Positions 1-64,000 of a stretch of DNA of 64,000 nt are shown piece after piece. The notes below the pieces were generated by a model. The model worked only from the letters and a program-made list of their open reading frames with translations, did not search any database and had not been told where the DNA came from. The DNA is taken from sequence record NC_048674.1; one strand, given 5' to 3'. The position numbers were made by a program, and so were the translations under genes. Numbering within the stretch: position 1 is the stretch's first letter; each line of letters starts with the position of its first letter.

Positions 1-655
1 GAAATCGTCCATCATCTGAGTAACAAGGGAGGTTGTTGGAACGATTAGCAATATTTTCCCATCATAATTAGTCATATACCAGTAACAAATAAGAGCTGCT
101 ATTAGGGATTTACCGGCAGACGTAGGAAGGTTTAAGATACCCCGGTTATTCTGAATTGCGTAATAAACCGCATCAGCCTGATACCAGTGCGCGGTAATCT
201 TATTTCCCCCAGAATATATATCAATATCAGCCAACCATTTATCAAACTCTTCTCTAGATGTGAAATGGTTAATAGGAGTAAAGTCTTCTTCTTTTTCAAA
301 TTCGTATTCGTTTCTANGCCAGCCATAATACCATGAGAAAATTCCCGTCTCATAAACTGGTAATCCGCGAAATCGTCCATCATCTGAGTAACAAGGGAGG
401 TTGTTGGAACGNNNNNNNNNNNNNNNNNNNNNNNNNNNNNNNNNNNNNNGCGCAATATTTCTCAAGGTTATTGACCAGACCATAAGGGAATTTTCCATCA
501 GGTTGTAGGAGACGGATCCGACCATCCCAACCGCTATATTTAANNNNACCACCTTCCGTCTCAAATGAATAATACTCTCTCAACTCCATGAAGATGTCAC
601 GTTCACACTCGATAATTGCATTACTATAGTCGTTGAATTTAACTGATACTTTCAT
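1..655 (-). CDS. uvsW: UvsW DNA helicase, 5' part (fragmented by assembly gaps, runs off window start)
   Basis: N-terminus MKVSVKFNDYSNAIIECERDIFMELREYYSF...WDGRIRLL matches T4 UvsW. Positions ~1-295 read WYQADAV...NLPTSAGKSLI (Walker A)...IVPTTSLVTQMMDDF. Positions ~295-411 are a misplaced downstream piece next to an N gap. Confidence 0.88.
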
Positions 656-689
656 CTCGTTCTCTCTTTAAATTTTTCACATATATAAT

Positions 690-710
690 TATTTAGGGCA
701 ACACTAAATA
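690..710. promoter_or_regulatory. Divergent pair of late promoters (CTAAATA): minus strand for uvsW, plus strand for ORF 756
   Basis: TATTTAG at 690-696 and CTAAATA at 704-710, between divergent genes. The same motif precedes the spanins and tail fibre. Confidence 0.65.
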
Positions 711-755
711 AATGCGAGGGAATACCATTTCCTCGTGACGTAGGGAGAAAATAAA

Positions 756-1118
756 ATGCTTATAAATAGTAAGCTGTTTAAAGACACCCTACCCGTCCTA
801 ACCGTTATTGTGGCGATCTGGGCCTCTATATTTTCATATAATGAATTTATAGCGGATTCCCGCCAAGTAGCTTTTAAAGAGCAAATCACTTCCCACATGG
901 ACAAATCTATAGATAACCTAAGAACGGAGATTAAATCTCTCCCAAATAAGGATTCTGTAGAAACTGCTCAACTGCGGGCAATGCTTTATAGTAAGGATCT
1001 TATCGATGAGGTTAATAGGGGGAACCGAGTTGAATTGGAGAGACTTGAGAAGCGGATCAGTGAGATGGAAAACGCCAGAGTTGAGAAGAAAACTCAAACA
1101 AAACGCGAGGACGGTTAA
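756..1118 (+). CDS. Late-expressed protein with one N-terminal TM helix and a coiled coil
   Basis: Hydrophobic LPVLTVIVAIWASIFSY segment, heptad-rich C-terminus, upstream CTAAATA, downstream terminator. Confidence 0.7.
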   Translation: MLINSKLFKDTLPVLTVIVAIWASIFSYNEFIADSRQVAFKEQITSHMDKSIDNLRTEIKSLPNKDSVETAQLRAMLYSKDLIDEVNRGNRVELERLEKRISEMENARVEKKTQTKREDG

Positions 1119-1131
1119 GTTGTCTAACGTG

Positions 1132-1163
1132 GGTCATGATGCAATTTGCTCATGGCCTTTTTT
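1132..1163 (+). terminator. Intrinsic terminator
   Basis: Stem ggtcatgatgc/gctcatggcc followed by T6. Confidence 0.7.
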
Positions 1164-1177
1164 CTTTTAAAAAGGGG

Positions 1178-1207
1178 TTGACTCATGAAACTTGTGTGTA
1201 GTATTAT
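1178..1207 (+). promoter_or_regulatory. Early sigma70-type promoter
   Basis: TTGACT then TATTAT (18-nt spacer), followed by a GAGG RBS. Confidence 0.7.
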
Positions 1208-1239
1208 CTATCTCGTTGAGACACAAAAGAGGAATTACA

Positions 1240-1722
1240 ATGCTGAATGATCCTTACGAGTTGTTTTTTGATATGGATGGGGTGATGGCTGACTGGTGTC
1301 GTGCATTCGATGCTCGTTTTGGTGAGGGTGCGGCAGAACAGTTTGACAGTCTGAACAAAGAAGATAAGAATCTTATCAAAGAAGAACTGGCAAATGGTAA
1401 TTTCTATCGTCATCTTCCGGTGATGGAAAAAGGGGTTTCTCTGGTTATTGAGATGGTTCGTAGTGGTCGCAAGGTAAGTATCTTAACCAGCGTCGGTCGT
1501 CAAAACCCAGAGAACGTAGTTCGCCAGAAGAAAGCTTGGGTCTCTTATGTATATCCTGCTGACGTCGCTGCGGTACTGTTAGAAAACTTCCATTATACCC
1601 TGTGTAGTGAAGACAAAGCCGCGTTTGCTCGTCCTAACGTTTGTCTGGTTGATGACCGTGCCAAGAGCCGCATCCCGTTCATCGCTGCTGGTGGTGTTGC
1701 TGTTGATATCGCTGACCTTTAA
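1240..1722 (+). CDS. HAD-superfamily phosphatase, 5'(3')-deoxyribonucleotidase (NT5C)-like
   Basis: Motif I FDMDGVMAD, motif II ILTS, motif III K (EDKAAFA), motif IV LVDDR. Start chosen after the RBS. Confidence 0.8.
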   Translation: MLNDPYELFFDMDGVMADWCRAFDARFGEGAAEQFDSLNKEDKNLIKEELANGNFYRHLPVMEKGVSLVIEMVRSGRKVSILTSVGRQNPENVVRQKKAWVSYVYPADVAAVLLENFHYTLCSEDKAAFARPNVCLVDDRAKSRIPFIAAGGVAVDIADL

Positions 1723-1734
1723 GAGGAATTAATT

Positions 1735-2070
1735 ATGTTGGTAGAAAGTTTGTCTGTTGGTGTTGTTTGTCTTGGTCTGGCATATGGTCTTGACAAGTTT
1801 TTAGGAACTGGTATATTTTCTTGGAAAGAGAAAACCCCATCAAAACTGATGCGATCTAACGCAGATCAAGATTCAGTAATGAGGAACCAACACCACCAAA
1901 AAGGTATGATCGCCAAAAATGTGTTTGGTAAATTTTATGGTGGAAAACACAAAGCTAGGGTAAGTTATACCGAGAAAGAAATTTGTGTCCCTCACCCGGT
2001 AATTGTTAACTTTATTAACAACCTTTATAAAGAAAGGAAACAAAAATGTGTAACGAAGAATTGCAAGTAA
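1735..2070 (+). CDS. Hypothetical protein with N-terminal hydrophobic helix
   Basis: RBS gaggaa, in operon, typical codon usage. Confidence 0.6.
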   Translation: MLVESLSVGVVCLGLAYGLDKFLGTGIFSWKEKTPSKLMRSNADQDSVMRNQHHQKGMIAKNVFGKFYGGKHKARVSYTEKEICVPHPVIVNFINNLYKERKQKCVTKNCK

Positions 2071-2369
2071 AATACCCAAACATTTATTTTTCGAAGTACT
2101 GCACAGGGTCTTATTGGCGAAAAGGGGTTGGTGGTCGAGATGCAGAAGCACTCCCACGAAACAAACCACTTGAGTTCCTTAACGAACAGTGTGGTTTGGT
2201 AAATGTAGGTGTTCGATATTTTGTATGTACTTGTTGTGGTACTGCACAAGACGAAGACCAACTTGTTGGTAATGTGTTTGCTGGGAAATATTGCAAAACC
2301 TGCTATGACAAAGAGCCACAAATTCGCAAATCTATTGCTGAAAGCAAAAAACCCGGTTTTTACGACTAA
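2046..2369 (+). CDS. Hypothetical Zn-finger protein
   Basis: CTCC...CKTC cysteine pairs. Confidence 0.6.
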   Translation: MCNEELQVKYPNIYFSKYCTGSYWRKGVGGRDAEALPRNKPLEFLNEQCGLVNVGVRYFVCTCCGTAQDEDQLVGNVFAGKYCKTCYDKEPQIRKSIAESKKPGFYD

Positions 2370-2384
2370 ATAAAAGGAAATAAT

Positions 2385-3386
2385 ATGATTTTTGTAAAAT
2401 ATAACTCTCTTGAGAACCACTATCGTCAAAACGTCATCGACTCTTTTGCAACTTCCGGATATACTGCAAAGGGTGTTGAATGGGTTGCAATGGAAAAGAT
2501 TCATGGTACTAATTTTCAACTTGCTGTAAATGATGAACATGTACAGGCTGGTCGTCGAACTGATCTTCTTGGTGATTTTGACCAGTTTTATGAAGCAGAC
2601 CTGATTGTAAAGAAATATCATGATAATGCCCGAAAAGTATACAACTTTGTTAAACAAAAACACCCAGAAGTTGATCAAGTTACAATCTTCGGGGAATATG
2701 CCGGTAATCTTACTACTGGAAAAATGATTCAAAAAGAAGTAGAGTATGGAGATCAAGACTTTTATGTGTTTGATATCTTCATTTTCTCTGGTGAAACTGG
2801 AATGTACCTCTCCCACGATTTCGTTATGGATGCAATCGATGGGATCTTCAAACATGCCCCTGTTATCTACCGTGGGGATTTCGATGGTGTAACAAAACTC
2901 CCGAACGACTTCCAATCAGTTGTTATCCCAAGCAACAAAGCAGGAAAATTCGATCTTGTTGAAGGAACTGATAACATTGCGGAGGGGTTTGTTGCGAAGA
3001 CAGTAGACCCACATTATACCCGTCAAGGTCGGACTATTTTCAAATCTAAAAACTCCAAGTTTACAGAGAAAGGGAAATCTGACAAACCGGTAAAGGTAAA
3101 AGAGCCTCTGGGTGAATCAGATCTTGCTATGGTTCATGAGATTGCTGAATATATCAACGTGAATCGTCTTAAAAATGTCCTCAGTAAGATTGGGATCCCT
3201 ACCACCAAAGAGTTTGGTAAGGTTTCTGGTAACCTCTCGAAAGACGCAATTGAAGATTTCACGAAGGATACCAGCAAAAATCTACGAGATGCAGAACGTC
3301 CTTCTGATGTAGGTAAAGCAGTGAACAACCTAGCAGGGGAACTTGTTCGGGAACACTGGATGAATATCCTTGATGGAAATTTCTAA
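2385..3386 (+). CDS. rnlB: RNA ligase 2
   Basis: KYNSLENHY N-terminus, motif I EKIHGTNF, IFGEYAG, FYVFDI, EGFVAK, FKSKNSKFTEK, all matching T4 Rnl2. Confidence 0.95.
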   Translation: MIFVKYNSLENHYRQNVIDSFATSGYTAKGVEWVAMEKIHGTNFQLAVNDEHVQAGRRTDLLGDFDQFYEADLIVKKYHDNARKVYNFVKQKHPEVDQVTIFGEYAGNLTTGKMIQKEVEYGDQDFYVFDIFIFSGETGMYLSHDFVMDAIDGIFKHAPVIYRGDFDGVTKLPNDFQSVVIPSNKAGKFDLVEGTDNIAEGFVAKTVDPHYTRQGRTIFKSKNSKFTEKGKSDKPVKVKEPLGESDLAMVHEIAEYINVNRLKNVLSKIGIPTTKEFGKVSGNLSKDAIEDFTKDTSKNLRDAERPSDVGKAVNNLAGELVREHWMNILDGNF

Positions 3387-3434
3387 AAATAAATGAAAAA
3401 ANATATCGAAACAAGAGACAAAAAGGAACGAACC

Positions 3435-4070
3435 ATGAACAACGAAAAATTCAATGAAATTATGGAAAACGTAGTTGGTATGGTTGAAGCCGGTTTTGTT
3501 TCTAAGGCCGGTCAGAAACGCGCCCTAAACGAATGCGCAAAAATGATGGAACTGGTGCGGGCCGAATTCTCTTCTTTCTATCTGGACTCCATCAACATCG
3601 AACAGCGTAATATGAATCTTCCGGAACACGAAGCAGCGGTAGACCTTTATTATGCACAACCAAACACCGCGACTTTCGCCAAATATCTGGTAAAAGCAGA
3701 AAAAGCAATGCCTTGGATGGATAAAGCTCTGTGTGAAGAATTGGTTTCTATGGGTGAACAGGTTGTTGCTATGATTGAAACAGTTAAAAACGCTCCAATC
3801 AACCAACCAGAACCGAAAGTTAGCGAGAAAGAAGCCGTTATAAAGAAAAACATCATGGAGATCATGGAACTTCGGGGTGAACAGTTCAACCGGTGTCTTC
3901 GTTTGGATGAGATGTTTGGTCGGATGATGGTAACCGCTAACGTTCACCTTGTTCGTGGACACAAAGGTACTGTGTTTGTTCGCGCCTTCTACTACGTTTG
4001 TGGACACCTGACCCCCCTGAATGTAATCATTGCTGCTATGGAAGAAGCAGCAAAAAAAGAAACCAAATAA
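3435..4070 (+). CDS. Hypothetical early protein
   Basis: Long ORF with highly expressed codon usage and aggaa RBS. Confidence 0.7.
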   Translation: MNNEKFNEIMENVVGMVEAGFVSKAGQKRALNECAKMMELVRAEFSSFYLDSINIEQRNMNLPEHEAAVDLYYAQPNTATFAKYLVKAEKAMPWMDKALCEELVSMGEQVVAMIETVKNAPINQPEPKVSEKEAVIKKNIMEIMELRGEQFNRCLRLDEMFGRMMVTANVHLVRGHKGTVFVRAFYYVCGHLTPLNVIIAAMEEAAKKETK

Positions 4071-4091
4071 CTTTAAATTGAGGAATGAAAA

Positions 4092-4811
4092 ATGAAAAAG
4101 CGGTTTGTTAGTTTTGCTATCTTAGGTGCTATGTGTGCTATTAGTGCGGTACAGGTTAATGCGGCATCTTTTGACTGTGAGAAAGCATCGAGTAAAATAG
4201 AACGAACTATTTGTGCAGACGAACGGCTGAGTGAATCAGATGAGAAACTGAATTCTGTTTATAAAGAAGTTCGAAAAATTAACCCAGCGATCATAGAAGG
4301 TCAGCGAGATTGGGTCAAACGTCGTAATAAAGCATCTTCAATCGAAGAACTCGACCAACTTCATGAAACTCGGATCCAAGAACTTGAATCCATGCTTAAA
4401 CCAATCATCGAACAAGATGATGAAAGTGTGTTCACTCGTTCCGAACAACCAAAAATCAAGAAAGTGTCTGTTGTTGAAAATAAAAACGTAGTGAAAGACA
4501 TTAAATATTATGTCGATGAAGTACAACGTACTGGTGGAATGACTAATAAGGATGGATTCTTTTCCGCAAAAGAAGTGGGTAAGGGTTATCCTAGTTGGTT
4601 AAAAGGTTGTGGGATGGTTGTGGGTGAAGCACACGGTACAAAATATTTCATCAACGATGCCAAGAAATATGGTCAATTTGATATCTATATCCAGAATGAA
4701 TTGAGCTTTAAAACTGTTGCGGCTAATATCATGATTAAAAATATGGTAGATTCCGTAAAAGGCGATCTAGGTCTTGTTAAAATTATGTGTGATTCCGGAG
4801 AATTATATTAA
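4092..4811 (+). CDS. Secreted protein with LprI (DUF1311) lysozyme-inhibitor-like N-terminal domain
   Basis: Signal peptide followed by AASFDCEKASSKIERTICADERLSESDEKLNSVY...QRDWVKRRN...RIQEL, the typical LprI signature. Confidence 0.75.
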   Translation: MKKRFVSFAILGAMCAISAVQVNAASFDCEKASSKIERTICADERLSESDEKLNSVYKEVRKINPAIIEGQRDWVKRRNKASSIEELDQLHETRIQELESMLKPIIEQDDESVFTRSEQPKIKKVSVVENKNVVKDIKYYVDEVQRTGGMTNKDGFFSAKEVGKGYPSWLKGCGMVVGEAHGTKYFINDAKKYGQFDIYIQNELSFKTVAANIMIKNMVDSVKGDLGLVKIMCDSGELY

Positions 4812-5077
4812 TGAACCCCAAAGCTCGTGAATTGATGATAGAGCTATTCAATAACGGGATCGAGTGTAGGTTGGTATCTTCATCCACAAGCTCTTATATC
4901 GACGTACAGGGGCATATGGTGAGGGTTTCAGACCACGGAGGTCATTCTAAGTTCAAAGGAACTCAGATCCGAAAAGACCATGGCTATAAAAAGACCAAAT
5001 ATGGTATGATCTTTGGGTATAACGAGATTGGGATGGCAGTAAAATATCTCAAATCCCTAAATACATTAACAAACTAA
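4811..5077 (+). CDS. Hypothetical protein (RVSDH motif)
   Basis: Translationally coupled ORF. Confidence 0.6.
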   Translation: MNPKARELMIELFNNGIECRLVSSSTSSYIDVQGHMVRVSDHGGHSKFKGTQIRKDHGYKKTKYGMIFGYNEIGMAVKYLKSLNTLTN

Positions 5078-5089
5078 GAGGAATGCGAA

Positions 5090-5887
5090 ATGGCATTGAA
5101 TTATGTAGAAGAACCAGTAGAAAAAGAAACTAAACCAAAAAAGTCTACTGCGAAAAAACAAAAAGAGCTTGACCTTGGGGTAATCAACGAAATTGTTGAT
5201 GCTAATACCGCACCAGAAGCGAAAGCGAAAATTCAAGCATATGCTAAGGAATGTGGTTTTAAAATTAGCAAGTCTAATACTTCGGTTGACGATATGATCG
5301 TTAAACTCCTTGAAATGGCGGACGCCAAAGAGAATGAAAAACTGGACCTTGCACCGGAACCGAAAGAAAAAACCCCTTTTGTCGAACCAGTTGTAGTCGA
5401 TGATGAATTCGACAATGTAGAAGAGGTTATTGAACTTGGTGTGGTTGAATCAATCAAAATTGATGATGGGGTGGTTAATATCAATACTCCTAACGATGTT
5501 AAAATTGAATTCACTCCACCGAAACAACCAGAATATATTGATGCTTCTGGGTTTAAAACTCTCGACGAATTAATTGAAGATGAAAAGAAGTTCGTTAAAG
5601 AAAAAATGAATTTGGAAACTACTAAAGATACCCAAGAACCGGATTTGACTTATGGTTTCAAGCCGAAAGTAAATCTGATTGGTGCTGTTGGTAACCAATA
5701 CCTCAATTGCCCGTATTGGATTCTTGATTGGATCCTTGATAAAGGACCGTCTTGGAAGAGTATTATTGATACTCATGAACGCGAACCGGATAAAGCACTT
5801 CTGAAAACAGTTCTTTATTACATCCAGATTAATGGTAGTGTGACATTGCGCGAGAGTCGTAATTCTCGGTTCCATACCATTTATTAA
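5090..5887 (+). CDS. inh: Inhibitor of prohead protease (Inh)
   Basis: Acidic N-terminal and middle region. C-terminus FKPKVNLIG...YLNCPYWILDWI...VLYYIQINGSVTLRESRNSRF resembles T4 Inh. Lies near uvsW and rnlB as in T4. Confidence 0.8.
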   Translation: MALNYVEEPVEKETKPKKSTAKKQKELDLGVINEIVDANTAPEAKAKIQAYAKECGFKISKSNTSVDDMIVKLLEMADAKENEKLDLAPEPKEKTPFVEPVVVDDEFDNVEEVIELGVVESIKIDDGVVNINTPNDVKIEFTPPKQPEYIDASGFKTLDELIEDEKKFVKEKMNLETTKDTQEPDLTYGFKPKVNLIGAVGNQYLNCPYWILDWILDKGPSWKSIIDTHEREPDKALLKTVLYYIQINGSVTLRESRNSRFHTIY

Positions 5888-5892
5888 TATCT

Positions 5893-5930
5893 AGCCATCC
5901 TATGGGGTGGCTTTTTTGTATCCCTAAATA
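5893..5930 (+). terminator. Terminator after inh, followed by late promoter CTAAATA (5924-5930)
   Basis: agccatcc-tatg-gggtggct then T run, then ccctaaata. Confidence 0.7.
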
Positions 5931-5968
5931 CCAATTGACCATTTTGGTCAATATAAGAAGGGTGTTTA

Positions 5969-6190
5969 ATGGAATACAATTTCATCGAAGTTAATGAAAA
6001 TATTTTTGTTCTTACTGGATATTTCGGATCTTATAATTTGATTGAGAGATGGAAAAGACTTGAAGAAGATGACCATTTAATGATCGTGAAGATAAAGGAA
6101 TATTTGGGGAAGGGGAATATTGTGGTTGTACATGATGTACAAGAAGATTTATTCGTTAAGCTAGATGGAGATAAATTTTACGTTTTTTGA
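5969..6190 (+). CDS. Hypothetical protein
   Basis: ORF downstream of CTAAATA, followed by hairpins and a terminator at 6237-6261. Confidence 0.55.
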   Translation: MEYNFIEVNENIFVLTGYFGSYNLIERWKRLEEDDHLMIVKIKEYLGKGNIVVVHDVQEDLFVKLDGDKFYVF

Positions 6191-6316
6191 TTTCGTATTG
6201 TATCAGACATTACGAATGTTTTTAACTTTTATACTTAGGTGGTCGAGAGATCACCTTTTTTGTATCTTTTATATACAAAATAAAATAGTTTCACTTGTAA
6301 TCAAAGTATAAAATCT

Positions 6317-6390
6317 CTATAAGTATTTATATAGAAGATCTATAATTAGAGAGCGAAGCGAACCGCCGAAGGCGTACTCACTACGTTCGT
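6317..6390. repeat. Copy 1 of 34-bp AT-rich box plus mini-hairpin cluster
   Basis: ctataagtatttatatagaagatctataattaga (6317-6350) is identical to 48238-48271. It is followed by gagcgaagcgaaccgccgaaggcgtactcactacgttcgt. Confidence 0.9.
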
Positions 6391-6406
6391 ATTTTAAGGA
6401 GTAAAA

Positions 6407-6787
6407 ATGTTAAATTGGTTCAAGAAAACTGATACACTAGATCTGGTTGTAGAGATCTCTTATTACGATTCCATGAATTGTCTGGTGTTAATTGATACCC
6501 CCGAGATTCCTGTTACCTTCACAAAAGGTTGTGACGTTAGGGAAACAATAAATTCCACAATCATCACGTTTGCCAAAAACGATAATAAGATCCAAAGTGC
6601 ATTTAAAGATATTCGTGTTCCATCATTTGTTCGTAGTGGTTGGTTAGACGATTATAAACAAATACACAATGGGAATTTCGAAAAAGTAAAATCAAATCGT
6701 AAATTTTGGAATCATACCATTATCGATGCATCCGGTGCAAAAACATGGTGGGGTAAAGATATTCAAAGGTCTATTAAGGGGAAATGA
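6407..6787 (+). CDS. Hypothetical protein
   Basis: aaggag RBS, intact ORF. Confidence 0.65.
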   Translation: MLNWFKKTDTLDLVVEISYYDSMNCLVLIDTPEIPVTFTKGCDVRETINSTIITFAKNDNKIQSAFKDIRVPSFVRSGWLDDYKQIHNGNFEKVKSNRKFWNHTIIDASGAKTWWGKDIQRSIKGK

Positions 6788-7263
6788 TGGCTCGTGAAAT
6801 TGAAAGAAAATGGGTAGTTGATAGACCCATGATCCCATGGTATGCGATTGACATGTTCGAGGAAGAACTTGAGCATCAAGAACAGTGGTATGTTGACGGT
6901 ATTCGTTATCGCCACTGTGAGGATTATTATGGCAGTCATTGGTACATCAAAACAGTCAAAACCGGTTTCGGGCTTGAACGCGAAGAAATAGAAACTGATA
7001 TGGAACATGATGAGTTTTGGGAAATCATCAACAACCAGAATAGTAAGCCAGTCAGAAAGACCAGATACAAGATTCCATGTGAAGATGTAACGATTGAGGT
7101 TGACCTGATGGAAGATTTCCCATGCGTGTATGCGGAAATTGAGTTTGGAAGTGTGGAAGAAGCGTTAGCTTTTGATAAAATTCCATATTGGTTTAAGGAA
7201 GAGGTTACTAATGATACTAACCATTCCATGTATGCATATTTTATGAGGTATAATGATGAGTAG
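6784..7263 (+). CDS. CYTH / triphosphate tunnel metalloenzyme domain protein
   Basis: N-terminal EIERKW (ExExK), IRYR, KTVKTG.GLEREEIE, RKTRY, EVD, AEIEF motifs. Confidence 0.8.
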   Translation: MMAREIERKWVVDRPMIPWYAIDMFEEELEHQEQWYVDGIRYRHCEDYYGSHWYIKTVKTGFGLEREEIETDMEHDEFWEIINNQNSKPVRKTRYKIPCEDVTIEVDLMEDFPCVYAEIEFGSVEEALAFDKIPYWFKEEVTNDTNHSMYAYFMRYNDE

Positions 7264-8106
7264 TATGGAATTTGTGAAATGTAAGATAATCACAACTGGG
7301 TTGGGGGTGGAGTCGTTTCTTGAAGCAAACATTCCTAATTGGAGGGATGAAAGCGTTGACCCACGGGATGCATTTTATGAGCTGGTAACAGAAAAAGAAT
7401 TCATGATCTTAAACGATACAGTGTATCGCGTTATTTCTTATAAAGAACTAGACCCATGTGGTTATACTGACGTTGAGTGTAATGTAGATGGAACCATTGA
7501 TTGTATTTCCTTGTGGTATAACGGTGGTGGATGTCTTTCCGAAACTATTGAAGGTGCTATGAAATGAAAGTAGAAAAAAGTATTTTACGAGAGATGTGTT
7601 GGGATGATTGTCCGGAAGGGTGGGAAGTTCTGGATAATGAAGTGACTGGTTCCGGACGATGGTCTGAATACCATACAATGGTGTTTCGTATGCTTGGTGA
7701 CGACCGTTATTGGGCTGTTAATTATAGTGTTGGTCTTACAGAAATGCAGGATGAACGTCCATTCGAAAGTGAACCTGATATGGTTGAAGTATTCGAAGTA
7801 AAACCAGTAGAAAAAGTCATCATTGAATATGTGCGGGTGTAAAATGAAACGTGTTTCTCTTAAGGACCCATTAGGTCACGAATTCATTATGTCCGCATAC
7901 CCTTGCATTGAAACAATGATCATGAATATTAGTATTGTTCGTTGGTTTTTCAATAATGAAAATAATATATTTGTTGAAAAAGATCCCAATCAAACAAACC
8001 CACAGGGATATATCTTCTATGAAGATAATAAACAAGAACCATTTCTTTATCCCTTCTCTCTGTGTGTATATGAATGGGAACTAGAAAAATTCTTCGATGT
8101 TTTTGG

Positions 8107-8142
8107 TTGACATCCGATTGGGGCTATGAGACACTAGCCCCA
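8107..8142 (+). promoter_or_regulatory. Early promoter with the -10 box inside a hairpin
   Basis: TTGACA (8107) - 17 nt - GACACT. Stem tggggcta/tagcccca spans 8119-8142. Confidence 0.7.
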
Positions 8143-9525
8143 TCAAAACAAAGGAGACAAATATGAAAAATATTCTTGATTATCCAGTTGGAACTCCCGG
8201 TAGTGAAGTTGAAAAGCATATGTTGGTTGCTCATGAACGTCGGTGTATGGAAACCATCGAAATTTCTTTTGGTGATGAGTCGTCATTCTACGACTATATC
8301 AGTGGTAAGGCACCAGAAGATTGGGCCGAAGATTTCCGCAATCGTTACGAAGAAGTAACCGGTTTTTCTTTCCCTCGTAATATTAGGTTTGGAGAATAAG
8401 AATGAAGAATTATCCGCATTTCCGTGGTTCTGTTTTTGATGTGTTCTGTAAGAAAACCGCTATGTATCCACCATCAGAAATTTTCGCGGGGTTAGTAAAT
8501 CCAACAGGCCAACAGAAAAAGGCCGAAGTTCGTATCGCGACTATTTGTGAAGAATTATATGCACTGGAAGTTGGTGTGCTTCGGGATCTTCGTACGGTTA
8601 TGAACGAAGTTCTTGTAATGGAACAGTTCCACAAAAATATTAAGTCAATCGTCTTCGTTGAAAAAACCGCAGAACTCCAAGCACATGTAAAGTATGCAAT
8701 GGAACGTCTGAGTGGTATGATGAAGAAAGACCCTATTCTGAAAGACTACTTCGATTGGGGGTTGACCAAAGAAGAAATCAATAGTACAATCTTCAACATG
8801 GTAAACGAAATTGTTGATGATATTGAAGCCAAGGATATTGCCAAAGCACAAACTCCGGTAATCGTGGCAGAATATAACCGCATTAAAGGGGTAAAGAAAT
8901 GAGCGATATCATTTTTGAAGATTATCAATCCGGTGGGTGTTCCGTAGAAGAGATAAAAGTGAAAAATCTCCAACGTATTGAGATTAGTTATGACGGAGGT
9001 CGTTTATCTGTTTACATCGATGGAGTCAAAGCGTATGGTAACATGTGTAGTGGCGATGATTTCCATCTAACAATTAATCCGAGGTATTGATATGCGTTAT
9101 GAAGATCTAAATGAAATGTGTGGTGGTGAGGTTGCTTGTGTGGAAACATACACATTTGGCAAAAACTATGTTATCTGGGATGTTTGTGGATATGACAATG
9201 TGTATCACAAAGTTAAAGTACCACTCCAAAAGGTTACACGCGAACAAGCACTAGAACTGTTGGATTACTACGATCCAGAACGGATTGCTAACTATGAATT
9301 GGAAATGGAACTCCACCGATATCACATAGGAATCTTTATCGACCACGACAAATATTCTGTTTGTAACTCTAAGTTTTCAGAACACACTGACGATGTAGAA
9401 GACTGGTCTACGCTACCATCACCCGTAACTCTGATGAAGCGCATTCAATGTGAAGAGTTGAGGTCTGAGATCATTGATCTTGAACTCAAGATCGAAAAAA
9501 TTCAGGCAAGTATGTAATAAACAAG

Positions 9526-9554
9526 TTGACATCAAAATGATGGTATGAGATAGT
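9526..9554 (+). promoter_or_regulatory. Early promoter
   Basis: TTGACA - 17 nt - GATAGT with a TG extension. Confidence 0.65.
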
Positions 9555-12500
9555 ATCCATACAACGAAATCAATCCTAATGAGGAATTTATTATGAATAT
9601 TAAAATCACTAATTCTGGATTCTCTACTGTTGGTATGTTCGGTCAAAACCATCGTTTGATTGAGATTGATGGAACACCTTTGTTTTATACTTGCACCGCA
9701 TTCTCCCCGAATGACCATCGGATTTTTGTCCTAAAGTCGGATCGTCAACTGTGTCATTTTGTTCCTCGTGGTGTAGTCGTTGATGAAGAGTTTGTTTTTA
9801 ATAACATCGATAAGTTGATGGAAGAATCGGAGTCACACAATAATGTGTATATTTATTGTGTGACAACCACCGGAATGATTGTTCGTCCTGTTAAAGAGTC
9901 TTTTTCGTGGGGAGCACCCAGTTACAAAGGTGGTTATTCTTCTGATGTATTTGATATGGAATCTGATTTGTTTTCTAACATTATGAAACATATCATCGAA
10001 GATGATAATATCAATCACTTCTATTTTGTTGATGCGGTTACTGGTCAGGAGATCAATTAATGTTCAAATCACTATTTTGTAAACATGATATGAAGGTTAT
10101 CTTTGAATATACTTCTGAAAGTCCAGCAGAACAAATTTCTAGATTGACCGAACTCTTGGAACGACCAAAAAATGTAGAATCCCTTCTAAAAATGACACAA
10201 AAAGAACAAATTGTTATTGTATGTTGTAAAGAATGTGGTAAAATGAAGACTGTTAAGACAAAATTTAATCAAGGATAATCCCATGTTTAAGAAAACTACC
10301 AAAACCGATAAATCTGTTGCTATCTCCAAACGTATTAGCCTCATCAAAACCCACGTCACCAACACCATGGAACTGTTTGACTTCCTGAGTGGTGTTATCA
10401 ATAAAAATATTCTGGTTGGTGGTAAATCCGTCCAGTCTATTCTGGGGCCTTTGTACTACCCGAGCGCGAACAAAGCAGAACGAAACCAATATGTGTTTTC
10501 TCGTTTTGTCAATTGTACTTTGATCCGAGAAAAATATGGTGTGCGGATCACAACCAAGAACAAATATATCGCCAAAGATGTTGCAGATCTTCTTGGTCAG
10601 GTATTTAAAGTATCAACCATCAACGTTGGTGATTTAATTACCTTTGTTGTGAAGGTTGGTAAGCCATCCGGTAATGCATCGTTCACCAAAAATGAACCGG
10701 CAATTCAAGAAGCAAAAGATAAACTGTTTGAAATCAGTTGTAAGCTTCGTGAACTTGACGAAGAACAAAAAAATCTGGATATCCGGTTGAGGGAAGTTAG
10801 TGATCTGTCTCGCCGTAATCGGACTACGTATCACAGTTTTCAACAAGAAGCATACAGGATCCGAACCGAAGCAAAAAATAAATATGATGTAACCATCTAA
10901 GGGATATATCATGAGTCTAAAAACTATAAACCAATCCCAGTTAGAAAGGGCTCTAGAAAACTATACCAAAATCATGTCTATGGTTAATGACGCAGTTGAT
11001 ATCCGGGTTAATCTCCGAATGAATGAAACTATGGTGGTTGGATGGATTTTCAAGCGTCGTGTCAATACATGCCAATATTTTCAAGATAACAGCTTTGCTG
11101 GTGGATTCTATACCGAGAAATATATCCGTGCCGAGGTAACAAAAAACCTATTACGAAAAATTGGTATTCTTCACGTTGAGAAAGTATCTTTGTATCAGAG
11201 TATGGTAGATATCGATGGTGCAGATCCTTTCATCCAAGCCGATGAAGAAATGTGCAACTTCATCGATTTGATGATAGTGAAAACGCCATTGGTTGTTGAA
11301 AAGATTATTGCAAACTACCACGATTTGTATAGGACTAGACACGAATGAAAAAATTCACCATCCTGTTCTGGATTTACACATTCTTAGTTTTCGGGTATAT
11401 TGTTGAAGGTCCGGAAATAAAATATGTTGATATTCCAGCTACATTAGAAGAGTGTTATTACGAACCAGAGCACACACAAAAGGGTATGCTTGTATGCGAC
11501 TTTGATATCAGTGGATTCAGTAATTACGAGTCTGATAAGCTTATTGCTGAGTATGGTAAGTACATTACCAAGGAATATCCAAGACAAGAGGTTCGTAAAA
11601 AAGTTGATATGAAGGGTCATCAGTTCTTGATCAACGTAGAGACTTTGGAGACCAAAAAGTTTTTGGAAAATCTTGGGATAGCTGCAATCTTATGGTGTCT
11701 TGGTATTCTAATAGTCGTTGTTCGATTTATAGGTAATATGATTTATGGAGATTGTTATTATGAAACTAGTTTCTCATAATAAAGTATGCCCTACTTTCGG
11801 GGTTGATTTCCATGGGGTTAAGTTGACTTTACCCATGAAATACCTTTATGGTTTTCTGGCTATGAATTATGATGGAACCGTTGTGGCTTACATACATCCC
11901 CCGTTATTCAATAACGGGTATTGGTCTGATACATATCCACACCGAGATGATATTTATGTCGCAAAAGTAGAGACAGATATCCATCCAAGTAAAACACTGG
12001 TATGTATTAGTGACAACCGTGTTAAAAAATATATGGAATAGGAAAATGAAACTGATTGTTAAAGAAGCCCATACAGAAGATGGGATGACTGTAGGGCCTT
12101 ACCAATGGATTGAGAAAACTGATGGTACTCTTTACGCTTGGCGCTTCCATCGAGTGGTAACCAACGAGCTGTATGATCGTATGGTCAATGAATTGCTTGA
12201 TGGCAAACCGCCGGTTGGTGATTCTAAAGATCTGGCAGCCCGTAAGTATCTCAAGTTCGGTATTATTACCGACCCGTCCACTTTACCAAGCGAAAACAAG
12301 GACACACAATGATGTCAAAAGATGAAGCTATGGAAAAGGCATTTTATGAGTTGTTGGAGATGGATGATGAGTATTTTGAACTACGTCTAAAAGAAACCAT
12401 CGCACAGGGTGGAGTCTTTCAGAAAATGGCAGAAGATGGGTTTGTTCCATCCTTAGTTTCTGAGAAGGATTATCCGCATGTCTTTTAAAGTGGCGAACCA

Positions 12501-12944
12501 TTATGAATTAGAGGAAGGTCGAGAGTATTTATTTAAGGATTCTCGTGGGTGTTTCTTTCTTGGTATTTATTATGATTTTGATGTAAATGGGTTTTATACA
12601 GATTCTCATGATTTCATAGAGATGGGTCGAGTTTGCGTTGTGTGGGAACTACCAAATGAAAATTGTTGATACTATGCCCCAAAATGGTGCATTCGTTATG
12701 GTATTGGAATGGGATGACGAACTACACAGTGATAGTTTCAAATATATTGACAACGTTCTTCATGTATGGGATATTCCAGATATGGATACGTCACTTTCCG
12801 AATGGATTGAAGTAAACCTCAGTGATTATTATCATCGTTGTGTGTTTGAAGAATGTAATGTAAAATATATTGTAAAGTGAAAAAGAAAATAGCCCATAGG
12901 ATGTTCCGACTGGGCTTTACCTAAACTAAGTGAGGAAATGAAAG

Positions 12945-13679
12945 ATGTTTGATAAAATTGTTAAATTTGTTAATGAACTGGCTGAAAGTGGTTTCGTAAA
13001 CAAGATTGGAAAAGACGAATATAGTTTGGTGATGAATAACTTCTATAATAATCCGGCTTCTCCTTTGTATCTCGAACAGGTAAAAGAATACCCAGCAAAA
13101 CTTCTCATGTTTCCAGTTGGTAAACAATATTCTAAAATCACCAGTTGTAAAGGTCGATTGATTGTAGGTGGTAAAGAAAACAAGATCTGGGAATCTAGTT
13201 ATCGCCACATGTTCAATCAGATTCTCAGTAAACATTATGGTGATGAAATTGTGTACGGTATGAAAATCAAGGATGTCATTGATACCCTTAATGAAGTACG
13301 CGAGCATATGCGGGGCGTATATGGGGTAGAAATCATTTCCCGTATTGTAGTGAATTCATTCTTTACCGCAGTTTACAAAAATACAAATATTATTGATGGA
13401 CGGTTCGACGGTTATGTTAAAGATATGTTTGATAGTACAATCACATCGATTGTAGAAGCTGGGGGATATCCAATCTTCTGTGAGTTGGATAAGTTCATCT
13501 ACGTATCTCCAAACGTCATTAAGTTCGAAAATAGCACCCATGACGACCGACTGAAAAATATTATGGTTGTTGACGACTTTACTTATGTAACTGATGTAGA
13601 TCAGAAGAAGAGTAAACGTGTTCGTCCGGTGGATGTGGATAATCCCAAACATCTTCGATACTTTAACAATTTGAAATAG
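12945..13679 (+). CDS. Hypothetical protein, possible degenerate family-B polymerase-like fold
   Basis: Intact ORF with RBS. Motif order weakly recalls PolB (see findings). Confidence 0.6.
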   Translation: MFDKIVKFVNELAESGFVNKIGKDEYSLVMNNFYNNPASPLYLEQVKEYPAKLLMFPVGKQYSKITSCKGRLIVGGKENKIWESSYRHMFNQILSKHYGDEIVYGMKIKDVIDTLNEVREHMRGVYGVEIISRIVVNSFFTAVYKNTNIIDGRFDGYVKDMFDSTITSIVEAGGYPIFCELDKFIYVSPNVIKFENSTHDDRLKNIMVVDDFTYVTDVDQKKSKRVRPVDVDNPKHLRYFNNLK

Positions 13680-13730
13680 TTGACTTCCTAATCCAAAGCC
13701 TGTATCTTATCTGATATAGGCTTTTGTTGT
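13680..13730 (+). promoter_or_regulatory. Early promoter overlapped by a terminator-like hairpin
   Basis: TTGACT - 17 nt - TATCTT. Stem aaagcctgtatc/gatataggcttt spans 13695-13724. Confidence 0.65.
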
Positions 13731-13746
13731 TTCTGAGGAATAGATT

Positions 13747-14804
13747 ATGTGTGGTCAGTGCCCTGTAGATGATTTCATTGGACAAACTTTTCCTACTCCG
13801 AAAGGTGGGGTGTTGACTGTTGTTGGTATTGCGGATAGGAAGAGTGGGACACATAAATTGTATAAATTGACTTGTTCTATCTGCCATGAAGATAAAGAAT
13901 TGTTTCCCGAGTTGTTTGAGAGTACAAAGGGTAATTTGGTAACTGGGCGTGCTCCTTGTGGATGTTCTAATAGAACAAACTGGAAACCTTTTCAGATAGA
14001 AGTTATTGTAGGCCGGTTATGTAAAGAAATGGGCTATGAATATGTTGGCTTTCCAGAAGGTTATAAAAACTGCTACTCTAAATTTGAATACATCTGTCAT
14101 ACTCATGGAAAACAATCAGTATCTNNNNNNNGGAGGTGCCCTGATTGTGGAACTGAGTCTATGAAGGATAAACAGAGAAATCCAGAAGCAGAAACTATTG
14201 TTAAAGAACTCTGTGATAAAGAAGGTTATGAATACATCGGTTTTCCAGAAGGATATAAAAACGCACATTCTAAGTTCGAATACATCTGTCATACTCATGG
14301 AAAACAATCAGTATCGTTAATTGTTGTCAGAGGTGCCCTGATTGTGCGGAATATGGTTATGGCAAATCCAAACACGGATACCTTTACGTAACCAACTGGA
14401 CAAACTACGATAAAGATACAAACGAGTTTTTCAAGATTGGTATCACAAACTTCTTAGATCAACGTATCAAACAACAAGCTCGTAAAACGTCGTACAAGCC
14501 CCATCAGCTAATTGTATTCAAATTCGAGGATGGTTCTATCCCCCAAGAGCTAGAACGTCTCACAAAGCCATACAGGCAGGATATGGAGCATCCTATCATC
14601 ACACCAGACGAGTTTGTTGATGGTGCAACAGAAATCCTCCAAAACTGGATTGATATTATTAAAATTCTCCCAGAACTGATTGACACAATCAGGGAGAAAG
14701 GACACACTCCTGAAATAGAAGTTGGTAAACGACTTTACAACAAGTTGATTAAGCTTGACAAAGACCAAATGGCTAAGGTAATCTTAGATCATCTTTATAA
14801 ATGA
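13747..14804 (+). mobile_element. Hef / GIY-YIG (T5orf172-like) free-standing homing endonuclease with Cys/His repeats, frameshifted near 14315-14326
   Basis: Two repeats of GYEY.GFPEGYKN..SKFEYICHTHGKQSVS...RCPDC. An alternative frame continues CQRCPDCAEYGYGKSKHGYLYVTNW...FFKIGITNFLDQRIKQ into ORF 14583-14804. Confidence 0.7.
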
Positions 14805-14814
14805 GAATCAGAAA

Positions 14815-15372
14815 ATGAAATATGAACTTGGTAAGAAATATAAAATCGTGTACATTCATGCAGATGCATCAGATGAATTCGGCGTATCTACCGGTGATGT
14901 AATTGAATGTCATTTCATCGACGATCAAAATGGTTATTTGTGGACTCGCGACGTTTATTGTTATGGTAAACAGGTAAATCCTTATTATGATCATGGTGCA
15001 TGGTGTTTCGCTGCTCCATCAGATCCAGAAATTATTTTGGAAGAATATGAACCAGAACCAAGCTTGTCAACCATCTTCACTACCTCGGTTGAACTTGGTC
15101 GGGTTGATACTTCCAAAAAGCGAACCTATGATTACGTTCTCTCCAAATGTATGGAAGAACTCGGGGAACTGTCTTTGGAGGTGCAGATCGAAAACGGTTT
15201 GTCTTACAAGGAACCGGGTAAGGATGGTATTCGCGGTGAAGCTGTAGATTTGGCTATTGCTGCTATGGATATGTTCGCTCTTGCCTGTGGTGATATGAAC
15301 AAGCAAGCTATCGAAAATCTTTTCCTTTCTACTATGGAAAAGAAAATTGTAAAATGGAAAGAGAAGGCTTAA
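14815..15372 (+). CDS. MazG-like nucleotide pyrophosphohydrolase fused to an N-terminal accessory domain
   Basis: C-terminal YVLSKCMEELGELSLEV...IRGEAVDLAIAAMD matches the EExxE...ExxD MazG motif. Confidence 0.75.
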   Translation: MKYELGKKYKIVYIHADASDEFGVSTGDVIECHFIDDQNGYLWTRDVYCYGKQVNPYYDHGAWCFAAPSDPEIILEEYEPEPSLSTIFTTSVELGRVDTSKKRTYDYVLSKCMEELGELSLEVQIENGLSYKEPGKDGIRGEAVDLAIAAMDMFALACGDMNKQAIENLFLSTMEKKIVKWKEKA

Positions 15373-16128
15373 AATGGCAAAGAAAGAGATCGTTGAAACT
15401 CGTTGTGGTATTGACTTTTACCTTAATAAGTTTAATGAAAAGTGTTCCACTCGAAATGAAATTATGGAATGTGAACGAGATTGGATAGGTTGTTATCTTC
15501 CAAAGAAATACAAATATGTTGTTATGGAGTCCGATGGATTGTTCTATGCATATTCCAAAAAGCCGGTTCTTAAACAATACTCATGTGGTCTTGGGTGGGG
15601 TGTAGACTCAGTACAAGGTGCAGGCGATAATAACGTTGAGGTATGGTTTAATGATAGTGATTTCGGTTGGAAACCATGGTACAGTGGTTATTGTAAAATC
15701 GAAGGTTAAAAATGACACCAGTCAAGTATTGCGAAGAACACCGAGTTAGGTATTACGAATATGGGTGTCCTCAATGTAACATACGCAACGAAAGAGAAAA
15801 CCGGGTCATAAGAGAAATGTCCATCAAGAAAACAAAAAATGGACTAACATGGCCTTTGAGCAAATCAGAAAAGAAGGTTTAAAAATGAATCAATATTTTG
15901 AAGTAACTGGTGATGACCCGCTGTTTGTGTTGTTGAAAGAATCAGAAAAAGCAAATAAAGCTTTTAAAGATAAAAGATCGAATGAAAATTGGGAATTGTT
16001 AAATCTTGCATATGATGTAGTAGAGGAAATTCTATACAGTCGTTATCCAGATTGTTTTGGTTGGCGGGCTGTTGTATCTCCTTTTGACGAAGACCGTTTC
16101 TTGGTAAAAATTAAAGGGTAATTTATAA

Positions 16129-16164
16129 AAAGGGCTTGTAATCGTTCAAGCCCTTTGATAAAAT
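16129..16164 (+). promoter_or_regulatory. Terminator/promoter cassette (-35 in the stem)
   Basis: Stem aaagggcttg/caagcccttt. TTGTAA - 17 nt - TAAAAT. Confidence 0.65.
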
Positions 16165-16407
16165 TGTATCAAAGTGAAATAAGGAAAAATTATGTTTATT
16201 TCCTCTATTGATGAAAATGAAAAGCTAGTAGTTCAATCCAAGTATGATTCGGGTGTCCATCTAGGTTTCACCGCAGGCGTCCAGAAAGATGGTGAATATA
16301 CTCTGACTACTCTAGACAAAGAGCTTACCGCCCAACAGATCTCGTATCTTGAGATGATGTTGATGATGGAAATCAAAAAGATGCTAGACCCACGCTAAGG
16401 AAAAATT

Positions 16408-16620
16408 ATGAAAGTCCAGTTTAAATCAGAAGAAGCTATGACTGAGTTTAAAACGTTAGATCGCAACAACGAAGAACTAGCAAATGCATATGGTATGAGT
16501 CCCATCCCTATTGGATTTGTAGATGAAGAATGGTGGGATATCTTTAATGAGGAAGATCTGCATTTTTACACCATTAACATTTCCGACGAATCTCACTATT
16601 TCGATATTTTGGAAAATTAA
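16408..16620 (+). CDS. MKIRFK-family paralog 1
   Basis: MKVQFKSEEAMTEF...GMSPI...WWD...ESHYFDILE. Confidence 0.8.
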   Translation: MKVQFKSEEAMTEFKTLDRNNEELANAYGMSPIPIGFVDEEWWDIFNEEDLHFYTINISDESHYFDILEN

Positions 16621-16623
16621 TTC

Positions 16624-16674
16624 AAAAACGCTTGCTCTCGGGTAAGCGTTTTGTTATTCTATTCTTGTTGAAGC
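16624..16674 (+). promoter_or_regulatory. Terminator/promoter cassette (PeSL-like), copy A
   Basis: Stem aaaacgcttgc/gtaagcgtttt. TTGCTC - 17 nt - TATTCT. 50/51 nt identical to 17251-17301. Confidence 0.85.
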
Positions 16675-17028
16675 AAAACAGATGAGGAAAATAACATGGC
16701 AGAATTTATCACAGAAACATCTAACAAGACTCACCACAAAGTGGTTCAACTTCGCAAGGCCATTCGCAAGGTTGATACCGCAAAGATTGCTATCTTTCGG
16801 AAAACAGATTTGACTGATGCATATCGTGAGTACAACTACGCAATGTATCGTGCAGTTGAGGAAACCGGGGATCACAAAATTTATATCGACTTCAAATACA
16901 ACCAACCAAAAGAGAAAATAATTGATCTGGTCGAAAAAATTTGTTCCATAGAAGACACCAAGGTAGAATGGAATGGTTCTATGGGTAGTTCCATCGTTGT
17001 TACCATCAAAGTTGAATAAGGAAAAATT

Positions 17029-17238
17029 ATGAAAGTCCGTTTTGTGTCAGAAAAAGCCATGAATGAATATGGTGAAAAAGACCGTCATAACAAGCTCGTT
17101 GTAGAACGTTTTGGTATGAACCCATTTGAGGTAGATACGGATCCCGATTGTGCTTGGTGGGACTATCTCGACGAAAATGGTGATATTGAGTTTGTCTTCC
17201 CCCGTTTTGAACATCATTACTTTTTAACCAACGTTTAA
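17029..17238 (+). CDS. MKIRFK-family paralog 2
   Basis: MKVRFVSEKAMNEY...GMNPFEV...WWD...EHHYF. Confidence 0.8.
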   Translation: MKVRFVSEKAMNEYGEKDRHNKLVVERFGMNPFEVDTDPDCAWWDYLDENGDIEFVFPRFEHHYFLTNV

Positions 17239-17250
17239 GAAAATAATTCA

Positions 17251-17301
17251 AAAAACGCTTGCTCTCGGGTAAGCGTTTTGTTATTCTATCCTTGTTGAAG
17301 C
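17251..17301 (+). promoter_or_regulatory. Terminator/promoter cassette (PeSL-like), copy B
   Basis: Near-identical to 16624-16674. Confidence 0.85.
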
Positions 17302-17457
17302 GAGACTGATAAGGAAAACGATATGACCAACTTTGAATTTGCTATGAAACGCGCTAAATTCCAAATCACCAAGCACAAAGAGACTTTGATCTGTGCTGGT
17401 ATTGTTGGTGTTGTTCTTTTCGTTATCATCCCTATGTTGAACGGTTAAGGAGTTATT

Positions 17458-17844
17458 ATGCTGAACAAACGTTATACTGTAAAAAAAGATTTTGAAGATT
17501 TCCACAAAGAATTTCCCGAACTGGTTTTGGGTTCTTCTTTCACGGTAACAGGGACAGACGGAACCGGTATCATATCTATCACCATGGATAGTGGAACTGA
17601 ATATCATATCGAACAATATCCTTGGTGTTGGTGCTTCTACACAGAAGATATGATAGAAGAATATCTTGTCCAAGTTGAAAACCTCACAGACGAAGAAAAG
17701 AAAGACTTGATAGTTGCCAACTTGAAGAAGAAAGAAAAGGAGATGGAAGAAAAGAAAGCTTTGTTGTTGGCAAATTGGGAGAAGGAAGAGAAGGAGTTGA
17801 TTGAAGCTCTGGAAAACCATCGCAAAAATAAGCCGGGGGTTTGA
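17458..17844 (+). CDS. MLNK..WCFY-family protein with C-terminal coiled coil
   Basis: N-terminal domain aligns with 25051-25290. Confidence 0.7.
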   Translation: MLNKRYTVKKDFEDFHKEFPELVLGSSFTVTGTDGTGIISITMDSGTEYHIEQYPWCWCFYTEDMIEEYLVQVENLTDEEKKDLIVANLKKKEKEMEEKKALLLANWEKEEKELIEALENHRKNKPGV

Positions 17845-18838
17845 TATGATTTCTTTGGTGGCATTATCTTGTTATGCTCCGATATACTTCATTGTTCAGC
17901 TAGGGGAAAAGATAAATCGTGATGTGATTCTATCTTGTATTCTCATGATCTTTACTATCGTTCTGGTATTCTGTACCACCACGATCACCCTAAAATATGG
18001 AACAAACCCGGTGGTATTGTTTTGGATTTGTCAAACGAACATCCTTACTTGTCTGATGGCTAAAATAATTTCAAAAAGTCTTTGACTCTATAGCTAGTTC
18101 TGGTAATATACCTATGTACCCCCACTGATGAGGAAATTGAAATGAAAATTCTTTTTACCGACCACCAAGCCGAACTAATCAACCGCATCAAGGCTTATCA
18201 CGATAACCGCATCGCTCTGACAATTTCCCCTGAGTCTCGCGCATTTCGCGATATGATGGAAGGACAAGAGTTGTGCAATTCTCAGTGTATTGCTCTCCGC
18301 AACTTCTTCGGTCGGGTCATCGATTATGATGCATGTGATAATGATATCGCTGCTGATGAAATGACCAAATACATGTACGGGGTTATGCGTGACCAAGTTC
18401 GCAACTGGCTGTTTGAGGAATAAGATATGAAAAAGATTATGGAAGCTCTGGGATATGTTTGGTTCGAAACCCGTGGCGATTTTGTTGCTACTATCGGTCC
18501 ATGGGAAGAGAGTTATACCTATTATGAAGAAGCTGATTTCCCTTGCTGGTTGAAACTAGTGGATTCTCTCGATAGCCCATACAACGCAAAAACAATTATG
18601 ATTTACGACCGTGTTTCTGAATCTCTGGTGGGAGAAATTAAGTTTGAAAAATTGTGATTTGATTAAGATTCTTCAAGAACGAGATCCAAATGCAAAAGTA
18701 GAATTTGTTTTCTTCGGTAATCATTTTGACGTTGAAGGGCTAGTACATTTTGACCCAACCGGTTATAACGCTATCGAGCTGTATGGTAAGGCGTTACATG
18801 AGATGGAAATTGTTGTTACTTTCAACCAAGGATAAAAT

Positions 18839-19337
18839 ATGTTCTATGCACTGAAAAACAAATATACTGGTAAAGTTGCTATGGTAGAGGTGTGTGGTGA
18901 AGCTGTTTATTTGGTAGATGATGAAGCAATTGGAGATCATGCAGTTGCTTTTGTCTACACCGAAACCACCTCACAGAAAATTCAAGATACGTTGGATGGT
19001 GTCAACGACAATCTGTTTGTCCAAATCGACCCAGAACAATACGATATCGTGGAAATTCAAATTTAGAAGATGATTTTGTAAAATGGGAATTGTTGTTACT
19101 TTCAATCAAGGATAAAATATGATTCTCTATGCGTTAAAAAATAAACATACTGGGCGGTTAGCAGTCATTGAAGGCGCGGATTTGTCTATCGTTGTTGATG
19201 AGTATTCTGAGGTTATGTATCCTTTTGTGGAACGACGTTTGGAAGATATCCATCATCTGTTGGAAGACCGCCACACAGACTATTACCGTGGTATTAACCC
19301 AGACGATTACGATATCGTGGAATTTATTTTGAAATAA
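18839..19337 (+). CDS. Two tandem paralogous ORFs (18839-19066, 19119-19337)
   Basis: YALKNK.TG..A..E N-termini and PE/DD.YDIVE C-termini. The upstream junction sequence is also duplicated. Confidence 0.75.
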
Positions 19338-19343
19338 ATGATA

Positions 19344-19381
19344 AAAAGGGCTTGCTTCGGTAGGCCCTTTTCGACTATTAT
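19344..19381 (+). promoter_or_regulatory. UUCG terminator / early promoter cassette
   Basis: aaaagggcttgc-ttcg-gtaggccctttt. TTGCTT...TATTAT. Confidence 0.75.
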
Positions 19382-19649
19382 ATCCATATCGAAATTAGCC
19401 GAGGGAATTAACATGAACTTCTTTAATTATATTGTTGTGATGAAAACTGTTAACGGTATGGAAAGATTTTTGGTCTCTGCTATGGATCCTTCTAAGGCCA
19501 AGAAAAAGGTTATGGATTACTTGGTTGACGAATGCATTCCGTTTAGTTGTTCCTATCCGAGGAATGAAACTATACGAGTTGCAGATTCCCAAGTGGAAGA
19601 AATGAAAAATCGCTCTGATATCAAAACCCTTTATGTTTAAGGATCTATT

Positions 19650-19868
19650 ATGAAAATCAAATTCAAATCCGAAGCACATATGAACGAGTTCGCAAATATC
19701 AACCTTGGTTGGTCTTCCCACAATAAAGATCTGGTTCTTCGTCATGGTATGAACCCTTTCGAGGTTGAGGTTGATATTACTGAATCTTGGTGGGATACGG
19801 TAGATGGTGATTTCACTATCCATAAAACTGGTGAAGGAATTTATTTTGAAATAGTTGTTGCATCGTAA
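19650..19868 (+). CDS. MKIRFK-family paralog 3
   Basis: MKIKFKSEAHMNEF...GMNPFEV...WWDTVDGDFTI...YFEIV. Confidence 0.8.
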   Translation: MKIKFKSEAHMNEFANINLGWSSHNKDLVLRHGMNPFEVEVDITESWWDTVDGDFTIHKTGEGIYFEIVVAS

Positions 19869-22337
19869 TCCTGTTCTGGTATTATATCCATATCGAATCA
19901 CTGGTGATTCTTCGAGAGGATGAAATCCTCTCTATCGAAACGAGAGACGGAAAGGAAGAAATCATGAAACTCAGCAAAGCCCAAAACGAAGTAGTTGCTA
20001 TTTGTGTTGCGGAAGTTGAGCGTCTTTGGAACCAGTATCAAGTTGATTTGGTTCGCTGGGAAAACACTCCCAAGGGTAAGGCAAAAGAAGATATGACTTT
20101 CCGTCTGGGTGCTGTTAACCGTGCTACTGTTCGCGCTCTCATTAAGGCTGGTGTTCTGATTGTTGACCACAAGTTCAGTGTAAAAGAGCCTACTTTGAAG
20201 AAATATAACTATGGTCGCGACCGTGTTTATGGTGACAACTATTACGAAGAAAACATTTACCGTTTGAACAAAGAATTTATCAAATAACTCTTTACGCTTG
20301 TTTTTGCTTTTGGTAATATGTCTGTACACCAACTGAGAAGGAAATGACTATGAACACCAAACTCCGTAATCGCCTGAATAACATGCTTGGTAATCAAACT
20401 CTGGTTTGCACTTCTACTATCGGAACCATTACCATGAAGGCCGCACTTGATAATGGTGGTATGGACTTTGTTGTTGATGTGAGTATCACCACTGAAAATG
20501 GTGTTGAGAATAAAGGCCGTATGTACACCAAACAGGCGCTGGAAACTTACGGTGATTCCATCTCTCATATCGTTGTTAAGAATTATTAAGGGAAATCATG
20601 TTCGCATTTACCCGAGTAATATTTCTTTGTATTATCTATGGTGTTGGGTCTAGCCATTGTGGGGAGTATCATTGGGTTGGTACACTGTCGGTAACTCGTC
20701 GTGGACTTGTGATAAAGTATTGTCAAGGTAACAAATGGCGTGTTATGCTGGTAACAACTCGCGGCCTTTACAAAAACATTCAATCTGGGGTATGGAAAGT
20801 ATTATGAAAAGTTTTATCGTTTCCTTCAAAATTCAAAATGCATTTGGTGATAAAGTCCTTACCGAATACGTTTGGGCATACACCCCGAAATGTGCAGTCG
20901 AGAAGATCCAAGAAAAATATGTTGGCGTTTATCACGCTAAAGCAAAACTTGCTATCTAAGGGGATAGTATGAAAAATAAAATTCTTGTAGAACTAGTTGC
21001 AAAACAAACCAGTGATCTGATAAAATCTAATGGTCATCGAATGGCACTGGTGGCTTTGGGTAAATGGATTGAAGCCACACCATATATCACTGACGAGGAA
21101 CTTAATTTCCTCATGAATTTGGTTAAAGTATATCAGGAGCAATAATCATGGCTAAAGGTAAAGTAACTGCAAAATCTCTCCGCGCTGGTCAGACTGTATA
21201 TCGTGTATGTGGTCCTACTGGTTTCATCACCAAGCTTCTGATCACCTCTCGTCCNTTTGTGTANAAGAAAAAAGATTCTGTGCTNAATGGTACTATCTGG
21301 GTGAACTATCGTAAGTGGTTCAAAACCAATAGTTACAAATTCGGTGTGGTTCGAGAAGTGAGTAACTTCTTTAATGATGATTTCAGCCTTACCGATGCTG
21401 GTATTGGTGGTAGTCATCCGGGTGGTACTAATCGCACCTTCTACACTTACAAGGCTGCCAAACGCTGGTCTGAGCACGTTAAATCGCTTCCTAAGAAACA
21501 GGAGTGCTGGGACGACGATCTATGGAGCCCAACCGATTATGATGACTTTCTAAGGGGATAGTATGATGGTTTTGATTGATACAAAGAATGTCCAACTTAA
21601 GTTATATTGGATGTCACAGGATACGATTGATACTTATCCGAGCGAGAAGGCTCAAGTCATCGAATTTATTATGTCTCTGGATAGTGATCTGGTTCCAATG
21701 GTCGAACTTAGTATCGACGAATATAATTTTCTTTTGCAAGTTATGTAAAAACTACTTGTAACGGTAATCGATTTATGGGATACTTTCCTTGTTGGGGAGT
21801 TTCCCACTTTCATTAGAGAATTTTATATGTATATTCGCTTTGATATTCAAGACCTGTTGGAACTTCTGGAAATGATTGGTGTGGGTTATTACGCTACCGA
21901 GACCAATTATGATGCAGATATCGGTTTTACCCAGACCAATTACATTTTCGATATTGACGGCCACAGGGTTATCCTGACTGAGCCAAGCTTCAATGATTAC
22001 GTTACCACCTGCGAGGTGAGTGATGTTGCTACCATGAAATATCTGGCGGAAGAAAACAATATCCCGTTTGAAATGAAAGACCACTACCTGTAAGGAGTTT
22101 ATTATGATGGATTTTATTAATAGTCAATTTGGTTTCGTTCTTATTACCACCATGTTTCTGTGTGGTATCGTGTTCAACGGTGTTGCAACCTATTACGAAT
22201 CTCGCAAATACAGTAAGATGGAGAAATTCCTTTCTTACTTGATGCACTTTGCCTTGTGTGCAATGTCTATCAACGGGTATGTTGAACTTCTGAAAATTAT
22301 GGATTTCAGCAAGATTATGGGTTGAAAATAAAATGAT

Positions 22338-22373
22338 AAATGGCTTGCTTCGGTGAGCCATTTGTTTTACTAT
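22338..22373 (+). promoter_or_regulatory. UUCG terminator / early promoter cassette
   Basis: aaatggcttgc-ttcg-gtgagccattt. TTGCTT - 17 nt - TACTAT. Confidence 0.75.
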
Positions 22374-22672
22374 GTGTATATCGAAACGGGAGGTTCTTAT
22401 GGTAAACGAAATGATGAATGCAATCGCTATCAAGCTGGAAGAAGCAAAATCCAAAAAGCGTCAGGGTCTGGTTTATCGCAATGCATATGCGGTACTGGAA
22501 AACGGCCCGGATAGCGTAGACTATGTTGTTTCGGTTCACGTAGAGGCTACTATCGAATATGATGGAAAAGCGCGTGANGAAGCNCAACGCCGAGCTGATG
22601 TNATNCAAACAGAGTTGGGTTATCTTGGTTACGGTTATACTGTTGTTCGTGTTGAAGTCTAAGGAGAATATT

Positions 22673-22969
22673 ATGGAAATCACCATCGCCCTGCGTGAAG
22701 CTTTCGAATCCGTTAAATGTTTGTCTAAGAAATTTGAGGTTTCTGACCGGGATTTTGATGAGAACATACAAACCCTCTCCAACATCTACATCGCTGTTCC
22801 TATGGGTGAGGATGAGATCCGGGGTTATATTGATTCCGCCATTCGTAATATCGATGATGCAAAAACTGTTTTTGACCGTGGTGATTCTTATGAGGATGAT
22901 CTGATTGGTATTCACCTTGATATGGCTCTGGTAAATCTCCGGGCNGCAATTTNTTACGCTTCTAAGTAA
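22673..22969 (+). CDS. Helical hypothetical protein, paralog of 46103-46420
   Basis: Shared R.Y...A...........I..D....NLRAA pattern. Confidence 0.6.
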   Translation: MEITIALREAFESVKCLSKKFEVSDRDFDENIQTLSNIYIAVPMGEDEIRGYIDSAIRNIDDAKTVFDRGDSYEDDLIGIHLDMALVNLRXAIXYASK

Positions 22970-22978
22970 GGAATNAAT

Positions 22979-23458
22979 ATGAAACTGAAATTCAAATCCC
23001 CTATTNTCCGCTCCAAATTCATGTCTCGTTTTGGGTTGACTGAATGGGGTAAGAAAGCCATTGATGCCATTGAGAATGGTGCTAATTGGCAGAAGGAAAC
23101 TAAGTATGATGGTTATTACACACGGGATTACTCGTTTGGTAAGGACTATCTGACCATCATCGAAAGCGTCTCTTATTTCGAAGTTGTCATTGAAGAAAAA
23201 GCTTGGTTGATTGCGAACGGATATGGCGCTGTTACAACCACTGATGAGAAGGTTGCAGAACACTATTCTATCACCAACAAAACCCCTATGGCGGAAGTTC
23301 CGTTTATCCGTGTTGATGGTGAGTTGTATGTGTCCATCAACGAAGTTAAGATGAATGAATCCGTTCAAGCTCAAATTGATAAGCGCCTCAAGAAACAGGA
23401 AATTGCTAATAAAGCTGGTATGACAGTACAAGAAATGGAAAATATTTTTCGGAATTGA
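22979..23458 (+). CDS. MKIRFK-family paralog 4 with a C-terminal extension
   Basis: MKLKFKSP..RSKF...ESVSYFEVVIEE followed by an ~85-aa extra domain. Confidence 0.7.
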   Translation: MKLKFKSPIXRSKFMSRFGLTEWGKKAIDAIENGANWQKETKYDGYYTRDYSFGKDYLTIIESVSYFEVVIEEKAWLIANGYGAVTTTDEKVAEHYSITNKTPMAEVPFIRVDGELYVSINEVKMNESVQAQIDKRLKKQEIANKAGMTVQEMENIFRN

Positions 23459-23783
23459 TTGACTCCATTTGGTGATCTGGTAATATACACATATACCCAC
23501 TGAGGAAGAAAAGGAAATTGCCATGAACTACGTCGTTTCCCTTGCCAAGAAAGTTATCAACGTTGCAGAGAACAATATCACTGATGANNTGTATNATGCA
23601 GCTCNAACCGTNTNTGNTGTCGATTATGACTGGGCTTGCGAAATGATTTATCTCGGTGATGTGGAAGAATGTATCGAGGTTATCCGGGCTTATATGGAGT
23701 TCCTGAATTGCTTCCCTGCTCAATATTGGATTAGCGATCTGAAAGATGAGATGGAAGAAATCAAAAATCTTTTGAAAAATTGA

Positions 23784-23835
23784 TTGACTCTGAAAGAGTG
23801 TTTTGAGATACTAGCTTTGTCGGGAAATGGTTCCC
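23784..23835 (+). promoter_or_regulatory. Early promoter cassette shared with 46433-46484
   Basis: TTGACT...GATACT. gagatactagctttgtcgggaaatggttccc is 29/31 identical to 46454-46484. Confidence 0.75.
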
Positions 23836-24593
23836 TCTCTTAAAAAGGAAATTGTCATGACTGCACAAATCTTCTTCGCTACTCGTTCCGCTGCTCGTGT
23901 TGCTGGTTTTGGTAAAATGACTGACAATGGTACTCAGGCCACCAATCGTTGGGCTCGTACTGTNGATGTGAACTCTACNGGGAACAAAACCCTGTCTGTT
24001 GGTCGNGGTGTTCGNAAGAANGGTTGCAAGGCCGTTACCATCATCACCAAGAAAGCAAAAACTCTGGTTCACTAAGGAGCTNATTATGTTCTCNTTCTTC
24101 CGTAAAATCGACCCCAAAGCCGCNGCCATGGTACAGTATATGGATACNCATCCGACTGGNGATATCTTTGGTGATACGCCACGGACTGTTTTCTTTGAAG
24201 GTTTTCATCTTGGTTTTAGTTGTGATGCCGAAGGAAAACCCCGCAGTATTTTCCTTAACAAATCCAATACCAATGGCGGGACTACATGTATTGAGATTTT
24301 CGATATCAATAACAACAAGAAAGAAATCAAAGCACTGGATAATGCGCGACACCGANCCCTTAAACGTTANAATAACCATACACAAGAAAAGGNNNAAGCN
24401 AAACGNCNGGAAGCTCTGGATAGTCTGGAAGTATGATGAATATCCTCATTTCCTTGGTTCTGGTATTACTCGGCCTCTTTCTTGTTCATGTTGCTGAATG
24501 GGCTGGTAAAAAAGATGCAAATGGTGGGATTGGTGGGTTGTTTACTCTGGTAATCTGTTTTATAATGTTTGTGTTGATTGTTAAGGAGCTAGT

Positions 24594-24836
24594 ATGAAAA
24601 TTCGTTTCAAAGATACCGACGCCCAATATGAATTCTTGTGTATGTCTGATGCAAATGCAGCTATTGCAGAATATATGGGAATGGATACCCATGACGCCAT
24701 TTCGTATGAAGAGTGTGGTAAGACCATCATTGCTCTGGTAGACGTTAACGGCGACCCAATCACTGTTGGTGAATTCGACCAGTGGGAAGCACAGGTACAT
24801 CAAGGTGAACAACAGTTCTTTATCATTGAGGAATAA
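24594..24836 (+). CDS. MKIRFK-family paralog 5
   Basis: MKIRFKDTDAQYEF...ANAAIAEYMGMDTHDA...EQQFFIIEE. Confidence 0.8.
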   Translation: MKIRFKDTDAQYEFLCMSDANAAIAEYMGMDTHDAISYEECGKTIIALVDVNGDPITVGEFDQWEAQVHQGEQQFFIIEE

Positions 24837-25050
24837 TTTAGTGTCAAAGACCAATCACATTCCGAGCATAAAAAGCGTCTGGGACCAAGGCCGTCATCCA
24901 GCAAACTCACGAATCATTGGCCTTGAATCATTAGCACGAAGTGGTTCAACTAGTGAGGTAAGGCGCAAGGCTATTGTGGCACTAAAGAGAGATTTCGGAA
25001 TTGAATTCAAGGGGTGAATACTGTTCGCCAACTATTAGAGGAATAAAGAT

Positions 25051-25290
25051 ATGCTAAACAAGAAATTCAAAATCATCGAAGAAGTAAGCCCTATCATGAA
25101 ATCAGAGTTTCCACTGATGGTAGTTGGTAACTATTTCACAGTAAAAGAAACCCTCAANNCNGGNTANACCGAAGGGATTACGGTGATTGANATGGATGAT
25201 GGTACTATCTACAATATCCAAGATAGCTCAATGTCTTGGTGCTTCTACACCATTGGTATGATCCCGTGGCGTCTGGTGGAGATTAAGTAA
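25051..25290 (+). CDS. MLNK..WCFY-family protein
   Basis: Aligns with the N-terminus of 17458-17844. Confidence 0.7.
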   Translation: MLNKKFKIIEEVSPIMKSEFPLMVVGNYFTVKETLXXXXTEGITVIXMDDGTIYNIQDSSMSWCFYTIGMIPWRLVEIK

Positions 25291-26058
25291 ATGAAAATTC
25301 GTTTTAAAGATGAAAAAGCCATGGAAGAGTTTTCTAAACGGGATCCGTCTTTCCACCGCCACAACCACAACATGGTTAAGAATTTTGGTATGAAAACCTT
25401 CAAAGTAGAGATTGACGATACCGGTGATTTCTGGGATACTATTGATGGAGATTTCACTATCAAAATTGAAGACGAAAGCCATTACTTCACTATTGTTGAG
25501 GAATAAATTATGAAGATTCGTTTTAAAGATGAACAAGCCCATCAGGACTTCTCCAATTGTCGTGCTAACGTTGCTATTGCAAACTATATGGGAATGGATA
25601 CACACGAAGCATACAATTATTGTAGCGGGGATATTGGGCTGATAGATGATAATAATTGTGGTATCACTATTCCAGATCCATATATCTCTGGGTTTGAAGG
25701 GTGGAATGCGGTTATCCATAAGGGTGAGCGTCGTTACTTTGTTATTGAAGGGGAATAAGATATGAAGATCCGTTTCAAGTCAGAACAGCATCTACGCGAT
25801 TTTAAAGCTGCATCGGTAGAAAATTTGGAAATCGCGGATTTTATGAGAATGCACCCTGTTGAAGTAGTTAAGATCCATGGTCATTACTACATCGAAACCG
25901 ACATTCTTGATTGTACTCTTATCCTNGAATCCGAACACGATTTCTTCGATTGGATTAAAGATGATCCCAAAACCCTTTTCGATATCATGTTAGAAAAGAA
26001 GGCTGAATACGACAAGGCTTTCAACGACTATATCCAATCGGTTAAAGAAAACAGTTGA
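25291..26058 (+). CDS. Three tandem MKIRFK-family paralogs 6-8 (25291-25506, 25510-25758, 25762-26058)
   Basis: All start MKIRFK[DS]E and end with an E..[YF]F.I motif. The third adds a KKAEYD coiled-coil tail. Confidence 0.85.
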
Positions 26059-26119
26059 CCGTTGAGACGGTTATCTGTATATTGGGACTTGTCAAAAATC
26101 TTAGGTAAGGGGAATTTAA

Positions 26120-26419
26120 ATGGATACTACATCTTTCATCGAACCACTTCTGGGCAAGACTCAAACCATTAAGTCTATCTATTACTCATTCGTTGATAAA
26201 GGTTACGCTGACCCACAATATAACCTATTTGTCCCTATTGAGAAACTTTCCTCTACCGGACACAAAGTAAAAATGAAAGTTGCAAATACCAGCTCAAATC
26301 TAGCCTTTACTTACGAAGACGATTCAGGTATTCTCAACGTGTACATTGATGGGGAAGTAGATTTCGTTCCCAAGGTTTATATCGTCAATGGTAAAGTCCA
26401 AAATAGTAAAGGAGAATAA
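26120..26419 (+). CDS. Hypothetical protein
   Basis: Behind a TTGACC promoter at ~26056, with RBS. Confidence 0.6.
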   Translation: MDTTSFIEPLLGKTQTIKSIYYSFVDKGYADPQYNLFVPIEKLSSTGHKVKMKVANTSSNLAFTYEDDSGILNVYIDGEVDFVPKVYIVNGKVQNSKGE

Positions 26420-26422
26420 ATT

Positions 26423-27370
26423 ATGTCAGATATTATGCGTATCCGTTTCCCCAGTGAAGATCACCGGAGTCGATTTATAGCTCATAGCGTACACGCAAAC
26501 ACCCACATCGCCAAACATATGGGTATGGATTGGAATCGTGTATCATTCAATGGTCGTCGTTGGTCTCTGGTGGATGAGAACAATAAGGATGTGGTTATTG
26601 GTGGTATTGATGTTGCCACTACTATCCTTCCTTTGGAATATCAATTTTTCGAATGGGATATTCTCCCAGTAGAAAATAAACCTTCCATTAAATCTCTCTG
26701 GGATATTGCACAACAGAAGAAAGCAGAGTATGATGATGCTATGGTTGAATACAACAAAGCAGTAATGGAGAAACTTGATGAAAGTGCGATTTAAAAATAT
26801 CGAATCCAAGTTTGCGTTTACCACTGGTGGACGAGCTAATATGTCTATCGCCGAATACATGGGTAACGATTTCCATGAAGCCAAATCGTGCTTTGATGGA
26901 AGCATCGAACTCGTGGATAGCAAAGGGAATAATATTACTCTCAATACGTATGGTAAAGCAGTTCCAGACAATGGATGGAATGCTTGCTTCTTTGAAGATG
27001 AAACTCAATATTTGGAGATGCATTATGAAGATTAAGTTTAAAGACGAACAGTCCCGACACGAGTTCCGCCAATGCGATAATCTTAATAAAGATATCGAGT
27101 TTAAGATTGGTAATGAACCACATGAAGTAATCCAGAATGAACATGGTTGGTATCTCTCCAATGATGGATTAAAAATAATCATCAATGGGTTTTATGCTTT
27201 CATCAGTTCCCGCGAAATGAANGTATTTTGATATTGTTGAAGATGTTATCAATCCCATGGATANCATTGAAGCTCTATGGGNNCTATGGNANGATGTACA
27301 AGAAAAGAAAGCTGCTTTTGAACGTAGCTTGGAACTTTACCACGCTGAATATAATCGAATGTTCCGCTGA
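26423..27370 (+). CDS. Three tandem MKIRFK-family paralogs 9-11 (26423-26794, 26775-27035, 27025-27370 with an N-associated frameshift at ~27222)
   Basis: Starts MRIRFPSE, MKVRFKN and MKIKFKDE. Removing the N in atgaangtattttgat gives MKYFDIVE and opens the frame to ...QEKKAAFE...RMFR*. Confidence 0.75.
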
Positions 27371-27395
27371 ATCATCAAACGATCATGAGAGGGGT

Positions 27396-27426
27396 AAAAT
27401 GCACTTTTTTGGTGCATTTTCTTTTT
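27396..27426 (+). terminator. Intrinsic terminator ending the paralog cluster
   Basis: aaaatgcac/gtgcatttt stem followed by ctttttat. Confidence 0.7.
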
Positions 27427-27474
27427 ATACAACCATCAAAACATTTTCTCTCTATCCCTTGCTGTATAAGGGAT

Positions 27475-27548
27475 TCTGTTAATATTCTTTCACATATTTT
27501 CATAACTTTTCATATCTGTTAACATTCTTTCATATTTTGATAATGTTT
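27475..27548. repeat. Imperfect direct repeat in an AT-rich intergenic gap
   Basis: tctgttaatattctttcacatattttcataac vs tctgttaacattctttcatattttgataat. Confidence 0.65.
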
Positions 27549-27589
27549 GGTTCTTAAATTAAAAAGTTTGATTCTAGAACAAAAAAGTG

Positions 27590-27618
27590 TGGACACACAT
27601 TAGGTGATGTAGTACCAT
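27590..27618 (+). promoter_or_regulatory. Early promoter
   Basis: TGGACA - 17 nt - TACCAT. Confidence 0.55.
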
Positions 27619-28304
27619 GTTCTTACTGACTGATTGGAGATAGAATCTCCGTGGAGATAGATATGAAAAACATTCGTGAAATTGCTGCTGAAATGAAAAC
27701 TTTGTTGAACTCCCGTGGTTATGGTATTACTTCTGTATTTGGTATGTATCTTGATAACAATGCTATGATGGTTATCAAAGGCCGTGAGTTGGAAAAGGTA
27801 GCGCGTGACTTTGCGTTAGTTCGTGGTATTCATTCTATTGTGATTGCAGAAGAACTTTGCTATGATTCAGTTGACTTTGAAGATCCGACTAGTGAAGCTG
27901 AGTTGGTTCGTGTGTTGAAGTGCTGCATTGACTATGTGGAGTAAGATATGGAATGGGTTATTGGTGTTGTTGCTCTGGTGTGGTGTTTCTTGATGTTTGC
28001 TTATATCACTGAAAACAAGTTTAAGAACGAGCGGTATTCTATTCGTGATTGGTTGAAGTATCATGGATTTGGTGTTCATATTCATCGCAATGACTTTCTT
28101 CTTGATAGTTGTCAAATGGTTCGTCTTGGTGGTATATCTCAATGTAATAAATGTCTTTCTTGGGTTGTGTACTGGAAACTGTACAATATCCGCCGAAAGA
28201 AATTGAGTCGTGAAGATACTATTAAGAAACTGAATGCGTTGGTTAATGGTATGGTTGTTGAGCGGATTAAGCGTGAGAGTAAGAAAGATTTTTGGAAGGA
28301 TTAG

Positions 28305-28613
28305 ATGAAGAATCTCATTGCTTTATTGGCTGTGATTGGATTGATTGGTTGTGTTCCCAAAGTAGTTCATCAAGAAACTTATCGAGATACTGTTGTTGTT
28401 ACTGAGTTTGTGAAGAGGCATAAGCGACAGCGGATTAAGGTAATAACATCTGATGGTGTTTTGATTAATCAATATGTTGCTAAACGCTGTAGTGGGTGTT
28501 ATGCTTACAAGGGTGATAAGTTCTCAGTGACTGTTACCAAGAAAACTTGGAATGATGGTGATGTTACTTATAGTATCAACCGTTATGAGACTAAAGAATT
28601 TTTGAGGAAATGA
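28305..28613 (+). CDS. Lipoprotein, CxxC family member 1
   Basis: Lipobox LIGC, then TVVVTEF...CSGCY...GDK. Confidence 0.75.
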   Translation: MKNLIALLAVIGLIGCVPKVVHQETYRDTVVVTEFVKRHKRQRIKVITSDGVLINQYVAKRCSGCYAYKGDKFSVTVTKKTWNDGDVTYSINRYETKEFLRK

Positions 28614-29203
28614 TTATGACTGCTGCTGAATTGGTAAAGGCCGTTCGTGAGAAAGAACAAGCTCGTGTAGAACTTCGCAAGGCTATTGTGCAGGGGATTT
28701 ATGACGAGACGGTTGAATCCATGCTGAATCTAGATGAACTGGAAACAGACCTCAGTATCTATGGTATTGAGCGTATTTGTAATGTTGAACTTGATGGGGT
28801 TATGTTCTATGACCTTATCCGAGATGACATCATCCCGTTGTTTGTTAAGAATGGTTTCTCTGCTGTCTGGAATGAGGATGAAGGCGATAACCGTATTTTG
28901 ATTTGGGCACCTATTGGAGAATAATATGAAAGTTATTGACTATATCAAAAAGTATCCTAACGCTTATGCATGTGCTTGTGTTGAACGTTCGCACACTACT
29001 CCCAATTATGTTAACTATCTTAACCATTGTGCACTGGCTACCTTCATCAAGGCTGAGTCATGGGATAAGGTTGAGGAACTGATTAACAGCTCTGATTACT
29101 ATAAGCCTCTTGAGGGTGTTGTTCTTGCTGCTGCTGATTATATGGATGATGACAATGATGATCGCTGGAAAGCTTATGATGCATATCAATCAGGGGAAAT
29201 TGT

Positions 29204-29512
29204 ATGAGAGCATTAATTGTTGGTCTAACTTTGTTGTTGGTTGGGTGTGCACCGGTTGGGATTGTTAACACTTTTAGCNTTAAGGAATCAGTAACCGTTA
29301 TCAAATGGGATCCTGTCAATCGGTTTATTAGTTTTGTTTCTGATAGTGGATTGGTAGTGACTAACGTTTATATCTGGGGCGCATGTGAGGGGTGCTATTC
29401 TATCATTGGTGATAAGATGGATATTACTATCACCCAACAGGTGAAAAGCAACAATACAACCGAACTTGTTGTAGATTCAAACGAGGTTGGAAAACAGATG
29501 AGAAAGTTTTAA
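29204..29512 (+). CDS. Lipoprotein, CxxC family member 2
   Basis: Lipobox LVGC, then ESVTVIKW...CEGCY...GDK. Confidence 0.75.
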   Translation: MRALIVGLTLLLVGCAPVGIVNTFSXKESVTVIKWDPVNRFISFVSDSGLVVTNVYIWGACEGCYSIIGDKMDITITQQVKSNNTTELVVDSNEVGKQMRKF

Positions 29513-29745
29513 TGAAGAAAAAATATAGTCAGAAAGAGATAAACGCGCTACTTAAACTTGCGAAGGGTATCAAAGCTGGCGACCAGATTGAAGCAACTGA
29601 CAAGATGCTCTCTGACTTGGGTAAGATTTCTTTTCCATTGTTTCGTGAGCCTTGTACTGGCAAAATGTTTTTTGCTTGGAGAGGTTGTTCATATGTATTC
29701 AAAGACCGTATTAATGAGATGCTTGATTCGTTGAGGATGGAATAA

Positions 29746-30288
29746 AGTACTTGCATCGGTCTTTGGTTATGGTATTATGCCTACATCGAAGCGAAGGAGA
29801 CTATTATGAAAATCGAATGTGAATTCAAAGCCGTACCTAACAATACCAAGTTTTACGTTCTTCGTTATGTTGGTGCACCAGCCAGTGATTCTATTAGTTT
29901 CTTCAAGGGAGATTCTAATATTTGTTATGATGTGTACGGTGAGTGGAAAACCCCAGTCGATTTTGATAACACTCATCCATGTTGGTATTTTAAGGATTGA
30001 TATGAATGTAATTGTACGCGAAACAAATCATGGGAAGGATCTGATCTATTCTCATGATGATGGATTCACTCGCCACGTTGTTCAAATTTATGATGGTGGT
30101 TACGCTTGTTATCTTAATGAGAGTCGATGCTTTAAGAGAAAAACACACGAGTTGATGATGGCTCAATGTGGTATTGATCCAAAAGAGATTAATCCTTTAC
30201 CATGGAACTCTGATGCATATTATCGAAATTGTGTGATTTAGTACTTGCGTCGGTCTTTGGTTATGGTATTATATCTACATCGAAACGA
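29746..30288 (+). repeat. Pair of near-identical early promoter cassettes (29746-29794 and 30240-30288)
   Basis: agtacttgc(a/g)tcggtctttggttatggtattat(gc/at)ctacatcgaa(g/a)cga, 45/49 identical. Confidence 0.85.
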
Positions 30289-30311
30289 GATACCTAACTG
30301 AGGAAGAGATT

Positions 30312-30659
30312 ATGAAACACGTACTGATTGCTCTGGTTGCTTTGTTCGTTCTGGTTGGTTGCAAGAAAGAAGTTAGCGAAGTTTCTTTCGTTGATACTGT
30401 GACTGTTACCAAGTTCGTTAAGAAGCATTCCGATAGCCAGCGTGTGAGCGTTACCACTTCCGAAGGTATCGAGATGAACAACCACGTTGTTTCTCAGAAG
30501 GGTACAAACTGCCTTGGTTGCTATGCTAAAGCTGGTGATAAGCTGGAAGTCACTGTTAAGAAAACTACCTATGAGGATGGTTCTGTTCATTACTCTTTCA
30601 ATAAATCTGAAATGAAAACCGCTCTGAAACTGAACCGTCGTAACAACTATGCCAACTAA
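30312..30659 (+). CDS. Lipoprotein, CxxC family member 3
   Basis: Lipobox LVGC, then DTVTVTKF...CLGCY...GDK. Confidence 0.75.
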   Translation: MKHVLIALVALFVLVGCKKEVSEVSFVDTVTVTKFVKKHSDSQRVSVTTSEGIEMNNHVVSQKGTNCLGCYAKAGDKLEVTVKKTTYEDGSVHYSFNKSEMKTALKLNRRNNYAN

Positions 30660-31127
30660 GGAACGATAATGAAACTAATTGAACTGNATTGAGATTGTTA
30701 GTAGTGGACAGTCTGAGGTTTTGGTTGACCAATCGGGCTTTCATAATGTCTTAACCAANCTTGGTATTNATGATTNTGTGTTTGAGGACTTCATNNNAGC
30801 NGAAATTTGGGTAGAGAAAAACATTGTTCTTCATAAGGTGGATGGAGTTATCTATCTGTTCTATAAGGATTTGTATCTCGCTAAATGGAATTCCTATTGC
30901 AATCAATCTGGTTGTAATCTGTGTAACCGCGCTACACTTGAAAGTAAACAAAACCGTAACATTTCTAAGTTCATGTATGACCTGATGGAACTGTATATGG
31001 ACAAAGATGTTTATAAACAAAATCCATTCAAAAACTTGGAAATGAATGACGAAATTTAGTTGACGGGGTATCNCATTTATGGGATACTCTNTTTGTCGAT
31101 TGGGACATAACTATTGAGGAAGAAATC

Positions 31128-31982
31128 ATGACTATGAACAAATGGGAATCTCAAGGTGTTGGTAAGGCTCCGTTCCGTTGTGTTGGTATGTTCAAGATGC
31201 CTAACAAGGATACTGCAACTATGCAGGATTATGCGGCACTCCCTCAAGGTTATGGTGCTGGCTCCTGTCATGTGTGTGGTACTGGTATCATTTACAACTA
31301 CATGATCCACGATGCAGACGGCCAGAAATTCGTGGTTGGTTGTGAGTGTGTGAACTACACCAACGACACAACTCTGATTGATGCAGTCAAGGCCGAGCGT
31401 AAAGCTTTCAACAACGCACAGAAGGCCGCAGAAACTCGCAAACGCAACGAAGAGGAACGAGCGCGTAATGGTGGTCTAACTGATAAAGAAATGGCTCAGA
31501 AGGCCGTACAGGACGAATGGGACGCAAAGCGTAAAGTTTATCGTGAGACCAACAAAGAACTGTTCGATGCTGGGTTGGCTACTGGTTACGAATGGATTGA
31601 AGAGATCATCGAATCCTGTATCCATTACTGCTCTATGTCTGATGCACAAAAAACTGCAATTGAAAACGGTATTGCTGATTTCGAGTTCAAGAAAAATCAG
31701 TTGAATGAATTCTTCGGTGCTGTTGGTGATCGGGTGAAGAAAGTAGAACTCACCACCACTTTTGAGATGTGTGTTAAACAGGCTCAATATTACGGTGATT
31801 ATGATGTTTACCTCGCTGTGTTGATTGACTCGGAAGGTCGGACTTACAAATACATGGGTTCATCTTTGAAGTCCATCCCAACTAAGGGAAATACCGCCGT
31901 GATGTCATTCTCTATCAAGGCTCACGAAGAATATAAAGGGGTCAACCAGACTGTAATCCAGCGCCCCAAAATGCACGATTGA
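31128..31982 (+). CDS. Zn-finger + coiled coil + OB-fold-like protein
   Basis: CHVC...GCEC, then a charged helix, then C-terminal FGAVGDRV...D.EG..Y...K.HEEYKG..QT...RP. Confidence 0.65.
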   Translation: MTMNKWESQGVGKAPFRCVGMFKMPNKDTATMQDYAALPQGYGAGSCHVCGTGIIYNYMIHDADGQKFVVGCECVNYTNDTTLIDAVKAERKAFNNAQKAAETRKRNEEERARNGGLTDKEMAQKAVQDEWDAKRKVYRETNKELFDAGLATGYEWIEEIIESCIHYCSMSDAQKTAIENGIADFEFKKNQLNEFFGAVGDRVKKVELTTTFEMCVKQAQYYGDYDVYLAVLIDSEGRTYKYMGSSLKSIPTKGNTAVMSFSIKAHEEYKGVNQTVIQRPKMHD

Positions 31983-34900
31983 GTTGACGACTTACCGGGA
32001 GTGTGTAACAATACTCCCGCAACCTAACAAAGGAAATATTATGAAGACTATCAAAGAAGTTTACGAAGAATATAAATCAAAAGACAATGCAAGTATCCAT
32101 ATTGATCTTCTGGAACAAATTCGCAACCAAACTGAATACAATTTTTATCGTGGTGTCGATGGTGCCGCTGATTTCTTTGAAGATCAATCAGGGACTATGT
32201 TTATTGATGTAGATGGGAAAAATTGGTTTGTTTCTGCTCCACAAGTCAACATCCAACCCCGAATCTGGGCAACTAATCTCAAGGCTGATGAACCGTATGA
32301 TATTGTTGCTCTTATCGATGGTGTTCTTTATGAAAGTCCAGAGACATATTCGCGAAAAGAGTTTGTTATCGCATCTGTCAATCGTCTTAGGGAAGAACTG
32401 ACAAAAGAATTTGTCAAGGAGAACTGGAACAAAACAGGTTATAACAAACTGGCTTTCGATGTAGCAATTAAAGATTGGGATGATGATAATGCGAACTCTT
32501 AACATTTATGAAATCGGGGTAGACGAACCACCAATCCCCGGTTTAGAGATCTGTTATTTGGATCGTGGTTATTCGTTTGGCTTTGTGAACGACCATCTTA
32601 AAATGGGTGTTGTTGGTGTAGCCTGTAAGCCCGGTGATGAAGACCGGGATGATTACTTTTATGGAGAAATCGATTGGGCCGACTGCGATGACCAATTCTT
32701 TAACGAAGAAGGATATCCCCATTCTCCATATCTCTATATTGATGATATGGAGAACCAACTTGAGGAAGGTGACAAGTGGGCTTACTTCCACGAATATAAT
32801 GATGCGTTTGGGGTGACTGATATTTTTCCTTTCCAAGAGGGTGAATCTTTGGAGATCGCAATCAAGCATAGCATCGTAGAGGAACTAAGTAGGGAACAGA
32901 CTGTTATCAAGAAAGGATCTATTAGTAACGATGGATATCCACGACCAGACTGCGATTTGTATTACACAGACATTAAAGTTTGGTACAATGGGAAACGATA
33001 TCTGTTGAAATTTAGCTCAACAAAACCAGATGTTCCGTGTGGTCGTTTGTTTAGTTATGAATCTATTGATGAGGTATAAAAATGAGTAGTGGAAAAGCAG
33101 TATTACGCAACGCAGCTAAACAAGCACGATGGGAACGGAATACTAGTCGTCTCATCAAAAAATACCTTCTCCGTGGTTATGATGGGGAATATAATTGTTC
33201 ATCTGCAAAATCAAGATTTGATTTGTTTGTCAATTATTGTGGTATATATTCACTCTATCGTTACGAGCCTGCATCTGGTATTGGTACAAAAATAGAAAAT
33301 CTTTGTAAAAAGAAAGGGATAGATACAAAACTTTTTAGTTTTTCAAAATGTTTGATAAATGGCCCGTTTCTATCCATCTATGGTCACAGTAAAGAATTTT
33401 TAAAATTCCTAGATCTGATTGATATTAGGTACATGTATGAAACATTTGGTAAACAACCGCATATTAGTATTATTTTGAATCAGGATATTGGGGATAAGGT
33501 TAAAAAACCGAAGTCCAAGAAGCCCGTTAATGTTTCAACCGAAACCATCACAGTAAAAAATACATCAGAGTTTGAATACATCAAAGATACAATCGATAAT
33601 ATCATCAAAGAGAAAGCGATTGCAGAAAACAAAGTAATTTTCCTTAACTCTCAACTAGAAGAGGCAAAGGGTATGATGCGTCGATTGGTCAAGGATTACA
33701 TCTGATGTGTTCGAAAGAAGAACTTAGATTTTTCTTAATGTCAAACTATCGACATTCAAGGTTCAAAGATAGAAATACTGGATTTTGGATTGACTATCAG
33801 GATATTATCACAGATAATCACAACGAGGCTCTATTGAAGTATGGGAGGTCGATGATCTCCCAACATGATAGTATCAATGGGCAGATTTTAGTGTTTGACA
33901 AAGACCTAAACAAAAAGTATATTGATTATGTCGAGACCCCAAAGCAGTCTCAAACCCTTACACACTTATTTTGAGGTTAAAAATGAAACTTGTTCAAGTT
34001 GATGGTATTCCGAAAAAAGGTTACTTTGTTGTTACTGGTATCAGTAATTTTCAAGAAACTCCGTTCCCGTTTGGTGAATCTTTTTATGCAGACGGGAACG
34101 GTCGTATTTTTGAATATGAAAATGAATATGACACATGGGAACATGATATTACCGATTCTCTTTATTTCAAGGACTGGGCTGATGTAAAATATTTTGTAAT
34201 CGAGGAATAATTATGGATTTCATTATTCGTTATTGTCATATGTTCGCCTCTTTCCTGTTCGCCTTTCTGAACAATATTTATTATTGGGTTCCTGCTTATG
34301 GTATCGAATGGTTCCTGATCATCGTTGTGATCACTATCATTGGTGTTGGTATTGGGAAAAAATACGAACAAAAGAAACAACAAGATGAGCAATTCGATTT
34401 CGGAACTCCATCAAAATAAGGNTTTNNTATGTATATTCAACATAATCTAAAAGTGGATGAACTGGTTAGGATAATTGATGAGATCTCCCCTGACCTAGCG
34501 CGTCGAGTTGATGATATGATTGAATCAGAAATTGAAGAGGCTATGGATTCTTGGGGTGATCAGGAAGAGTTTGAGAAGGGGTGTCATAAGGAATCTGTTC
34601 GTGCTGCAATCCACTTCTCCAAGTACCCAGAATGGTTAAAAGACAATGATGCATCAAAAGAAACGTATTACGTGAACTACGTATATCGTCCTTTTCATAT
34701 GGATAACCACAACGTGTCTATAACGCGATTTAACAACGACACATGGTCAATTGATATCAGTATGGGTACGGTTGGTCAAGATGGTTGGAAAGGATTTCTG
34801 AGGGGTTCTGTTGAGGATGTACAGCGCGAAGTAGTTGACACGGTTCTTGATTTACTTCAAGATGGTTTGTATCTAAAAATTAATGATTGAGGGACTTTAT

Positions 34901-37900
34901 GATCGTATTTATTGGTTTTGATGATGATATGAATGTGGTNGAAATTACAGAATGTACCCCTACTCGTATTGANGTTATGGANATGATGGTAAAATCTCAN
35001 CATNCCGTTTGTGTGGTTGTTGATGTGNAAGAAGAACAGATCGACACTTGGATTGATAGNGANTGTTCAACNCTTNNNGANGACCTAGCAGANCTAGATA
35101 TGTGCGGTATGGTAATAGCAAAAATTGACAATCGGAAATTTTAAAATGAAAAAATTAGAACTCCCAATNGGGACTGTTATCCCCCGTGGTTACATTGTNG
35201 GGATCACNAGTTGGGAAAACGACGGTGATTATTACCANACCATTTACCANACTGGTCTGACTCGNGATGANGTCGATTTCTTCCGTGTTATTGCTCCGTT
35301 TTTTAACAGCGCAAATGATTGGAAAGAGCCGGGTTATGGTAATGATCCTTACACAGATGCATTAGTTTTTGAGTTGTTTGATAAACTCGAAGAAAATCCG
35401 CATATGGCTAACCAGTTCAAGCGCTTTCTTGATATCGATTGCAATGTGATTGATGAAGAAGAGGGTGTTCCTAATTGGGTAACTATCCTAGAAACTATCA
35501 AGAAAAATATCACTCATGAAGCAACCTATTATGACGGTGATTTTATTCGTGTTGTAGAAAGTATTGATGTTTGGTTCATTCATGATGAATTTGAGATCAA
35601 AGAAATTCCAGCTAATTTTGTAGAGAGTATAAAATGAAAATGTTTTCAACTGTAACAAGTCTATTAACTGTACGAAACATCAAATTCTTTGAGTTCTACA
35701 TCAAAGATATTTGTAGTGGTGAACTTAGTTGGTTTACTTATGATGGTTTTGGTTATTTATTCAAAAAAGATACAAATGAATTCGTAGATTGTGAAATCGA
35801 TTATGATGATCCGGAAAACCCACAAAAGGTTGTAGATTCTTTTATCAACAGTCCTTGTGACCTTCCACATCGATTCTCTCTTGTAGACCAGATCGACCAG
35901 CTTCAAGAGGAACTGAAAGACCGGTTGTATCAAGATTTTCGTTTTAATCGCGACATGACAGATAAAAAGTAGTTGACGNGANTACGGGGGTATGAGATTA
36001 TACCCCNGTACCAACAAAGGAGAGAAAAGATGATTAACNCAGAATTCAAAAAAGCNGTTGCTGAGTTTTTCAACACTCATATCGAAGATCAGAAGATGAC
36101 ATTCGAATCCTTTGATGCTAAAGTTTTGTGGTGTGGTAAGCAGATCAATGATAAAACTCCTGTTGGTCGTGCGGCCATTATGTTTGCAATGTCTAAAGTA
36201 AAGGTGTGATTATGAAATTTAAAAAAAATCAAGAGATTGTATGCGTTAACAACCTTGAAATGGAAGGTGTTTTGGTTGTAGGTCAAACATATCTTGTTGA
36301 CAAATACACAAGTCTTATGTCTGGTGACATCGTTCAACTATTCGGGGTTAAAATTCAATTATCTCCAACTCGTTTTCTCCCACTTGGTCATAAAAACGAG
36401 TTGGAGATTATGAGTCTATATTATAAAGTTCGTGAACTTGATGGCGAAATTGAAGAATGTTTTAATATTGAAGCATTGACAGGGGTTGACCATTATTGGA
36501 AGCGGGAAAAACTCCGTGGGCAGATCGATGATATCGAACAAGATATCGAAAAATTGAGGAAAGACGAATGATTTTCTGGAAAAAGAATACTTGGGGGAGA
36601 TTGGCTATCGGTGATTCATTTAATGATGGTAACCTCAAGTCGAAAATCGTTGATCTAAACCATGTGTATGGTCAGATCAAACTAGATAACGGTATAGAGA
36701 TCAAATTTGATTCTGTGCACAGTTACTATTACAAAACACAAACATCTCACTGTAACACAACGCAGTGGCATTACGCCTTTATTGATGGTGGTTTGTATAC
36801 GTTCGGAGAACGTGAAGAACTTAAGATTGGTGATGTTGTAAGAGCGTCTTATTATGACGACGCAGACCGTCTTAAACATGTATGTTTTGTGGTAAAAGAT
36901 TTCTTTAAGTCCGACTCTATTATTGTTGATATCGGAGAAAACGAAGAAATACTAACGGTTGGTTATGGTCATTTGATCACACTTTACAACGACGACCTAC
37001 CTTCTTATTTTTGTAACGACCTTGANGTTGGTGTTGGTGGTNTGGTTGANAGGATCCGAGATGAACNACGGGCTTGTTAAACTTGAGGTTGAAGGTANAG
37101 AGGAATGGGTTGACTCATTCCTCAACCTNAATAAAATTCCNTATNTATCAATTGGNTCGGCTAGAATCTTTAAGATGAACAAAGAAAGTGCTTGCTATAT
37201 GACGAAATGTAGTTCATCATACGTTACCGATGACGATATTGAACTTTACAAAATAGAATATGGGGTGTAAAGTGCATTATACATTGTGGTTTGACTACTG
37301 GAATAATTCAGCTTCTGTGTTTGAAACTCATCTCGAACTATCAGGAATAAAATACGAATGGGAAGAACGAGAGGGGGATGAATCCACCATGGGGCTGGAT
37401 GGTCTTGTTTATGAGTTTTTCAGTGAAGAAGACCTAGAAAAAGCAAGTAATATTTATTTGGATATGTGAGATTTTATGACATTTCTTAATGTTTTTGTTC
37501 TTGAAACCGTGATTGGTGTTGTAGTAATATTTGGTCTGTTGGTCTGGCTTGAAGTTCGTAAGGAAAAGTAGCTATGAAGATTGTCTCAGTAGATTTCGTT
37601 AACATCATCAAAAAAGAACTTGTTGATAAAAACCTTCTTCGATATGGCGTTGACGTCGGTGTAATTACTGACGTCAAAGTAACTATTGGCGGAAGCTATC
37701 GCGTATTCGTCGGAAGAAAATCATATGTTTATCGACATTGTGATGAAATAGCTATTGCTTTTTAAAAATAGTTCGGCTACATTATCCATATCGAAACAAG
37801 AGGAAGAAATCATGACTGCTAACGAATATGAAGTAAACAAGGCCACCCGTATCGCAGAAATGCAAAAGAATGCGGATTATATCCTTTCTAAGGTAGATCC

Positions 37901-40900
37901 TGTTCTTCTCCCATACATTCAGGCATATCCTAGCTGGTGTATTGGGCAAGCCGATACTACCGTTGCATTCATTGCAACTGGTAAAGAGGTTGAAACTGGA
38001 GTCGAATACTTCAATGGGCGAATCATTCAATTCATCATGCACGAAGATGAAACAAAGTTTAAAGTCCTTTTGAGTAGTGTTGGTAAGCCGGTACTTCGTA
38101 AGAAGAAAACCCAACTTGAAGCATGTGATGCAGTAATCAAGTTCTTTAATGAAAACGTCGAAAACTTTATGGCTGTTGTAGCCAAATTTAACTGAGGAAA
38201 TTATTATGTTTGAATATATTAACGCTTGGTTGTTTACTTTGTCTGCTGGAGAATGTTTTTCTCTGGTACTTATGGTTATTGGTACATACTTCCATTGGAA
38301 CGCCCCACTTCTTCGTATTGCGGTAATCAATAACAAACTGTTTGGTGATGGCAAACTGACTGTTAGTCAACACCCAATTGGTACTATTACCGAGATCCTT
38401 TGGTATTACGGCATCTATTACTTTGTTACTCTGTAAGGACTGGATATGAATATAAAGCTAAATGATTTTGTCAAGAAAATGAAGTTTGGTTATTATACAG
38501 TCTATATGAAAGGTGATATCCAAATGTTTGTTCATGTTACTGAGGGGCGCAAGATCTCAGCTAATCCATTAGGAAACCACCAAGTCTATATGTCCAGTAC
38601 TGAGTTTCAAGAAAAACATGGTGATGATATTGTGCATATCGAGAATGGGGTCAATACTCCTGCTGGGCATGATGTAAATCAGGTGATAACAGACAGACTA
38701 CAGGTAGGATCAACAGGGAAAATCGTAGAATATGGGTATGATGATGTATACGATTTCTTTGTATCTGAAATGTGTATACAAGGTGAAGATGTTTTAGTAA
38801 TGACATACTACACATCCAAGGATAATATCAAGTCTTGTTCTATTGCAACAGTCAATGATATCATACTTTCATATTCAGAGGTACAACTATGAAAGACATA
38901 ATCAAAAAAATTGATATTGGTACTATGTTTTGGGATGGTCGTTTTGGTCCATTCAAATGCACAAAGAAGCCAGAATTTACCAAGGTTAACGCAAATCGTG
39001 ACGATGGGTATATCTGGGAAGCCACAGACAAGTTTGGTCTGGTACATGAATTTTTGTGGATTGAGAAATATTCTCATTATGGTCCCAAAATTTACCTTTA
39101 TAAGGCTTATATGAATTCGGGGGATTTTTAAAATGAAATTTCGAGAAGACACACGAAAAAGTTTAAAATAGTAGTTGCATTATAAGCCCGTTCATGTAGA
39201 ATGGGCTTTGTTGATTCGGAGGAAGTGATATGAACCATTACGTTGAACTGAACATGAAAAAGTTAGAATCACTTGGTAAACAGGCCGCATACTGTCGAAA
39301 TATGTTGTCAAAAGACCTTGATGATAGCGCCAAAAAAGAATATACTGGTCTTCTCATCGATTACGAGCAAGAGATTAAAGAAATCCAAGCTCGTTTAGAA
39401 GAAATGATTAACGACCCATGGTTCAACTAAGAGGTAATATCATGAAAAATTTTGAACTCCTTCCTACTGGTGCTTACGCAGTTGAAGTGAAATGGTTGTC
39501 TGGGCACAGCGAAGAAATGGCAGAGCGTTTCTTCAAGCGTCATGGTATCAATTACGAAAAGGTATCTATTGGTTGGGGTAACTCCTTCGTCATCACAGAC
39601 GGCCAGTATAAAGGGTTCTATGATGTTCACGCAGACCCAGCAAACCGAACCATTCTCATCCTTCAAGATCTCGGATAATTTGGAGATATAACATGACTTA
39701 CGAACAATCCCACAAAATCATCGACCAGATCAAAGTTTTGGAAGATATTATTAAAAACGGTATCTCCGTAACAACTTCTGGTGGCACCGACAACCATTGG
39801 ATCTACAGCAATACTATTCGGAATGAAGTCAATAAGGCAGCTAAAGCACAAGCTCGTATTGAACTCGACCAATGTAAAGAACAACTGAAACAATTTTTGA
39901 ATGGGAAATAAGATGAAAAAGAAATATAAGTTTAAAAGTCAAAATACTTGGGATTTGTTTATCACCAACAACAATATAGATTTATATAATAGCATCAGGG
40001 ATGTATGTGAATATCCGAAATGGTTTACTATTGAAGAGGATGAATTATTTCGACCGATTGTCATTAGTGAAGACCGAAAAACAGTTAACTACCATCCGTG
40101 GCACAAAATACCATTTACCAAATCTGAGATGGAATCTTTTCTTGATTCAGAAGAAATTATTTTGAGTGGTCAACCAGAGTTCACAAAGACTATGATGATG
40201 GAATGGGCTATGAACGACCCAGAAGTATCTGAGTATGTCAAGGATAAATTCGTTCAGAGTCATATTAAAAGTAAAGAAAGTATGTTGACAAAAGAACTAC
40301 AACAGATTAAGATTCGAGAACGTGATATTTACAAAGAACTTGAGTCGGTAGGCTCGAATATCACCCCATCAAATTTTAGTATTGACATTGAGGAATAAAA
40401 TATGCGCAATTTTAACAGTAATCAGCCTTGGTTTTTCCGCCACTTCAACAAGATCTTTACCGTGTTCTTTATCGGTGTTCTCTTGATGATTGCAGCACAA
40501 GTCGCTCTTGTTGGTTATGCTGCCGTTAACGTACAGGAACAGGGCCTTAAAGGCGTTGCTGAGTCTATCTGGTGTGGTAGCAACCAAAACACCGATGAAT
40601 GCAAGGAATCGATTCGTGGGGCGTTTATCGATATGCTGAAAGAGGGTAAGTGATGGAGATTAATCTGAGTAGTTTTTCACCTTATACACCAAAAACCCCC
40701 GGAACCTACTTATGGAATAGCGGATCCACTAACAAGCCAGATATTCGTTCTATTATTGTTGTTCTTTTCCCACAGAAATCTCAGTACGGACTTGATTGGG
40801 ATGCATATCTGGGTGTTCCGTCTATGGGTGGCCGAAACGTCGGTCATCTCAAAGGTTCTTTCCTTAAATTGGAGTTTGTGTAATGCAATACATTTTGACA

Positions 40901-41188
40901 GAAGAAGAGTATAAAGAACTGAAAGCCGTTCAAAAACGTAATGTAATGGACAACAAGAAACAGCTTCAACAACTTTGCACCAAGATTGCTAACACAATGC
41001 CTGTGTTTTACTGGAACCGGAAAGAAGCAGAAATCTGGGGCTGTATCCATAACGAAGCAATCGATAATGAGGTCTGGGAAGAAGTGACCGAACCCGGTGT
41101 AGAAGTCAAGTACACATCCGGATACTGTGATGAATGTCCGGTACAAGACATCTGCCCTACCGAATACAAGCGATGGAGTAAATGACCA

Positions 41189-41905
41189 ATGGCTAAGATC
41201 AGCAAACAGGCGTTGAAACTCCATAATAAGGCTATGGATCTTGTTCACTCGGATAAGGAACTTTCATGGAATGAGCGTCTTTTTATCCTTGAGAATTACC
41301 AAGAAGGTGCTACCCAGATGAATGGCCTTGCTGGTGCATTCTTCACCCCAGTTATGTTAGCTCGTGATGCTATGATCGAAGTTAACCAAGACCGTTCTGT
41401 ATTGGATCTATGTGCTGGTATTGGTGGTCTGTCTTTCTGGTTGTATGACAACGATGTCACTTGTGTTGAGTTGAACCACGAATATTTTGAGGTTGGTAAA
41501 CGAGTCGTACCTCATGCAAACTGGATCCGTGGTGATGCACTGGAATACTGTGATAACACTAATGACCGGTTTGATTTTTGTATTAGCAATCCACCTTTTG
41601 GAAACATCAATACATCTGGTTATAAAGGTCGGTATACTGGCGCAGAATTCGAATATAAGGTAATAGAGGCCGCTAGTAAGGTATCTGAATTCGGGGTCTT
41701 TATTATCCCTCAGATGAGTGCTGGATTTAAATATAGCGGAGTACGTTCGTTCTGTGATAAAGAACCGTCAAATAAGTATTTGAAGTTTACCGAGCAAACA
41801 GGGATCCGTCTTGAACCGGGATGTGGTGTAGACACTTCGATTTATCTTTCTGAATGGCATGGGGTAAGTCCCATGGTCGAAATAGCAACAGCGGAATTTT
41901 ATTGA
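41189..41905 (+). CDS. DNA amino-methyltransferase (probably N6-adenine)
   Basis: GAFFTP (motif X), VLDLCAGIGGL (SAM binding), ISNPPFG (motif IV), gamma-type motif order. Confidence 0.85.
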   Translation: MAKISKQALKLHNKAMDLVHSDKELSWNERLFILENYQEGATQMNGLAGAFFTPVMLARDAMIEVNQDRSVLDLCAGIGGLSFWLYDNDVTCVELNHEYFEVGKRVVPHANWIRGDALEYCDNTNDRFDFCISNPPFGNINTSGYKGRYTGAEFEYKVIEAASKVSEFGVFIIPQMSAGFKYSGVRSFCDKEPSNKYLKFTEQTGIRLEPGCGVDTSIYLSEWHGVSPMVEIATAEFY

Positions 41906-41906
41906 T

Positions 41907-44900
41907 GAAACATACGTACCAAGTAGTAACAACAAAAACAATTGATATTACAGTTTCTCAATTTGTCAAGAAATATCTTAAAGAAATTCGTGTATGGGAA
42001 GATGAATATGATTTCTTTGTTGATGACCCCACGAGTCGAGGTGATGGGTTTTTAATGCGCAAATTTTCTCTCCCAAAAAGTCTTTTCTCTATGGATATCA
42101 GACACTTTAGTTGGGAAAAGGATAAGAACAAAGCTATGGTTTCTCATATCATTGATATTCTTGAAAAGAATTATAAGGGGTAAAAGATGAGTCAGATGAA
42201 AGAATATGAGGTAAGAAAAGAGATTAGTGGATACGTTCGCGGACACAAAACTGCTTATGTATATGCAAACTCAGAAGAGGAAGCAATCGACATTGCGAAG
42301 AAAACTGATTGTTGGGGCGAATTGGATATCATCCGAGACGACACCGAAACACAAGATATTTGGTGTCTGTAGGTATATAAGTAGTTGACAAAAGGTGTAT
42401 TGGATGAGACCATATCAATACACCGACAAAGGAGAAAGTATGGTTTATATCACTTCGTATTATAGTAATGTACTTGGGAAAACCACGATCAGCCTTTCTG
42501 GGAAAAAGGTTCGTGGGAAAACTCATAGTGTTAAAGATGATCTCAAGGAGATCCGGAAGGAGATTAACCGTCTTGTTCCAGTCGAGGATCGAATGGTTAA
42601 AGGGGTTGATACCTTGACAATCACGTACTTCCCACATATGGATGTCGAAAGTTATATGGTTTCCCCAAGTATTCAATTTTAAGGTGATTTATGATTGATT
42701 TTGATAATGTAAGTGAATTCTACGGTGAAAGTTGGCATGTTGATTCATACAAGTATGTTAAATGTGAACACGCATTGGCTAACCTTAAAGGATTGTTTCC
42801 TAACATCAAGTGGGTTTATGTTCTGAAACAGATCCCGTTTGATGGTCAAGAGGCTTATAATCCACCAACAGTAGATGGTGATTGTTTGGATATTTGTGCT
42901 CGTGATTACGTGATTGTCACAGAAGAAGGGAAAATCATCTCGTTGGGTACTAGTGAATGGGGTCATCTCGAAGAGATGAACACAGACAAGTTTGAGGTGA
43001 TAAATGAGTAAGAAAGAAAAAGTAGAAAAACATGCACATCTAGTTGATAAATGGGTTTTAACCGAATCCGTTAATGTTGGTGGTGTTGTTGCGTCAAAAC
43101 CTCGCCTTGTAACCAAAGTTTCCGGGGATCGAGTTTATATTTCTCGACGAATACCAGCAGGTTTGAATCGACAATCTACTGAATTAGAGGAAGATTCTTT
43201 TGTGAGTTCCAAGAAAGTTCTGTATGTGTTTGATTCGGAAGAGGTTGCGTTTGAGGCAGCCAATCAATGTTATACTTTGTGGAGTTCTTGGTTTTTTAAT
43301 CAGAAACAAAATATGATTAATGAAAGTCAGAGGATCCTAAAGGAACTCAGTAATGGATAAGGTTTATACTTATAAATTTTATGAACACCCGATAACACAG
43401 CTATATCGGATCCGGATTTATGACGGACATCCAAAAGGAGGTTGGTATCGTCAACTTACCTCTATTGAGGGTTTGTCGGTCGTATCCTAAACAGATGGTA
43501 TGATAAACATATGGGTGTTATTGACAAGGGCGTATTTGGTCGATATGATCCATGTGATTCCGGTAATAATGAACGGATGAATAAAGCCATAGGTGAAACA
43601 GACTACTACAAAAATCAAGAAATTTATTTTGATAGTGTATGGGACTTCTATGAACATATAGGTTATAATCGTAGTGACAAAAAGGTGAGTACGTTAGATA
43701 ATCTCATCATCAACTGGAAAATTGAAAAGGAATAAAAATGAATATTAATAAATCAAGCTGGCACTATCGTCTGAACAACAAAATGTTTGATACAATCCCA
43801 ACTAGTTTGTGTCCATATTTTTGGAAAACTGTTTGGGCATTGGTTCTGATATCCGGTATGTCAACCCTGTTTATTTTTGCCCTATCTGGGATTGGATTGT
43901 CGATTCTAAAAGCATTTGGTATCACCAGTGGTCTCGTTTTGATAACTTCTCCTTTGATTGGTTTTGTATTTGCTGTGATTGCGATTGTGATTATAGTTGG
44001 GTTTTTCTTCCTTTGTGACCATATGAAGAGTTCTATGCGCCGAAAGAAATTGCAACGAGACGCTAAGAAAAAAGCAAATGGGGAATACAAAGAATCGTTG
44101 ATTACATCTTTCCTGAAAGCGAAGAAAGAAAAAATCTGCCCTTCCCTGAAATTTGTTGATTAAACATGTTGACAAGAGGATATCAATAAAGGTATCCTGT
44201 TTTTTGTTGAAACAAAACACAATTAAGGAATTTTTATTATGAGCGTATCTACTTCTATTTTTGTTGACATCAGCAATCACAACATGAACATCACCGACAT
44301 AGGCCACGTTGTTCATCGTCTCATTCAGAAAATCAACATAGCGAACACAGTTGGTAACGTTGGTGGATTTGCAACAATTCACTCTTACGATTTCCAAAGC
44401 TTTGTAATCGTATTTAACACGGAAAGCGGAAAGCGAAGTGTGTTTATGTGTACAGTTTCTCAAAAAGAGGAAATTGATGGTTTGGTTTATGATGGCGATA
44501 AAGTTTATATATCCCTTGGTCACAACCAAGAAGGTATTCGTATCATGAAGATGGTTGCGGAAAGCCTTGTTCAAGAATTTGATGACCTTCCGGTATTCTT
44601 CCGCGAATCCAACTCTTTCTATCATGAAAATAACGAATGGGTACAAGTAAAATGAAAAATTTCGATAAATGGCCCAATGCTAAAGTAGTGATGGAACACA
44701 TGGACACCCTTATGTGGTTGATGGGGTATCGCCCAAACAACGGGAAAGGTTGGACTGGCTACTACTACGATGGGATTATTAAACAACAGAAGGTTATGAT
44801 TAACCTGTCTTGGCAGGAAGCTCGTACCTTGTGTGTTAATGTATTTGATACCGTATCGATGCCGTTATACCGAGTTATAAACGGGGTTCGAATTTCCGCC

Positions 44901-47740
44901 GATTCCATGATGGATCTTGACAACTATATTCGAAATCACGTTAAAGAAGTTGATGTGATTCGCCAACTGGTGTACCATAAGAAAGAACGTAAAATCTCTC
45001 TCGTTGGTTACAACGAGTTCAAAATCGAGGGTTAATGATGAAGATTGGTTACTGTCACTACAGCACGTTCATGAGTCAATGGACGGTTTGGATCGGCGAA
45101 AGTGGTGAATTTAAAGACGCAATTAGGTACAATCCTGATGATTGTGTTGTCGACCACAAAGCAGGTACAATCGAGATAAACAACGATGGTGTTATCTCGA
45201 ATTGGGAATTCAACCCAAACTCTCCTATTGGAGATACCGTTTATAAAGCATTTGTTCGTGAAGAAAAAGAATATATTGTAGGTCGCGAATATACCAAGGT
45301 ATGGATTACCTCAGAAATGAGTATTACGATCCCAACCGAATTCCTTAAACGAACTAAATTCCGTTCTCAGGAATGGTTCATCAAGGAATACAAACGGTAT
45401 ATCGGTAGCAAATACCCAAGTGATATCAAGACGATTACCAGTAGCGTCATTGATATGATGATTCGCCATCACCTGTATCGTCATCGGGGTTTGGAGGATT
45501 GTCAGACCATCCCAACAGTATACAAAACAGTTGATATCCTCAAAGAAGCATTAGGTTCCATCAATTTCACTATGGAAGATGTATTTGTATGAAACAATAT
45601 TCGTGGAATCAAGGGGTTACATTCATCCCACTGGAATTTGACGATCAAGCATATCTGATTGATAATTTCCAGCTAATGATCGATATGTTGACAGAACATC
45701 TGGAAAAGAATCCGGACCCTGTTCATCGTCACTGGTTAGATTGCTTAGAAGTACGATATAAAAATATTTGCAAACAATCGCAATTAGAGCGTTGACATCC
45801 AGTCGTATTCTGATAATATAGGTCTTGTCGAAACGGGGAGTGTTCCCCTTAAGGAGAGAGAAATGAAAAAGTTCAATTACGCTGTGTCTATCAAGGTTCT
45901 GGGTTCTACCAATATGAAAGATTTCTTAGTGGAAGCAGTAAGCTTGAAACTTGCATATATCACCGTGTTAAATTATCTCGAATCTCAGGGGATCACTCAC
46001 AGTCCAGACTTTTCAATGAACACCGTTGGTCGCGTTGGTTCTAGTCAAGTTGAAAGTCTGGTACAATCTGGTTTCACCATCGTTAAATAAGAGGATAACA
46101 CTATGACTCATATCACTATGCAACAACTCCGCGAACTCATTATGGGTATTCAGTCCGAACTGGTAATGGTAAATGCCAAGGTTGTTACTGGTATTAGCTC
46201 CAACTTCACTTTTTCCCAAACCGCCAACGACATGAAAGAATTGATGAACAACTTGGGGCCTTGTGAATCACGCAACTACGTAGAGAAGGCCACAATCGAG
46301 TTCAAGAACTGTCACGATGTATGTGCGGCTCATGACGGAGAGATTACTGAAGAGTTCAGTATCTATATGGATCTGGTTGTTGCCAATCTTCGGGCTGCTT
46401 ACATCAACCTCGGAAAATAATTTAAAAAGTTGTTGATCGGTATTCCGGCCTATGAGATACTAACTGTGTCGGGAAATGGTTCCCAAAGGAGATTAAGATG
46501 GATAACGTATTGCTTGCTCTGCATGATGTTAAAGGTTTCAAGCATATTGATCTGACTCAATTTGAGGACAAGATCGTTGTTGTTCTTGAATCTGGTGTCG
46601 AAATGGTGTATGAAAGCTATTACGATGAAGATTTTGAGGGTGATGTACATTGCTACTATGACAAAGTGACTGGTGGTGGTGTTGAATCCTTTGACTTTCA
46701 AGATGTTCTGGATTACGAGGTCTGATATGAAAAAGAAAATCATTGATGATATCAATAGTGCAATCGATATTTTCGAAAACGAATCTCGGTTCAAAGGTAC
46801 TAATGATTGTATTGGTGTGACGATTTTCTCTTTGAATGGCGGCCCTTATTTCGAACACCATACATTTGCTTTTCAGGCTTTAGTACGGGCAAGTGAAGTT
46901 TTCAATAAGTACCAGATCGCAACAGAAAACGAATTTTTTAATGTTCAAGATGTGGATGTACGACAAGCGTACTTTGATGTAATCGTTTCTGAACTAAAAT
47001 TGGCTAAAACTTTTGTAGAAAAGTACTTGATCGAATAATCACGTTATGAGATACTATCCCTGTTGAGACGAGACACCAATTAGGAGAATGACTATGATGA
47101 ATCAAATCGAAGTAATGGTTGCTGAAATGATGGCCTTCTCAGAAGAAGTATACTTCAACAAGGTTATCCCTGATATGAAAGAACGTTTCGATGAGGAACA
47201 TGTTGAGTCTTTCGTTAGTCAAAACCTGAATCGCAATTCTTACTCCATCATGAAAGGTCGTAAGTTTGCCCGAATCGTCCGTCACGACTTTGGACGTGAG
47301 GATACTACCGGTTCCGTTGTCTGGTTTGTTAACATGGAAAACGGTAATATCCACAAGGCAAACGGTTGGGCTTCTGCATCCAAATATGTTCGTGGTAACG
47401 TGAGCAACTGGAAAGACGCTATGCATGTTGGTTCTCGCTCCGGTATCTACGGTTTCATCGCGATTCGCTAAGAGGAAAAATTATGATTATTAGTCTGAAT
47501 ATGCATGAGTTTTATGAACTTTACCCGTGTTATCAAGAGTGGGTTTGTAATGAATCCCCTTCCCAATATTCTATCAATGCGGTTTATAATCGTATGATGC
47601 ATAAGAAATCTCTAAACGTTATGGAAGCTCAGGAAGTTATGGCGTTTATTGCTTGGGTTGAAAACAACTCTTGCAAAGAAGATCTAGAAATCCTCAAATC
47701 AACTATCCAATATATGAAAGGTGTATTAAATGCTGCTTGA
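41907..47740 (+). other. Run of small hypothetical early ORFs
   Basis: 41907-42183, 42187-42372, 42438-42682, 42691-43011, 43004-43360, 43511-43735, 43738-44163 (two-TM membrane protein, SWHYRL...SLCPYFW), 44239-44655, 44652-45035, 45035-45592, 45589-45795, 45863-46090, 46103-46420, 46498-46725, 46727-47038, 47088-47471, 47483-47740. Confidence 0.65.
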
Positions 47741-48209
47741 ACAAATTAAGAAAGACCAAATTAAAGCCCGTAAATCAGAAGACCGTTCTACCCATCACGG
47801 GAAAGTTCGTATCAACGCTCTAACAACCCTAATTGGTGAAGCAAGTCCTTCCGGTAATCAGGTAGTAACTGACGAACAAGTCCAATCGGTTATTCGCAAA
47901 TTCGTTAAAAACATTGACGAAGCAGTTACCGAGATCCGCAAAAGGGTTGTATCCGTATCAAACGATATGACTAATCAAGAAGTGATGGATATTCTTAAAA
48001 CTGATATCAAATTCACGGACTTGATGATCGAACGTGAACTGCTGAGTTCCTATCTTCCGAAGGTGTTTGGTGAAGAACATATCAAAGAGGTACTTAGTCA
48101 GCTCGTTGGTGGTTCTAACATCGGTCAAGTCATGGGCGCTTGTAAGAAAGCAGCTTCTGCCAAAGGTCTTTTGTTTGATGGTGCCCTTGTCAAAAAGGTA
48201 CTGGGTTAG
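47730..48209 (+). CDS. GatB/YqeY domain protein
   Basis: LLEQIKKDQIKARK...ALTTLIGE...VTDEQVQSVIRKFVK...IERELLSSYLPK...GQVMG...K. Confidence 0.8.
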   Translation: MLLEQIKKDQIKARKSEDRSTHHGKVRINALTTLIGEASPSGNQVVTDEQVQSVIRKFVKNIDEAVTEIRKRVVSVSNDMTNQEVMDILKTDIKFTDLMIERELLSSYLPKVFGEEHIKEVLSQLVGGSNIGQVMGACKKAASAKGLLFDGALVKKVLG

Positions 48210-48237
48210 TATCATATGAAATCAAATTATAGATTTC

Positions 48238-48312
48238 CTATAAGTATTTATATAGAAGATCTATAATTAGAACGAGTGAAACGAGTACGGCGTAGCCGGT
48301 TCGCTAAAGCTC
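48238..48312. repeat. Copy 2 of 34-bp AT-rich box plus mini-hairpin cluster (cluster inverted)
   Basis: 48238-48271 is identical to 6317-6350. The reverse complement of 48272-48312 shares the skeleton gagc-x-gcgaaccg-x-cgtactc-x-tcgt with 6351-6390. Confidence 0.9.
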
Positions 48313-48319
48313 ACCAATC

Positions 48320-48388
48320 TGTCTAGAATCAATTCCTCGTTATCTCATACAATGTTATTGTATTCTCCATAGGAATTGATTCTAGACA
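48320..48388. repeat. Perfect 18-bp inverted repeat
   Basis: tgtctagaatcaattcct (48320-48337) / aggaattgattctagaca (48371-48388), with an inner atacaat/attgtat hairpin. Confidence 0.9.
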
Positions 48389-48407
48389 CCATACACGAGG
48401 TTTAATC

Positions 48408-48844
48408 ATGGTTTCTATAGAGAGTTTCGTAAACATTAAGAAAAGTGAAGGCTATAAGGAAGTAATACCGTTTGTGTCTGGTTATACAAGCCTTCAATTA
48501 AAGGTTAAAGACTGGGTATATTCCTTTCATGTGAATCACGATACCAAAGACGTCGAATATCGTGTTGTTACCCCATATGAAACCAAAGGGTTCATCATTT
48601 ATAATTTGGATCATGTACTGGTTCGAGACGGAAAATTTTTTCGGGTGGGTGAATGAGATATCAACCATACGATGAGGATGAAGGCCCTAGGCTGATGGAT
48701 ACTCACGACCGTTATGGCAATAAAAGAGATATACCAGAAGAAATGTATCACCCGGAATCAATGATGACCACTCCCACCGGTTGGTTTATTAAAATATTGG
48801 GTCTTGGTATTGTCTTGTTTTTAATTTTTAATATGGTGAAATAA
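48408..48844 (+). CDS. Two hypothetical ORFs (48408-48656 and 48653-48844, the latter with a C-terminal TM helix)
   Basis: RBS and coupled overlaps. Confidence 0.55.
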
Positions 48845-49248
48845 TGAAAAAGAATTTAACTACAAAGGAGCTTGTCAAGTCTGGTGCGGTTGTTGTTGGT
48901 AACTTTGATGGTATCAACCTTAACGAAACTGGTGATGTAACGAAAGAGGGGTTTTACTTCATTTCTGCCCCCGCTAGTTCTGTTGTTTATATGACTCATG
49001 TTGGAAATCAACAGCGAAAACGTGGTTTTGGTGAAACCATGATCCGACTTCGAAAACCACGTACCGGACAGGCTAAAGATGTTCATGATTATCTGATGAC
49101 AGGAAAAACCGTAAAACTATATTTCCTTAAATATAGCCAAGCCCGACACCTCCTTGGGATTGAAGAATACGGACAGATGAATAATGGTCATGAGTTGACT
49201 GGCAAGATCCGAAACAAATTTATCATCCATGGTCGAATGGTAAGTTAG
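48844..49248 (+). CDS. ndd: Nucleoid disruption protein Ndd
   Basis: LTTKELVKSGAVVVG...KEGFYFI...HVGNQQRKRGF resembles T4 Ndd. Adjacent to gene 52 as in T4. Confidence 0.75.
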   Translation: MKKNLTTKELVKSGAVVVGNFDGINLNETGDVTKEGFYFISAPASSVVYMTHVGNQQRKRGFGETMIRLRKPRTGQAKDVHDYLMTGKTVKLYFLKYSQARHLLGIEEYGQMNNGHELTGKIRNKFIIHGRMVS

Positions 49249-49251
49249 AAC

Positions 49252-49302
49252 AAAGCCCGTCTTTTGATGGGCTTTACAGTTTATATTCATATGTGGTATG
49301 AT
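49252..49302 (+). promoter_or_regulatory. Terminator hairpin overlapping the promoter for gene 52
   Basis: aaagcccgtc/gatgggcttt stem. TTTACA...gtggTATGAT. Confidence 0.65.
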
Positions 49303-49331
49303 ACATAAAATAAATTAAAATAAGGAATGAT

Positions 49332-50678
49332 ATGAAATTCGTAGATCGTACTATTTCAAGTTATATTCATAATGAAGCAAAAGAATATACATTTTATACC
49401 ATCGTCAACCGGGCATTACCTTCCATGGTAGATGGGTTCAAACCATCTCAGCGTTTTGTTTTGTACTCCACAATCAAAAACGCAAGTAAGGACTTCAAGA
49501 AATCCGCATTTCTTTGTGGTGTTATCTCCGACTATGGATATCCCCATGGCGAAGCGAGCGGGTATGCTGTTCTTGCTGGCATGGCAACTGAATACGCAAA
49601 CAACTTCCCAGTTATCAAGGGTCGCGGTAACTTTGGTTCACGACAGAACCCAGCCGCAGCAGAACCACGTTATATCTTCGGTAAGTTGGATGATAATTTT
49701 GACCTACTTTTTAAAGATTTGGATCTAGTTTTACCAAGTGAGATAGATTCTTATTCTATTCCAAAATTTTATCTCCCAGTCATTCCGTTTGTTCTAATCA
49801 ATGGGGTTCATGGTGTTGCAACTGGTTACGCGACTCATATACTACCACATGACATTCACAGCGTTATTGATGAATGTATTTCTTATGTTAAGACTGGTAA
49901 ATGTAAAGACCCAGAAATCAAGTTCCCTTCTTTTATTGGGAACGTTAATACATCAGGTGAACAATGGACAAACGAAGGGGTTTACGAACTTCAAGGTAAA
50001 ACCAAACTTCTGATCACAGAGATCCCAGTTAGTTTCAATCGAATTAAATATGTAGCGATTTTGAACAATCTTATTGAAAAAGACCAGATTGTTAGTTATG
50101 ATGAGATTGAAGGTGACGGTGATTTTACATTCCGAGTCACTTTGAAACGTGATTTTGATACTTCTCATGAAAATATCATGAAACAGTTCTCTCTATCTGA
50201 GAATATCTATCAGAATATCAACGTAATCGGTCCAAACTCTAACATGGTTACAGGGGATATGGATCTGCGAAAATACGACAATACAAGCCAACTCGTGTGT
50301 GAATTTGTCGATTATCGCATGACTGTCGTTGACCGTCGCATTGAAAATATGATTGAAAATCTGACTATTCTTATCCCGGAATTGAAAGCGAAGGCAGAAT
50401 TTATTCGTCTGGCTCGTGATGGGAAAATCGGTTATAATCAACCGAAGAAATCTATGATCCAACAAGTTAAAACTCTTCTGGACCCAGAGCTTTCGGTTTA
50501 TGCTGATAAGGTGGTTGGTCTTCCAATCTTTAACATGACAGAAGATGAAGTAGAAAAGCTGGTTAAAGAATATGAGCAAGCGGAAAAAGATCTAGCTTAT
50601 TGGAAAAGTACAAACTCAAAAAAAGAATATTTGAAAGATTTAACAACTTTGAAAAATAAATTGAAGGATAGTAAATAA
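49332..50678 (+). CDS. 52: DNA topoisomerase II medium subunit (gp52)
   Basis: RALPSMVDGFKPSQR, YPHGEAS, GNFGSR...AEPRYIF (catalytic Tyr), YLPVIPFVLING..GVATGYATHILPH. Confidence 0.95.
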   Translation: MKFVDRTISSYIHNEAKEYTFYTIVNRALPSMVDGFKPSQRFVLYSTIKNASKDFKKSAFLCGVISDYGYPHGEASGYAVLAGMATEYANNFPVIKGRGNFGSRQNPAAAEPRYIFGKLDDNFDLLFKDLDLVLPSEIDSYSIPKFYLPVIPFVLINGVHGVATGYATHILPHDIHSVIDECISYVKTGKCKDPEIKFPSFIGNVNTSGEQWTNEGVYELQGKTKLLITEIPVSFNRIKYVAILNNLIEKDQIVSYDEIEGDGDFTFRVTLKRDFDTSHENIMKQFSLSENIYQNINVIGPNSNMVTGDMDLRKYDNTSQLVCEFVDYRMTVVDRRIENMIENLTILIPELKAKAEFIRLARDGKIGYNQPKKSMIQQVKTLLDPELSVYADKVVGLPIFNMTEDEVEKLVKEYEQAEKDLAYWKSTNSKKEYLKDLTTLKNKLKDSK

Positions 50679-50679
50679 A

Positions 50680-51586
50680 ATGTCTATAGAAATAAACATT
50701 ATGAGACAGGCAGAAACAGAAACAAACGGGATGTTGCCTGCGCTCATCCCATCATGTATGGGGGCATTGGTAGCAAGTGTACTTGTTGGTTGTGGGTTTG
50801 TGCCGGATGTCAATCTATACATACTGTTATGTGCCATATTTTATGTTCTCCTTGATATTGTGTTCATGGTAGTTGTATGGATTAAGCGCCCCAATTATGG
50901 CAAAGAGTTTAAACATCCATTATCTATGTGTATGCTATACTCATTTTGCGATAATAACGTTGGGAAATACCTTCATATTTATAAAAATACACCAAACTTT
51001 AATCTACGAATTACTATTGCAGGAATAGTAATATACTTTTGTGATTTTGTATTTTATCTTGGTTTATTTGGTGTTCCTGTAATGGTATCATCTTGGTTGT
51101 TCCTCTAAATATAGTTTTGTAAAAAAGGAAAATGAAATGTCTATTGAAACTCGTGTAACAAAAGTAAAACAACGTATTCATGAAGAAACCCAACGGGTTA
51201 AGTCAAATGCGATTGTTACGTGGGGCCTGTTCTTCATGGCAGCAGCCCTTGCATCAATCCCAGCATCCACTATGTATGGCCCTATTATCATTGGCGCTAT
51301 CGTGATGGTGATGTTCCAGTATCTGACCATGATCTCTTATGCTAAAGAACGGGTAGGTTATCTTGGTAAAGCTTATGCTAACCCAATGACACTGATCTAC
51401 ATCGAGAGTGGTATTGATGGGGTTAAAGATCTGGAAGAGTCAATTCGGAAATGGGAAGCAATGACCAACGATGAACGAGAGGCTACCAACAAACGAATCA
51501 ATGCAATCACGGTTGTGGCTCTTTTGGCTCTCATTGCTGCTGTTTCTGGCTTCTTCTGTGGTCTTTTCTGGCTTCTCCCAGTATAA
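50680..51586 (+). CDS. Two membrane proteins (50680-51108, 51137-51586)
   Basis: Several hydrophobic helices in each. CTAAATA at 51105-51111 lies before the second. Confidence 0.65.
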
Positions 51587-51670
51587 ACCACTTGCAAACA
51601 TGTATTGGTTATGAGACTATAACCACATCAAGGGGGTTCGCCCCCTCTTTCATAACATAAGGAATAGAAA

Positions 51671-51781
51671 ATGAATCCAGTAGCTAAACATAATTTCAAT
51701 CGTCCTTCTGTTATGAAGGATAAGAAAGAGAATTCCAAGAAAATTCGTGGTAAAAAGCATAAGAAATCAGAAGGTTGGTGA
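51671..51781 (+). CDS. Small basic peptide (36 aa) MNPVAKHNFNRPSVMKDKK...KKHKKSEGW
   Basis: Own promoter (TTGCAA - 17 nt - GACTAT) and aagga RBS. Too short for the supplied ORF track. Confidence 0.6.
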   Translation: MNPVAKHNFNRPSVMKDKKENSKKIRGKKHKKSEGW

Positions 51782-52019
51782 TTATGATTGATATGACATT
51801 ATTTGGTGGTGGGGTAGTGTCTGGTCTTACAAAAGATGGAAAACCTACCCATATCAACCTTAAAGACCATTCAATGGAAACGGTCAAACTGTCTATCCAA
51901 AAAGATGCGTTTGGGTATGAAGTAAGTATTATTATTTTTCCATGTGGTAGTACTGCAAGATTTATTGGTGATGTTCGAAATCGAACTGATGTGATCCTAA
52001 GAGACAAAGATTATAAAAT

Positions 52020-52292
52020 ATGAAAATTACAAAAGTTGAATTGATGAAAGATATTGTAGCTACCGCATCTATCTTGGCAAAATATGGCTGTGATGACATT
52101 CTAGATACTCAATCTGGGTTTGTAGATTTTCTAAATGAACTAGGGTTTACTACCGTGCGAGGTAAACCATTAACGATTTTTAATTTCAGAGTTATGGTTA
52201 GTAGTCTAACCCCATATCAGAAAAAAGAGATTATAAAAGAATTTGATGCTGGTAGAATTGACCATTTGATTAACTGTATGGTTGACGAATAA
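52020..52292 (+). CDS. asiA: Anti-sigma70 factor AsiA
   Basis: DIVATASILAKY...DIL...FVDFLNELG...FR.MVSSLT..QKKEIIKEF aligns over the full length with T4 AsiA. Confidence 0.88.
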   Translation: MKITKVELMKDIVATASILAKYGCDDILDTQSGFVDFLNELGFTTVRGKPLTIFNFRVMVSSLTPYQKKEIIKEFDAGRIDHLINCMVDE

Positions 52293-52324
52293 AAAAGGGA
52301 TCCNGTGAGGATCCCTTTTGTTTT
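52291..52324. terminator. Bidirectional terminator after asiA
   Basis: A6-gggatcc...ggatccc-T4. Confidence 0.75.
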
Positions 52325-52377
52325 ATNTAAACTGATAATATATCATCAGTTGCTCATTTTATATTTAGGGTACTAAA

Positions 52378-55300
52378 ATGTATACACCACCTTTTAAGAG
52401 TTTTAACATTCCTGTTATAATTGATAATTTGGTTCTCGACCTCCCAGTAAACGAACACAAATATGACAAATTTGCTGTAACTGTAAACAATGATGGTCTG
52501 GTTGAACTTTGGCCCGAATCTTGCGTTTGTGTTGGTATTGTTTACAGTAAACAGTGTGGTTTCTATGTATGTGATGATTACAAAGGGTTTTGTTACGACA
52601 GTGAGATCCCAGTGGGTCGCATTGACCATGAAGACCCCAGTTCACTGGGATATCTAAATTGCATTTGGTTATTTGAACGTCCAGATGATGGGGTAATAAA
52701 TTTTATTTCTAAAAACATATTGACACCAGACGAAGAAAGTGTAGAATAAGGGTTGTAACGTTGATGGAGAGAAGATATGACAACCATTCACTGCAAACCA
52801 GATTATGTTGAGTTCTATCATGGTTCCTGTACTCTTGGTTTGAAAGGTAATATGTTGCTTCCTCCTGAGATGACTGATACAATTTCAGAGAAAGGTCGTA
52901 AGAAAAACTTAGACCGTGTGTTCTTCACTAAAGACCGTGGACTGGCAAAAGTATACGCACGTCGGGCGGCTCGTTCGATTGGTGGAGAACCAACTTTATT
53001 TCGTGTTGTGGCTCCAGTTGATACTGTGTTTATGAGTGAAACCCCCGGTGCTACCGTTTATCATGCCGCTTGGGCTTTTGTTGAACAAATCCCGTTCGGT
53101 AAACTTAGTGATTAAGAGGAAATTATGATGAAATTTGGACTTGATGAAGCTAACCTTGTTGTGAACCACCTGTTTCTTGACCAATCAGATGAAATTTTGG
53201 AAAAGATCCGGGACACTCGAAAGGGTGATATCAAGGATGAACCTTTCAAACTGACTGTCTTGATCAACGGCATCGAGATCGAACATGTCGAATCTTACGA
53301 AAACTTCATGAAATACCAGTATGAAGTTATGGAAAATCGGGTTAAAAAACAATACAACGTAGAAGCATTTGATCAACGGGTGCGAGAAGCGGCAGAACAA
53401 CTTATCAAATCTAAATTTGGCGATTTGATGAACAAAATGTATGATTTCGAAAATTCTGTTGATTTTTGTAATGATGTAATTGAAAAAGAATGGGGTATGT
53501 AATGAAAAAACTTCATGTAGAAAAACAAGTCATGAAAGACGTTGAAGGGGTTGTTGTTGAAGAGGGTAGCGGATTCAACCATAAATCCAAGCGTCTAGTT
53601 GTCTCCGTCATTAACAAAAAGAATGGTGTTGTGTCGCAACTTATTGCGTGTGTTACCGGGTTAACTGTTATTTTAGACCAGTTTAATATTCTTGGTGGTG
53701 TTCGCGTTACAGAGCATCATTCCAGTGGTACTGTTACTTATGTAACTGATGTGTCTGAGTTTGGAATGACTCTGAACGGTGATCTGTTTACAACCAAGAA
53801 AGAGAAAGTAACAGAATTTAAGGAACTGGAAGTCGGTGACCTTCTTACTATTGGTCTTCGTCGAAACAAAAATCCAAAAGATATTTCTGTTTCGTTTATT
53901 GGTCNNGATGGTTCNGCANTNGCAACTGATTACAANGGTAAATCATACTTCATCAANCGAAACGACCNAGANCAACTAAAGTCNCTGAAATTGAAACTNA
54001 TGTAATAAAGTGNTTGACATAACCAANCACACTCTGNTATTCTCTATCTCGTAAACAACAACGAGGAAATGACTATGAAAGAAGGTAGCAACGTACAGAT
54101 CAATAGCAATGTGATGAATGACGAAAGTCAACGTCATTTGTTTGGTGTGGTTGGTGTGGTTTCATACTACAATCCAGAGGTTTGGGTTGAGGTTACTTGG
54201 CCCAATGGTACTATCAGTGCATATGAAGAGAATGAACTGATCTGTCTTGACAAAGAAGAGAAGAAACCATTACCGGAAGTAGTACAACCTGAATCTGGAT
54301 ATGACGTTTCTTTTGTTGAAAAAGTAATCGAGAAAATCAATGATTACCATCGGGATTACCTTGAGCGTCATCCCCACGATTGGGACTGTTGTGGATTTTC
54401 CTCTGTGTATGTTGAATTTGGAAGAAAGAAAAAAGTAAAAGACCTTGTTTTGGGTCTCGGGTTTGAAATTGCGTATAAATCCGGTAAAGAGTCTTTCTTG
54501 NANCCAAAATTNANNATTCCNTATTGNGGTCATCAGTCNTTGACTTACAAAGAGGAAATCATGCAGATNATTTGTNANGAAATNAATNNTGTGGTTGGTG
54601 AAAAAGTTGCATANCGCAGCTCTTACATGGACTAATANAAGGAAAAANAATGAAAGCNTTTGTTTATAAATTNAAAACTCNAAAAGACCGGAAAGAGTTT
54701 ATCGGTCTAGCNAAAATTAATGATTGGATTGTTTCNAATTATCTGGTNGATTATCGTCTGACAGTTAACCAAGATAGCTTGAACNGACTTAANAGCGANG
54801 GTTANATTAGCCGTTTTATTGTTAATGGTGTATTGAAGGTAGACGAATTCAANACNATTGANNNTGACGAATTTNATAAATATTTNNNACTTGATAAAGA
54901 GATTGANNTTGAAGATCTNCCNAANCCTCGTCAGATTAGTGATGAGGAACTAATGGGTGGGGTCTGTAATGAGATTATTCTCAATAAAACACCAGTCGTT
55001 TCTAAGTTCGAGGGGAACAAACCCACATTTTCTGGGGATGTAACTAAACCTTTGAAGAAAAACGACGAAGGTCTTAACATAACAGGTAACCTAAAAATTG
55101 GTAATTGTCAGTTGACACCACTCGATCAAGCAATTTTCAATCTAGTTAACACACAAGGTAAACTTTCTCAAGATATGGAAATCAAAATTTCCATTAAAAA
55201 TGGTAAGGTGACATTCAGTGTATCCAAATGATCAATACCCACGTATGAACTTTGATACCATTTACCGTTTTCGGTCTGTAGAAGCGGCTCAAGAATATCG

Positions 55301-55769
55301 TACCAGTTGCGAACGTAATTTTTATAATTATGAAATTCTCAAGAATGGGTTCATTGTATTTCATATCGACGATGATGAAAATGTAATCGCGGTTTGTGAT
55401 ATTGAAGATAAGGAAAAGAAAAATCCAATCTATATCAATGATGGAACCGTTTTTATTAACCAAAAAGAGAGTTTTCTTTTTATTCCGTGTCGGTGTTAAA
55501 ATATGACAGTTAAAGAATTGAAGGATAAAGCCCGGTCTTTCGGGCTTGCTGCTGAAATTATTTTGAACAATGCAAAATATCGCGGGTTCAACGATTGGAT
55601 GTATGATTTCGTAACCCTTGACGAATCTCGTGGAATTACAGAAACAAACGTAGTTAAATTTTATTTTGTTAGCGGTGTTCATACCATTTCCCATCCAGTC
55701 AATATGGTTGTGTTGGGTCATTCACCGGAAAAAGTTATTGGTGAATTTCATAAGGATGTTATCGAATGA
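52378..55769 (+). other. Run of hypothetical ORFs
   Basis: 52378-52749, 53125-53502, 53490-54005, 54069-54635, 54650-55231, 55218-55499, 55503-55769. Confidence 0.6.
52777..53115 (+). CDS. Small ADP-ribosyltransferase-fold protein (Arr / Tpt1-like, H-Y type)
   Basis: FYHGS...G..LLPP...VFFT...LAKVYA..AA...GEP.LFRV, the pattern of Arr-like ARTs. Confidence 0.65.
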   Translation: MTTIHCKPDYVEFYHGSCTLGLKGNMLLPPEMTDTISEKGRKKNLDRVFFTKDRGLAKVYARRAARSIGGEPTLFRVVAPVDTVFMSETPGATVYHAAWAFVEQIPFGKLSD

Positions 55770-56425
55770 CCATAAAATGGAGGGATTACGAATTATCTTT
55801 ATGTGAAAGAAAAGAAATAAAGGAATTCGTAGAAGCTCATCATTACTCTCATAATATCAATGGTCTAAAAACATCATATTGTTTTCGGATTGATGATAAA
55901 AATGGGAAATTGGTTGGGGCTGTTATATTTGGACAACTTAGTACAACTGCATGGAAAAAGTTTTCTGATAAAGAGGATGATGTATTAGAATTACGGAGAC
56001 TAGTGCTGTTGGACGAGCTACCTCATAATTCCGAATCGTGGGTCATTGGTTCTTGTCTGAGAATATTGAAAAAATTAAAAACTCATAAAGTTGTAATTAG
56101 TTATGCAGATCCGTTTCATGACCATGTTGGTATTATATATCAAGCAACAAACTGGATATATGTGGGTGAAACGCCTAAAGATAAACTACTAAAAACACCA
56201 GATGGTAAGTTGTATCACAGTAGGGCATTGAGAACAAAATATAAAGGTATGTTGAAACCTTTTGCACAAAGACTACAATATATGAAAAATAATGGTCTTC
56301 TAGAAGAAGTAGTAGTACCGGGAAAACATAGTTATGTTTATCCGTTAGTTCATATTAAAAAACTTGATAAAGTTAACCAGATGGAACAAAAACAATATCC
56401 AAAGCAAAGAGATATAGAAAAATGA
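55766..56425 (+). CDS. Mom-like DNA adenine modification protein (GNAT fold)
   Basis: HHYS, LVGAVIFG, LELRRLVL...P.NSESWVIG, VISYADP..DHVGIIYQATNWIYVG. Confidence 0.8.
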   Translation: MTIKWRDYELSLCERKEIKEFVEAHHYSHNINGLKTSYCFRIDDKNGKLVGAVIFGQLSTTAWKKFSDKEDDVLELRRLVLLDELPHNSESWVIGSCLRILKKLKTHKVVISYADPFHDHVGIIYQATNWIYVGETPKDKLLKTPDGKLYHSRALRTKYKGMLKPFAQRLQYMKNNGLLEEVVVPGKHSYVYPLVHIKKLDKVNQMEQKQYPKQRDIEK

Positions 56426-56916
56426 AAATTCGTTATGTTAAAGGCGATATGATCGCCATGATGAAAGACCCAGAAGTATTGAAGATTCCAACTTTGTTCG
56501 TTCATGGGTGTAATTGTCATACTGCAATGGGTTCCGGTATTGCTGCTGGTATTGCCATGAACTTCCCAGATGCGCCTATTGTAGACGCACATTTCCAACG
56601 GCTGTTTAAGACAAACGGTCAAGTGGATATTGGAATGCTTGGTCAATATAGTTGGACTCCCTTAGATTATGATTCTCGATTGATTAACCTATACACCCAA
56701 TATTTCCCCGGTCGCGATCTTCGTTTGGATGCATTAGAGAATGGTTTCGTCCACTTAGCGGAAGATTTTGGATATGAAGGGTATCGACTTATATTCCCAA
56801 AGATTGGGGCTGGTGTTGCCGGTGGAGATTGGGATGTTATCTCACAAGTAATTGAAAATTGTTTTGACGAAGACGATTTCGAAGAATTGATTTGTGTCGA
56901 ATGGGATAAAAAGTAA
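56422..56916 (+). CDS. Macrodomain protein (Tk.4-like ADP-ribose binding or hydrolase)
   Basis: YVKGDM, VHGCNC..AMGSGIA.GIA..FP, INLYTQ, FPKIGAGVAGGDW. Confidence 0.88.
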   Translation: MKIRYVKGDMIAMMKDPEVLKIPTLFVHGCNCHTAMGSGIAAGIAMNFPDAPIVDAHFQRLFKTNGQVDIGMLGQYSWTPLDYDSRLINLYTQYFPGRDLRLDALENGFVHLAEDFGYEGYRLIFPKIGAGVAGGDWDVISQVIENCFDEDDFEELICVEWDKK

Positions 56917-56920
56917 TCAT

Positions 56921-56974
56921 TATCTCCCAAAGGCTCTAACCTAAATAAGGTTGGAGCCTTTTTATTTGGAGATA
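56921..56974 (+). promoter_or_regulatory. Late promoter (CTAAATA 56941-56947) in the loop of a terminator / RBS-sequestering hairpin
   Basis: Inner stem aggctctaacc/ggttggagcct. Outer arm tatctcccaa pairs with tttggagata, which contains the SD. Confidence 0.75.
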
Positions 56975-56980
56975 TTAATA

Positions 56981-57358
56981 ATGGTAAGATACAAGGCAAT
57001 TATATTTGGGATTCTTCTTATTTTGGTTGGTGGGTCTACTTGGTATATGTTCAACAAGATCGAATCACAGGCAATAACAATCGGAGAGATGACCCAACAA
57101 CTAGAAACAATGACATCCAAATTATCCGCCATGGAATTGAGTATAAGCGATTTCAAACAACAGTCTAGCGAGTATAGTCAGACGGAAGAGAAATCGAATA
57201 GAGAGCTTTCTAAGCGCATTGGTACGCTGGAATCTAATGCTAGTCGCGGTAAGGATGCAATAGACAAGAAACCTAAGCTAGTAGAGAAGATAATCCAGAA
57301 GGATTATGAAGAGTTTGGAAGCAGAATGGATTGCCTTACTCTGGGGGAATGTAAATGA
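56981..57358 (+). CDS. Rz-like inner-membrane spanin (PseT.3-like)
   Basis: N-terminal TM helix, long coiled coil, overlap with the downstream lipoprotein. Confidence 0.8.
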   Translation: MVRYKAIIFGILLILVGGSTWYMFNKIESQAITIGEMTQQLETMTSKLSAMELSISDFKQQSSEYSQTEEKSNRELSKRIGTLESNASRGKDAIDKKPKLVEKIIQKDYEEFGSRMDCLTLGECK

Positions 57359-57654
57359 AAAAAATTCTAATTATGATGTGTATAGTGGTTCTTGCTGCAT
57401 GTTCAACACCACCGAGACCAGACCCGGTATTAGTGTTTCATCCAAATAGACCAACACCGGTCAAAACTTATATTCCGAAATGGACTGTTATTAAGGAAGG
57501 TGAAACAACATATGTCGGAATGACATATGAGGATAGTTTAAGATATAGGGCGTGGCTGGAAAAAATAGGTGTTTATATAGACTCACAAAATAGAATGTTA
57601 TGTTCTTATAGAAAGGATCTGAAAGAACCACAATGTCAAAAAGTCCCCAAATAA
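57355..57654 (+). CDS. Rz1-like outer-membrane spanin lipoprotein (PseT.2-like)
   Basis: Lipobox LAAC, Pro-rich stretch, VGMTYEDS...W...I..YI..Q..MLC.YR..L.E..C. Confidence 0.85.
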   Translation: MKKILIMMCIVVLAACSTPPRPDPVLVFHPNRPTPVKTYIPKWTVIKEGETTYVGMTYEDSLRYRAWLEKIGVYIDSQNRMLCSYRKDLKEPQCQKVPK

Positions 57655-57677
57655 GGGACTTTTTTGTTACCTAAATA
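57638..57677 (+). promoter_or_regulatory. Terminator followed by late promoter CTAAATA (57671-57677)
   Basis: aagtccc/gggactt stem with T run, then acctaaata upstream of the tail fibre RBS. Confidence 0.75.
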
Positions 57678-57715
57678 AAAGAGTAGAAACAATTTCAAAA
57701 TAGAGGAATTTAAAA

Positions 57716-60700
57716 ATGGCAGACCTTAAGAGTTCGTCTACCGCTGGGGGTGGATTAGTTTGGACACAGACTAACCTACCATTTTCCCCGCAAGACGTTA
57801 AGCTGTTTTATAATGGTAATGAGGTTATTGATAGTGTTAGTAATCAATCTATTGGTGGGGCTAAAACCTTTACCGGAACATTGACATATAAAACTCCTGT
57901 CAATTCTAATGAAGTTGCCATTAAAGGTTATGTTGATAACCTAGATAGTACATCGGTGAAATCTGTAACCGGGACTCTCCCAATCGTCGTTACTACTGGT
58001 GTAAGTCCGCGAGTTTCAATTAATAACGCAACGCAATCCGCTCATGGGGCAATGAGCAAAGAAGATAAGACAAAGCTAGACGGTTTACCTGTTCGAGCTG
58101 TTAATAGAGATGGCGATACTATGACTGGAAACCTAATGGTTAATGGTCAGGTTGAGGCGAATAGAATCAAATCCAACGGTCAAGTTGAAGTTTATGATTC
58201 TGCTACCAATACATACGCACAGCGTATGGTTGCATCTGGTTCATTACTTTATTTCCAAGGTGGTAAAGTAGATAGAGACGTTACTGACCAACGAGTTGCT
58301 TTTAGTGGTTGGTATGGTACACCTCTCACTCAAGTAAGATTTAATATGGCTACTGGGGTTAATCCCCAAGTGTCTTATGGAAATACAAACTATGATATTT
58401 TCCATAAAGGTAATTTGCCTAGCGCGGAAGAAGTAAAGGCAATGGCTGTATATGATCGTCCACCGGAAGATGATTGCGATAAAGCAATTATGCCCGGTAA
58501 CTATGGTGTTTTCGCAAACACAAAAAATACTCCTAACGACGGTGGTACTGGTCCTAGTGGATCAACTCTCCTTGTTACCCGTTGGGGTAACGGGGCGAAT
58601 GCACAAATATTCTTTTCTTATACACAAGATCGTGTATGGGTTCGTCGTCAATATATCGGTGTTTGGCAGCCATGGGCGGAAATGTATACCTCTCTGAACA
58701 AACAGTCTGTGGGTGGTATGGGTCTTGGTGTTGGTGATAGTCCCAACGCGATCACAGTAACCGGTGGTGTTCGTGACTTCAACCTAATTAAGACCAACGG
58801 TGTTTTTACAGTTGATGGTAACTGGGCTAATGGAACTGACAATACCGCAACTGCAACTACTCATACGGGTATTGTTGAGGTTAAACAACGATCTTTCGAT
58901 AACTTGACTGTTCAGAAATTCAGTAACTGGGTAACAGTCGGTGGATTTGTAGAACCAAGAGAGTTTACAAGGGTATGGATTAATGCAGTTGAAGGTTGGC
59001 AACCATGGTTACCGACTGGTGTGTGGGAACAGGTAAACACATACAGAACTGGTATTCTAAGACACAATAACTCTACTAATGACGACTCTGTTTATCCTTA
59101 CGTATCTTATACCAAGGAAAAATATCGTGATGGTGTTGCTGCTGGTATTCCATACACAATAGGTGAGGTTAGTTTTAGAGTTGGTGCTACAAACCGATAT
59201 GATCCCCATAGTGGCGATCAGTTGTCTAGAATTATAGGTCAAGCAACAAACACAAACACAACCGGTGAATATGAAGGTACTTTGTTCTTAGCTTCTAGAT
59301 ATCGCAAAGGGTCTGATGGTTCGACTGCTGACACTAGTACACTAAGAATAAGTAGAGATGTTGGTGCTGAATTTACCCATGCAGGTAAGAAAGTACAGAT
59401 CGAAACCGGTAATGTGAATGCAGAGAAATTTATTGTAACCACAACTGGTTATGCACTTCAATATTCCGGTAATGCAAACCAAGGAATCTATTTAGATAAT
59501 AGAACAATTATTGGTGGTGGTTCATCTGGTGTTGTGATTCGTCCAAATGGTTCGGGAACTGTAACTGGGGAAACTGTCTTTAATGCAAACGGTACTATAT
59601 CAAATAACCAAGTTCCGACGTTGGCAATGCATTTAACAAACAAGGCATATGTTGATGGTGTTGCTCTTGGTGGTTTTAGTTCTATTATCACACTGAGAGA
59701 TACAGATAACCTCAACGATATTAAAACCGCTGGTATATATAGCCAAGTTGCTAACGCTAAAGCATTAACTAGTTTGAACTATCCAGTTGAGAAAGCTGGT
59801 AACCTTATTGTTACTACTTCCGCTGGCGTTATTCAAAAATATTGGGTATATAACTCGTCCGAAGTTTGGTCTAGAGCACAATATTCAAGTGGTGCGTGGA
59901 AGCCTTGGTATCGTGACTATAACGAAGAGTTTAAACCTACTTCCGCTGATGTTGGGGCGTTGTCTTTAACTGGTGGTACTGTAACTGGGGATGTTAGATT
60001 TAACTCTGGCAACACCACTAGATTGACTCTTGGTAGTGGTTCTGATTATTACGTCGAACGCTCACCATCTGGATTGACATTAGCTTCTGGAACTATCAAT
60101 CCGAAGGTTAAAGTTAATAACACAGATTATGACATATATCATACCGGCAATAAACCATCAGCCGCCGACGTTGGTACATTAACAACTACACAGATAAACA
60201 CAGAGCTTAACAAAAAGCTTAATCTGTCTGGTGGTATCATGACTGGCGCAATTCGTTGGGATGCAACAGATGAATATATCAACGCCGCGAGCAACAATAT
60301 ATATCTGGCTGCTAAGACTGGTACTGTATATCTTGAAAGCAAAAATAACCCAATGGTAAGGATTGGAAGTAACGATTACACCATATATCACACTGGTAAT
60401 AAACCTTCTGCTGGTGATTTTAATGCATACACAAAAACTGAAACAGATAATTTACTTAATACTAAATTAAATCTGTCTGGTGGCACTCTAACTGGAGCGG
60501 TAACTACTGCAACCATAAAGAATGCTGTTATGATTAACAATGGTGCATCGATTAGTTTCCAAGACGGAGCTAATGCTAGATTCCATATACTGACAGAAGG
60601 TAACACCTTTAAACTAAAACATGGAGACAATGCCGATAATCAGCTACTATACGTTAGCCCCACAGTAATGGAATTACAAACACAATTAAGTGCAAGAACT

Positions 60701-61666
60701 GCAATGTTTGTGAGTGGAGCTGATGGAACTCGGGTGTTTGGGATTGGTGCTCAAGAATCCAACGGAATAAACCCATACGTGTATGTACGAAGATCTGGTG
60801 ATACTGGAAACATACGTGTTCTGACATTTGATCAGGGTGAGATTATTGCTAACCAAGATCGAATCGCTGCTCCAACTTTCCGAGTTATTAACAACGCAGG
60901 ATTACAGTTCTCCCCAAATAGTAACCGGAGTGGTGTGACTTGGGGGATGGGTATGGATCTATCTAATGGTAACCTTGGTATCCATCGTTATCAAGATGGT
61001 GTATGGAATCTCCAACCATTTATGATAGGTTCGAACGGTGTGGTTACTATGAGTACGGGTTTCAACACAACCAGCGGAACAATGTCTGGTTCCCTAAGTG
61101 TTAATGGAAACATTGAGGTTGGTGGATCTGTAGGTGTTAATAGTGGTTATGCCTCTATCATTAGCAATAATAATAACAGACTAGAATTTCATCGTCCCGG
61201 ATTTTGGGCAACAATGATTTACATGAACACAGACGGTCAACTTCGATTTACATCAAGTAATGGTGCCGGTGGTGAAACTAAACTCAGAATGTCTATTGAT
61301 AACAATGGTAATACCGGAATAGCAGGTTCTGTTAACGCTAATGGTGGTGTTCACGACGTAGGTCAACGAGTTTATTCACCAAGTAACCCAATTCCAGATG
61401 GTGTAATACTGAGATCAGTCGTCAATGGCGGCGGCAATATGGATATTGGTTCATATGCGATGGTCACAGTCAAATCCAACCTTGGTCCACAAGGTCCGGG
61501 GACTGTTCTCCAAGGTACTCAGATTGCATTCTCGAACGCGGAAGGTACTAATATGGTTGCCTGTAACTATGGTACATGGCGTCTGATGGGTGTTTCTAGA
61601 GCAAATTCCCAAAACGGCGACGGTTGGGGTTCTTGGAACGTAACATTGGCACAGCGGATAACTTAA
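57716..61666 (+). CDS. 36: Long tail fibre distal subunit (gp36-type N-terminus, several knob domains)
   Basis: MADLKSSSTAGGGLVWTQTNLP resembles T4 gp36 MADLKVGSTTGGSVIWHQGNFP. It has three knob-like W..W domains, YH.GNKPSA and LNLSGG..TG repeats, and a C-terminal GTWRLMG...TLAQRIT. Confidence 0.8.
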   Translation: MADLKSSSTAGGGLVWTQTNLPFSPQDVKLFYNGNEVIDSVSNQSIGGAKTFTGTLTYKTPVNSNEVAIKGYVDNLDSTSVKSVTGTLPIVVTTGVSPRVSINNATQSAHGAMSKEDKTKLDGLPVRAVNRDGDTMTGNLMVNGQVEANRIKSNGQVEVYDSATNTYAQRMVASGSLLYFQGGKVDRDVTDQRVAFSGWYGTPLTQVRFNMATGVNPQVSYGNTNYDIFHKGNLPSAEEVKAMAVYDRPPEDDCDKAIMPGNYGVFANTKNTPNDGGTGPSGSTLLVTRWGNGANAQIFFSYTQDRVWVRRQYIGVWQPWAEMYTSLNKQSVGGMGLGVGDSPNAITVTGGVRDFNLIKTNGVFTVDGNWANGTDNTATATTHTGIVEVKQRSFDNLTVQKFSNWVTVGGFVEPREFTRVWINAVEGWQPWLPTGVWEQVNTYRTGILRHNNSTNDDSVYPYVSYTKEKYRDGVAAGIPYTIGEVSFRVGATNRYDPHSGDQLSRIIGQATNTNTTGEYEGTLFLASRYRKGSDGSTADTSTLRISRDVGAEFTHAGKKVQIETGNVNAEKFIVTTTGYALQYSGNANQGIYLDNRTIIGGGSSGVVIRPNGSGTVTGETVFNANGTISNNQVPTLAMHLTNKAYVDGVALGGFSSIITLRDTDNLNDIKTAGIYSQVANAKALTSLNYPVEKAGNLIVTTSAGVIQKYWVYNSSEVWSRAQYSSGAWKPWYRDYNEEFKPTSADVGALSLTGGTVTGDVRFNSGNTTRLTLGSGSDYYVERSPSGLTLASGTINPKVKVNNTDYDIYHTGNKPSAADVGTLTTTQINTELNKKLNLSGGIMTGAIRWDATDEYINAASNNIYLAAKTGTVYLESKNNPMVRIGSNDYTIYHTGNKPSAGDFNAYTKTETDNLLNTKLNLSGGTLTGAVTTATIKNAVMINNGASISFQDGANARFHILTEGNTFKLKHGDNADNQLLYVSPTVMELQTQLSARTAMFVSGADGTRVFGIGAQESNGINPYVYVRRSGDTGNIRVLTFDQGEIIANQDRIAAPTFRVINNAGLQFSPNSNRSGVTWGMGMDLSNGNLGIHRYQDGVWNLQPFMIGSNGVVTMSTGFNTTSGTMSGSLSVNGNIEVGGSVGVNSGYASIISNNNNRLEFHRPGFWATMIYMNTDGQLRFTSSNGAGGETKLRMSIDNNGNTGIAGSVNANGGVHDVGQRVYSPSNPIPDGVILRSVVNGGGNMDIGSYAMVTVKSNLGPQGPGTVLQGTQIAFSNAEGTNMVACNYGTWRLMGVSRANSQNGDGWGSWNVTLAQRIT

Positions 61667-61671
61667 TAATT

Positions 61672-61691
61672 TGGACTCCTTCGGGAGTCCA
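61672..61691 (+). terminator. UUCG hairpin with a weak U tract (probably leaky into lysozyme)
   Basis: tggactcc-ttcg-ggagtcca followed by taatttt. Confidence 0.6.
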
Positions 61692-61712
61692 TAATTTTAG
61701 AGAGAATATTAT

Positions 61713-62213
61713 ATGTTAGAAAAAATGCTTAAATTCGACGAGGGTTCGAAGCTTACTGTTTATTGGGATACCGAAGGATATCCGACTATCGGTATTGGTC
61801 ATTTAATAAAGAAACTTCGTACGAAAGATATGGGGGAAATTAACCGTGAGTTAAGTTCCCATGTTGGGAGGGTTATTACCGACGGTAAGATTACTCAATC
61901 AGAAGAAAGTCAACTTTTTGCTAAAGATCTTGAAGTAGTTAGAAATTCTATGAAAGGGTATGTCGATTTATGGTCTACATATGTTGGATTAGATGAAGTC
62001 AGAAAAACCGCATTGGAAAATATGGTTTTTCAGATGGGGGCCAAAGGTGTAAATGGCTTCCCGTCGATGCTTCGCGCTATGCGCTCCAAGAACTGGGTAG
62101 AAGCAAAGAAGCACGGTCTTGCTAGTGCTTGGGCGAGACAGACACCAAATCGTGCTAAGAGAGTTACAGACGTTATTGAGACTGGTACTTACAAAGGTTA
62201 TCCATTCGCATAA
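61713..62213 (+). CDS. e: T4-type lysozyme (endolysin)
   Basis: DEG...YWDTEGYPTIGIGHL (E/D/T triad), NMVFQMG, WARQTPNRAKRV. Confidence 0.95.
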   Translation: MLEKMLKFDEGSKLTVYWDTEGYPTIGIGHLIKKLRTKDMGEINRELSSHVGRVITDGKITQSEESQLFAKDLEVVRNSMKGYVDLWSTYVGLDEVRKTALENMVFQMGAKGVNGFPSMLRAMRSKNWVEAKKHGLASAWARQTPNRAKRVTDVIETGTYKGYPFA

Positions 62214-62216
62214 AAC

Positions 62217-62247
62217 AAAAAGGGACCCCATATCGGGATCCCTTTTT
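62217..62247. terminator. Bidirectional terminator between e and tk
   Basis: aaaaagggacccc...gggatcccttttt. Confidence 0.75.
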
Positions 62248-62822
62248 CATTTTCCACTCATACCAGCAACCCAGTGTTTACGACAAACAGAAATATATCT
62301 ATCGTTCCCACCAATACAAACTTGATCACCAATAACTTTTTTGCCGTTCTCATCAACACGAAGGTTCATCGTTGCTTTAGAACCACACCAACAAATTGTT
62401 TTATGTTCCACAATTTGTTCAGCCATAACCACAAGTTGACGACTTGCATCAAACATCTCTCCGTTAGAGTCGGACATGAGACCATAACACATAACAGGAA
62501 CATCGTAATTATCAACAATAAAAGCCAGTTGTTTTACTTGTTCGACCGTCATAAATTGGGCTTCATCGATAAGAATACAATCTATTTTCTTTCCGATCTT
62601 ATAACTCAAATAAAGATCAGTTAAATTCTCCTTATCAGAAAACATAATTGATGGACGAGAAACCCCCAATCGTGAAGAAACCATTTCCCCATCACGAGTA
62701 TCAATGCAAGGTTTTAAAACTAAAACTCCCATTCCTCGTTCTTCATAATTATAAGCAACTTGCAATAAATGAGAACTCTTTCCCGCATTCATTGCGGAAT
62801 GATGGAAATGCAAACTAGACAT
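62247..62822 (-). CDS. tk: Thymidine kinase (TK1 family)
   Basis: SAMNAGKS P-loop, KPCIDTR, IDEAQF, VPVMCYGL, ICWCG, YISVCRKHW. Confidence 0.95.
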   Translation of the reverse strand: MSSLHFHHSAMNAGKSSHLLQVAYNYEERGMGVLVLKPCIDTRDGEMVSSRLGVSRPSIMFSDKENLTDLYLSYKIGKKIDCILIDEAQFMTVEQVKQLAFIVDNYDVPVMCYGLMSDSNGEMFDASRQLVVMAEQIVEHKTICWCGSKATMNLRVDENGKKVIGDQVCIGGNDRYISVCRKHWVAGMSGK

Positions 62823-62830
62823 ATCATACC

Positions 62831-63247
62831 TCAGATAAAATCAGAAAACTTTTTACGACTCTCTTTGAGCCCTTTATAAAATGTTAATGGAAACTTATGA
62901 GCCGCAATCAATAGATCCACAATATCACAACGAACCCGATATATTTCAATCAGGTTATCACCATCATTGGCTAACAATGCACTATACCGATGGTGTCCGT
63001 CTAGAATGTAGTTATCATCAGAAACAACAATAGGTTTTGATAACACACTATATGGTGCACTTCTCATCTTTTCCACTTTTTCTTCATTATACTCTGATTG
63101 AGTCGGAAGTAAAGTCTTTACTTTAACCCTTTCCTTAATAAACCCAACCCCGTTTGTTGTACACCAATCCAAAAATCCGGGGACGTTCTCGGCTGCAATT
63201 TGAGGCATATTTTGTCTATCTATACCTTTACTGTTTTCATATTTCAT
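62831..63247 (-). CDS. ParB/Srx-like N-terminal domain protein
   Basis: LLPTQSE...KPIVVSDDNYILDGHHRY. Minus-strand CTAAATA at 63270-63276 lies upstream. Confidence 0.75.
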   Translation of the reverse strand: MKYENSKGIDRQNMPQIAAENVPGFLDWCTTNGVGFIKERVKVKTLLPTQSEYNEEKVEKMRSAPYSVLSKPIVVSDDNYILDGHHRYSALLANDGDNLIEIYRVRCDIVDLLIAAHKFPLTFYKGLKESRKKFSDFI

Positions 63248-63289
63248 TTCAATTCTCCTTAATATAACATATTTAGAGATTAGGAAATG

Positions 63290-63314
63290 AAAAAAGAGCC
63301 CGAAGGCTCTTTTT
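63290..63314 (-). terminator. UUCG terminator after hoc
   Basis: Minus strand aaaaagagcc-ttcg-ggctcttttt. Confidence 0.8.
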
Positions 63315-64000
63315 ATTTTAAGTCACTTACCTTTAGAATCCGACCATTTCTGGATTCTTGAAGTTCAACTTCTCCATATTCATCAAACGCTTTAACTATG
63401 GTTTCTATTTCGTCTTTATATTTCAGAGAACTATAGTCTGTAAACCAAGATGGATTTTTCTTTATTTCGTCAATAACCCAGTACCCAATCCAAGTAAAGC
63501 TAGTTCCTCTATACTCAAGAGGGATAACTTTCCATAAAGACTCAAGAACCTTCGTAATAACGGTTAGGTCAACCATTCTAGTCGAAATCATTTGCCCAGA
63601 AGTAGTTTTATCCATAAGAGTCGTTTCGACCAGATAATTACCAGAGTCCGCAACAACGACGTTGCTTTTTGTTAATACCGCAGAAGTTGCACCGGATACG
63701 TTAATGGGTCCTTTCTTCCATTGATATTTGATCGTAAAATCAGACTTGTTATCACCAGCGGTATCAGGGGTAAATTTAACGACTGCTGTCATAGTAGACG
63801 AAAAACCATCACCTTCCTCAAGGGTAATGGTCTGTAGTGGTTGTGGTGTAAGGTCCAATTCAGCCATACCGATCTCAAAAACAGTGTCTGTGTCGGTAGT
63901 ATCTACCGTTGCAGTTACTGTATAAGTGGCAACATCAGAAGCACCGAAAGAACTAAGAATAAGGTCTTTTTCTGTTTTACCGGAAATGACGGTAGATCCC
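63313..64000 (-). CDS. hoc: Head outer capsid protein Hoc (Ig-like domains), 3' part
   Basis: Ig-like YQWKKG...SGATSAVL...DSGNY, and C-terminal FTWIGYWVIDEI...EVELQESRNG. The frame stays open to the window edge (GSTVISGKTEKDLIL...), so the real start is upstream. Confidence 0.85.
   Translation of the reverse strand, partial: GSTVISGKTEKDLILSSFGASDVATYTVTATVDTTDTDTVFEIGMAELDLTPQPLQTITLEEGDGFSSTMTAVVKFTPDTAGDNKSDFTIKYQWKKGPINVSGATSAVLTKSNVVVADSGNYLVETTLMDKTTSGQMISTRMVDLTVITKVLESLWKVIPLEYRGTSFTWIGYWVIDEIKKNPSWFTDYSSLKYKDEIETIVKAFDEYGEVELQESRNGRILKVSDLK

What the first reader, a model, noticed from the sequence alone, without database searches (positions are those of the whole stretch)
4092..4811. 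Phage-encoded secreted LprI-like lysozyme inhibitor, a possible Spackle analogue
Seen: a signal peptide, an LprI/DUF1311 signature (first Cys pair kept, second pair apparently lost) and an unrelated ~100-aa C-terminal domain, in an early operon. Known: LprI is a bacterial lysozyme inhibitor, and T4 Spackle is a periplasmic inhibitor of the gp5 tail lysozyme that gives superinfection exclusion. Inference: a captured host-type inhibitor used for superinfection exclusion, resistance to lysis from without, or control of its own endolysin (61713).
Basis: partly seen in the sequence, partly recalled or inferred. Interest (0 to 1): 0.65.

Follow-up and report, generated by a model that had tools for sequence, protein, structure and literature searches.

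The report
Exported two-domain LprI-like phage protein
A T4-like Aeromonas phage encodes a real exported protein that joins a known bacterial envelope module (DUF1311, the N-terminal part of LprI) to a phage-only domain of unknown fold. The idea that it blocks lysozymes as T4 Spackle does is plausible but rests mostly on the family's name.

Summary
Window 4092-4811 (+) of Aeromonas phage AS-sw encodes a 239-aa protein under purifying selection. It has four parts: a Sec signal peptide, a DUF1311/LprI-N domain (Pfam 30 bits against a cut-off of 22), a disordered linker, and a 108-aa helical C-domain with its own conserved Cys pair. The N-domain keeps only the first Cys pair.

The C-domain has almost no relatives in 1.84 billion representative proteins and no match to a solved structure.

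- In M. tuberculosis LprI, lysozyme inhibition is attributed to the MliC domain, which this protein lacks.
- A Salmonella DUF1311 protein gave no lysozyme resistance.
- Stand-alone DUF1311 proteins do serve as periplasmic immunity proteins against wall-cleaving T6SS effectors, so binding a peptidoglycan hydrolase remains the best guess (about 0.35).
- There is no detectable homology to Spackle (HHalign probability 0.15%).
- Marfaviruses carry both genes, so this is not a simple replacement for Spackle.
- I found no close host homologue, so recent capture is unsupported.

Co-folding could not be run. The protein belongs to PHROG 4675, a family found in several phage genera. Two earlier notes of this scan on other pieces of this genome reached the same reading.

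The parts
4080..4084 (+). Shine-Dalgarno-like GAGGA, 7 nt before the ATG
   Evidence: read from the sequence
4092..4811 (+). CDS of the 239-aa exported two-domain protein (P0001; ATI18059.1; PHROG 4675)
   Evidence: (phrog_4675 E 2e-83 over residues 7-232); purifying selection
4092..4163 (+). Sec signal peptide, residues 1-24, predicted signal peptidase I cut VNA|AS
   Evidence: n-region KKR, hydrophobic core, AxA motif conserved in homologues; pLDDT below 50 in the model
4164..4406 (+). DUF1311/LprI-N-type helical domain, residues 25-105, with Cys29 (4176-4178) and Cys41 (4212-4214); the second family Cys pair is absent
   Evidence: Pfam PF07007 30 bits against cut-off 22; structural matches 6ar7_A Z 9.3 and 3gi7_B (a DUF1311 protein) Z 6.4, rmsd 1.9 A over 62 residues; alignments
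4407..4484 (+). Low-complexity, predicted disordered linker, residues 106-131
   Evidence: pLDDT below 50 for residues 105-131; variable length and sequence among homologues
4485..4808 (+). Phage-specific C-terminal domain, residues 132-239: helix, beta-hairpin, four helices. Conserved YP.WL..C with Cys173 (4608-4610) and Cys233 (4788-4790)
   Evidence: AlphaFold2 model pLDDT 89.4, pTM 0.82; no solved-structure match; 3 genuine relatives among 6 hits in 1.84e9 representatives, two more from the profile word search; occurs alone behind a signal peptide in P0010, P0013 and LAh10_103
4811..5077 (+). Downstream 88-aa ORF (phrog_17661, unknown function), start overlapping the stop (TAATG); no signal peptide
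   Evidence: the same pairing occurs in phage 65
5893..5912 (+). Terminator-like hairpin with T-run after inh; probable end of the transcription unit
1790..1817 (+). Best sigma-70-like promoter match upstream (TTGACA, 16 nt spacer, TATATT, with TG); a consensus match only
   Evidence: the number of such sites equals chance expectation
61713..62213 (+).
   Evidence: PF00959 38.6 bits; ORF

Best explanation
The gene encodes a soluble periplasmic accessory protein of the infected cell. It is exported by Sec, cut after VNA, and carries one disulfide in each of its two domains. The N-terminal module is a DUF1311/LprI-N helical domain. A flexible linker joins it to a phage-only helical domain.

The most likely function is that the protein binds a peptidoglycan-cleaving glycosidase (lysozyme or lytic-transglycosylase type) in the periplasm and so shields the wall of the infected cell. 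Stand-alone DUF1311 proteins do this as immunity proteins against wall-targeting T6SS effectors. The enzyme kept in check could be the tail lysozyme of a superinfecting phage, a neighbour's T6SS muramidase, or the phage's own or a host enzyme.

Shown here: the gene, its export signals, domain membership, conserved Cys pairs, purifying selection and family distribution. Inferred: that it binds an enzyme at all, which enzyme, and the benefit to the phage.
For: Export and domains.

DUF1311 fold.

Literature:
- Etsi4, a DUF1311 protein, rescues E. coli from the periplasmic toxicity of the wall-targeting effector Etse4 (PMC12981562).
- The Salmonella Dublin pair SED_RS06235/06230 is a transglycosylase-LysM effector with a 146-aa signal-peptide LprI-domain protein (PMC8867033).
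- Pantoea orphan LprI-domain immunity genes have homologues located next to lysozyme-like effectors in other Pantoea strains (PMC9796082; PMC12135965).

In Marfavirus, Biquartavirus and GomatiRiver_11 the family lies between primase (61) and dCTPase (56), and in Krischvirus after gene 52. By the T4 map as I know it, these are early-type clusters, and the first is the region that holds sp in T4.

The gene is dispensable in kind: it is split in phage 65 and in AsSzw2, as expected of an accessory function.

The phage has two T4-type lysozyme domains, e and gp5.
Against: - No binding or inhibition was tested; co-folding was unavailable.
- No MliC domain. PMC7933661 reports that the DUF1311 protein ScwA gives no lysozyme resistance and says the Pfam label lacks experimental support.
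- The phage clade has lost the second Cys pair and matches only two thirds of the HMM.
- No effector gene lies next to it.
- In bacteria DUF1311 often sits right after the signal peptide in front of varied domains (P0016-P0019). It may therefore be a generic module, with the function in the unknown C-domain.
- dN/dS gives no sign of an arms race.
Confidence: 0.35

Rival explanations
1. The protein is a functional analogue of T4 Spackle: an early periplasmic inhibitor of the gp5 tail lysozyme that gives superinfection exclusion and resistance to lysis from without.
For: - Like Spackle, each domain is a small periplasmic, mostly helical unit with one disulfide.
- AS-sw gp5 carries a lysozyme domain.
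- AS-sw, RB49, JK32, phage 65, GomatiRiver_11, UP87 and LAh10 have this family and no Spackle. Seven Spackle-bearing phages lack the family.
- In several genera the gene lies in the 61-56 region, where T4 keeps sp.
Against: - No homology to Spackle: HHalign probability 0.15% for the N-domain and 0.12% for the C-domain. No Spackle structure appears among the fold matches.
- Three Marfaviruses carry both genes.
- The complementary distribution follows taxonomy, so it represents few independent events, and the genomes were picked for having one gene or the other.
- Binding is untested.
Confidence: 0.15
2. The DUF1311 part is a generic periplasmic scaffold or pairing module. The phage-only C-domain carries a function unrelated to lysozymes, for example masking or binding an envelope component such as a receptor or porin, or interfering with a host envelope system.
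For: - The same N-module is joined to different C-domains in phages: phrog_4675 helical, phrog_14799 beta-rich in RB49.
- The same holds in bacteria: MliC in P0017, PF11738 in P0018, others.
- The C-domain also exists alone behind a signal peptide (P0010, P0013, LAh10_103).
- 16 of the 21 variable residues lie in the C-domain.
- The C-domain has no known fold.
Against: - No positive evidence for any particular target.
- In phage 65 and AsSzw2 the N-domain survives as an ORF of its own, which suggests it has value by itself.
Confidence: 0.25
3. A ScwA-like modulator of host or phage cell-wall enzymes. It would adjust the levels or activity of lytic transglycosylases or of the lysis machinery, so affecting lysis timing rather than protection from outside attack.
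For: Salmonella ScwA, a free periplasmic DUF1311 protein with disulfides, raises MltD levels, and its overproduction causes lysis (PMC7933661). In RB49 the family lies a few kb from the holin gene t.
Against: ScwA has a different architecture (its DUF1311 domain is C-terminal, residues 185-271). In AS-sw there is no link to lysis genes: the endolysin lies 57 kb away.
Confidence: 0.15
4. Not a functional gene: a chance ORF or a decaying remnant.
For: It is split in phage 65 and in AsSzw2.
Against: dN/dS is 0.03-0.12 across six ceceduoviruses. It is full length in more than 20 phage records from several genera. Both domains give confident folds.
Confidence: 0.02

Closest known systems
Pfam PF07007 (LprI / DUF1311; InterPro 'LprI-like N-terminal domain'), e.g. 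PDB 3GI7 PP0307
   Same: N-terminal ASFDC..EK.IC..L..LD..L..Y...Q..W motif directly after the signal peptide. Score above the gathering cut-off. Helical fold. Periplasmic location.
   Different: Only HMM positions 1-72 of 106 match. The second Cys pair is lost in the whole phage clade. It is fused to a phage-only C-domain.
Mycobacterium tuberculosis LprI (Rv1541c)
   Same: Shares the DUF1311 N-terminal domain and export.
   Different: LprI is a lipoprotein and carries a C-terminal MliC domain (PF09864), to which lysozyme inhibition is attributed (PMC7933661). This protein has no lipobox and no MliC domain.
DUF1311 T6SS immunity proteins (EHEC Etsi4/Z0245; Salmonella Dublin SED_RS06230; Pantoea orphan immunity genes)
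   Same: Signal peptide plus DUF1311 domain acting in the periplasm. This is the best experimental precedent for a DUF1311 protein neutralising a wall-targeting enzyme.
   Different: Those are single-domain proteins of about 146 aa encoded next to their effector. This one is phage-borne, has two domains and has no effector neighbour. Sequence relatedness to them was not measured here.
T4 Spackle (gp61.3; PF25676, phrog_1586; PDB complex with gp5 lysozyme)
   Same: A phage-encoded small periplasmic helical protein with one disulfide. In some genera the gene occupies a similar genomic neighbourhood.
   Different: No sequence or profile homology, and no fold match listed. It co-occurs with Spackle in Marfavirus. 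Activity is untested.
Salmonella ScwA (SL1344_0490)
   Same: A free periplasmic, disulfide-bonded DUF1311 protein tied to peptidoglycan enzymes.
   Different: In ScwA the DUF1311 domain is C-terminal. It has a regulatory effect on MltD and gives no lysozyme resistance.
PHROG 4675 / 14799 / 33858 (function unknown)
   Same: This protein is a full-length member of phrog_4675 (E 2e-83). phrog_14799 (RB49ORF260c) shares the N-module.
   Different: phrog_14799 has a different, beta-rich C-domain.

Membership tests
Pfam PF07007 LprI/DUF1311 | HMM score above the curated gathering cut-off | tested here: met
   30 bits against 22, E 7.4e-7, but only HMM positions 1-72 of 106. Of the eight full-length two-domain homologues scanned, seven score 22.4-31.5 bits and GomatiRiver_11 gave no Pfam hit.
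Pfam PF07007 LprI/DUF1311 | Four conserved cysteines (two pairs) | tested here: not met
   Only C29 and C41 are present. The C...C after W.K.R, seen in bacterial members P0014-P0019, is replaced by RNKAxSxEEL in all phage members.
Pfam PF07007 LprI/DUF1311 | Helical fold like solved DUF1311 proteins | tested here: met
   3gi7_B Z 6.4, rmsd 1.9 A over 62 residues; 6ar7_A Z 9.3 over 73 residues. These Z values are in the range that helical bundles can reach by chance, so the evidence is supportive only.
MliC/PliC lysozyme inhibitors (PF09864) | MliC beta-barrel domain | tested here: not met
   No Pfam hit at E up to 1. The C-domain model is helical.
T4 Spackle (PF25676 / phrog_1586) | Sequence or profile homology to Spackle | tested here: not met
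   No phrog_1586 hit for P0001 at E up to 10. HHalign probability 0.15% (N-domain) and 0.12% (C-domain). Weak hits on Marfavirus relatives span only residues 1-75, and no mature-region similarity was found, so I read them as signal-peptide matches.
T4 Spackle (PF25676 / phrog_1586) | Binds and inhibits the gp5 lysozyme domain | not testable with these tools
T4 Spackle (PF25676 / phrog_1586) | Early expression | tested here: inconclusive
   Sigma-70-like sites lie upstream but at chance frequency, and there is no late-promoter motif nearby. No RNA run is on record.
DUF1311 T6SS immunity proteins | Encoded next to a cognate wall-targeting effector | tested here: not met
   The neighbours are rnlB, phrog_8776, phrog_17661 and inh.
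DUF1311 T6SS immunity proteins | Signal peptide plus DUF1311 domain in the periplasm | tested here: met
PHROG 4675 | Full-length profile match | tested here: met
   E 2.2e-83, residues 7-232 on profile positions 2-231 of 235

The most novel reading that the evidence does not exclude
PHROG 4675 is a second, Spackle-independent class of phage periplasmic wall-protection factors. A DUF1311 module derived from bacterial immunity proteins is coupled to a new-fold, disulfide-locked phage domain, and the protein inhibits tail or T6SS muramidases and so gives superinfection exclusion in T4-like phages that lack Spackle.
Probability: 0.15. Interest if true: 0.7.

Novelty: new variant of a known kind. 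Interest (0 to 1): 0.4.

Why it matters
Superinfection exclusion in T4-like phages outside the Tevenvirinae is poorly understood, and many of those phages have no Spackle. If this family inhibits wall-cleaving enzymes, three things would follow:
- It would be a second, independent solution to the problem Spackle solves.
- It would give the first biochemical role to a DUF1311 domain without MliC.
- It would link phage accessory genes to T6SS-type immunity.

The C-domain is also of interest on its own. It is confidently predicted, secreted and disulfide-bonded, it has no solved-structure counterpart, and it has almost no relatives outside phages.

If the protein does not bind such enzymes, the finding is mainly a caution against transferring the Pfam name 'lysozyme inhibitor LprI' to DUF1311-only proteins.

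Tried and rejected
- **Homology to Spackle: rejected.** The Spackle HMM gave weak hits (E 0.0015-0.007 per genome; 9-14 bits) on the Marfavirus relatives. HHalign of the mature N-domain and C-domain profiles against a mature Spackle profile gave probability 0.15% and 0.12%. The hits therefore most likely reflect the signal peptides.
- **MliC or another known inhibitor fold in the C-domain: rejected**.
- **Lipoprotein: rejected.** There is no lipobox, and Cys15 is not conserved.
- **True paralogue at 122 kb: rejected.** The second copy in the record (122120-122836, minus strand) is part of a 6.4-kb inverted duplicate of window 1-6389 and contains N's. Related genomes have one copy.
- **Recent capture from the host: not supported.** The pattern scan of 185,579 genomes found four distant matches (30-38% identity), none from Aeromonas. 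That scan is insensitive.
- **Positive selection on the C-domain: not seen.** dN/dS is 0.119 and dS is also raised, which looks more like recombination.
- **Sequence searches of the PDB with the protein, the N-domain and a phage N-domain profile** gave nothing.
- **ESM Atlas search:** no usable hit.
- **Complex prediction: no verdict.** I did not try again.
- **RNA evidence:** no run on record as RNA holds the stretch.

Full report
**Identity of the window.** The window is bases 1-64000 of Aeromonas phage AS-sw (MF498775.1, 'partial genome'; Straboviridae, Emmerichvirinae, Ceceduovirus). It is 100% identical over the region tested. The flagged ORF, 4092-4811 on the plus strand, is annotated there as a hypothetical protein (ATI18059.1).

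**The observation.**
- The ORF is 239 aa. A GAGGA lies 7 nt before the ATG.
- The N-terminus is a textbook Sec signal: KKR, a 17-residue hydrophobic core, then VNA|AS. Every homologue keeps the AxA|ASF(D/N)C junction.
- Cys15 in the signal is not in a lipobox and is not conserved, so this is a soluble periplasmic protein and not a lipoprotein.
- Pfam gives LprI (PF07007) at 30 bits against a gathering score of 22. The match covers residues 29-82 and HMM positions 1-72 of 106.
- Alignment with bacterial members recovered in the searches (P0014-P0019) shows what is missing. After the shared W.K.R the bacterial proteins have C...C, whereas all phage members have RNKAxS(V/I)EEL.
- Across six ceceduoviruses dN/dS is 0.034 for the N-domain and 0.119 for the C-domain. 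The ORF is a working gene.

**Structure.**
- With a nine-sequence alignment, AlphaFold2 gives two folded domains separated by a disordered linker (residues 105-131).
- The N-domain's best structural match is 6ar7_A (Z 9.3). The solved DUF1311 protein 3gi7_B comes at Z 6.4, rmsd 1.9 A over 62 residues. These values support the Pfam assignment but would not establish it alone.
- Folded alone, the C-domain is confident (pLDDT 89.4, pTM 0.82). It consists of a helix, a beta-hairpin and four helices.
- The C-domain has no counterpart among solved structures. Foldseek E-values are above 7, the best VIA-align Z is 4.1 with none at 5 or more among 48,161 representatives, and a second look found nothing.
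- In the viral model library the only credible matches are Aeromonas phage proteins.

**How rare the C-domain is.**
- A full HMMER pass over 1.84 billion representatives with the C-domain found six hits. Three are spurious repeats. The real ones are two-domain phage proteins (P0005, P0007) and P0010.
- P0010 is a 167-aa protein with a signal peptide and the C-domain only. It lies on a contig with a phage DNA polymerase and virion proteins.
- The profile word search added P0012 and P0013.
- LAh10 encodes a stand-alone secreted C-domain paralogue (LAh10_103) directly after its two-domain gene.
- The conserved core is YP.WL..C ... F ... N ... G ... C, with the pair Cys173/Cys233.
- Each domain thus has exactly one conserved Cys pair, which fits an oxidising periplasm.

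**The family.**
- The protein is a full-length member of PHROG 4675, function unknown.
- tblastn finds the N-module in 124 phage records. Full-length relatives occur in Aeromonas Ceceduovirus, Ishigurovirus (phage 65), Biquartavirus (UP87), GomatiRiver_11 and the jumbo Ludhianavirus (LAh10, D3). The Klebsiella Marfavirus proteins are shown to be full-length members by PHROG scans.
- Krischvirus (RB49ORF260c, phrog_14799) has the same N-module joined to a different, beta-rich C-domain with its own Cys pair.
- In phage 65 the two domains are separate ORFs at the syntenic site. In AsSzw2 the gene is broken at the start of the C-domain. The gene is therefore accessory, and the domains can be separated.

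**Genomic context.**
- In AS-sw and phage 65 the gene lies in a same-strand run: rnlB, phrog_8776, this gene, an 88-aa ORF whose start overlaps the stop (TAATG), then inh. A terminator-like hairpin follows at 5893-5912.
- The best sigma-70-like site upstream is at 1790-1817, but such sites occur at chance frequency. No T4-late-type TATAAATA lies nearby except at 761.
- In Marfavirus, Biquartavirus and GomatiRiver_11 the gene lies between primase 61 and dCTPase 56, and in Krischvirus after gene 52. From my knowledge of the T4 map these are early-type clusters, and the first is the region that holds sp in T4.
- 'Early' is therefore plausible but not shown. No RNA run was found.

**What the name LprI is worth.**
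- According to PMC7933661, M. tuberculosis LprI carries DUF1311 plus MliC. The paper says that MliC has been shown to be sufficient for lysozyme resistance and that the Pfam label for DUF1311 has 'no experimental evidence'. It also found that the periplasmic DUF1311 protein ScwA gives no lysozyme resistance and instead raises MltD levels.
- The MliC plus LprI architecture is visible in my own hits (P0017). The phage protein has no MliC domain.
- On the other hand, DUF1311-only proteins recur as T6SS immunity proteins against wall-targeting effectors. Etsi4 rescues the periplasmic toxicity of Etse4 (PMC12981562). SED_RS06230 is paired with a transglycosylase-LysM effector (PMC8867033). Pantoea orphan immunity genes have homologues next to lysozyme-like effectors in other strains (PMC9796082).
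- This precedent, and not LprI itself, is the best reason to think the N-module binds a peptidoglycan glycosidase.

**Spackle.**
- Spackle is a 75-aa mature helical bundle with one disulfide, and it selectively inhibits the gp5 lysozyme (PMC7677548).
- AS-sw has both an e-type endolysin (61713-62213) and a gp5 with a lysozyme domain.
- The Spackle HMM weakly touched the Marfavirus relatives. Profile-profile comparison of the mature parts gave 0.15% and 0.12% probability, so there is no detectable homology.
- In 17 genomes examined, three Marfaviruses have both genes, seven have Spackle only, and seven (including AS-sw) have this family only. Positive controls for the search worked.
- This pattern is largely complementary, but it follows taxonomy, and the genomes were chosen because they had one gene or the other. 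Co-occurrence in Marfavirus argues against simple redundancy.

**Origin.** A pattern scan of one genome for each of 185,579 species found only four distant bacterial matches (30-38% identity), none from Aeromonas. The phage clade shares derived features across genera that infect different hosts. This speaks against a recent capture from the host, although the scan is insensitive.

**What could not be done.** The job with the window's endolysin returned 'tool not available'.

**Verdict.** My best reading (0.35) is a periplasmic binder of a wall-cleaving enzyme that protects the infected cell. The strict Spackle-analogue reading is at 0.15, a C-domain-driven unrelated envelope function at 0.25, and a ScwA-like modulator at 0.15. 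Two earlier notes of this scan on other pieces of this genome (s1-412080, s1-161400) came to the same reading; they are not independent evidence.

Noticed in passing
window 1-6389 and MF498775.1 120531-126847: The first 6.4 kb of the record (and of the window) is a reverse-complement duplicate, about 99% identical, of the region at 120.5-126.8 kb. Both copies contain runs of N. Related ceceduoviruses have a single copy at the position between uvsW and gene 24. This is probably an assembly artefact of a draft 'partial genome', so the true downstream neighbourhood of the operon is the one at about 120 kb.
   Followed up: partly
window 6317-6390: The end of the duplicated block (6389) coincides with the repeated promoter-like box and hairpin element noted earlier in this scan (s1-157546). 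A dispersed repeat could have caused the misjoin.
   Followed up: no
window 132-655 (minus strand): uvsW is annotated as two small fragments here because of an N-run (412-449) and the record's start. The full gene is at 126310-127743 of the record.
   Followed up: partly
L008 (phage 65) 3953-4614; L037 (AsSzw2) 697-1395: The orthologue is split into an N-domain ORF and a C-domain ORF in phage 65. In AsSzw2 (an unverified record) it is interrupted by indels at the start of the C-domain. These are either real decay or sequencing errors.
   Followed up: partly
L009 (LAh10) 4703-5092: LAh10_103, directly downstream of the two-domain gene, is a 129-aa secreted stand-alone paralogue of the C-domain (phrog_4675 positions 139-227, E 2.7e-4; BFVD match A0A514A1Q4).
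   Followed up: partly
L013 (RB49) 3489-4247: RB49ORF260c (phrog_14799, all Krischvirus hits) has the same signal peptide and DUF1311 module but a beta-rich C-domain bounded by two cysteines. It has no Pfam match, MliC included. Its fold was not predicted.
   Followed up: no
window 4811-5077: An 88-aa basic ORF (phrog_17661) is translationally coupled to the gene (TAATG). The pairing is conserved in phage 65. It has no signal peptide and its function is unknown.
   Followed up: no
window 5090-5887: The inh-like gene (phrog_1051, inhibitor of prohead protease) is the last gene of the same-strand run. By the T4 precedent as I know it, this would be a late virion component, which sits oddly with a purely early operon.
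   Followed up: no
L028 (Aeromonas phage PS49, Karamvirus): At least one phage recorded on Aeromonas carries a genuine Spackle homologue (50% identical to the Marfa protein) and lacks the phrog_4675 family.
   Followed up: partly

What the first reader, a model, noticed from the sequence alone, without database searches (positions are those of the whole stretch)
6317..6390. Duplicated AT-box plus GNA-mini-hairpin element with an inverted, covarying hairpin cluster (candidate origin or priming element)
Seen: a 34-bp AT-rich box is identical at 6317-6350 and 48238-48271, about 42 kb apart and both intergenic. Each is followed by a ~40-nt GC-rich cluster. Copy 1 is gagc-GAA-gcgaaccg-CCGAAGG-cgtactc-ACTACGT-tcgt. 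The reverse complement of copy 2 is gagc-TTTA-gcgaaccg-GCTACGC-cgtactc-GTTTCAC-tcgt. The spacers are invariant, while the variable parts remain short hairpins, mostly with GAA or GTA triloops on one strand or the other (GC-GAA-GC, CGCC-GAA-GGCG, CGGC-GTA-GCCG, GT-GAA-AC). The box keeps its orientation but the cluster is flipped. The box also contains TATAAATA on the minus strand. Known: d(GNA) triloop hairpins are exceptionally stable and occur in single-strand origins and linear-replicon termini, and T4 origins pair a promoter with an AT-rich unwinding element. Inference: this is a structure-selected cis element such as a replication origin, primase or helicase loading site, or packaging signal. 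No feature category explains it.
Basis: partly seen in the sequence, partly recalled or inferred. Interest (0 to 1): 0.8.

Follow-up and report, generated by a model that had tools for sequence, protein, structure and literature searches.

The report
Repeated promoter-like box with hairpin module
A 110-base intergenic cassette, an AT-rich palindromic box ending in TATAAT followed by a GC-rich folded module, sits at 5 to 7 conserved places in a group of T4-like Aeromonas phages; it is most likely an undescribed promoter-plus-leader element, not a proven replication origin.

Summary
The window is Aeromonas phage AS-sw, a T4-like Ceceduovirus. The 34-bp identity (6317-6350 and 48238-48271) is real and not chance. 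It is the core of a 65-bp AT-rich box, followed by a roughly 45-nt GC-rich module. AS-sw has 5 such cassettes and phage 65 has 7, at the same intergenic positions in both genera. They were found only in 21 Emmerichvirinae records and two metagenome contigs.

The box is an imperfect palindrome. Its right arm ends in TATAAT-TAGA, with A2 and T6 invariant in 21/21 copies. It has no -35 hexamer. The module starts 4-10 nt later and never occurs without a box. It has a covarying GC cap hairpin and two interleaved 5-bp inverted repeats.

The GNA-triloop, TATAAATA late-promoter and T4-type origin ideas do not.

Copy 1's left flank, window 1-6350, is an inverted duplicate of 120.5-126.9 kb, joined inside the box. 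This is an assembly chimera or a box-mediated recombinant.

Best reading (0.45): a -35-independent promoter cassette with a structured 5' leader, in phages that carry AsiA but no MotA. Origin, protein-binding site and mobile element remain as rivals.

The parts
6237..6256 (+). Intrinsic-terminator-like hairpin followed by a T run. It ends the inh-gp012 unit about 30 nt upstream of cassette copy 1.
   Evidence: Found by the terminator scan. An identical copy lies upstream of c3 at 120.6 kb.
6286..6316 (+). Copy 1, left extension of the box. It holds the invariant TCA..TG.AATCAAA.TATA. On the minus strand, 6305-6310 reads TATACT, which is -10-like.
   Evidence: the repeat finder family D13 and the 21-copy alignment A1. 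In this record the stretch is of the c3 type, while CC2's orthologue differs at 3 positions.
6317..6350 (+). Copy 1, the 34-bp core box. Palindrome arms are at 6307-6321 and 6330-6344 around the centre 6322-6329. The TATAAT -10-like hexamer is at 6341-6346, followed by the invariant TAGA.
   Evidence: Exact duplicate of 48238-48271. Invariant columns are in A1. No -35 hexamer was called.
6351..6390 (+). Copy 1, GC-rich module. Stem X is CGAAC 6359-6363 pairing with GTTCG 6385-6389. The cap hairpin is CGCC 6364-6367, loop GAA, GGCG 6371-6374. The CTCAC block is at 6377-6381.
   Evidence: Alignment A2, pair counts, RNAalifold consensus of stem X plus cap, and single-sequence fold.
6396..6409 (+). 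Shine-Dalgarno AAGGAG (6396-6401) and the ATG of gp013 (6407-6409), 6 nt after the module.
   Evidence: Sequence and annotation. Phage 65 has the same arrangement upstream of the homologue ST65p283.
48207..48237 (+). Copy 2, left extension of the box. Its first three bases, TAG, are the stop codon of gp134 (tRNA amidotransferase).
   Evidence: The same overlap occurs in phage 65.
48238..48271 (+). Copy 2, 34-bp core box with TATAAT at 48262-48267.
48272..48312 (+). Copy 2, GC-rich module in inverted orientation relative to most copies. The cap is CGGC 48288-48291, loop GTA, GCCG 48295-48298.
   Evidence: The orientation test favours the reverse complement.
48321..48387 (+). Long hairpin with a perfect 17-bp stem, in the leader between module 2 and gp135 (ATG at 48408). 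It is a separate feature of this locus.
   Evidence: strand folding z = -4.83. Conserved in CC2, AP1 and AS-yj.
1..6350 (.). Inverted duplicate of AS-sw 120,531-126,897 (uvsW fragment, rnlB, inh, gp012, box), joined to the gp013 block inside the box.
   Evidence: 1,488 bp are exactly identical and 6 kb is 98.4% identical. Homology with relatives starts at 6286. CC2's real upstream flank is absent from the record.

Best explanation
The two sites are copies of a conserved two-part regulatory cassette found in Emmerichvirinae, the T4-like Aeromonas phages.

Part 1 is a 65-bp box of about 20% GC containing an imperfect palindrome. Its right arm carries a consensus -10 hexamer (TATAAT) followed by the invariant TAGA. 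It has no -35 hexamer. I infer that it acts as a -35-independent promoter, read by host sigma-70 RNA polymerase. These phages encode AsiA, which blocks -35 recognition, but have no recognisable MotA. A phage or host protein bound to the conserved upstream palindrome probably assists.

Part 2 is a roughly 45-nt GC-rich module that begins at the predicted transcription start. It would form the 5' end of the RNA. It consists of a GC cap hairpin held by a 5-bp stem (CGAAC/GUUCG), plus a second 5-bp complement (GUGAG/CUCAC) that can form either a pseudoknot or an alternative long hairpin. I infer a structure-only role, such as a 5'-terminal stabiliser or a processing or pause signal. That would explain why an inverted module is tolerated.

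Shown: the anatomy, copy number, conserved positions, covariation in the cap, the flip, and concerted evolution of the copies.

Inferred: promoter activity, timing, the binding factor and the RNA role.
For: 1. Copy number and position. AS-sw has 5 copies and phage 65 has 7. All are intergenic and lie at orthologous loci: inh-to-gp24, gp013/p283, ndd, vs.1 and 54/26. At the two loci compared (inh and p283), the flanks are syntenic.
2. The -10 hexamer. TATAAT is present in 19/21 aligned copies. The other two read TACAGT, so A2 and T6 are invariant. TTAGA and AATCAAA are also invariant.
3. Placement. At 4 of 6 loci the cassette points at a co-oriented gene whose SD and ATG lie 6-110 nt after the module. 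It often sits just after a terminator hairpin or a stop codon.
4. Coupling. The module starts 4-10 nt after TATAAT in every copy and is never found without a box.
5. Structure. The cap stem shows compensatory changes (CGGC/GCCG, CGCC/GGCG, CCC/GGG, CGCGC/GCGCG). About 91% of cells are paired, and 0/500 shuffles reach the observed paired fraction. RNAalifold returns stem X plus the cap. A metagenome relative changes CGAAC to CGAGC, which keeps the pair as G.U. The distance between the repeat halves varies with cap length, which argues for a single-strand fold over a duplex binding site.
6. Transcription factors. AsiA is encoded in the window (Pfam E = 6e-21). Hinton 2010 (PMC2988021) reports that phage 65 has asiA but no recognisable motA and may have a functional analogue.
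7. Concerted evolution. The box core is 96% identical among AS-sw copies and 89% among phage 65 copies, but only 75-81% between orthologous copies of the two genera. This fits recognition by a co-evolving factor, gene conversion, or both.
Against: - The consensus scan calls no sigma-70 promoter in the box. There is no -35 hexamer and no TG-extended -10.
- Two of six loci (vs.1 and 54/26) point away from their neighbouring genes, with no ORF downstream.
- With only 5-7 sites and no wider class of half-sites, this cannot be the general middle-promoter class.
- The palindromic symmetry is not needed for a promoter. The left arm reads TATA[C/A/G/T]T on the other strand, so direction is ambiguous.
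- Single-sequence folding energies are mostly unremarkable, and neither strand is consistently favoured.
- No transcript data exist for these phages in the literature I could search.
Confidence: 0.45

Rival explanations
1. Replication origin or priming site. The AT-rich palindrome would melt or bind an initiator. The GC hairpins, on either strand, would load primase or helicase. A transcript from the TATAAT might prime, as at T4 oriF and oriG. This overlaps with the promoter reading, because T4 origins contain promoters.
For: - The 5-7 dispersed copies are close to the number of origins I recall being described for T4 (own knowledge, not checked here).
- Orientation relative to genes is not fixed, and the module can be flipped.
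- Phage 65 has a convergent box pair flanking two GC hairpins between genes 54 and 26.
- All stem pairs in most copies are Watson-Crick, so the fold would work in DNA on either strand.
Against: - The region downstream of the promoter-like hexamer is GC-rich, 44-60% in 25 of 26 copies, not a DNA unwinding element.
- No iterons were seen.
- The module abuts the SD and ATG of the next gene at several loci, as a 5' UTR would.
- The DNA fold of copy 1 is no more stable than shuffled sequence.
- No replication data exist.
Confidence: 0.15
2. Duplex-DNA binding site for a phage or host architectural or regulatory protein that acts on something other than transcription initiation. Examples are an IHF-like bend site, a topoisomerase or condensation site, or a recombination site.
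For: - The box is an imperfect palindrome with long invariant runs.
- AATCAAAnTATAA is one mismatch from the IHF core WATCAANNNNTTR. That consensus is from my own knowledge; the alignment is.
- The copies evolve in concert.
- The only crossover seen lies inside the box.
Against: - It does not explain the obligatory GC module on the TATAAT side only.
- It does not explain the fixed position just upstream of start codons.
- The variable spacing of the module's repeats argues against duplex recognition of the module.
Confidence: 0.15
3. Small mobile or recombination-prone palindromic cassette, like PeSL, REP or MITE elements. Its main effect would be to spread and to shuffle neighbouring genes.
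For: - Modules c3, c4 and c5 are identical at three different loci, whereas the corresponding loci in phage 65 carry different modules. This points to gene conversion between copies.
- The module is inverted at one locus.
- The synteny break and chimeric junction in the AS-sw record lie inside the box.
- PeSLs are known to mediate such exchanges (PMC2839356, PMC4122927).
Against: - The positions are the same in two genera. At the two loci compared (inh and p283), the flanking genes are syntenic.
- There are only 5-7 copies, no standalone modules, and no target-site duplications were noticed.
- No transposase or RAYT-like gene is annotated.
Confidence: 0.1
4. Artefact: the pair reflects a mis-assembly that duplicated one sequence.
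For: - The record is a scaffolded 'partial genome' with N runs.
- Window 1-6350 duplicates 120.5-126.9 kb in inverted orientation and joins the gp013 block inside the box.
Against: - Copy 2 is independent, with different flanks and a different module.
- Both loci exist with the same box in CC2, AP1, AS-yj and ZPAH1, and in diverged form in the complete phage 65 genome.
Confidence: 0.03

Closest known systems
PeSL / PmSL cassettes of T4-type phages (Arbiol et al. 2010, PMC2839356; Comeau et al. 2014, PMC4122927)
   Same: - Both are short, repeated intergenic regulatory cassettes of T4-like phages that combine a promoter element, a stem-loop, an SD and a start codon.
- An AT-rich part is the site of a crossover. 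The AS-sw junction lies inside the box.
- Copies homogenise each other.
   Different: - PeSLs have a sigma-70 promoter with both -35 and -10. Their stem-loop is a terminator upstream of the promoter. They number in the dozens, cluster in hyperplastic regions and flank indels.
- This box has no -35. Its defining GC module lies downstream of the -10 and has no U run. There are only 5-7 copies, at syntenic loci in two genera.
T4 MotA/AsiA-dependent middle promoters (Hinton 2010, PMC2988021)
   Same: - A -10 of the TAnnnT type without a usable -35, with a conserved upstream element in its place.
- The phage encodes AsiA.
- Downstream genes (ndd, topoisomerase gene 52, and the nrd operon in phage 65) are prereplicative functions.
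   Different: - No TGCTT MotA box at -30, and no recognisable motA gene.
- The conserved upstream element is a 40-bp palindrome plus a 20-bp extension.
- There are only a handful of sites.
T4 oriF (uvsY) and oriG (gene 34) origins
   Same: A promoter-like element combined with an AT-rich region, present at several sites per genome.
   Different: - T4 origins are not homologous to one another.
- They have the unwinding element downstream of a MotA-dependent promoter.
- Here the copies are homologous and the downstream part is GC-rich and structured.
5'-terminal stabilising stem-loops and leader pseudoknots (E. coli ompA 5' UTR; T4 gene 32 leader); own knowledge
   Same: A stable structure within a few nucleotides of the predicted 5' end, followed by an unstructured AU-rich stretch, the SD and the gene.
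   Different: Those are single-gene features. This one is a repeated, sequence-conserved module always coupled to one promoter-like box. It is tolerated in both orientations.

Membership tests
PeSL (promoter-early stem-loop cassette) | Sigma-70-like promoter with -35 and -10 hexamers 17 bp apart | tested here: not met
   The consensus scan finds none in either box. The -35 position reads TATAAG or TATAAT.
PeSL (promoter-early stem-loop cassette) | Terminator stem-loop located just upstream of the promoter | tested here: inconclusive
   A terminator hairpin precedes the box at c1/c3, 65_inh and 65_g35, but not at c2. The family-defining GC module is downstream of the -10 and lacks a U run.
PeSL (promoter-early stem-loop cassette) | Many copies clustered in hyperplastic regions and flanking indels between close relatives | tested here: not met
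   There are 5 and 7 copies, at orthologous loci. Flanks are syntenic at the two loci compared.
T4 middle promoter (MotA/AsiA) | MotA box (a/t)(a/t)(a/t)TGCTT(t/c)A centred at -30 | tested here: not met
   The -30 region reads CTATAAGTATT in AS-sw and CTATAATATATT in phage 65.
T4 middle promoter (MotA/AsiA) | -10 element TAnnnT | tested here: met
   TATAAT in 19/21 copies and TACAGT in 2/21.
T4 middle promoter (MotA/AsiA) | Phage encodes both AsiA and MotA | tested here: not met
   AsiA is present. The genes between 52 and asiA give no MotA domain. The literature reports phage 65 has asiA but no recognisable motA. The whole proteome was not scanned.
T4-like late promoter | Late -10 motif on the strand of the gene served | tested here: not met
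   The clade's late motif is (C)CTAAATA, 35-45 nt upstream of late genes. TATAAATA in the box is on the opposite strand, is not enriched in the window, and is absent from the phage 65 box.
T4-type replication origin (oriF/oriG) | AT-rich DNA unwinding element downstream of the origin promoter | tested here: not met
   The 50 nt after the box are 44-60% GC in 25 of 26 copies, against 38% for the window.
T4-type replication origin (oriF/oriG) | Initiation of replication or R-loop formation at the site | not testable with these tools
   Needs marker-frequency analysis, 2D gels or plasmid replication assays.
d(GNA) triloop mini-hairpins | GNA loop closed by a C-G pair, conserved across copies | tested here: not met
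   Cap loops are GAA, UAC, GUA, UCC, UGC, AAA, GUUA, UUU, UUC and AA.
Any Rfam RNA family (ribozymes, leaders, sRNAs) | Covariance-model match | tested here: not met
   No hit at gathering score in the window. Only noise appears at E <= 5 on the element and on 11 related loci.
REP/MITE-like mobile palindromic repeat | Element occurs on its own at many sites | tested here: not met
   A module profile finds only the copies next to boxes, in both complete genomes.
Intrinsic terminator | GC hairpin followed by a U run | tested here: not met
   No terminator is called at either module. The modules are followed by mixed sequence.

The most novel reading that the evidence does not exclude
The box would be the recognition site of a still unknown sequence-specific activator, a functional analogue of MotA. 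It would let AsiA-modified host polymerase start at a small set of -35-less promoters in MotA-less T4-like phages. The box changes in concert across all copies because it co-evolves with that protein. The leader module would be a pseudoknot-type regulatory RNA. The same sites might also serve as promoter-primed replication origins.
Probability: 0.2. Interest if true: 0.7.

Novelty: new variant of a known kind. Interest (0 to 1): 0.45.

Why it matters
T4's takeover of host sigma-70 by AsiA plus MotA is a textbook case. Several T4-like phages, including phage 65, Aeh1 and KVP40, carry AsiA without MotA. What replaces the MotA box and MotA in them is an open question (Hinton 2010, PMC2988021).

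This cassette gives a concrete, sequence-defined candidate to test. It is conserved, lacks a -35, carries a -10 and evolves in concert. It offers a DNA bait for finding the binding protein and a compact leader RNA whose fold can be probed.

In practice, the repeat also breaks or mis-joins assemblies of these phages. The AS-sw record is chimeric at the box, and the AS-szw record starts 26 bases before it. These phages are being developed against fish pathogens, so that matters for genome quality.

Tried and rejected
- Late promoter. Rejected: the clade uses CTAAATA, TATAAATA is on the wrong strand, and it is not conserved.
- Canonical sigma-70 early promoter. Rejected: no -35. The window's true early-type promoters (TTGACT/TTGCAT-N17-TAATAT/TATTAT) form different repeat families (D4 and D8).
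- MotA box. Absent.
- Known RNA family. None.
- tRNA or tRNA fragment. No tRNA was found near c3.
- Wider class of half-sites (CTATAA-N-TAnnnT, or TTAGA after a -10). Counts are at chance level outside the full cassettes.
- IMG/VR scan with a 17-mer from the box. It found only phage 65 plus AT-rich chance hits.
- Metagenome scan. It found two phage 65-like contigs and three chance hits.
- 'The flip is only an illusion of hairpin symmetry.' I held this view after the forward alignment A2. I dropped it after the leave-out profile test and the 18-nt exact reverse-complement match in ZPAH1.
- Modular shuffling at the cassettes between genera. Flanks are largely syntenic at the two loci compared; the script failed on the remaining loci.
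- Nested hairpin versus interleaved (pseudoknot) pairing. Both reach about 90% paired. The tools here cannot evaluate pseudoknots, so this is undecided.
- Literature search for the element in Aeromonas phage papers. Nothing found.

Full report
**Identity of the window.** The window is bases 1-64000 of Aeromonas phage AS-sw (MF498775 / NC_048674). This is a T4-like phage in Straboviridae, Emmerichvirinae, Ceceduovirus, and the record is labelled 'partial genome'. Window and record coordinates coincide.

**The observation.**
- The 34-mer occurs exactly twice in the window, at 6317-6350 and 48238-48271. No further copy appears at up to 3 mismatches, and none is expected by chance.
- Both sites are intergenic.
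- The similarity extends to 65 nt, 6286-6350 against 48207-48271, at 86% identity.
- Each copy is followed by a 40-41-nt stretch of 52-54% GC, in a 38% GC window.

**It is a family, not a pair.**
- A blastn-short scan of the whole AS-sw record finds five copies:
  - c1: 6286-6390 (+).
  - c2: 48207-48312 (+).
  - c3: about 120,531-120,642 (-), upstream of a DprA-like gene.
  - c4: about 78,314-78,427 (+), between genes 26 and 54 and antisense to both.
  - c5: about 187,326-187,418 (-), next to vs.1, antisense and full of Ns.
- A profile search of the complete phage 65 genome (genus Ishigurovirus) finds seven:
  - After inh (the c3 position).
  - Upstream of ST65p283, the gp013 homologue (the c1 position).
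  - After the tRNA amidotransferase gene, upstream of ndd and gene 52 (the c2 position).
  - Next to vs.1 (the c5 position).
  - A convergent pair between genes 54 and 26 (the c4 position).
  - One after gene 35.
- In both phages the stop codon TAG of the amidotransferase gene is the first three bases of the element.
- blastn against 50,697 phage records finds the element only in 21 Aeromonas phages of this subfamily, at 3-9 places each.
- An IMG/VR scan found only phage 65. A metagenome scan found two phage 65-like contigs.

**The box.** An alignment of 21 copies (A1) shows long invariant runs: TCA..TG.AATCAAA.TATA.A, CTAT, and T.TA.A.TTAGA.
- It contains an imperfect palindrome. In AS-sw the arms are 6307-6321 and 6330-6344 around an 8-bp centre. 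In phage 65 it reads TATAAAGTTCTAT-N9-ATAGAAACTTTATA.
- The right arm ends in TATAAT in 19 of 21 copies. The other two both read TACAGT, so positions 2 and 6 never vary.
- On the other strand the left arm reads TATA[C/A/G/T]T, which is also -10-like.
- There is no -35 hexamer and no TG extension. The consensus scan calls no promoter in the box.
- The window's ordinary early-type promoters form separate repeat families with TTGACT or TTGCAT and TAATAT or TATTAT.

**Not a late promoter.**
- Upstream of phage 65 late genes (23, 24, 20, 13, wac, 48, 4, 36, 34, hoc) the shared motif is (C)CTAAATA, not TATAAATA.
- In the window, CCTAAATA lies 35-45 nt before inh, gp012, the spanin gene and the tail-fibre gene.
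- TATAAATA is not enriched in the window and is absent from the phage 65 box.

**The module.** Eighteen distinct modules align (A2).
- The central cap is a 3-5-bp GC stem with compensatory changes: CGGC/GCCG, CGCC/GGCG, CCC/GGG, CGCGC/GCGCG.
- Its loop has no fixed sequence, so it is not a GNA motif.
- Around the cap lie two 5-bp inverted repeats, GTGAG...CTCAC and CGAAC...GTTCG. They are interleaved and are all Watson-Crick in most copies.
- The same bases can instead form a nested imperfect hairpin.
- Both schemes give about 90% paired cells. Sliding the partners drops pairing to 29-49%, and 0 of 500 shuffles reach the observed paired fraction.
- RNAalifold returns the CGAAC/GUUCG stem plus the cap.
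- A metagenome relative has CGAGC, which keeps the pair as G.U.
- Spacing between the repeat halves varies with cap length, which favours a single-strand fold over duplex recognition.
- Single-sequence stabilities are mostly unremarkable, with z from +0.3 to -4.6 and -0.4 for c1. Neither strand is consistently favoured.
- No Rfam family matches.
- The module is never found without a box. It starts 4-10 nt after TATAAT, which is at the predicted transcription start.

**The flip.**
- All modules can be aligned forward, because the module is quasi-palindromic.
- A profile built without the c2-type copies scores AS-sw c2 at 19-21 bits reversed and 12-13 bits forward. It scores ZPAH1's orthologue only in the reversed orientation.
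- The ZPAH1 ndd-locus module begins with the exact reverse complement of the 18-nt 3' end of the ZPAH1 gp013-locus module.
- The module at this locus really is inverted in the ZPAH1 and Ceceduovirus lineage.
- An inverted module keeps the same stem topology. This argues for a structure-only role, or a DNA-level one.

**Copy 1 and the assembly.**
- Window 4863-6350 is 100% identical to the reverse complement of 120,578-122,065. Window 1-6389 matches 120,531-126,897 at 98.4-100%. There is an N run at 412-449.
- Homology between relatives and the window begins at 6286.
- In CC2 the gp013-locus cassette has the same 34-bp core and module as c1, but its left extension differs at three positions. 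Its 2.5-kb upstream flank has no match in the AS-sw record.
- Window c1 is therefore a chimera of c3-left and c1-right, with the join inside the box. The cause is either a repeat-induced mis-assembly or a real box-mediated recombinant.
- The AS-szw record starts 26 bases before this element.
- The family and the c1-c2 identity do not depend on this junction.

**Evolution of the copies.**
- The box core is 96% identical among AS-sw copies and 89% among phage 65 copies. Orthologous copies in the two genera are only 75-81% identical.
- Modules c3, c4 and c5 are identical, although the corresponding phage 65 loci differ.
- This is concerted evolution, by gene conversion, by co-evolution with a binding factor, or both.
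- Flanking genes are syntenic at the two loci compared (inh and p283), so these are stable sites and not hot spots of gene turnover.

**Interpretation.** The best-supported reading is a -35-independent promoter cassette with a structured 5' leader. The evidence:
- An invariant -10.
- Placement after terminators (6237-6256; phage 65 copies) or stop codons.
- Co-orientation with the next gene at 4 of 6 loci.
- At the gp013 locus the SD and ATG follow within about 6 nt of the module (c1 in AS-sw and its phage 65 orthologue).
- AsiA is present in the window, while phage 65 is reported to lack a recognisable motA (PMC2988021).

Weaknesses of this reading:
- The two antisense loci.
- The small copy number, with no wider class of half-sites.
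- The unexplained palindrome.
- No transcript data.

I put this reading at 0.45.

A replication-origin role is not excluded. However, the T4 origin layout, with an unwinding element downstream of the promoter, is not met, and nothing positive supports an origin role.

**Comparison with PeSLs.** The cassette resembles PeSLs in being a repeated regulatory cassette that recombines (PMC2839356 and PMC4122927). It fails their defining features, which are a promoter with a -35, an upstream terminator stem-loop, and many copies at indels.

**Verdict.** This is a real, conserved and apparently undescribed cis element. I class it as a new variant of the phage promoter/regulatory-cassette kind, of moderate interest.

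Noticed in passing
window 1-6350 and 412-449; AS-sw 120,531-126,897: The record begins with an inverted duplicate (98.4-100% identical) of the uvsW-rnlB-inh region. It contains an N run and a 43-bp direct repeat (1-43 and 369-411). The 'partial genome' appears to be mis-scaffolded at the repeated box.
   Followed up: yes
window 48321-48387: A long hairpin with a perfect 17-bp stem and an inner 7-bp hairpin lies in the leader of gp135 (RNA fold z = -4.83). It is conserved in CC2, AP1 and AS-yj. CC2 has a similar long inverted repeat just upstream of its gp013-locus box. It could be a processing or regulatory site.
   Followed up: partly
window 18062-18121, 19838-19897, 23439-23498, 29746-29794, 30240-30288: Families of classical early-type promoters (TTGACT/TTGCAT, 17 bp, TGGTAATAT/TATTAT), often followed by a conserved leader ATCGAAACGAGAGAC (also at 3400, 19929, 30274 and 37785). 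This is a second repeated regulatory cassette, closer to PeSLs.
   Followed up: no
window 5056-5063, 5923-5930, 56940-56947, 57670-57677: CCTAAATA lies 35-45 nt upstream of inh, gp012, the spanin gene and the tail-fibre gene. The late-promoter motif of this clade is CTAAATA, not T4's TATAAATA.
   Followed up: yes
window 16400-27100: Many small paralogous genes start with ATGAAA(A/G)T(T/C)CGTTT(T/C)AAAGA. Several are annotated as goF-like mRNA metabolism modulators, which points to a large tandem paralogue expansion in the early region.
   Followed up: no
window 14032-14123 and 14224-14315: A 92-nt direct repeat (86% identical) inside the annotated endonuclease gene gp033, suggesting an internal domain duplication.
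   Followed up: no
window 52020-52292: AsiA anti-sigma factor (Pfam E = 6e-21). The two genes between gene 52 and asiA that were scanned (gp139 and gp140, where T4 has motA) gave no MotA domain.
   Followed up: partly
L083:4152-4352 (phage 65, 102,152-102,352): Two boxes in convergent orientation flank a 75-bp spacer. The spacer holds two GC hairpins (CGCC-AAA-GGCG and CGGGC-TTT-GCCCG) in place of the usual module, between late genes 54 and 26.
   Followed up: partly
L101:154-283 (ZPAH1) and L083:4223-4352 (phage 65 copy 54a): The same double change, TATAAT to TACAGT, occurs in two copies at different loci in different phages. It may be a shared variant spread by conversion, or a down-tuned promoter.
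   Followed up: no
L088, L089, L090 (metagenome contigs): Three unrelated contigs matched the 23-base spaced pattern TATAATTAGA...CTCACTACGTTCG, but neither the box nor the rest of the module is present. About one chance hit was expected by my own rough estimate, not a tool output, so three is slightly high.
   Followed up: no

What the first reader, a model, noticed from the sequence alone, without database searches (positions are those of the whole stretch)
16408..27370. Expanded family of at least 11 small 'MKIRFK' paralogs, diversified into subfamilies
Seen: ORFs at 16408, 17029, 19650, 22979, 24594, 25291, 25510, 25762, 26423, 26775 and 27025 share MK[IV][RK]FK[SD]E.[AH]...F...N...[IL]...G[MN]..[HF]E...D..G...I...E..YF.I. 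More remote candidates are 39913 (KYKFKS), 54650 and 55218 (IYRFRS). Three subgroups are visible: GM.PFEV..WWD (16408, 17029, 19650, 25291), AN..IA.[YH]MG[MN]D (24594, 25510, 26423, 26775) and P[HV]EV...HG.Y (25762, 27025). Six or seven sit in a near-contiguous 2.8-kb array. The scaffold is conserved while the middle is highly variable. Inference: a gene-accordion family of early proteins, each probably binding a different host target such as an anti-defence or host-takeover protein. This is a strong candidate for an undescribed system.
Basis: partly seen in the sequence, partly recalled or inferred. Interest (0 to 1): 0.78.

Follow-up and report, generated by a model that had tools for sequence, protein, structure and literature searches.

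The report
Ten GoF-like small phage paralogs
A T4-like Aeromonas phage carries ten diverged copies of a small acidic protein that is a stand-alone version of the N-terminal beta-barrel of phage T4 GoF, a named domain family whose function is still unknown, so the paralog family is real but not an undescribed system.

Summary
The window is bases 1-64000 of Aeromonas phage AS-sw (T4-like, Ceceduovirus). Ten of the eleven listed ORFs form a real family; similarity runs the full ~70 residues, not just the first six. ORF 22979 shares only its ribosome-binding site and first seven codons. Remote candidates: 55218 is borderline, 39913 weak, 54650 unsupported.

The family is already catalogued. It matches PHROG 2980 ('goF mRNA metabolism modulator') and its sister PHROG 3089, and RefSeq names seven of the ten 'goF'. 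Family profiles match residues 11-91 of T4 GoF (E about 1e-6; hhalign 88-93%). That is the domain Kim et al. 2025 described as the GoF/Frd.2/MotB.1 'LSm-like fold'.

An AlphaFold2 model (pLDDT 94) gives five strands with a helical hairpin after strand 1. No solved structure matches significantly. All ten proteins are acidic.

The paralogs are old (mostly under 50% identical). Orthologs are under purifying selection (dN/dS 0.03-0.46), so 'gene accordion' is not supported. Copies do come and go between close relatives, at conserved hairpin-promoter flanks. The whole genome holds 13-14 copies, against three in T4.

Function is inferred: small binding modules acting on host or phage mRNA-metabolism factors.

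Verdict: real, a lineage-specific expansion of a known kind, of moderate interest.

The parts
16408..16620 (+). Family member, subgroup A, 70 aa, pI 4.1
   Evidence: phrog_2980 E 4e-24; family HMM E 1e-22; RefSeq 'goF mRNA metabolism modulator'
17029..17238 (+). Family member, subgroup A, 69 aa. This cassette is absent from AS-zj and CC2.
   Evidence: phrog_2980 E 3e-22; HMM E 2e-22; no ortholog found in L007 or L008
19650..19868 (+). Family member, subgroup A, 72 aa. This is the protein that was modelled.
   Evidence: phrog_2980 E 6e-25; AlphaFold2 pLDDT 94.1, pTM 0.81, order strand-helix-helix-strand-strand-strand-strand
24594..24836 (+). Family member, subgroup B, 80 aa; first of the seven-member array
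   Evidence: phrog_3089 E 2e-29 and phrog_2980 E 3e-7; HMM E 2e-23
25291..25506 (+). Family member, subgroup A, 71 aa. Its start codon directly follows the stop of the PinA-like gene 25051-25290.
   Evidence: phrog_2980 E 4e-19; only a 30-nt match in AS-zj
25510..25758 (+). Family member, subgroup B, 82 aa
   Evidence: phrog_3089 E 2e-28 and phrog_2980 E 3e-8
25762..26058 (+). Family member, 98 aa: barrel plus a C-terminal extension of about 30 aa
   Evidence: phrog_2980 E 5e-20 over residues 1-67; its extension is 52% identical to that of 26423
26423..26794 (+). Family member, 123 aa: barrel (residues 5-80) plus a C-terminal extension of about 45 aa
   Evidence: phrog_2980 E 1e-20 and phrog_3089 E 2e-11; HMM E 1e-35
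26778..27035 (+). It overlaps both neighbouring genes.
   Evidence: phrog_3089 E 3e-29; annotation
27025..27370 (+). Family member broken by one frameshift. RefSeq annotates only a 68-aa product; the orthologs in CC2 and AS-zj and representative P0011 are 111 aa (barrel plus C-terminal extension).
   Evidence: phrog_2980 E 7e-18; ortholog lengths; the downstream piece is 81% identical to the C-terminus of P0011
22979..23458 (+). NOT a member. A 159-aa protein of phrog_26499 that shares only the ribosome-binding site and the first ~7 codons with the family.
   Evidence: (repeat D3, 82% over 33 nt)
16607..16707 (+). Conserved 3' flank of cassette 16408: 28-nt hairpin 16625-16652 overlapping a weak promoter-like motif. 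Repeated at 17234-17334.
   Evidence: (D5, 82% over 101 nt)
17234..17334 (+). Second copy of the same flank, with an identical hairpin at 17252-17279. The AS-sw / AS-zj / CC2 rearrangement breakpoints fall at these elements.
26055..26083 (+). Sigma-70-like promoter motif (10 of 12) overlapping hairpin 26056-26073, inside the array just after 25762. The architecture is PeSL-like.
27396..27420 (+). Terminator-like hairpin with a T-run that closes the array
17458..17844 (+). Neighbouring gene, not a family member: PinA-like (Lon protease inhibitor family), 128 aa
   Evidence: Pfam PF10465, 44.9 bits against a cut-off of 27; phrog_2167 E 7e-11
25051..25290 (+). Neighbouring gene: short PinA-like paralog, 79 aa. 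In phage avDM6 its homolog is fused in frame to a family barrel (P0049, 155 aa).
   Evidence: Pfam PF10465, 37.6 bits
55218..55499 (+). Borderline remote relative, 93 aa
   Evidence: HMM E 0.0045-0.03; phrog_8944 E 0.0066 and phrog_622 E 0.023

Best explanation
The ten genes are diverged paralogs. Each encodes a single-domain (about 70-85 aa) stand-alone version of the N-terminal small beta-barrel of phage T4 GoF. Three copies carry an added C-terminal extension. They belong to the GoF/Frd.2/MotB.1 domain family of T4-like phages.

Shown: family membership, the predicted fold, acidity, the variable strand 2-4 region, purifying selection on orthologs, copy gain and loss between close relatives, and location in cassettes flanked by conserved hairpin-promoter elements.

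Inferred: they are made early in infection and act as small binding modules. The conserved strand 1, helical hairpin and last strand form the scaffold. The variable strand 2-4 face gives each paralog its own partner. The partners are most likely host or phage proteins or ribonucleoprotein factors of mRNA metabolism, rather than naked RNA. New copies arise and are lost by recombination at the repeated hairpin-promoter flanks.
For: Identity of the family:
- PHROG 2980/3089 match the members at E 1e-18 to 1e-29.
- PHROG 2980 hits T4 GoF residues 11-91 at E 5.5e-6.
- The family HMM hits GoF residues 12-91 at 17-23 bits, E 1e-6 to 6e-6.
- hhalign gives 88% and 93% probability, E 3e-6 and 3e-7.
- The GoF domain is described in PMC12152347.

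Fold:
- The AlphaFold2 model has pLDDT 94 and five strands.
- BFVD Foldseek returns only uncharacterised proteins of T4-like phages.

Binding-module inference:
- All ten proteins are acidic, pI 4.1-5.9.
- The ends are conserved and the middle is variable.
- An in-frame fusion with a PinA-like Lon-inhibitor domain exists in phage avDM6.

Real genes:
- Ortholog dN/dS is 0.03-0.46.

Cassette turnover:
- Near-identical flanks surround diverged interiors.
- Breakpoints of replacement in AS-zj and CC2 fall at the hairpins.
- PeSL precedent: PMC2839356 and PMC4122927.
Against: - The reverse search is weak. A narrow profile of GoF orthologs finds family members only at E 0.03-0.2, although six of the top seven domain hits (five different members) are family members aligned in register.
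- The GoF ortholog model was too poor (pLDDT 53) to superpose.
- No experiment bears on these proteins, and wild-type GoF itself has no known activity.
- Early expression rests only on promoter-like motifs, which are no more frequent than in shuffled sequence: 43 found against 37 expected.
- The preference for protein partners over RNA rests on net charge alone.
- Conserved basic side chains at positions 2, 4 and 6 of strand 1 could equally serve RNA binding.
Confidence: 0.6

Rival explanations
1. They are RNA-binding, LSm-like chaperones that directly bind and stabilise or destabilise particular phage or host mRNAs, as the database name 'mRNA metabolism modulator' suggests. Each paralog would recognise a different RNA.
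For: - They are homologous to the GoF N-terminal domain.
- GoF(D25Y) raises the half-life of a reporter RNA, and the authors liken the fold to Hfq.
- Positions 2, 4 and 6 are mostly lysine or arginine, and the model places them in strand 1.
Against: - All ten are acidic, with net charge -2 to -13.
- Wild-type GoF and MotB.1 had little effect on the reporter, and the active form is read as a gain-of-function mutant.
- Foldseek against the PDB returns no Hfq or LSm protein; the best hits are weak SH3 domains at E 0.67 or worse.
- The element order (strand 1 before the helices) differs from the Sm fold.
Confidence: 0.2
2. They are anti-defence or host-takeover inhibitors locked in an arms race, each neutralising a different host defence or housekeeping protein.
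For: - They sit in a hyperplastic region of small accessory genes.
- Their middle surfaces are diversified.
- Presence or absence differs between close relatives.
- They are adjacent to, and in avDM6 fused with, a PinA-like inhibitor of the host Lon protease.
Against: - Orthologs show purifying rather than diversifying selection, dN/dS 0.03-0.46.
- The paralogs are old.
- No library of known anti-defence proteins was available, so no such match could be sought; PADLOC holds defence-system proteins only and gave none.
Confidence: 0.15
3. The resemblance comes from chance or from shared translation-initiation signals, and the ORFs are unrelated or non-coding.
For: ORF 22979 shows that the ribosome-binding site plus the first codons can be shared without the rest of the protein.
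Against: - Similarity is full-length, with E down to 1e-35.
- Conserved columns include the C-terminus.
- The fold prediction is confident.
- Orthologs are conserved under purifying selection.
- Synonymous differences in the first codons show that the constraint there acts on the protein (D1).
Confidence: 0.02

Closest known systems
T4 GoF (comC-alpha) N-terminal domain; the GoF/Frd.2/MotB.1 'LSm-like fold' family (Kim et al. 2025, PMC12152347)
   Same: - Sequence homology is detectable by profiles over GoF residues 11-91.
- Both are predicted five-stranded small beta-barrels.
- Both are acidic small proteins of T4-like phages in regions of accessory genes.
- The GoF suppressor positions D25 and G84 fall inside the aligned region.
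   Different: - Most copies here are the barrel alone (69-85 aa), without the linker and C-terminal domain of GoF (141 aa).
- There are 10 copies in 11 kb and 13-14 per genome, against three in T4.
- The host phage is a Ceceduovirus (Emmerichvirinae), not Tevenvirinae.
- Frd.2 and MotB.1 are not significantly matched by the family profile: E 0.012-0.037 for Frd.2, and 0.2 or no hit for MotB.1.
PHROG 2980 ('goF mRNA metabolism modulator', 72 positions) and PHROG 3089 (unknown function, 78 positions)
   Same: All ten window proteins match one or both end to end. These are the catalogued families to which the ten proteins belong.
   Different: Nothing structural differs. However, the PHROG name carries over a T4 gene name whose wild-type function is unknown, and T4 GoF itself belongs to PHROG 622.
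Hfq / Sm-LSm proteins
   Same: Both are small five-stranded bent beta-sheets. This is the analogy drawn in PMC12152347.
   Different: - No Hfq or LSm hit appears in the PDB fold or sequence searches.
- The helices follow strand 1 instead of preceding it.
- The proteins are acidic.
- No ring oligomer is predicted for GoF.
[not shown]
   Same: Weak Foldseek hits are dominated by SH3 domains.
   Different: TM-scores are only 0.37-0.41 with E 0.67 or worse, so this is a loose resemblance and not membership.
PeSL promoter-stem-loop cassettes of T4-type phages (PMC2839356, PMC4122927)
   Same: Hairpins overlapping sigma-70-like promoter motifs flank small ORFs in a hyperplastic region, and the breakpoints between close relatives fall at them.
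   Different: The sequence of the elements differs from the published ones. Aeromonas phages are not treated in the 2014 paper. Promoter activity has not been shown.
Poxvirus-type gene accordion (my own knowledge: recent tandem amplification of one gene under selection)
   Same: Both involve tandem paralogs and copy-number differences among relatives.
   Different: The copies here are 20-46% identical and each has conserved orthologs, so the expansion is ancient and stable rather than a recent amplification.

Membership tests
GoF/Frd.2/MotB.1 LSm-like fold family (PMC12152347) | Profile-detectable sequence homology to the GoF N-terminal domain | tested here: met
   phrog_2980 against T4 GoF residues 11-91, E 5.5e-6. 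Family HMM against GoF, E 1e-6 to 6e-6. hhalign 88% and 93%. Caveat: the reverse search with a narrow GoF profile gives only E 0.03-0.2.
GoF/Frd.2/MotB.1 LSm-like fold family (PMC12152347) | Bent five-stranded antiparallel beta-sheet in the domain | tested here: inconclusive
   The model of 19650 has five strands plus a helical hairpin, pLDDT 94. A GoF ortholog model shows the same order of elements but has pLDDT 53, so no superposition was possible.
GoF/Frd.2/MotB.1 LSm-like fold family (PMC12152347) | Two-domain architecture: N-terminal barrel, linker, C-terminal domain (119-141 aa) | tested here: not met
   Seven of the ten are the barrel alone (69-85 aa). Only 25762, 26423 and the intact orthologs of 27025 carry a C-terminal extension. 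The paper does not state that this architecture is obligatory.
GoF/Frd.2/MotB.1 LSm-like fold family (PMC12152347) | Encoded by T4-like phages among early accessory genes | tested here: inconclusive
   The phage is a T4-like Straboviridae member, and the genes lie in a unidirectional block of small ORFs. Early timing rests only on promoter-like motifs, which are not enriched over shuffled sequence.
GoF/Frd.2/MotB.1 LSm-like fold family (PMC12152347) | Effect on mRNA stability | not testable with these tools
   Shown only for the GoF(D25Y) mutant, not for wild-type GoF.
PHROG 2980 / PHROG 3089 | Full-length match to the family HMM | tested here: met
   All ten match at E 1e-18 to 1e-29 over nearly the whole profile.
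Hfq / Sm-LSm | Sm fold (N-terminal helix followed by five strands) with similarity to solved LSm proteins | tested here: not met
   No LSm or Hfq protein appears among 80 PDB Foldseek matches or in the PDB sequence search. In the model strand 1 precedes the helices.
SH3-like small beta-barrel | Significant structural match to solved SH3-type domains | tested here: inconclusive
   The top hits are SH3 domains, but at E 0.67 or worse and TM 0.37-0.41.
Gene accordion (recent tandem amplification) | Near-identical tandem copies | tested here: not met
   Identity to the reference member is 22-46%. The only direct DNA repeats between copies are short stretches at the 5' ends and flanks.
Gene accordion (recent tandem amplification) | Copy number differs among close relatives | tested here: met
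   17029 is absent from AS-zj and CC2, 16408 from CC2, and 25291 from AS-zj. Counts are 8 copies in the 20-kb AS-zj locus and 8-9 in the CC2 locus, against 10 here.
Known anti-phage defence system proteins (PADLOC) | Match to a PADLOC model | tested here: not met
   No meaningful match; one member scored E 0.011 against a model of unknown function.

The most novel reading that the evidence does not exclude
The phage keeps a library of 13-14 binders built on one tiny GoF-type barrel scaffold. Each would be tuned, through its variable strand 2-4 face, to a different host factor such as Lon, Rho, the RNA degradosome or defence proteins. The cassettes would be exchanged between phages at hairpin-promoter flanks. 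The fusion to a PinA-like Lon inhibitor in avDM6 would then be one example of such a barrel delivering or targeting an inhibitor. If so, the family would reveal what wild-type GoF does, a question open since the goF mutants were isolated.
Probability: 0.15. Interest if true: 0.7.

Novelty: new member of a known kind. Interest (0 to 1): 0.35.

Why it matters
GoF is an abundant early T4 protein (about 20,000 copies per cell), yet its wild-type function is still unknown. This phage lineage has expanded the bare GoF-type domain to 13-14 diverged copies. That gives a natural map of which positions form the scaffold and which form the variable surface. It also gives a confident structural model, and a gene fusion that links the domain to a Lon-protease inhibitor family. 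These are useful leads for working out what the domain does. None of it is a new kind of system: databases already name the family, and paralog families are common in these hyperplastic regions.

Tried and rejected
- Pfam and NCBIfam gave no significant family for any member. PADLOC gave nothing.
- PDB sequence and fold searches gave nothing significant.
- tblastn with one member found only Ceceduovirus-like Aeromonas phages and did not reach T4. Profiles were needed.
With the 10-sequence alignment it returned only AS-zj, CC2 and a 235-kb contig that I take to be phage 65 from its size, which is my own inference.
- The GoF ortholog model was low confidence (pLDDT 53), because the 120 listed relatives are at least 77% identical.
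- Iterative local profile searches did not bring 22979, 39913, 54650, Frd.2 or MotB.1 over threshold.
- Ten further window ORFs of 90-190 aa showed no GoF-type PHROG hit.
- The 214-nt unannotated spacer after 24594 gave only a short, weak match to the C-terminal extension of 26423 (E 0.015), too weak to call a remnant.
- The supplementary tables of PMC12152347 are not held, so I could not see whether its 210-sequence tree already includes these Aeromonas proteins.

Alignment and HMM tools printed consensus lines on their own.

Full report
**Where the window comes from.** Bases 16000-28000 match Aeromonas phage AS-sw (MF498775.1 / NC_048674.1) at 99.6% identity and at the same coordinates, so the window is bases 1-64000 of that record. 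AS-sw is a T4-like myovirus (Straboviridae, Emmerichvirinae, Ceceduovirus) of 230 kb. About the first 62 kb form a unidirectional block of roughly 155 mostly small, unnamed genes, interspersed with a few T4-type accessory genes: RNA ligase, ndd-like, a topoisomerase subunit, asiA-like and a Dam-type methylase. The window holds 206 N, which accounts for the X in some translations.

**Check of the observation.** All listed ORFs exist. Pairwise phmmer links 16408, 17029, 19650 and 25291 at E 1e-8 to 1e-18. It links 24594, 25510 and 26778 at E 1e-10 to 1e-17. Weaker cross-links join these groups to 25762, 26423 and 27025.
- A family HMM scores all ten at E 1e-17 to 1e-35 among 573 six-frame ORFs. 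Nothing else scores below E 1e-3, apart from the separated tail of the broken 27025 gene.
- The N-terminal motif occurs at the start of these ORFs and of 22979, and nowhere else in the window.
- Conservation is not limited to the first six residues. The 10-sequence alignment has four invariant and four nearly invariant columns spread from residue 1 to 66. With 36 relatives added, F5 and N25 stay invariant, and M1, F14, E62 and F66 stay at 90% or more.
- Mean pairwise identity is 46% in residues 1-16, 13-14% in the following loop, 32-34% around helix 2, 19-20% in residues 36-60, and 37-43% at the C-terminus.
- ORF 22979 is not a member. It belongs to another PHROG and shares only a 33-nt stretch covering the ribosome-binding site and first codons.
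- On the barrel alone, subgroups A and B are clear, 26423 leans towards B, and 25762 and 27025 are near-singletons. What unites 25762, 26423 and the intact orthologs of 27025 is a C-terminal extension of about 30-45 residues.
- The AS-sw copy of 27025 is broken by one frameshift relative to its 111-aa orthologs.

**What the family is.** Pfam and NCBIfam find nothing. PHROGs does. Subgroup A, 25762, 26423 and 27025 match phrog_2980 ('goF mRNA metabolism modulator', 72 positions). Subgroup B matches phrog_3089. Cross-hits run both ways. RefSeq already names seven of the ten 'goF mRNA metabolism modulator'.

I tested whether that name is deserved. [quoted passage not shown]
- T4 GoF belongs to phrog_622 but also hits phrog_2980 at E 5.5e-6 over residues 11-91.
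- The window family's own HMM aligns end to end with GoF residues 12-91 at 17-23 bits, E 1e-6 to 6e-6.
- hhalign gives 88% probability against GoF alone, and 93% (E 2.7e-7, 73 columns) between the 46-sequence family alignment and 121 GoF orthologs.
- The reverse search with the narrow GoF profile is weak, at E 0.03-0.2. Even so, six of the top seven domain hits, covering five different members, belong to the family and align in register.
- Frd.2 and MotB.1 are not significantly matched.

Residues 1-91 of GoF are exactly the domain that Kim et al. [quoted passage not shown] I put homology of the window family to that domain at about 85-90%.

**Structure.** An AlphaFold2 model of the 19650 protein, built on the 46-sequence alignment, is confident (pLDDT 94.1, pTM 0.81). 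It has strand 1 (residues 2-5), two helices (8-15 and 24-32), and then strands at 37-41, 47-50, 56-58 and 66-70.
- Foldseek against predicted viral structures returns only uncharacterised proteins of T4-like phages. Aeromonas phages come first (AS-szw, AS-zj, 65.2, 31, Aes508, 60AhydR15PP, Aeh1). Pectobacterium, Escherichia, Yersinia, Proteus, Morganella and Klebsiella phages follow at lower scores.
- Against the PDB nothing is significant. The best hits are SH3 domains at E 0.67 or worse and TM about 0.4, with no Hfq or LSm protein. A sequence profile search of the PDB is also empty.
- A model of a GoF ortholog came out at pLDDT 53 because its relatives are too similar to one another. It shows the same order of elements in the aligned region, but I give it no weight.

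**Distribution and copy number.** A profile search of 1.84 billion representative proteins finds only 49 clusters at E 1e-3 or better. Nearly all are 69-123 aa long and begin with the same N-terminal motif. The named ones come from Aeromonas phages (ZPAH1, Aswh_1, avDM6, Asfd_1); the rest are unnamed metagenome contigs.
- A scan of the whole AS-sw genome with the family HMM adds a copy at 85954-86319, one (and a weaker second) between the topoisomerase large subunit and rIIA at 177412-177971, and one at 210677-210898. The last lies upstream of frd, much as frd.2 does in T4, and RefSeq also names it goF. The total is 13-14. T4 has three.
- The 20-kb homologous loci of AS-zj and CC2 hold 8 and 8-9 copies. 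A 235-kb contig has one in the stretch fetched.
- On another T4-like metagenomic contig the domain occurs up to three times within 250-354-aa proteins that are themselves tandem paralogs.

**Evolution.** The paralogs are old: identity to the reference member is 22-46%. Orthologs in AS-zj and CC2 are under purifying selection, with dN/dS 0.03-0.46, highest for 26423. This does not fit a recent 'accordion'.

Turnover does occur, however. 17029 is missing from AS-zj and CC2, 16408 from CC2, and 25291 from AS-zj. The 16408 and 17029 units have nearly identical flanks: the ribosome-binding site plus the first codons, and about 85-100 nt downstream that includes an identical 28-nt hairpin. Their interiors have diverged. 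The segments replaced or reordered in AS-zj and CC2 begin and end at these hairpin elements. Several intergenic hairpins overlap sigma-70-like -35/-10 motifs. This is the architecture of the PeSL cassettes proposed to drive modular shuffling in T4-type phages. The reading is an inference: promoter-like motifs in the region are no more frequent than in shuffled sequence.

**Function.** Nothing is shown for these proteins. For GoF itself, deletion has no phenotype in the laboratory. The protein is abundant early in infection. Only the D25Y mutant stabilises a reporter RNA, and the authors leave open whether that effect is direct.

All ten window proteins are acidic (pI 4.1-5.9), as are 43 of 46 family members. 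That makes generic RNA binding less likely than binding to proteins or ribonucleoprotein factors. One caveat is that positions 2, 4 and 6, which are mostly lysine or arginine, lie in strand 1 of the model.

A further lead comes from the genes at 17458 and 25051, which sit next to family members. They are PinA-like, matching Pfam PF10465, the family of the T4 inhibitor of host Lon protease, above its cut-off. In phage avDM6 a PinA-like N-terminal half is fused in frame to a family barrel.

My best account is therefore a set of small scaffold-based binding modules with paralog-specific surfaces, acting on host or phage factors of mRNA or protein turnover. I give this about 0.6 overall: high for what the family is, and much lower for how it works.

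**Verdict.** It is wrong on novelty and on the accordion. This is a lineage-specific expansion of an already named, functionally unsolved phage domain family. I score it as a new member of a known kind, with interest 0.35.

Noticed in passing
window 17458-17844 and 25051-25290: Two paralogous genes (40% identical), annotated as hypothetical, match Pfam PF10465 (PinA peptidase inhibitor, the T4 inhibitor of host Lon protease) above the curated cut-off. Both sit next to GoF-like family members. In Aeromonas phage avDM6 the homolog of 25051 is fused in frame to a GoF-like barrel (P0049, 155 aa).
   Followed up: partly
window 16607-16707 and 17234-17334; also 16122-16191, 19338-19412, 22326-22398, 26055-26083: Intergenic hairpins overlap sigma-70-like -35/-10 motifs, a PeSL-like architecture. 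Two copies share an identical 28-nt hairpin. The breakpoints of cassette replacement and reordering between AS-sw, AS-zj and CC2 fall at these elements.
   Followed up: partly
window 22967-22999 (start of ORF 22979): An unrelated 159-aa gene shares 82% of a 33-nt stretch (ribosome-binding site plus the first seven codons) with family member 19650. This is either a recombination scar or a shared translation-initiation module. It is unexplained.
   Followed up: no
window 18062-18121, 19838-19897, 23439-23498: A 60-nt direct repeat family holds a TTGACT ... TGGTAATAT promoter-like motif, probably early promoters of this phage.
   Followed up: no
window 18839-19066 / 19119-19337; 28305-28613 / 29204-29512 / 30312-30659; 19413-19640 / 45863-46090: Three further small paralog families lie in the same hyperplastic region (23-47% identity, E 3e-5 to 1e-21). 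Gene duplication here is therefore not peculiar to the GoF-like family.
   Followed up: no
window 24837-25050: This unannotated 214-nt spacer after 24594 holds a short, weak match (8 residues, E 0.015) to the C-terminal extension of 26423. It may be a decayed remnant, but the match is too weak to call.
   Followed up: partly
AS-sw record 85954-86319 (-), 177412-177971 (+), 210677-210898 (+), outside the window (L011, L013, L010): Three or four more GoF-like copies lie elsewhere in the genome: one in the baseplate gene region, a tandem pair between the topoisomerase II large subunit and rIIA, and one upstream of frd that recalls the position of T4 frd.2.
   Followed up: partly
L006 7920-13569 (metagenomic T4-like contig SRR14300940_297): Here the GoF-like domain occurs up to three times within 250-354-aa proteins, and four or five such proteins are tandem paralogs. 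The same domain has expanded in a different way.
   Followed up: no
window 132-655 (-): Two short adjacent ORFs are both annotated as RNA-DNA and DNA-DNA helicase/ATPase, while a full-length helicase gene lies at record 126310-127743. The record is a 'partial genome' and appears to start inside a split or duplicated helicase gene.
   Followed up: no

What the first reader, a model, noticed from the sequence alone, without database searches (positions are those of the whole stretch)
28305..30659. Three paralogous early lipoproteins with a CxxCY..GDK motif
Seen: 28305, 29204 and 30312 each have a lipobox (L[IV]GC), a beta-rich body (TV.V..F/W, V.SD/EG) and C.GCY...GDK. They are interspersed with other ORFs, and the last lies behind one of two duplicated promoter cassettes. 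Known: early phage lipoproteins such as T5 Llp and Cor block outer-membrane receptors. Inference: a diversified set of receptor-blocking or superinfection-exclusion proteins, or periplasmic redox- or metal-binding factors.
Basis: partly seen in the sequence, partly recalled or inferred. Interest (0 to 1): 0.65.

Follow-up and report, generated by a model that had tools for sequence, protein, structure and literature searches.

The report
Three paralogous early phage lipoproteins
A T4-like Aeromonas phage carries three diverged copies of a small lipid-anchored beta-barrel protein, found only in this phage group; it probably acts at the host outer membrane soon after infection, perhaps to block further phage attack, but its function is untested.

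Summary
The window is the first 64 kb of Aeromonas phage AS-sw, a T4-like phage (Straboviridae, Ceceduovirus). ORFs A (28305-28613), B (29204-29512) and C (30312-30659) are true paralogs. All three match phrog_9091 (unknown function) over their full length. Each has a canonical lipobox, a C-x-G-C-Y motif and G-D-K. C lies behind the second of two 92%-identical promoter-like cassettes.

AlphaFold models of C and B (pLDDT about 85) give the same fold: a five-stranded OB-like barrel that starts 2-5 residues after the lipid-anchored Cys, then a C-terminal helix. The CxGC motif sits in the loop between strands 3 and 4.

The family is tiny: 9 hits among 1.84 billion representatives, and every hit with known context lies in Aeromonas T4-like phages or phage-like metagenome contigs. 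It splits into four old ortholog groups, with 2-3 copies per genome. One group has no Cys pair, which argues against a redox or metal site as the core function.

There is no sequence or fold link to Llp, Cor or spanins, and the real spanin pair lies at 56981-57654.

Best reading: early outer-membrane lipoproteins that bind host envelope proteins, most likely for superinfection exclusion. That function rests on analogy only. This is a structurally new variant of a known kind, of moderate interest.

The parts
28305..28613 (+). Lipoprotein paralog A (102 aa). Lipobox LIGC, Cys16, +2 Val. CSGC at residues 62-65 (nt 28488-28499). Mature part 87 aa, pI 9.7.
   Evidence: ORF; phrog_9091 E 2.3e-48; alignment; lipobox and pI. 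Orthologs occur in CC2, AS-zj, AS-szw, 65, avDM6 and Aswh_1. dN/dS about 0.1-0.35.
29204..29512 (+). Lipoprotein paralog B (102 aa), the most divergent. Lipobox LVGC, Cys15, +2 Ala. CEGC at residues 61-64 (nt 29384-29395). Mature part acidic (pI 5.2). One masked base gives X26.
   Evidence: ORF; phrog_9091 E 9.3e-39. AF2 model of the AS-zj ortholog: pLDDT 84.5, same strand order as C. Present in 9 Ceceduovirus phages; absent from CC2, Assk, Aswh_1 and ZPAH1.
30312..30659 (+). Lipoprotein paralog C (115 aa). Lipobox LVGC, Cys17, +2 Lys. CLGC at residues 67-70 (nt 30510-30521). Mature part 99 aa, pI 9.2.
   Evidence: ORF; phrog_9091 E 1.3e-45. AF2 model: pLDDT 85, pTM 0.72, strands 20-36, 43-48, 54-61, 77-87, 92-96, helix 98-113. 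96-100% identical in 14 listed records of related phages.
29746..29794 (+). Promoter-like cassette, copy 1: TTGCAT, 16 nt, TGG-TATTAT (extended -10). It precedes the two-gene module 29806-30241.
   Evidence: Direct repeat family D2; exact 16-mer found only at these two sites in the window; alignment with CC2 and AS-szw. Promoter function is inferred from the sequence only.
30240..30288 (+). Promoter-like cassette, copy 2, 92% identical to copy 1. It lies 24 nt upstream of the start codon of C.
   Evidence: AS-szw has one hybrid cassette (left flank of copy 1, right flank of copy 2) and lacks the 494-bp module between them.
27590..27618 (+). Weak sigma70-like site (TGGACA, 17 nt, TACCAT) in the 280-nt gap before the gene string that holds A and B. 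It is a possible start of that transcription unit. A terminator-like hairpin at 27396-27420 closes the previous unit.
   Evidence: Consensus scan only. The number of such sites in the region is not above the shuffled expectation, so this part is tentative.

Best explanation
A, B and C are three anciently diverged members of one phage-specific family of small lipoproteins.

Proposed pathway (inferred):
- They are made from sigma70-type, early-style promoters and exported by Sec.
- They are lipidated at the invariant lipobox Cys.

Structure (modelled): a compact five-stranded OB-like beta-barrel with a C-terminal helix is held within a few residues of the lipid anchor. It can therefore only reach the periplasmic face of outer-membrane components.

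Sequence pattern: the conserved residues are structural (turn Gly/Asp, core Val). Surfaces and charge differ between paralogs, so each paralog probably binds a different host envelope protein.

The CxGC pair most likely forms a DsbA-made disulfide that staples the long loop between strands 3 and 4. One ortholog group has aromatic residues in its place.

Most likely consequence, by analogy with T5 Llp, Cor and Rtp45: inactivation of phage receptors or entry routes, that is, superinfection exclusion and protection of progeny from debris.

Shown: paralogy, lipobox, fold model, distribution, purifying selection.
Inferred: lipidation, outer-membrane location, disulfide, timing, target and function.
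For: Paralogy and family.

Lipobox:
- In the 10-sequence family alignment the only invariant columns are K2 and the lipobox G-C.
- All 18 compiled members have a canonical lipobox with Cys at 15-18, K/R in the n-region, an uncharged h-region and no Asp at +2.

Fold:
- Two independent AF2 models (C and the B ortholog), pLDDT 85 and 84.5, share the same topology. The first strand starts at residue 20, 2-5 residues after the Cys.
- OB-like barrels (S1/cold-shock domains) are the top VIA matches for both models, Z 5.0-5.6.

Real genes: dN/dS 0.1-0.4 between orthologs.

Ancient paralogs: four ortholog groups spread over Ceceduovirus and Ishigurovirus, 2-3 copies per genome.

Phage-only, narrow family:
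- 9 hits in 1.84e9 representatives.
- Only Aeromonas T4-like phages in the phage collection.
- Metagenomic members sit in phage-like strings of small ORFs.

Timing:
- Sigma70-like cassette with an extended -10 directly upstream of C.
- The only TATAAATA late-promoter match on the + strand of the 64-kb window is at 761.

Precedent: small early outer-membrane lipoproteins that bind the periplasmic face of FhuA or LptD and exclude superinfection (PMC9586334, PMC12685063).

Diversification: mature pI is 9.2-9.8 for A and C types and 5.2-7.9 for the B type.
Against: - No experiment, and no homology to any exclusion protein. Cor matches have E 0.012-0.46 and lie mostly in the signal peptide; there are no Llp or Rtp45 matches.
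- Known exclusion lipoproteins are about 6 kDa and are usually encoded next to the receptor-binding-protein gene. These are 9-11 kDa and lie about 27 kb from the tail-fibre gene at 57716-61666.
- B alleles and the tail-fibre C-terminal alleles do not co-vary strictly among close relatives. AS-szw shares B with AS-sw but not the fibre tip; AS-zj shares the fibre tip but has only about 87% identical B.
- The host receptor of these phages is unknown.
- The Asp+2 sorting rule is an E. coli rule and is untested in Aeromonas.
- No RNA data were found.
Confidence: 0.4

Rival explanations
1. They are outer-membrane or periplasmic host-takeover factors with a role other than exclusion. Examples: inhibitors of a host periplasmic or outer-membrane enzyme (lytic transglycosylase, protease, secretin, Bam/Lpt component), or envelope stabilisers that help the cell last until programmed lysis.
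For: The same anatomy supports this as well as the main reading: lipobox, short tether, OB-like binding module, early-style promoter. The genes lie among host-takeover-type orphan genes, far from tail-fibre genes. There is no strict co-variation with the fibre tip.
Against: No similarity to known lipoprotein inhibitors, and no hit in Pfam, NCBIfam or PADLOC. Nothing points to a specific target.
Confidence: 0.3
2. They are periplasmic redox or metal-binding factors that work through the CxGC motif: a thiol-disulfide exchanger, a sensor, or a Zn/Cu site formed across a dimer.
For: CxGC is invariant in A, B and C and in most relatives. It sits in an exposed loop. From memory only, not tested: the E. 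coli lipoprotein NlpE carries a CXXC in its N-terminal domain.
Against: - The D ortholog group (65, avDM6, Aswh_1) has no Cys other than the lipid Cys, with N-W-Y-Y in place of C-x-G-C.
- P0009 keeps only the first Cys, plus a C-terminal one.
- Only two candidate ligands per chain, and no conserved His or Met.
- The fold is an OB-like barrel, not thioredoxin-like, and the motif is not at a helix N-terminus.
Confidence: 0.08
3. They are lysis proteins, that is, o-spanins (Rz1-like outer-membrane lipoproteins).
For: They are small lipoproteins. There are weak PHROG spanin hits for C, E 0.1-0.22, partly over the signal peptide.
Against: - The genome has its own overlapping spanin pair at 56981-57358 (phrog_739, E 9e-33) and 57355-57654 (phrog_812, E 7e-34).
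- A, B and C have no i-spanin partner, no proline-rich extended region and a globular fold.
- There are three copies, in a non-late region.
Confidence: 0.02
4. The lipobox is not used. The proteins are ordinary secreted or membrane-tethered proteins, or are not expressed.
For: No direct evidence of lipidation or expression. No RNA run holds the locus.
Against: The lipobox G-C is the only invariant feature besides K2 across the family down to 27% identity. All 18 members fit the lipoprotein signal rule. Purifying selection is seen, and Shine-Dalgarno-like sequences (AGGA, GGGGA, GAGGAAGAG) precede each start codon.
Confidence: 0.05

Closest known systems
T5 Llp (superinfection-exclusion lipoprotein that binds the periplasmic face of FhuA; PMC9586334)
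   Same: Small phage lipoprotein of a lytic phage. Made early, anchored in the inner leaflet of the outer membrane, with a short tether, so it acts on outer-membrane proteins from the periplasmic side.
   Different: - No sequence or fold similarity found.
- About 9-11 kDa with an OB-like barrel, against about 6-7 kDa for Llp.
- Not next to the receptor-binding-protein gene.
- Three paralogs instead of one.
- Target and effect unknown.
Cor (phi80/N15/HK022 exclusion lipoprotein; phrog_1119)
   Same: Phage lipoprotein. There are weak PHROG matches.
   Different: The matches have E 0.012-0.46. For A and B they cover only the signal peptide (residues 1-21 and 1-18); for C the stretch is 1-49. Not a member.
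Rtp45 (exclusion lipoprotein of phage Rtp that binds LptDE at the periplasmic outer-membrane interface; PMC12685063)
   Same: Shows that small periplasm-facing phage lipoproteins can inactivate receptors that are not TonB-dependent. This is the mechanism proposed here.
   Different: Rtp45 is about 6 kDa, from siphophages, and encoded in the receptor-binding-protein module. No similarity was detected.
Rz1-type o-spanins (phrog_812 and others)
   Same: Phage outer-membrane lipoproteins of about 100 aa.
   Different: The phage has a separate bona fide spanin pair. A-C are globular, lack a partner gene and lie in a non-late region.
OB-fold domains of the S1/cold-shock type
   Same: Five-stranded barrel topology. 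These are the top structural matches for both models, Z 5.0-5.6, 62-77 residues aligned at 2.6-3.5 A.
   Different: Z is below the level that indicates kinship. The usual helix between strands 3 and 4 is replaced by a Cys-stapled loop, and an extra C-terminal helix is present. The setting is periplasmic and lipid-anchored, so nucleic-acid binding is not expected.
PeSL promoter-terminator shuffling cassettes of T4-type phages (PMC2839356, PMC4122927)
   Same: The duplicated promoter-like cassette flanks a gene module that is present or absent between close relatives, with a hybrid junction. Its hexamers fit the TTGYVH ... TAWWAT form reported for the nt-1/KVP40 pair.
   Different: The spacer is 16 nt here, not the N17 of that consensus. 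No stem-loop part was examined here. Only this one pair was studied.

Membership tests
Bacterial lipoprotein precursors (signal peptidase II substrates) | N-terminal K/R, uncharged hydrophobic stretch, lipobox [LVI][ASTVI][GAS]C with Cys at about residues 15-35 | tested here: met
   All three, and all 18 compiled family members, fit. The lipobox G-C is invariant in the family alignment.
Bacterial lipoprotein precursors (signal peptidase II substrates) | Actual diacylglyceryl modification and cleavage by LspA | not testable with these tools
   Needs globomycin treatment or lipid labelling.
phrog_9091 (uncharacterised phage protein family) | Full-length HMM match | tested here: met
   E 2.3e-48, 9.3e-39 and 1.3e-45, covering residues 1-102/108 of each protein.
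Cor superinfection exclusion protein (phrog_1119) | Significant match over the mature domain | tested here: not met
   E 0.2, 0.46 and 0.012. Matched stretches are residues 1-21, 1-18 and 1-49, so mostly signal peptide.
T5 Llp / Rtp45-type exclusion lipoproteins | Sequence or structural similarity to Llp or Rtp45 | tested here: not met
   No such family in the PHROG, Pfam or NCBIfam scans. No such chain in the PDB sequence profile search, in Foldseek PDB or in the top 50 of VIA-wide for two models.
T5 Llp / Rtp45-type exclusion lipoproteins | Gene adjacent to the receptor-binding-protein gene | tested here: not met
   The neighbours are orphan small ORFs. The tail-fibre gene lies at 57716-61666.
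T5 Llp / Rtp45-type exclusion lipoproteins | Binds the phage's own outer-membrane receptor and blocks adsorption | not testable with these tools
   The receptor of these phages is unknown. No complex prediction was attempted.
Rz1-like o-spanin | Paired or overlapping i-spanin gene, spanin family match, late expression | tested here: not met
   Only noise-level spanin hits, E 0.1-0.22. The true spanin pair is at 56981-57654. The only + strand TATAAATA in the window is at 761.
Thioredoxin-like CxxC oxidoreductases | Thioredoxin fold with CxxC at a helix N-terminus; motif conserved in the family | tested here: not met
   The models show an OB-like barrel with CxGC in a loop. The motif is absent in the D ortholog group and changed in P0009.
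OB fold | Five-stranded closed barrel with 1-2-3-5-4-1 topology | tested here: inconclusive
   The best structural matches are S1/cold-shock OB domains, but only at Z 5.0-5.6. Model coordinates could not be inspected for barrel closure.

The most novel reading that the evidence does not exclude
The family is a structurally new class of phage exclusion or receptor-modulating factors. These would be OB-like outer-membrane lipoproteins of T4-like phages, whose paralogs (A, B, C/D) each neutralise a different host outer-membrane protein from the periplasmic side. One phage would then have a multi-receptor shield against homologous and heterologous phages.
Probability: 0.3. Interest if true: 0.6.

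Novelty: new variant of a known kind. Interest (0 to 1): 0.4.

Why it matters
The lipoprotein exclusion factors considered here (T5 Llp, Cor, Rtp45) come from siphophages and temperate phages. From memory, not checked here, the known T4 exclusion proteins (Imm, Sp) are not lipoproteins.

If these OB-like lipoproteins do modulate host outer-membrane proteins, three things follow:
- They would be a new structural solution to that task.
- They would point to the still unknown receptors or envelope targets of Aeromonas salmonicida/hydrophila phages that are being developed for aquaculture therapy.
- They could explain interference between phages in cocktails.

If they do something else at the envelope, they are still a compact, well-folding and experimentally tractable entry into the orphan early genes of T4-like phages.

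Tried and rejected
- Homology: Pfam, NCBIfam and PADLOC scans gave nothing above threshold.
- The word-based protein search found only 3 near-identical proteins. The IMG/VR pattern scan found only AS-zj-like and CC2 contigs.
- The PDB sequence profile search gave only a chance S1-domain hit, E 0.79. Foldseek against the PDB gave nothing at E <= 0.001.
- The ESM Atlas gave unnamed clusters at 0.89-0.90. Named ones (NigD_N OB domain, DUF5818, DUF3221) scored only 0.81, which is a lead, not evidence.
- P0010 and P0011 (2199 and 591 aa, multi-stretch hits at E about 1e-4) were taken as repeat-driven chance matches.
- Expression data: no RNA run holds the locus.
- Spanin reading: rejected.
- Coupling of A to the upstream membrane protein (27948-28304, phrog_18339): not pursued, because CC2 has another ORF inserted between them, and the basic residues after its N-terminal hydrophobic segment suggest, by my reading of the positive-inside rule, that its bulk is cytoplasmic.
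- Co-variation of B with the tail-fibre C-terminus. Presence and absence agree: 9 B-positive phages keep this fibre end, while CC2, Assk, Aswh_1 and ZPAH1 lack B and lack or only partly match it. This is confounded by phylogeny (one or two events), and allele-level concordance fails for AS-zj and AS-szw. Inconclusive.
- Complex prediction was not used. No partner has a prior good enough to justify a job, and the Aeromonas receptor is unknown.
Full report
**Identity of the window.** The region 27600-31200 matches Aeromonas phage AS-sw (MF498775.1 / NC_048674.1) at the same coordinates with 99.7% identity. The difference is due to masked bases. The phage is a 230-kb T4-like myovirus (Straboviridae, Emmerichvirinae, Ceceduovirus) of A. 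salmonicida. All genes in the region are annotated 'hypothetical protein'. The papers on AS-sw and on the relative P19 do not mention lipoproteins, and they leave the receptor open.

**The observation.** ORFs A (28305-28613, 102 aa), B (29204-29512, 102 aa) and C (30312-30659, 115 aa) are on the + strand. Each is preceded by a Shine-Dalgarno-like sequence.
- They are homologous. BLASTP gives A-C 48% identity (E 2e-29), A-B 29% (E 2e-12) and C-B 23% (E 7e-8).
- All three match phrog_9091 ('unknown function') end to end, with E 1e-39 to 2e-48.
- The invariant columns among the three include the lipobox L-x-G-C, C-x-G-C-Y and G-D-K.
- The genes are separated by orphan ORFs from seven different PHROGs of unknown function.
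- The two promoter-like cassettes (29746-29794 and 30240-30288, 92% identical) are real. The second ends 24 nt before the start codon of C. Read directly, each carries TTGCAT, 16 nt, then TGG-TATTAT (an extended -10).
- A six-frame lipobox scan of the whole 230-kb genome returns only A, B, C and the o-spanin as plausible lipoproteins. The concentration of three in 2.4 kb is therefore a property of this family, not a chance pattern.

**Anatomy of the protein.** AlphaFold2 models were built for C (pLDDT 85, pTM 0.72) and for the AS-zj ortholog of B (pLDDT 84.5, pTM 0.70).
- Both give the same architecture: a disordered signal peptide, then five strands, then a C-terminal helix. In C these are strands 20-36, 43-48, 54-61, 77-87 and 92-96 and helix 98-113.
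- The first strand begins 2-5 residues after the lipid-anchored Cys, so the domain is tethered very closely to the membrane.
- The CxGC motif lies in the 14-15-residue loop between strands 3 and 4.
- Foldseek finds nothing significant in the PDB.
- The exhaustive VIA search puts S1/cold-shock OB domains on top for both models, at Z 5.0-5.6 with 62-77 residues aligned at 2.6-3.5 A. That level supports an OB-like arrangement but neither kinship nor function.
- In the viral model library the significant matches are the phage 65.2 and AS-sw paralogs and a few other small phage lipoproteins, for example from Pseudomonas phage VCM. This hints at a wider, sequence-divergent class that I did not follow up.

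**Distribution and evolution.**
- A profile search of 1.84 billion representative proteins found only 9 hits at E <= 1e-3. Seven are family members and two are long repetitive proteins that I treat as chance.
- tblastn against 50,697 phage records finds the family only in Aeromonas T4-like phages of Ceceduovirus and Ishigurovirus.
- Metagenomic members lie in phage-like strings of small same-strand ORFs: a 101-kb contig that also carries RtcB and Thg1, and a 32-kb contig.
- Whole-record searches give 3 copies in AS-sw, AS-zj and Aswh_1, and 2 copies in CC2, 65 and avDM6.
- A maximum-likelihood tree resolves four ortholog groups. A occurs in both genera. C occurs in Ceceduovirus and Aswh_1. D is sister to C and occurs in 65, avDM6 and Aswh_1. 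B is long-branched and restricted to part of Ceceduovirus. The duplications therefore predate the split of the two genera.
- Orthologs evolve under purifying selection, with dN/dS 0.1-0.4.
- In the 10-sequence family alignment the only invariant columns are K2 and the lipobox G-C. All 18 compiled members have a canonical lipoprotein signal, and none has Asp at +2.
- The D group has no cysteine other than the lipid Cys; N-W-Y-Y replaces C-x-G-C. One metagenomic member keeps only the first Cys, plus a C-terminal Cys.

**What this means for the CxGC motif.** The pair is dispensable in one whole ortholog group and can be replaced by aromatic residues. It sits in a loop of a non-thioredoxin fold and has no further conserved ligands. 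It is therefore best read as a structural disulfide staple made in the oxidising periplasm, not as the active site of the family. This is an inference. The redox state and metal content were not testable here.

**Mechanism.** The solid part is that these are phage-specific lipoprotein precursors with a compact binding-type domain held against a membrane. I infer outer-membrane localisation from the absence of the Asp+2 retention signal, which is an E. coli rule. I infer early timing from three things:
- the sigma70-like cassette upstream of C;
- the gene neighbourhood of small orphan ORFs;
- the fact that the only T4-type late promoter motif (TATAAATA) on the + strand of the window is at 761.

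The short tether restricts possible partners to the periplasmic face of outer-membrane proteins or lipoproteins. That is exactly where T5 Llp binds FhuA and Rtp45 binds LptDE to cause exclusion. The paralogs differ in surface and charge: mature pI is 9.2-9.8 for A and C types against 5.2-7.9 for the B type. The conserved positions are core and turn residues, which fits different targets for different paralogs. I therefore rank 'envelope-directed binders, most likely superinfection exclusion or receptor inactivation' first, at about 0.4. A non-exclusion envelope role comes second, at about 0.3.

**Arguments against the exclusion reading.**
- There is no homology or fold match to Llp, Cor or Rtp45.
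- The proteins are larger than the known exclusion lipoproteins.
- They are not adjacent to a receptor-binding-protein gene.
- Co-variation between B alleles and the C-terminal part of the 1316-aa tail-fibre protein is imperfect.

**Rejected readings.** The spanin reading fails. The phage has an overlapping Rz/Rz1-type pair at 56981-57358 and 57355-57654 (phrog_739 and phrog_812, E about 1e-33), just upstream of the tail-fibre gene.

**The promoter cassettes.** AS-szw has A, B and C but lacks the two genes between the cassettes. Its single cassette has the left flank of copy 1 and the right flank of copy 2, which is the signature of recombination between the repeats. The lower coverage in G2, P19 and AsSzw2 is consistent with the same pattern but was not examined. 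CC2 keeps both copies. This matches the published PeSL concept of promoter-bearing repeats that mediate modular shuffling in T4-type hyperplastic regions (PMC2839356; PMC4122927). It shows that C and its promoter behave as a portable module. In CC2 the place of B is taken by an unrelated 94-aa ORF, and an extra ORF is inserted upstream of A.

**Novelty and verdict.** The family is already catalogued as an uncharacterised PHROG, and public model libraries auto-label it 'lipoprotein'. I found no description of its fold, paralog structure or function. It is not a member of any known exclusion or lysis lipoprotein family. If it works as proposed, it is a structurally new variant of a known kind of phage device. 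Interest is moderate (0.4): the finding is real, clean and testable, but the function rests on analogy.

Noticed in passing
window 29746-30288; L021 3625-3714 (AS-szw): The two 49-nt promoter-like repeats flank a 494-bp two-gene module (29806-30241). AS-szw lacks this module, and the lower coverage in G2, P19 and AsSzw2 suggests the same. AS-szw carries a single hybrid cassette, which indicates recombination between the repeats (PeSL-like modular shuffling).
   Followed up: yes
window 56981-57358 and 57355-57654: Overlapping Rz/Rz1-type spanin pair (phrog_739 E 9e-33; phrog_812 E 7e-34). The o-spanin has lipobox LAAC and a proline-rich start. It lies directly upstream of a 1316-aa tail-fibre gene (57716-61666) and a T4 e-like lysozyme ORF (61713-62213).
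   Followed up: partly
L006 2680-3000 and 3891-4175 (phage CC2): In CC2 an unrelated 94-aa ORF without a signal peptide occupies the place of paralog B. An extra 106-aa ORF with a hydrophobic segment is inserted between the membrane protein and paralog A. These are gene-sized replacements inside an otherwise collinear block.
   Followed up: partly
window 27948-28304: 118-aa protein (phrog_18339) with an N-terminal hydrophobic segment and a C-x-x-C motif. Its stop codon abuts the start codon of paralog A. It is conserved in CC2 and AS-szw. Function unknown.
   Followed up: no
window 27372-27650: 280-nt intergenic gap holding a terminator-like hairpin plus T-run (27396-27420) and a 24-nt direct repeat, 88% identical, 40 nt apart (27475-27498 and 27515-27538). 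Possibly a regulatory region for the gene string that contains A and B.
   Followed up: no
window 31128-31982; L009 3049-3873 (65p230); L008 3057-3911: A 284-aa protein (phrog_2319, unknown function) lies one gene downstream of C in AS-sw. In phages 65 and avDM6 a gene of like size (825 and 855 nt) lies immediately upstream of the Cys-less D-type paralog. Homology of those genes to the AS-sw protein was not tested.
   Followed up: no
window 60000-61666 compared with B (29204-29512) across relatives: The tail-fibre C-terminal alleles and the B alleles are mosaic among close relatives. AS-zj shares the fibre end (99.9%) but has an about 87% identical B. AS-szw has an identical B but an 89% identical, partly unaligned fibre end.
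   Followed up: partly
window 27222-27292, 29279, 30687-30802, 31073-31092: Scattered ambiguous bases (n) in the served sequence, 689 over the whole 230-kb record as served. One of them makes residue 26 of paralog B unreadable; the otherwise identical AS-szw copy has Val there.
   Followed up: partly
BFVD hits of model medea38cea1f8: Small lipoproteins or orphans of other large myoviruses (Pseudomonas phages VCM and pf16, Aeromonas phage Aeh1, Vibrio phage nt-1, Klebsiella phage Eowyn) appear as weaker structural neighbours. An OB-like lipoprotein class may be wider than the sequence family.
   Followed up: no
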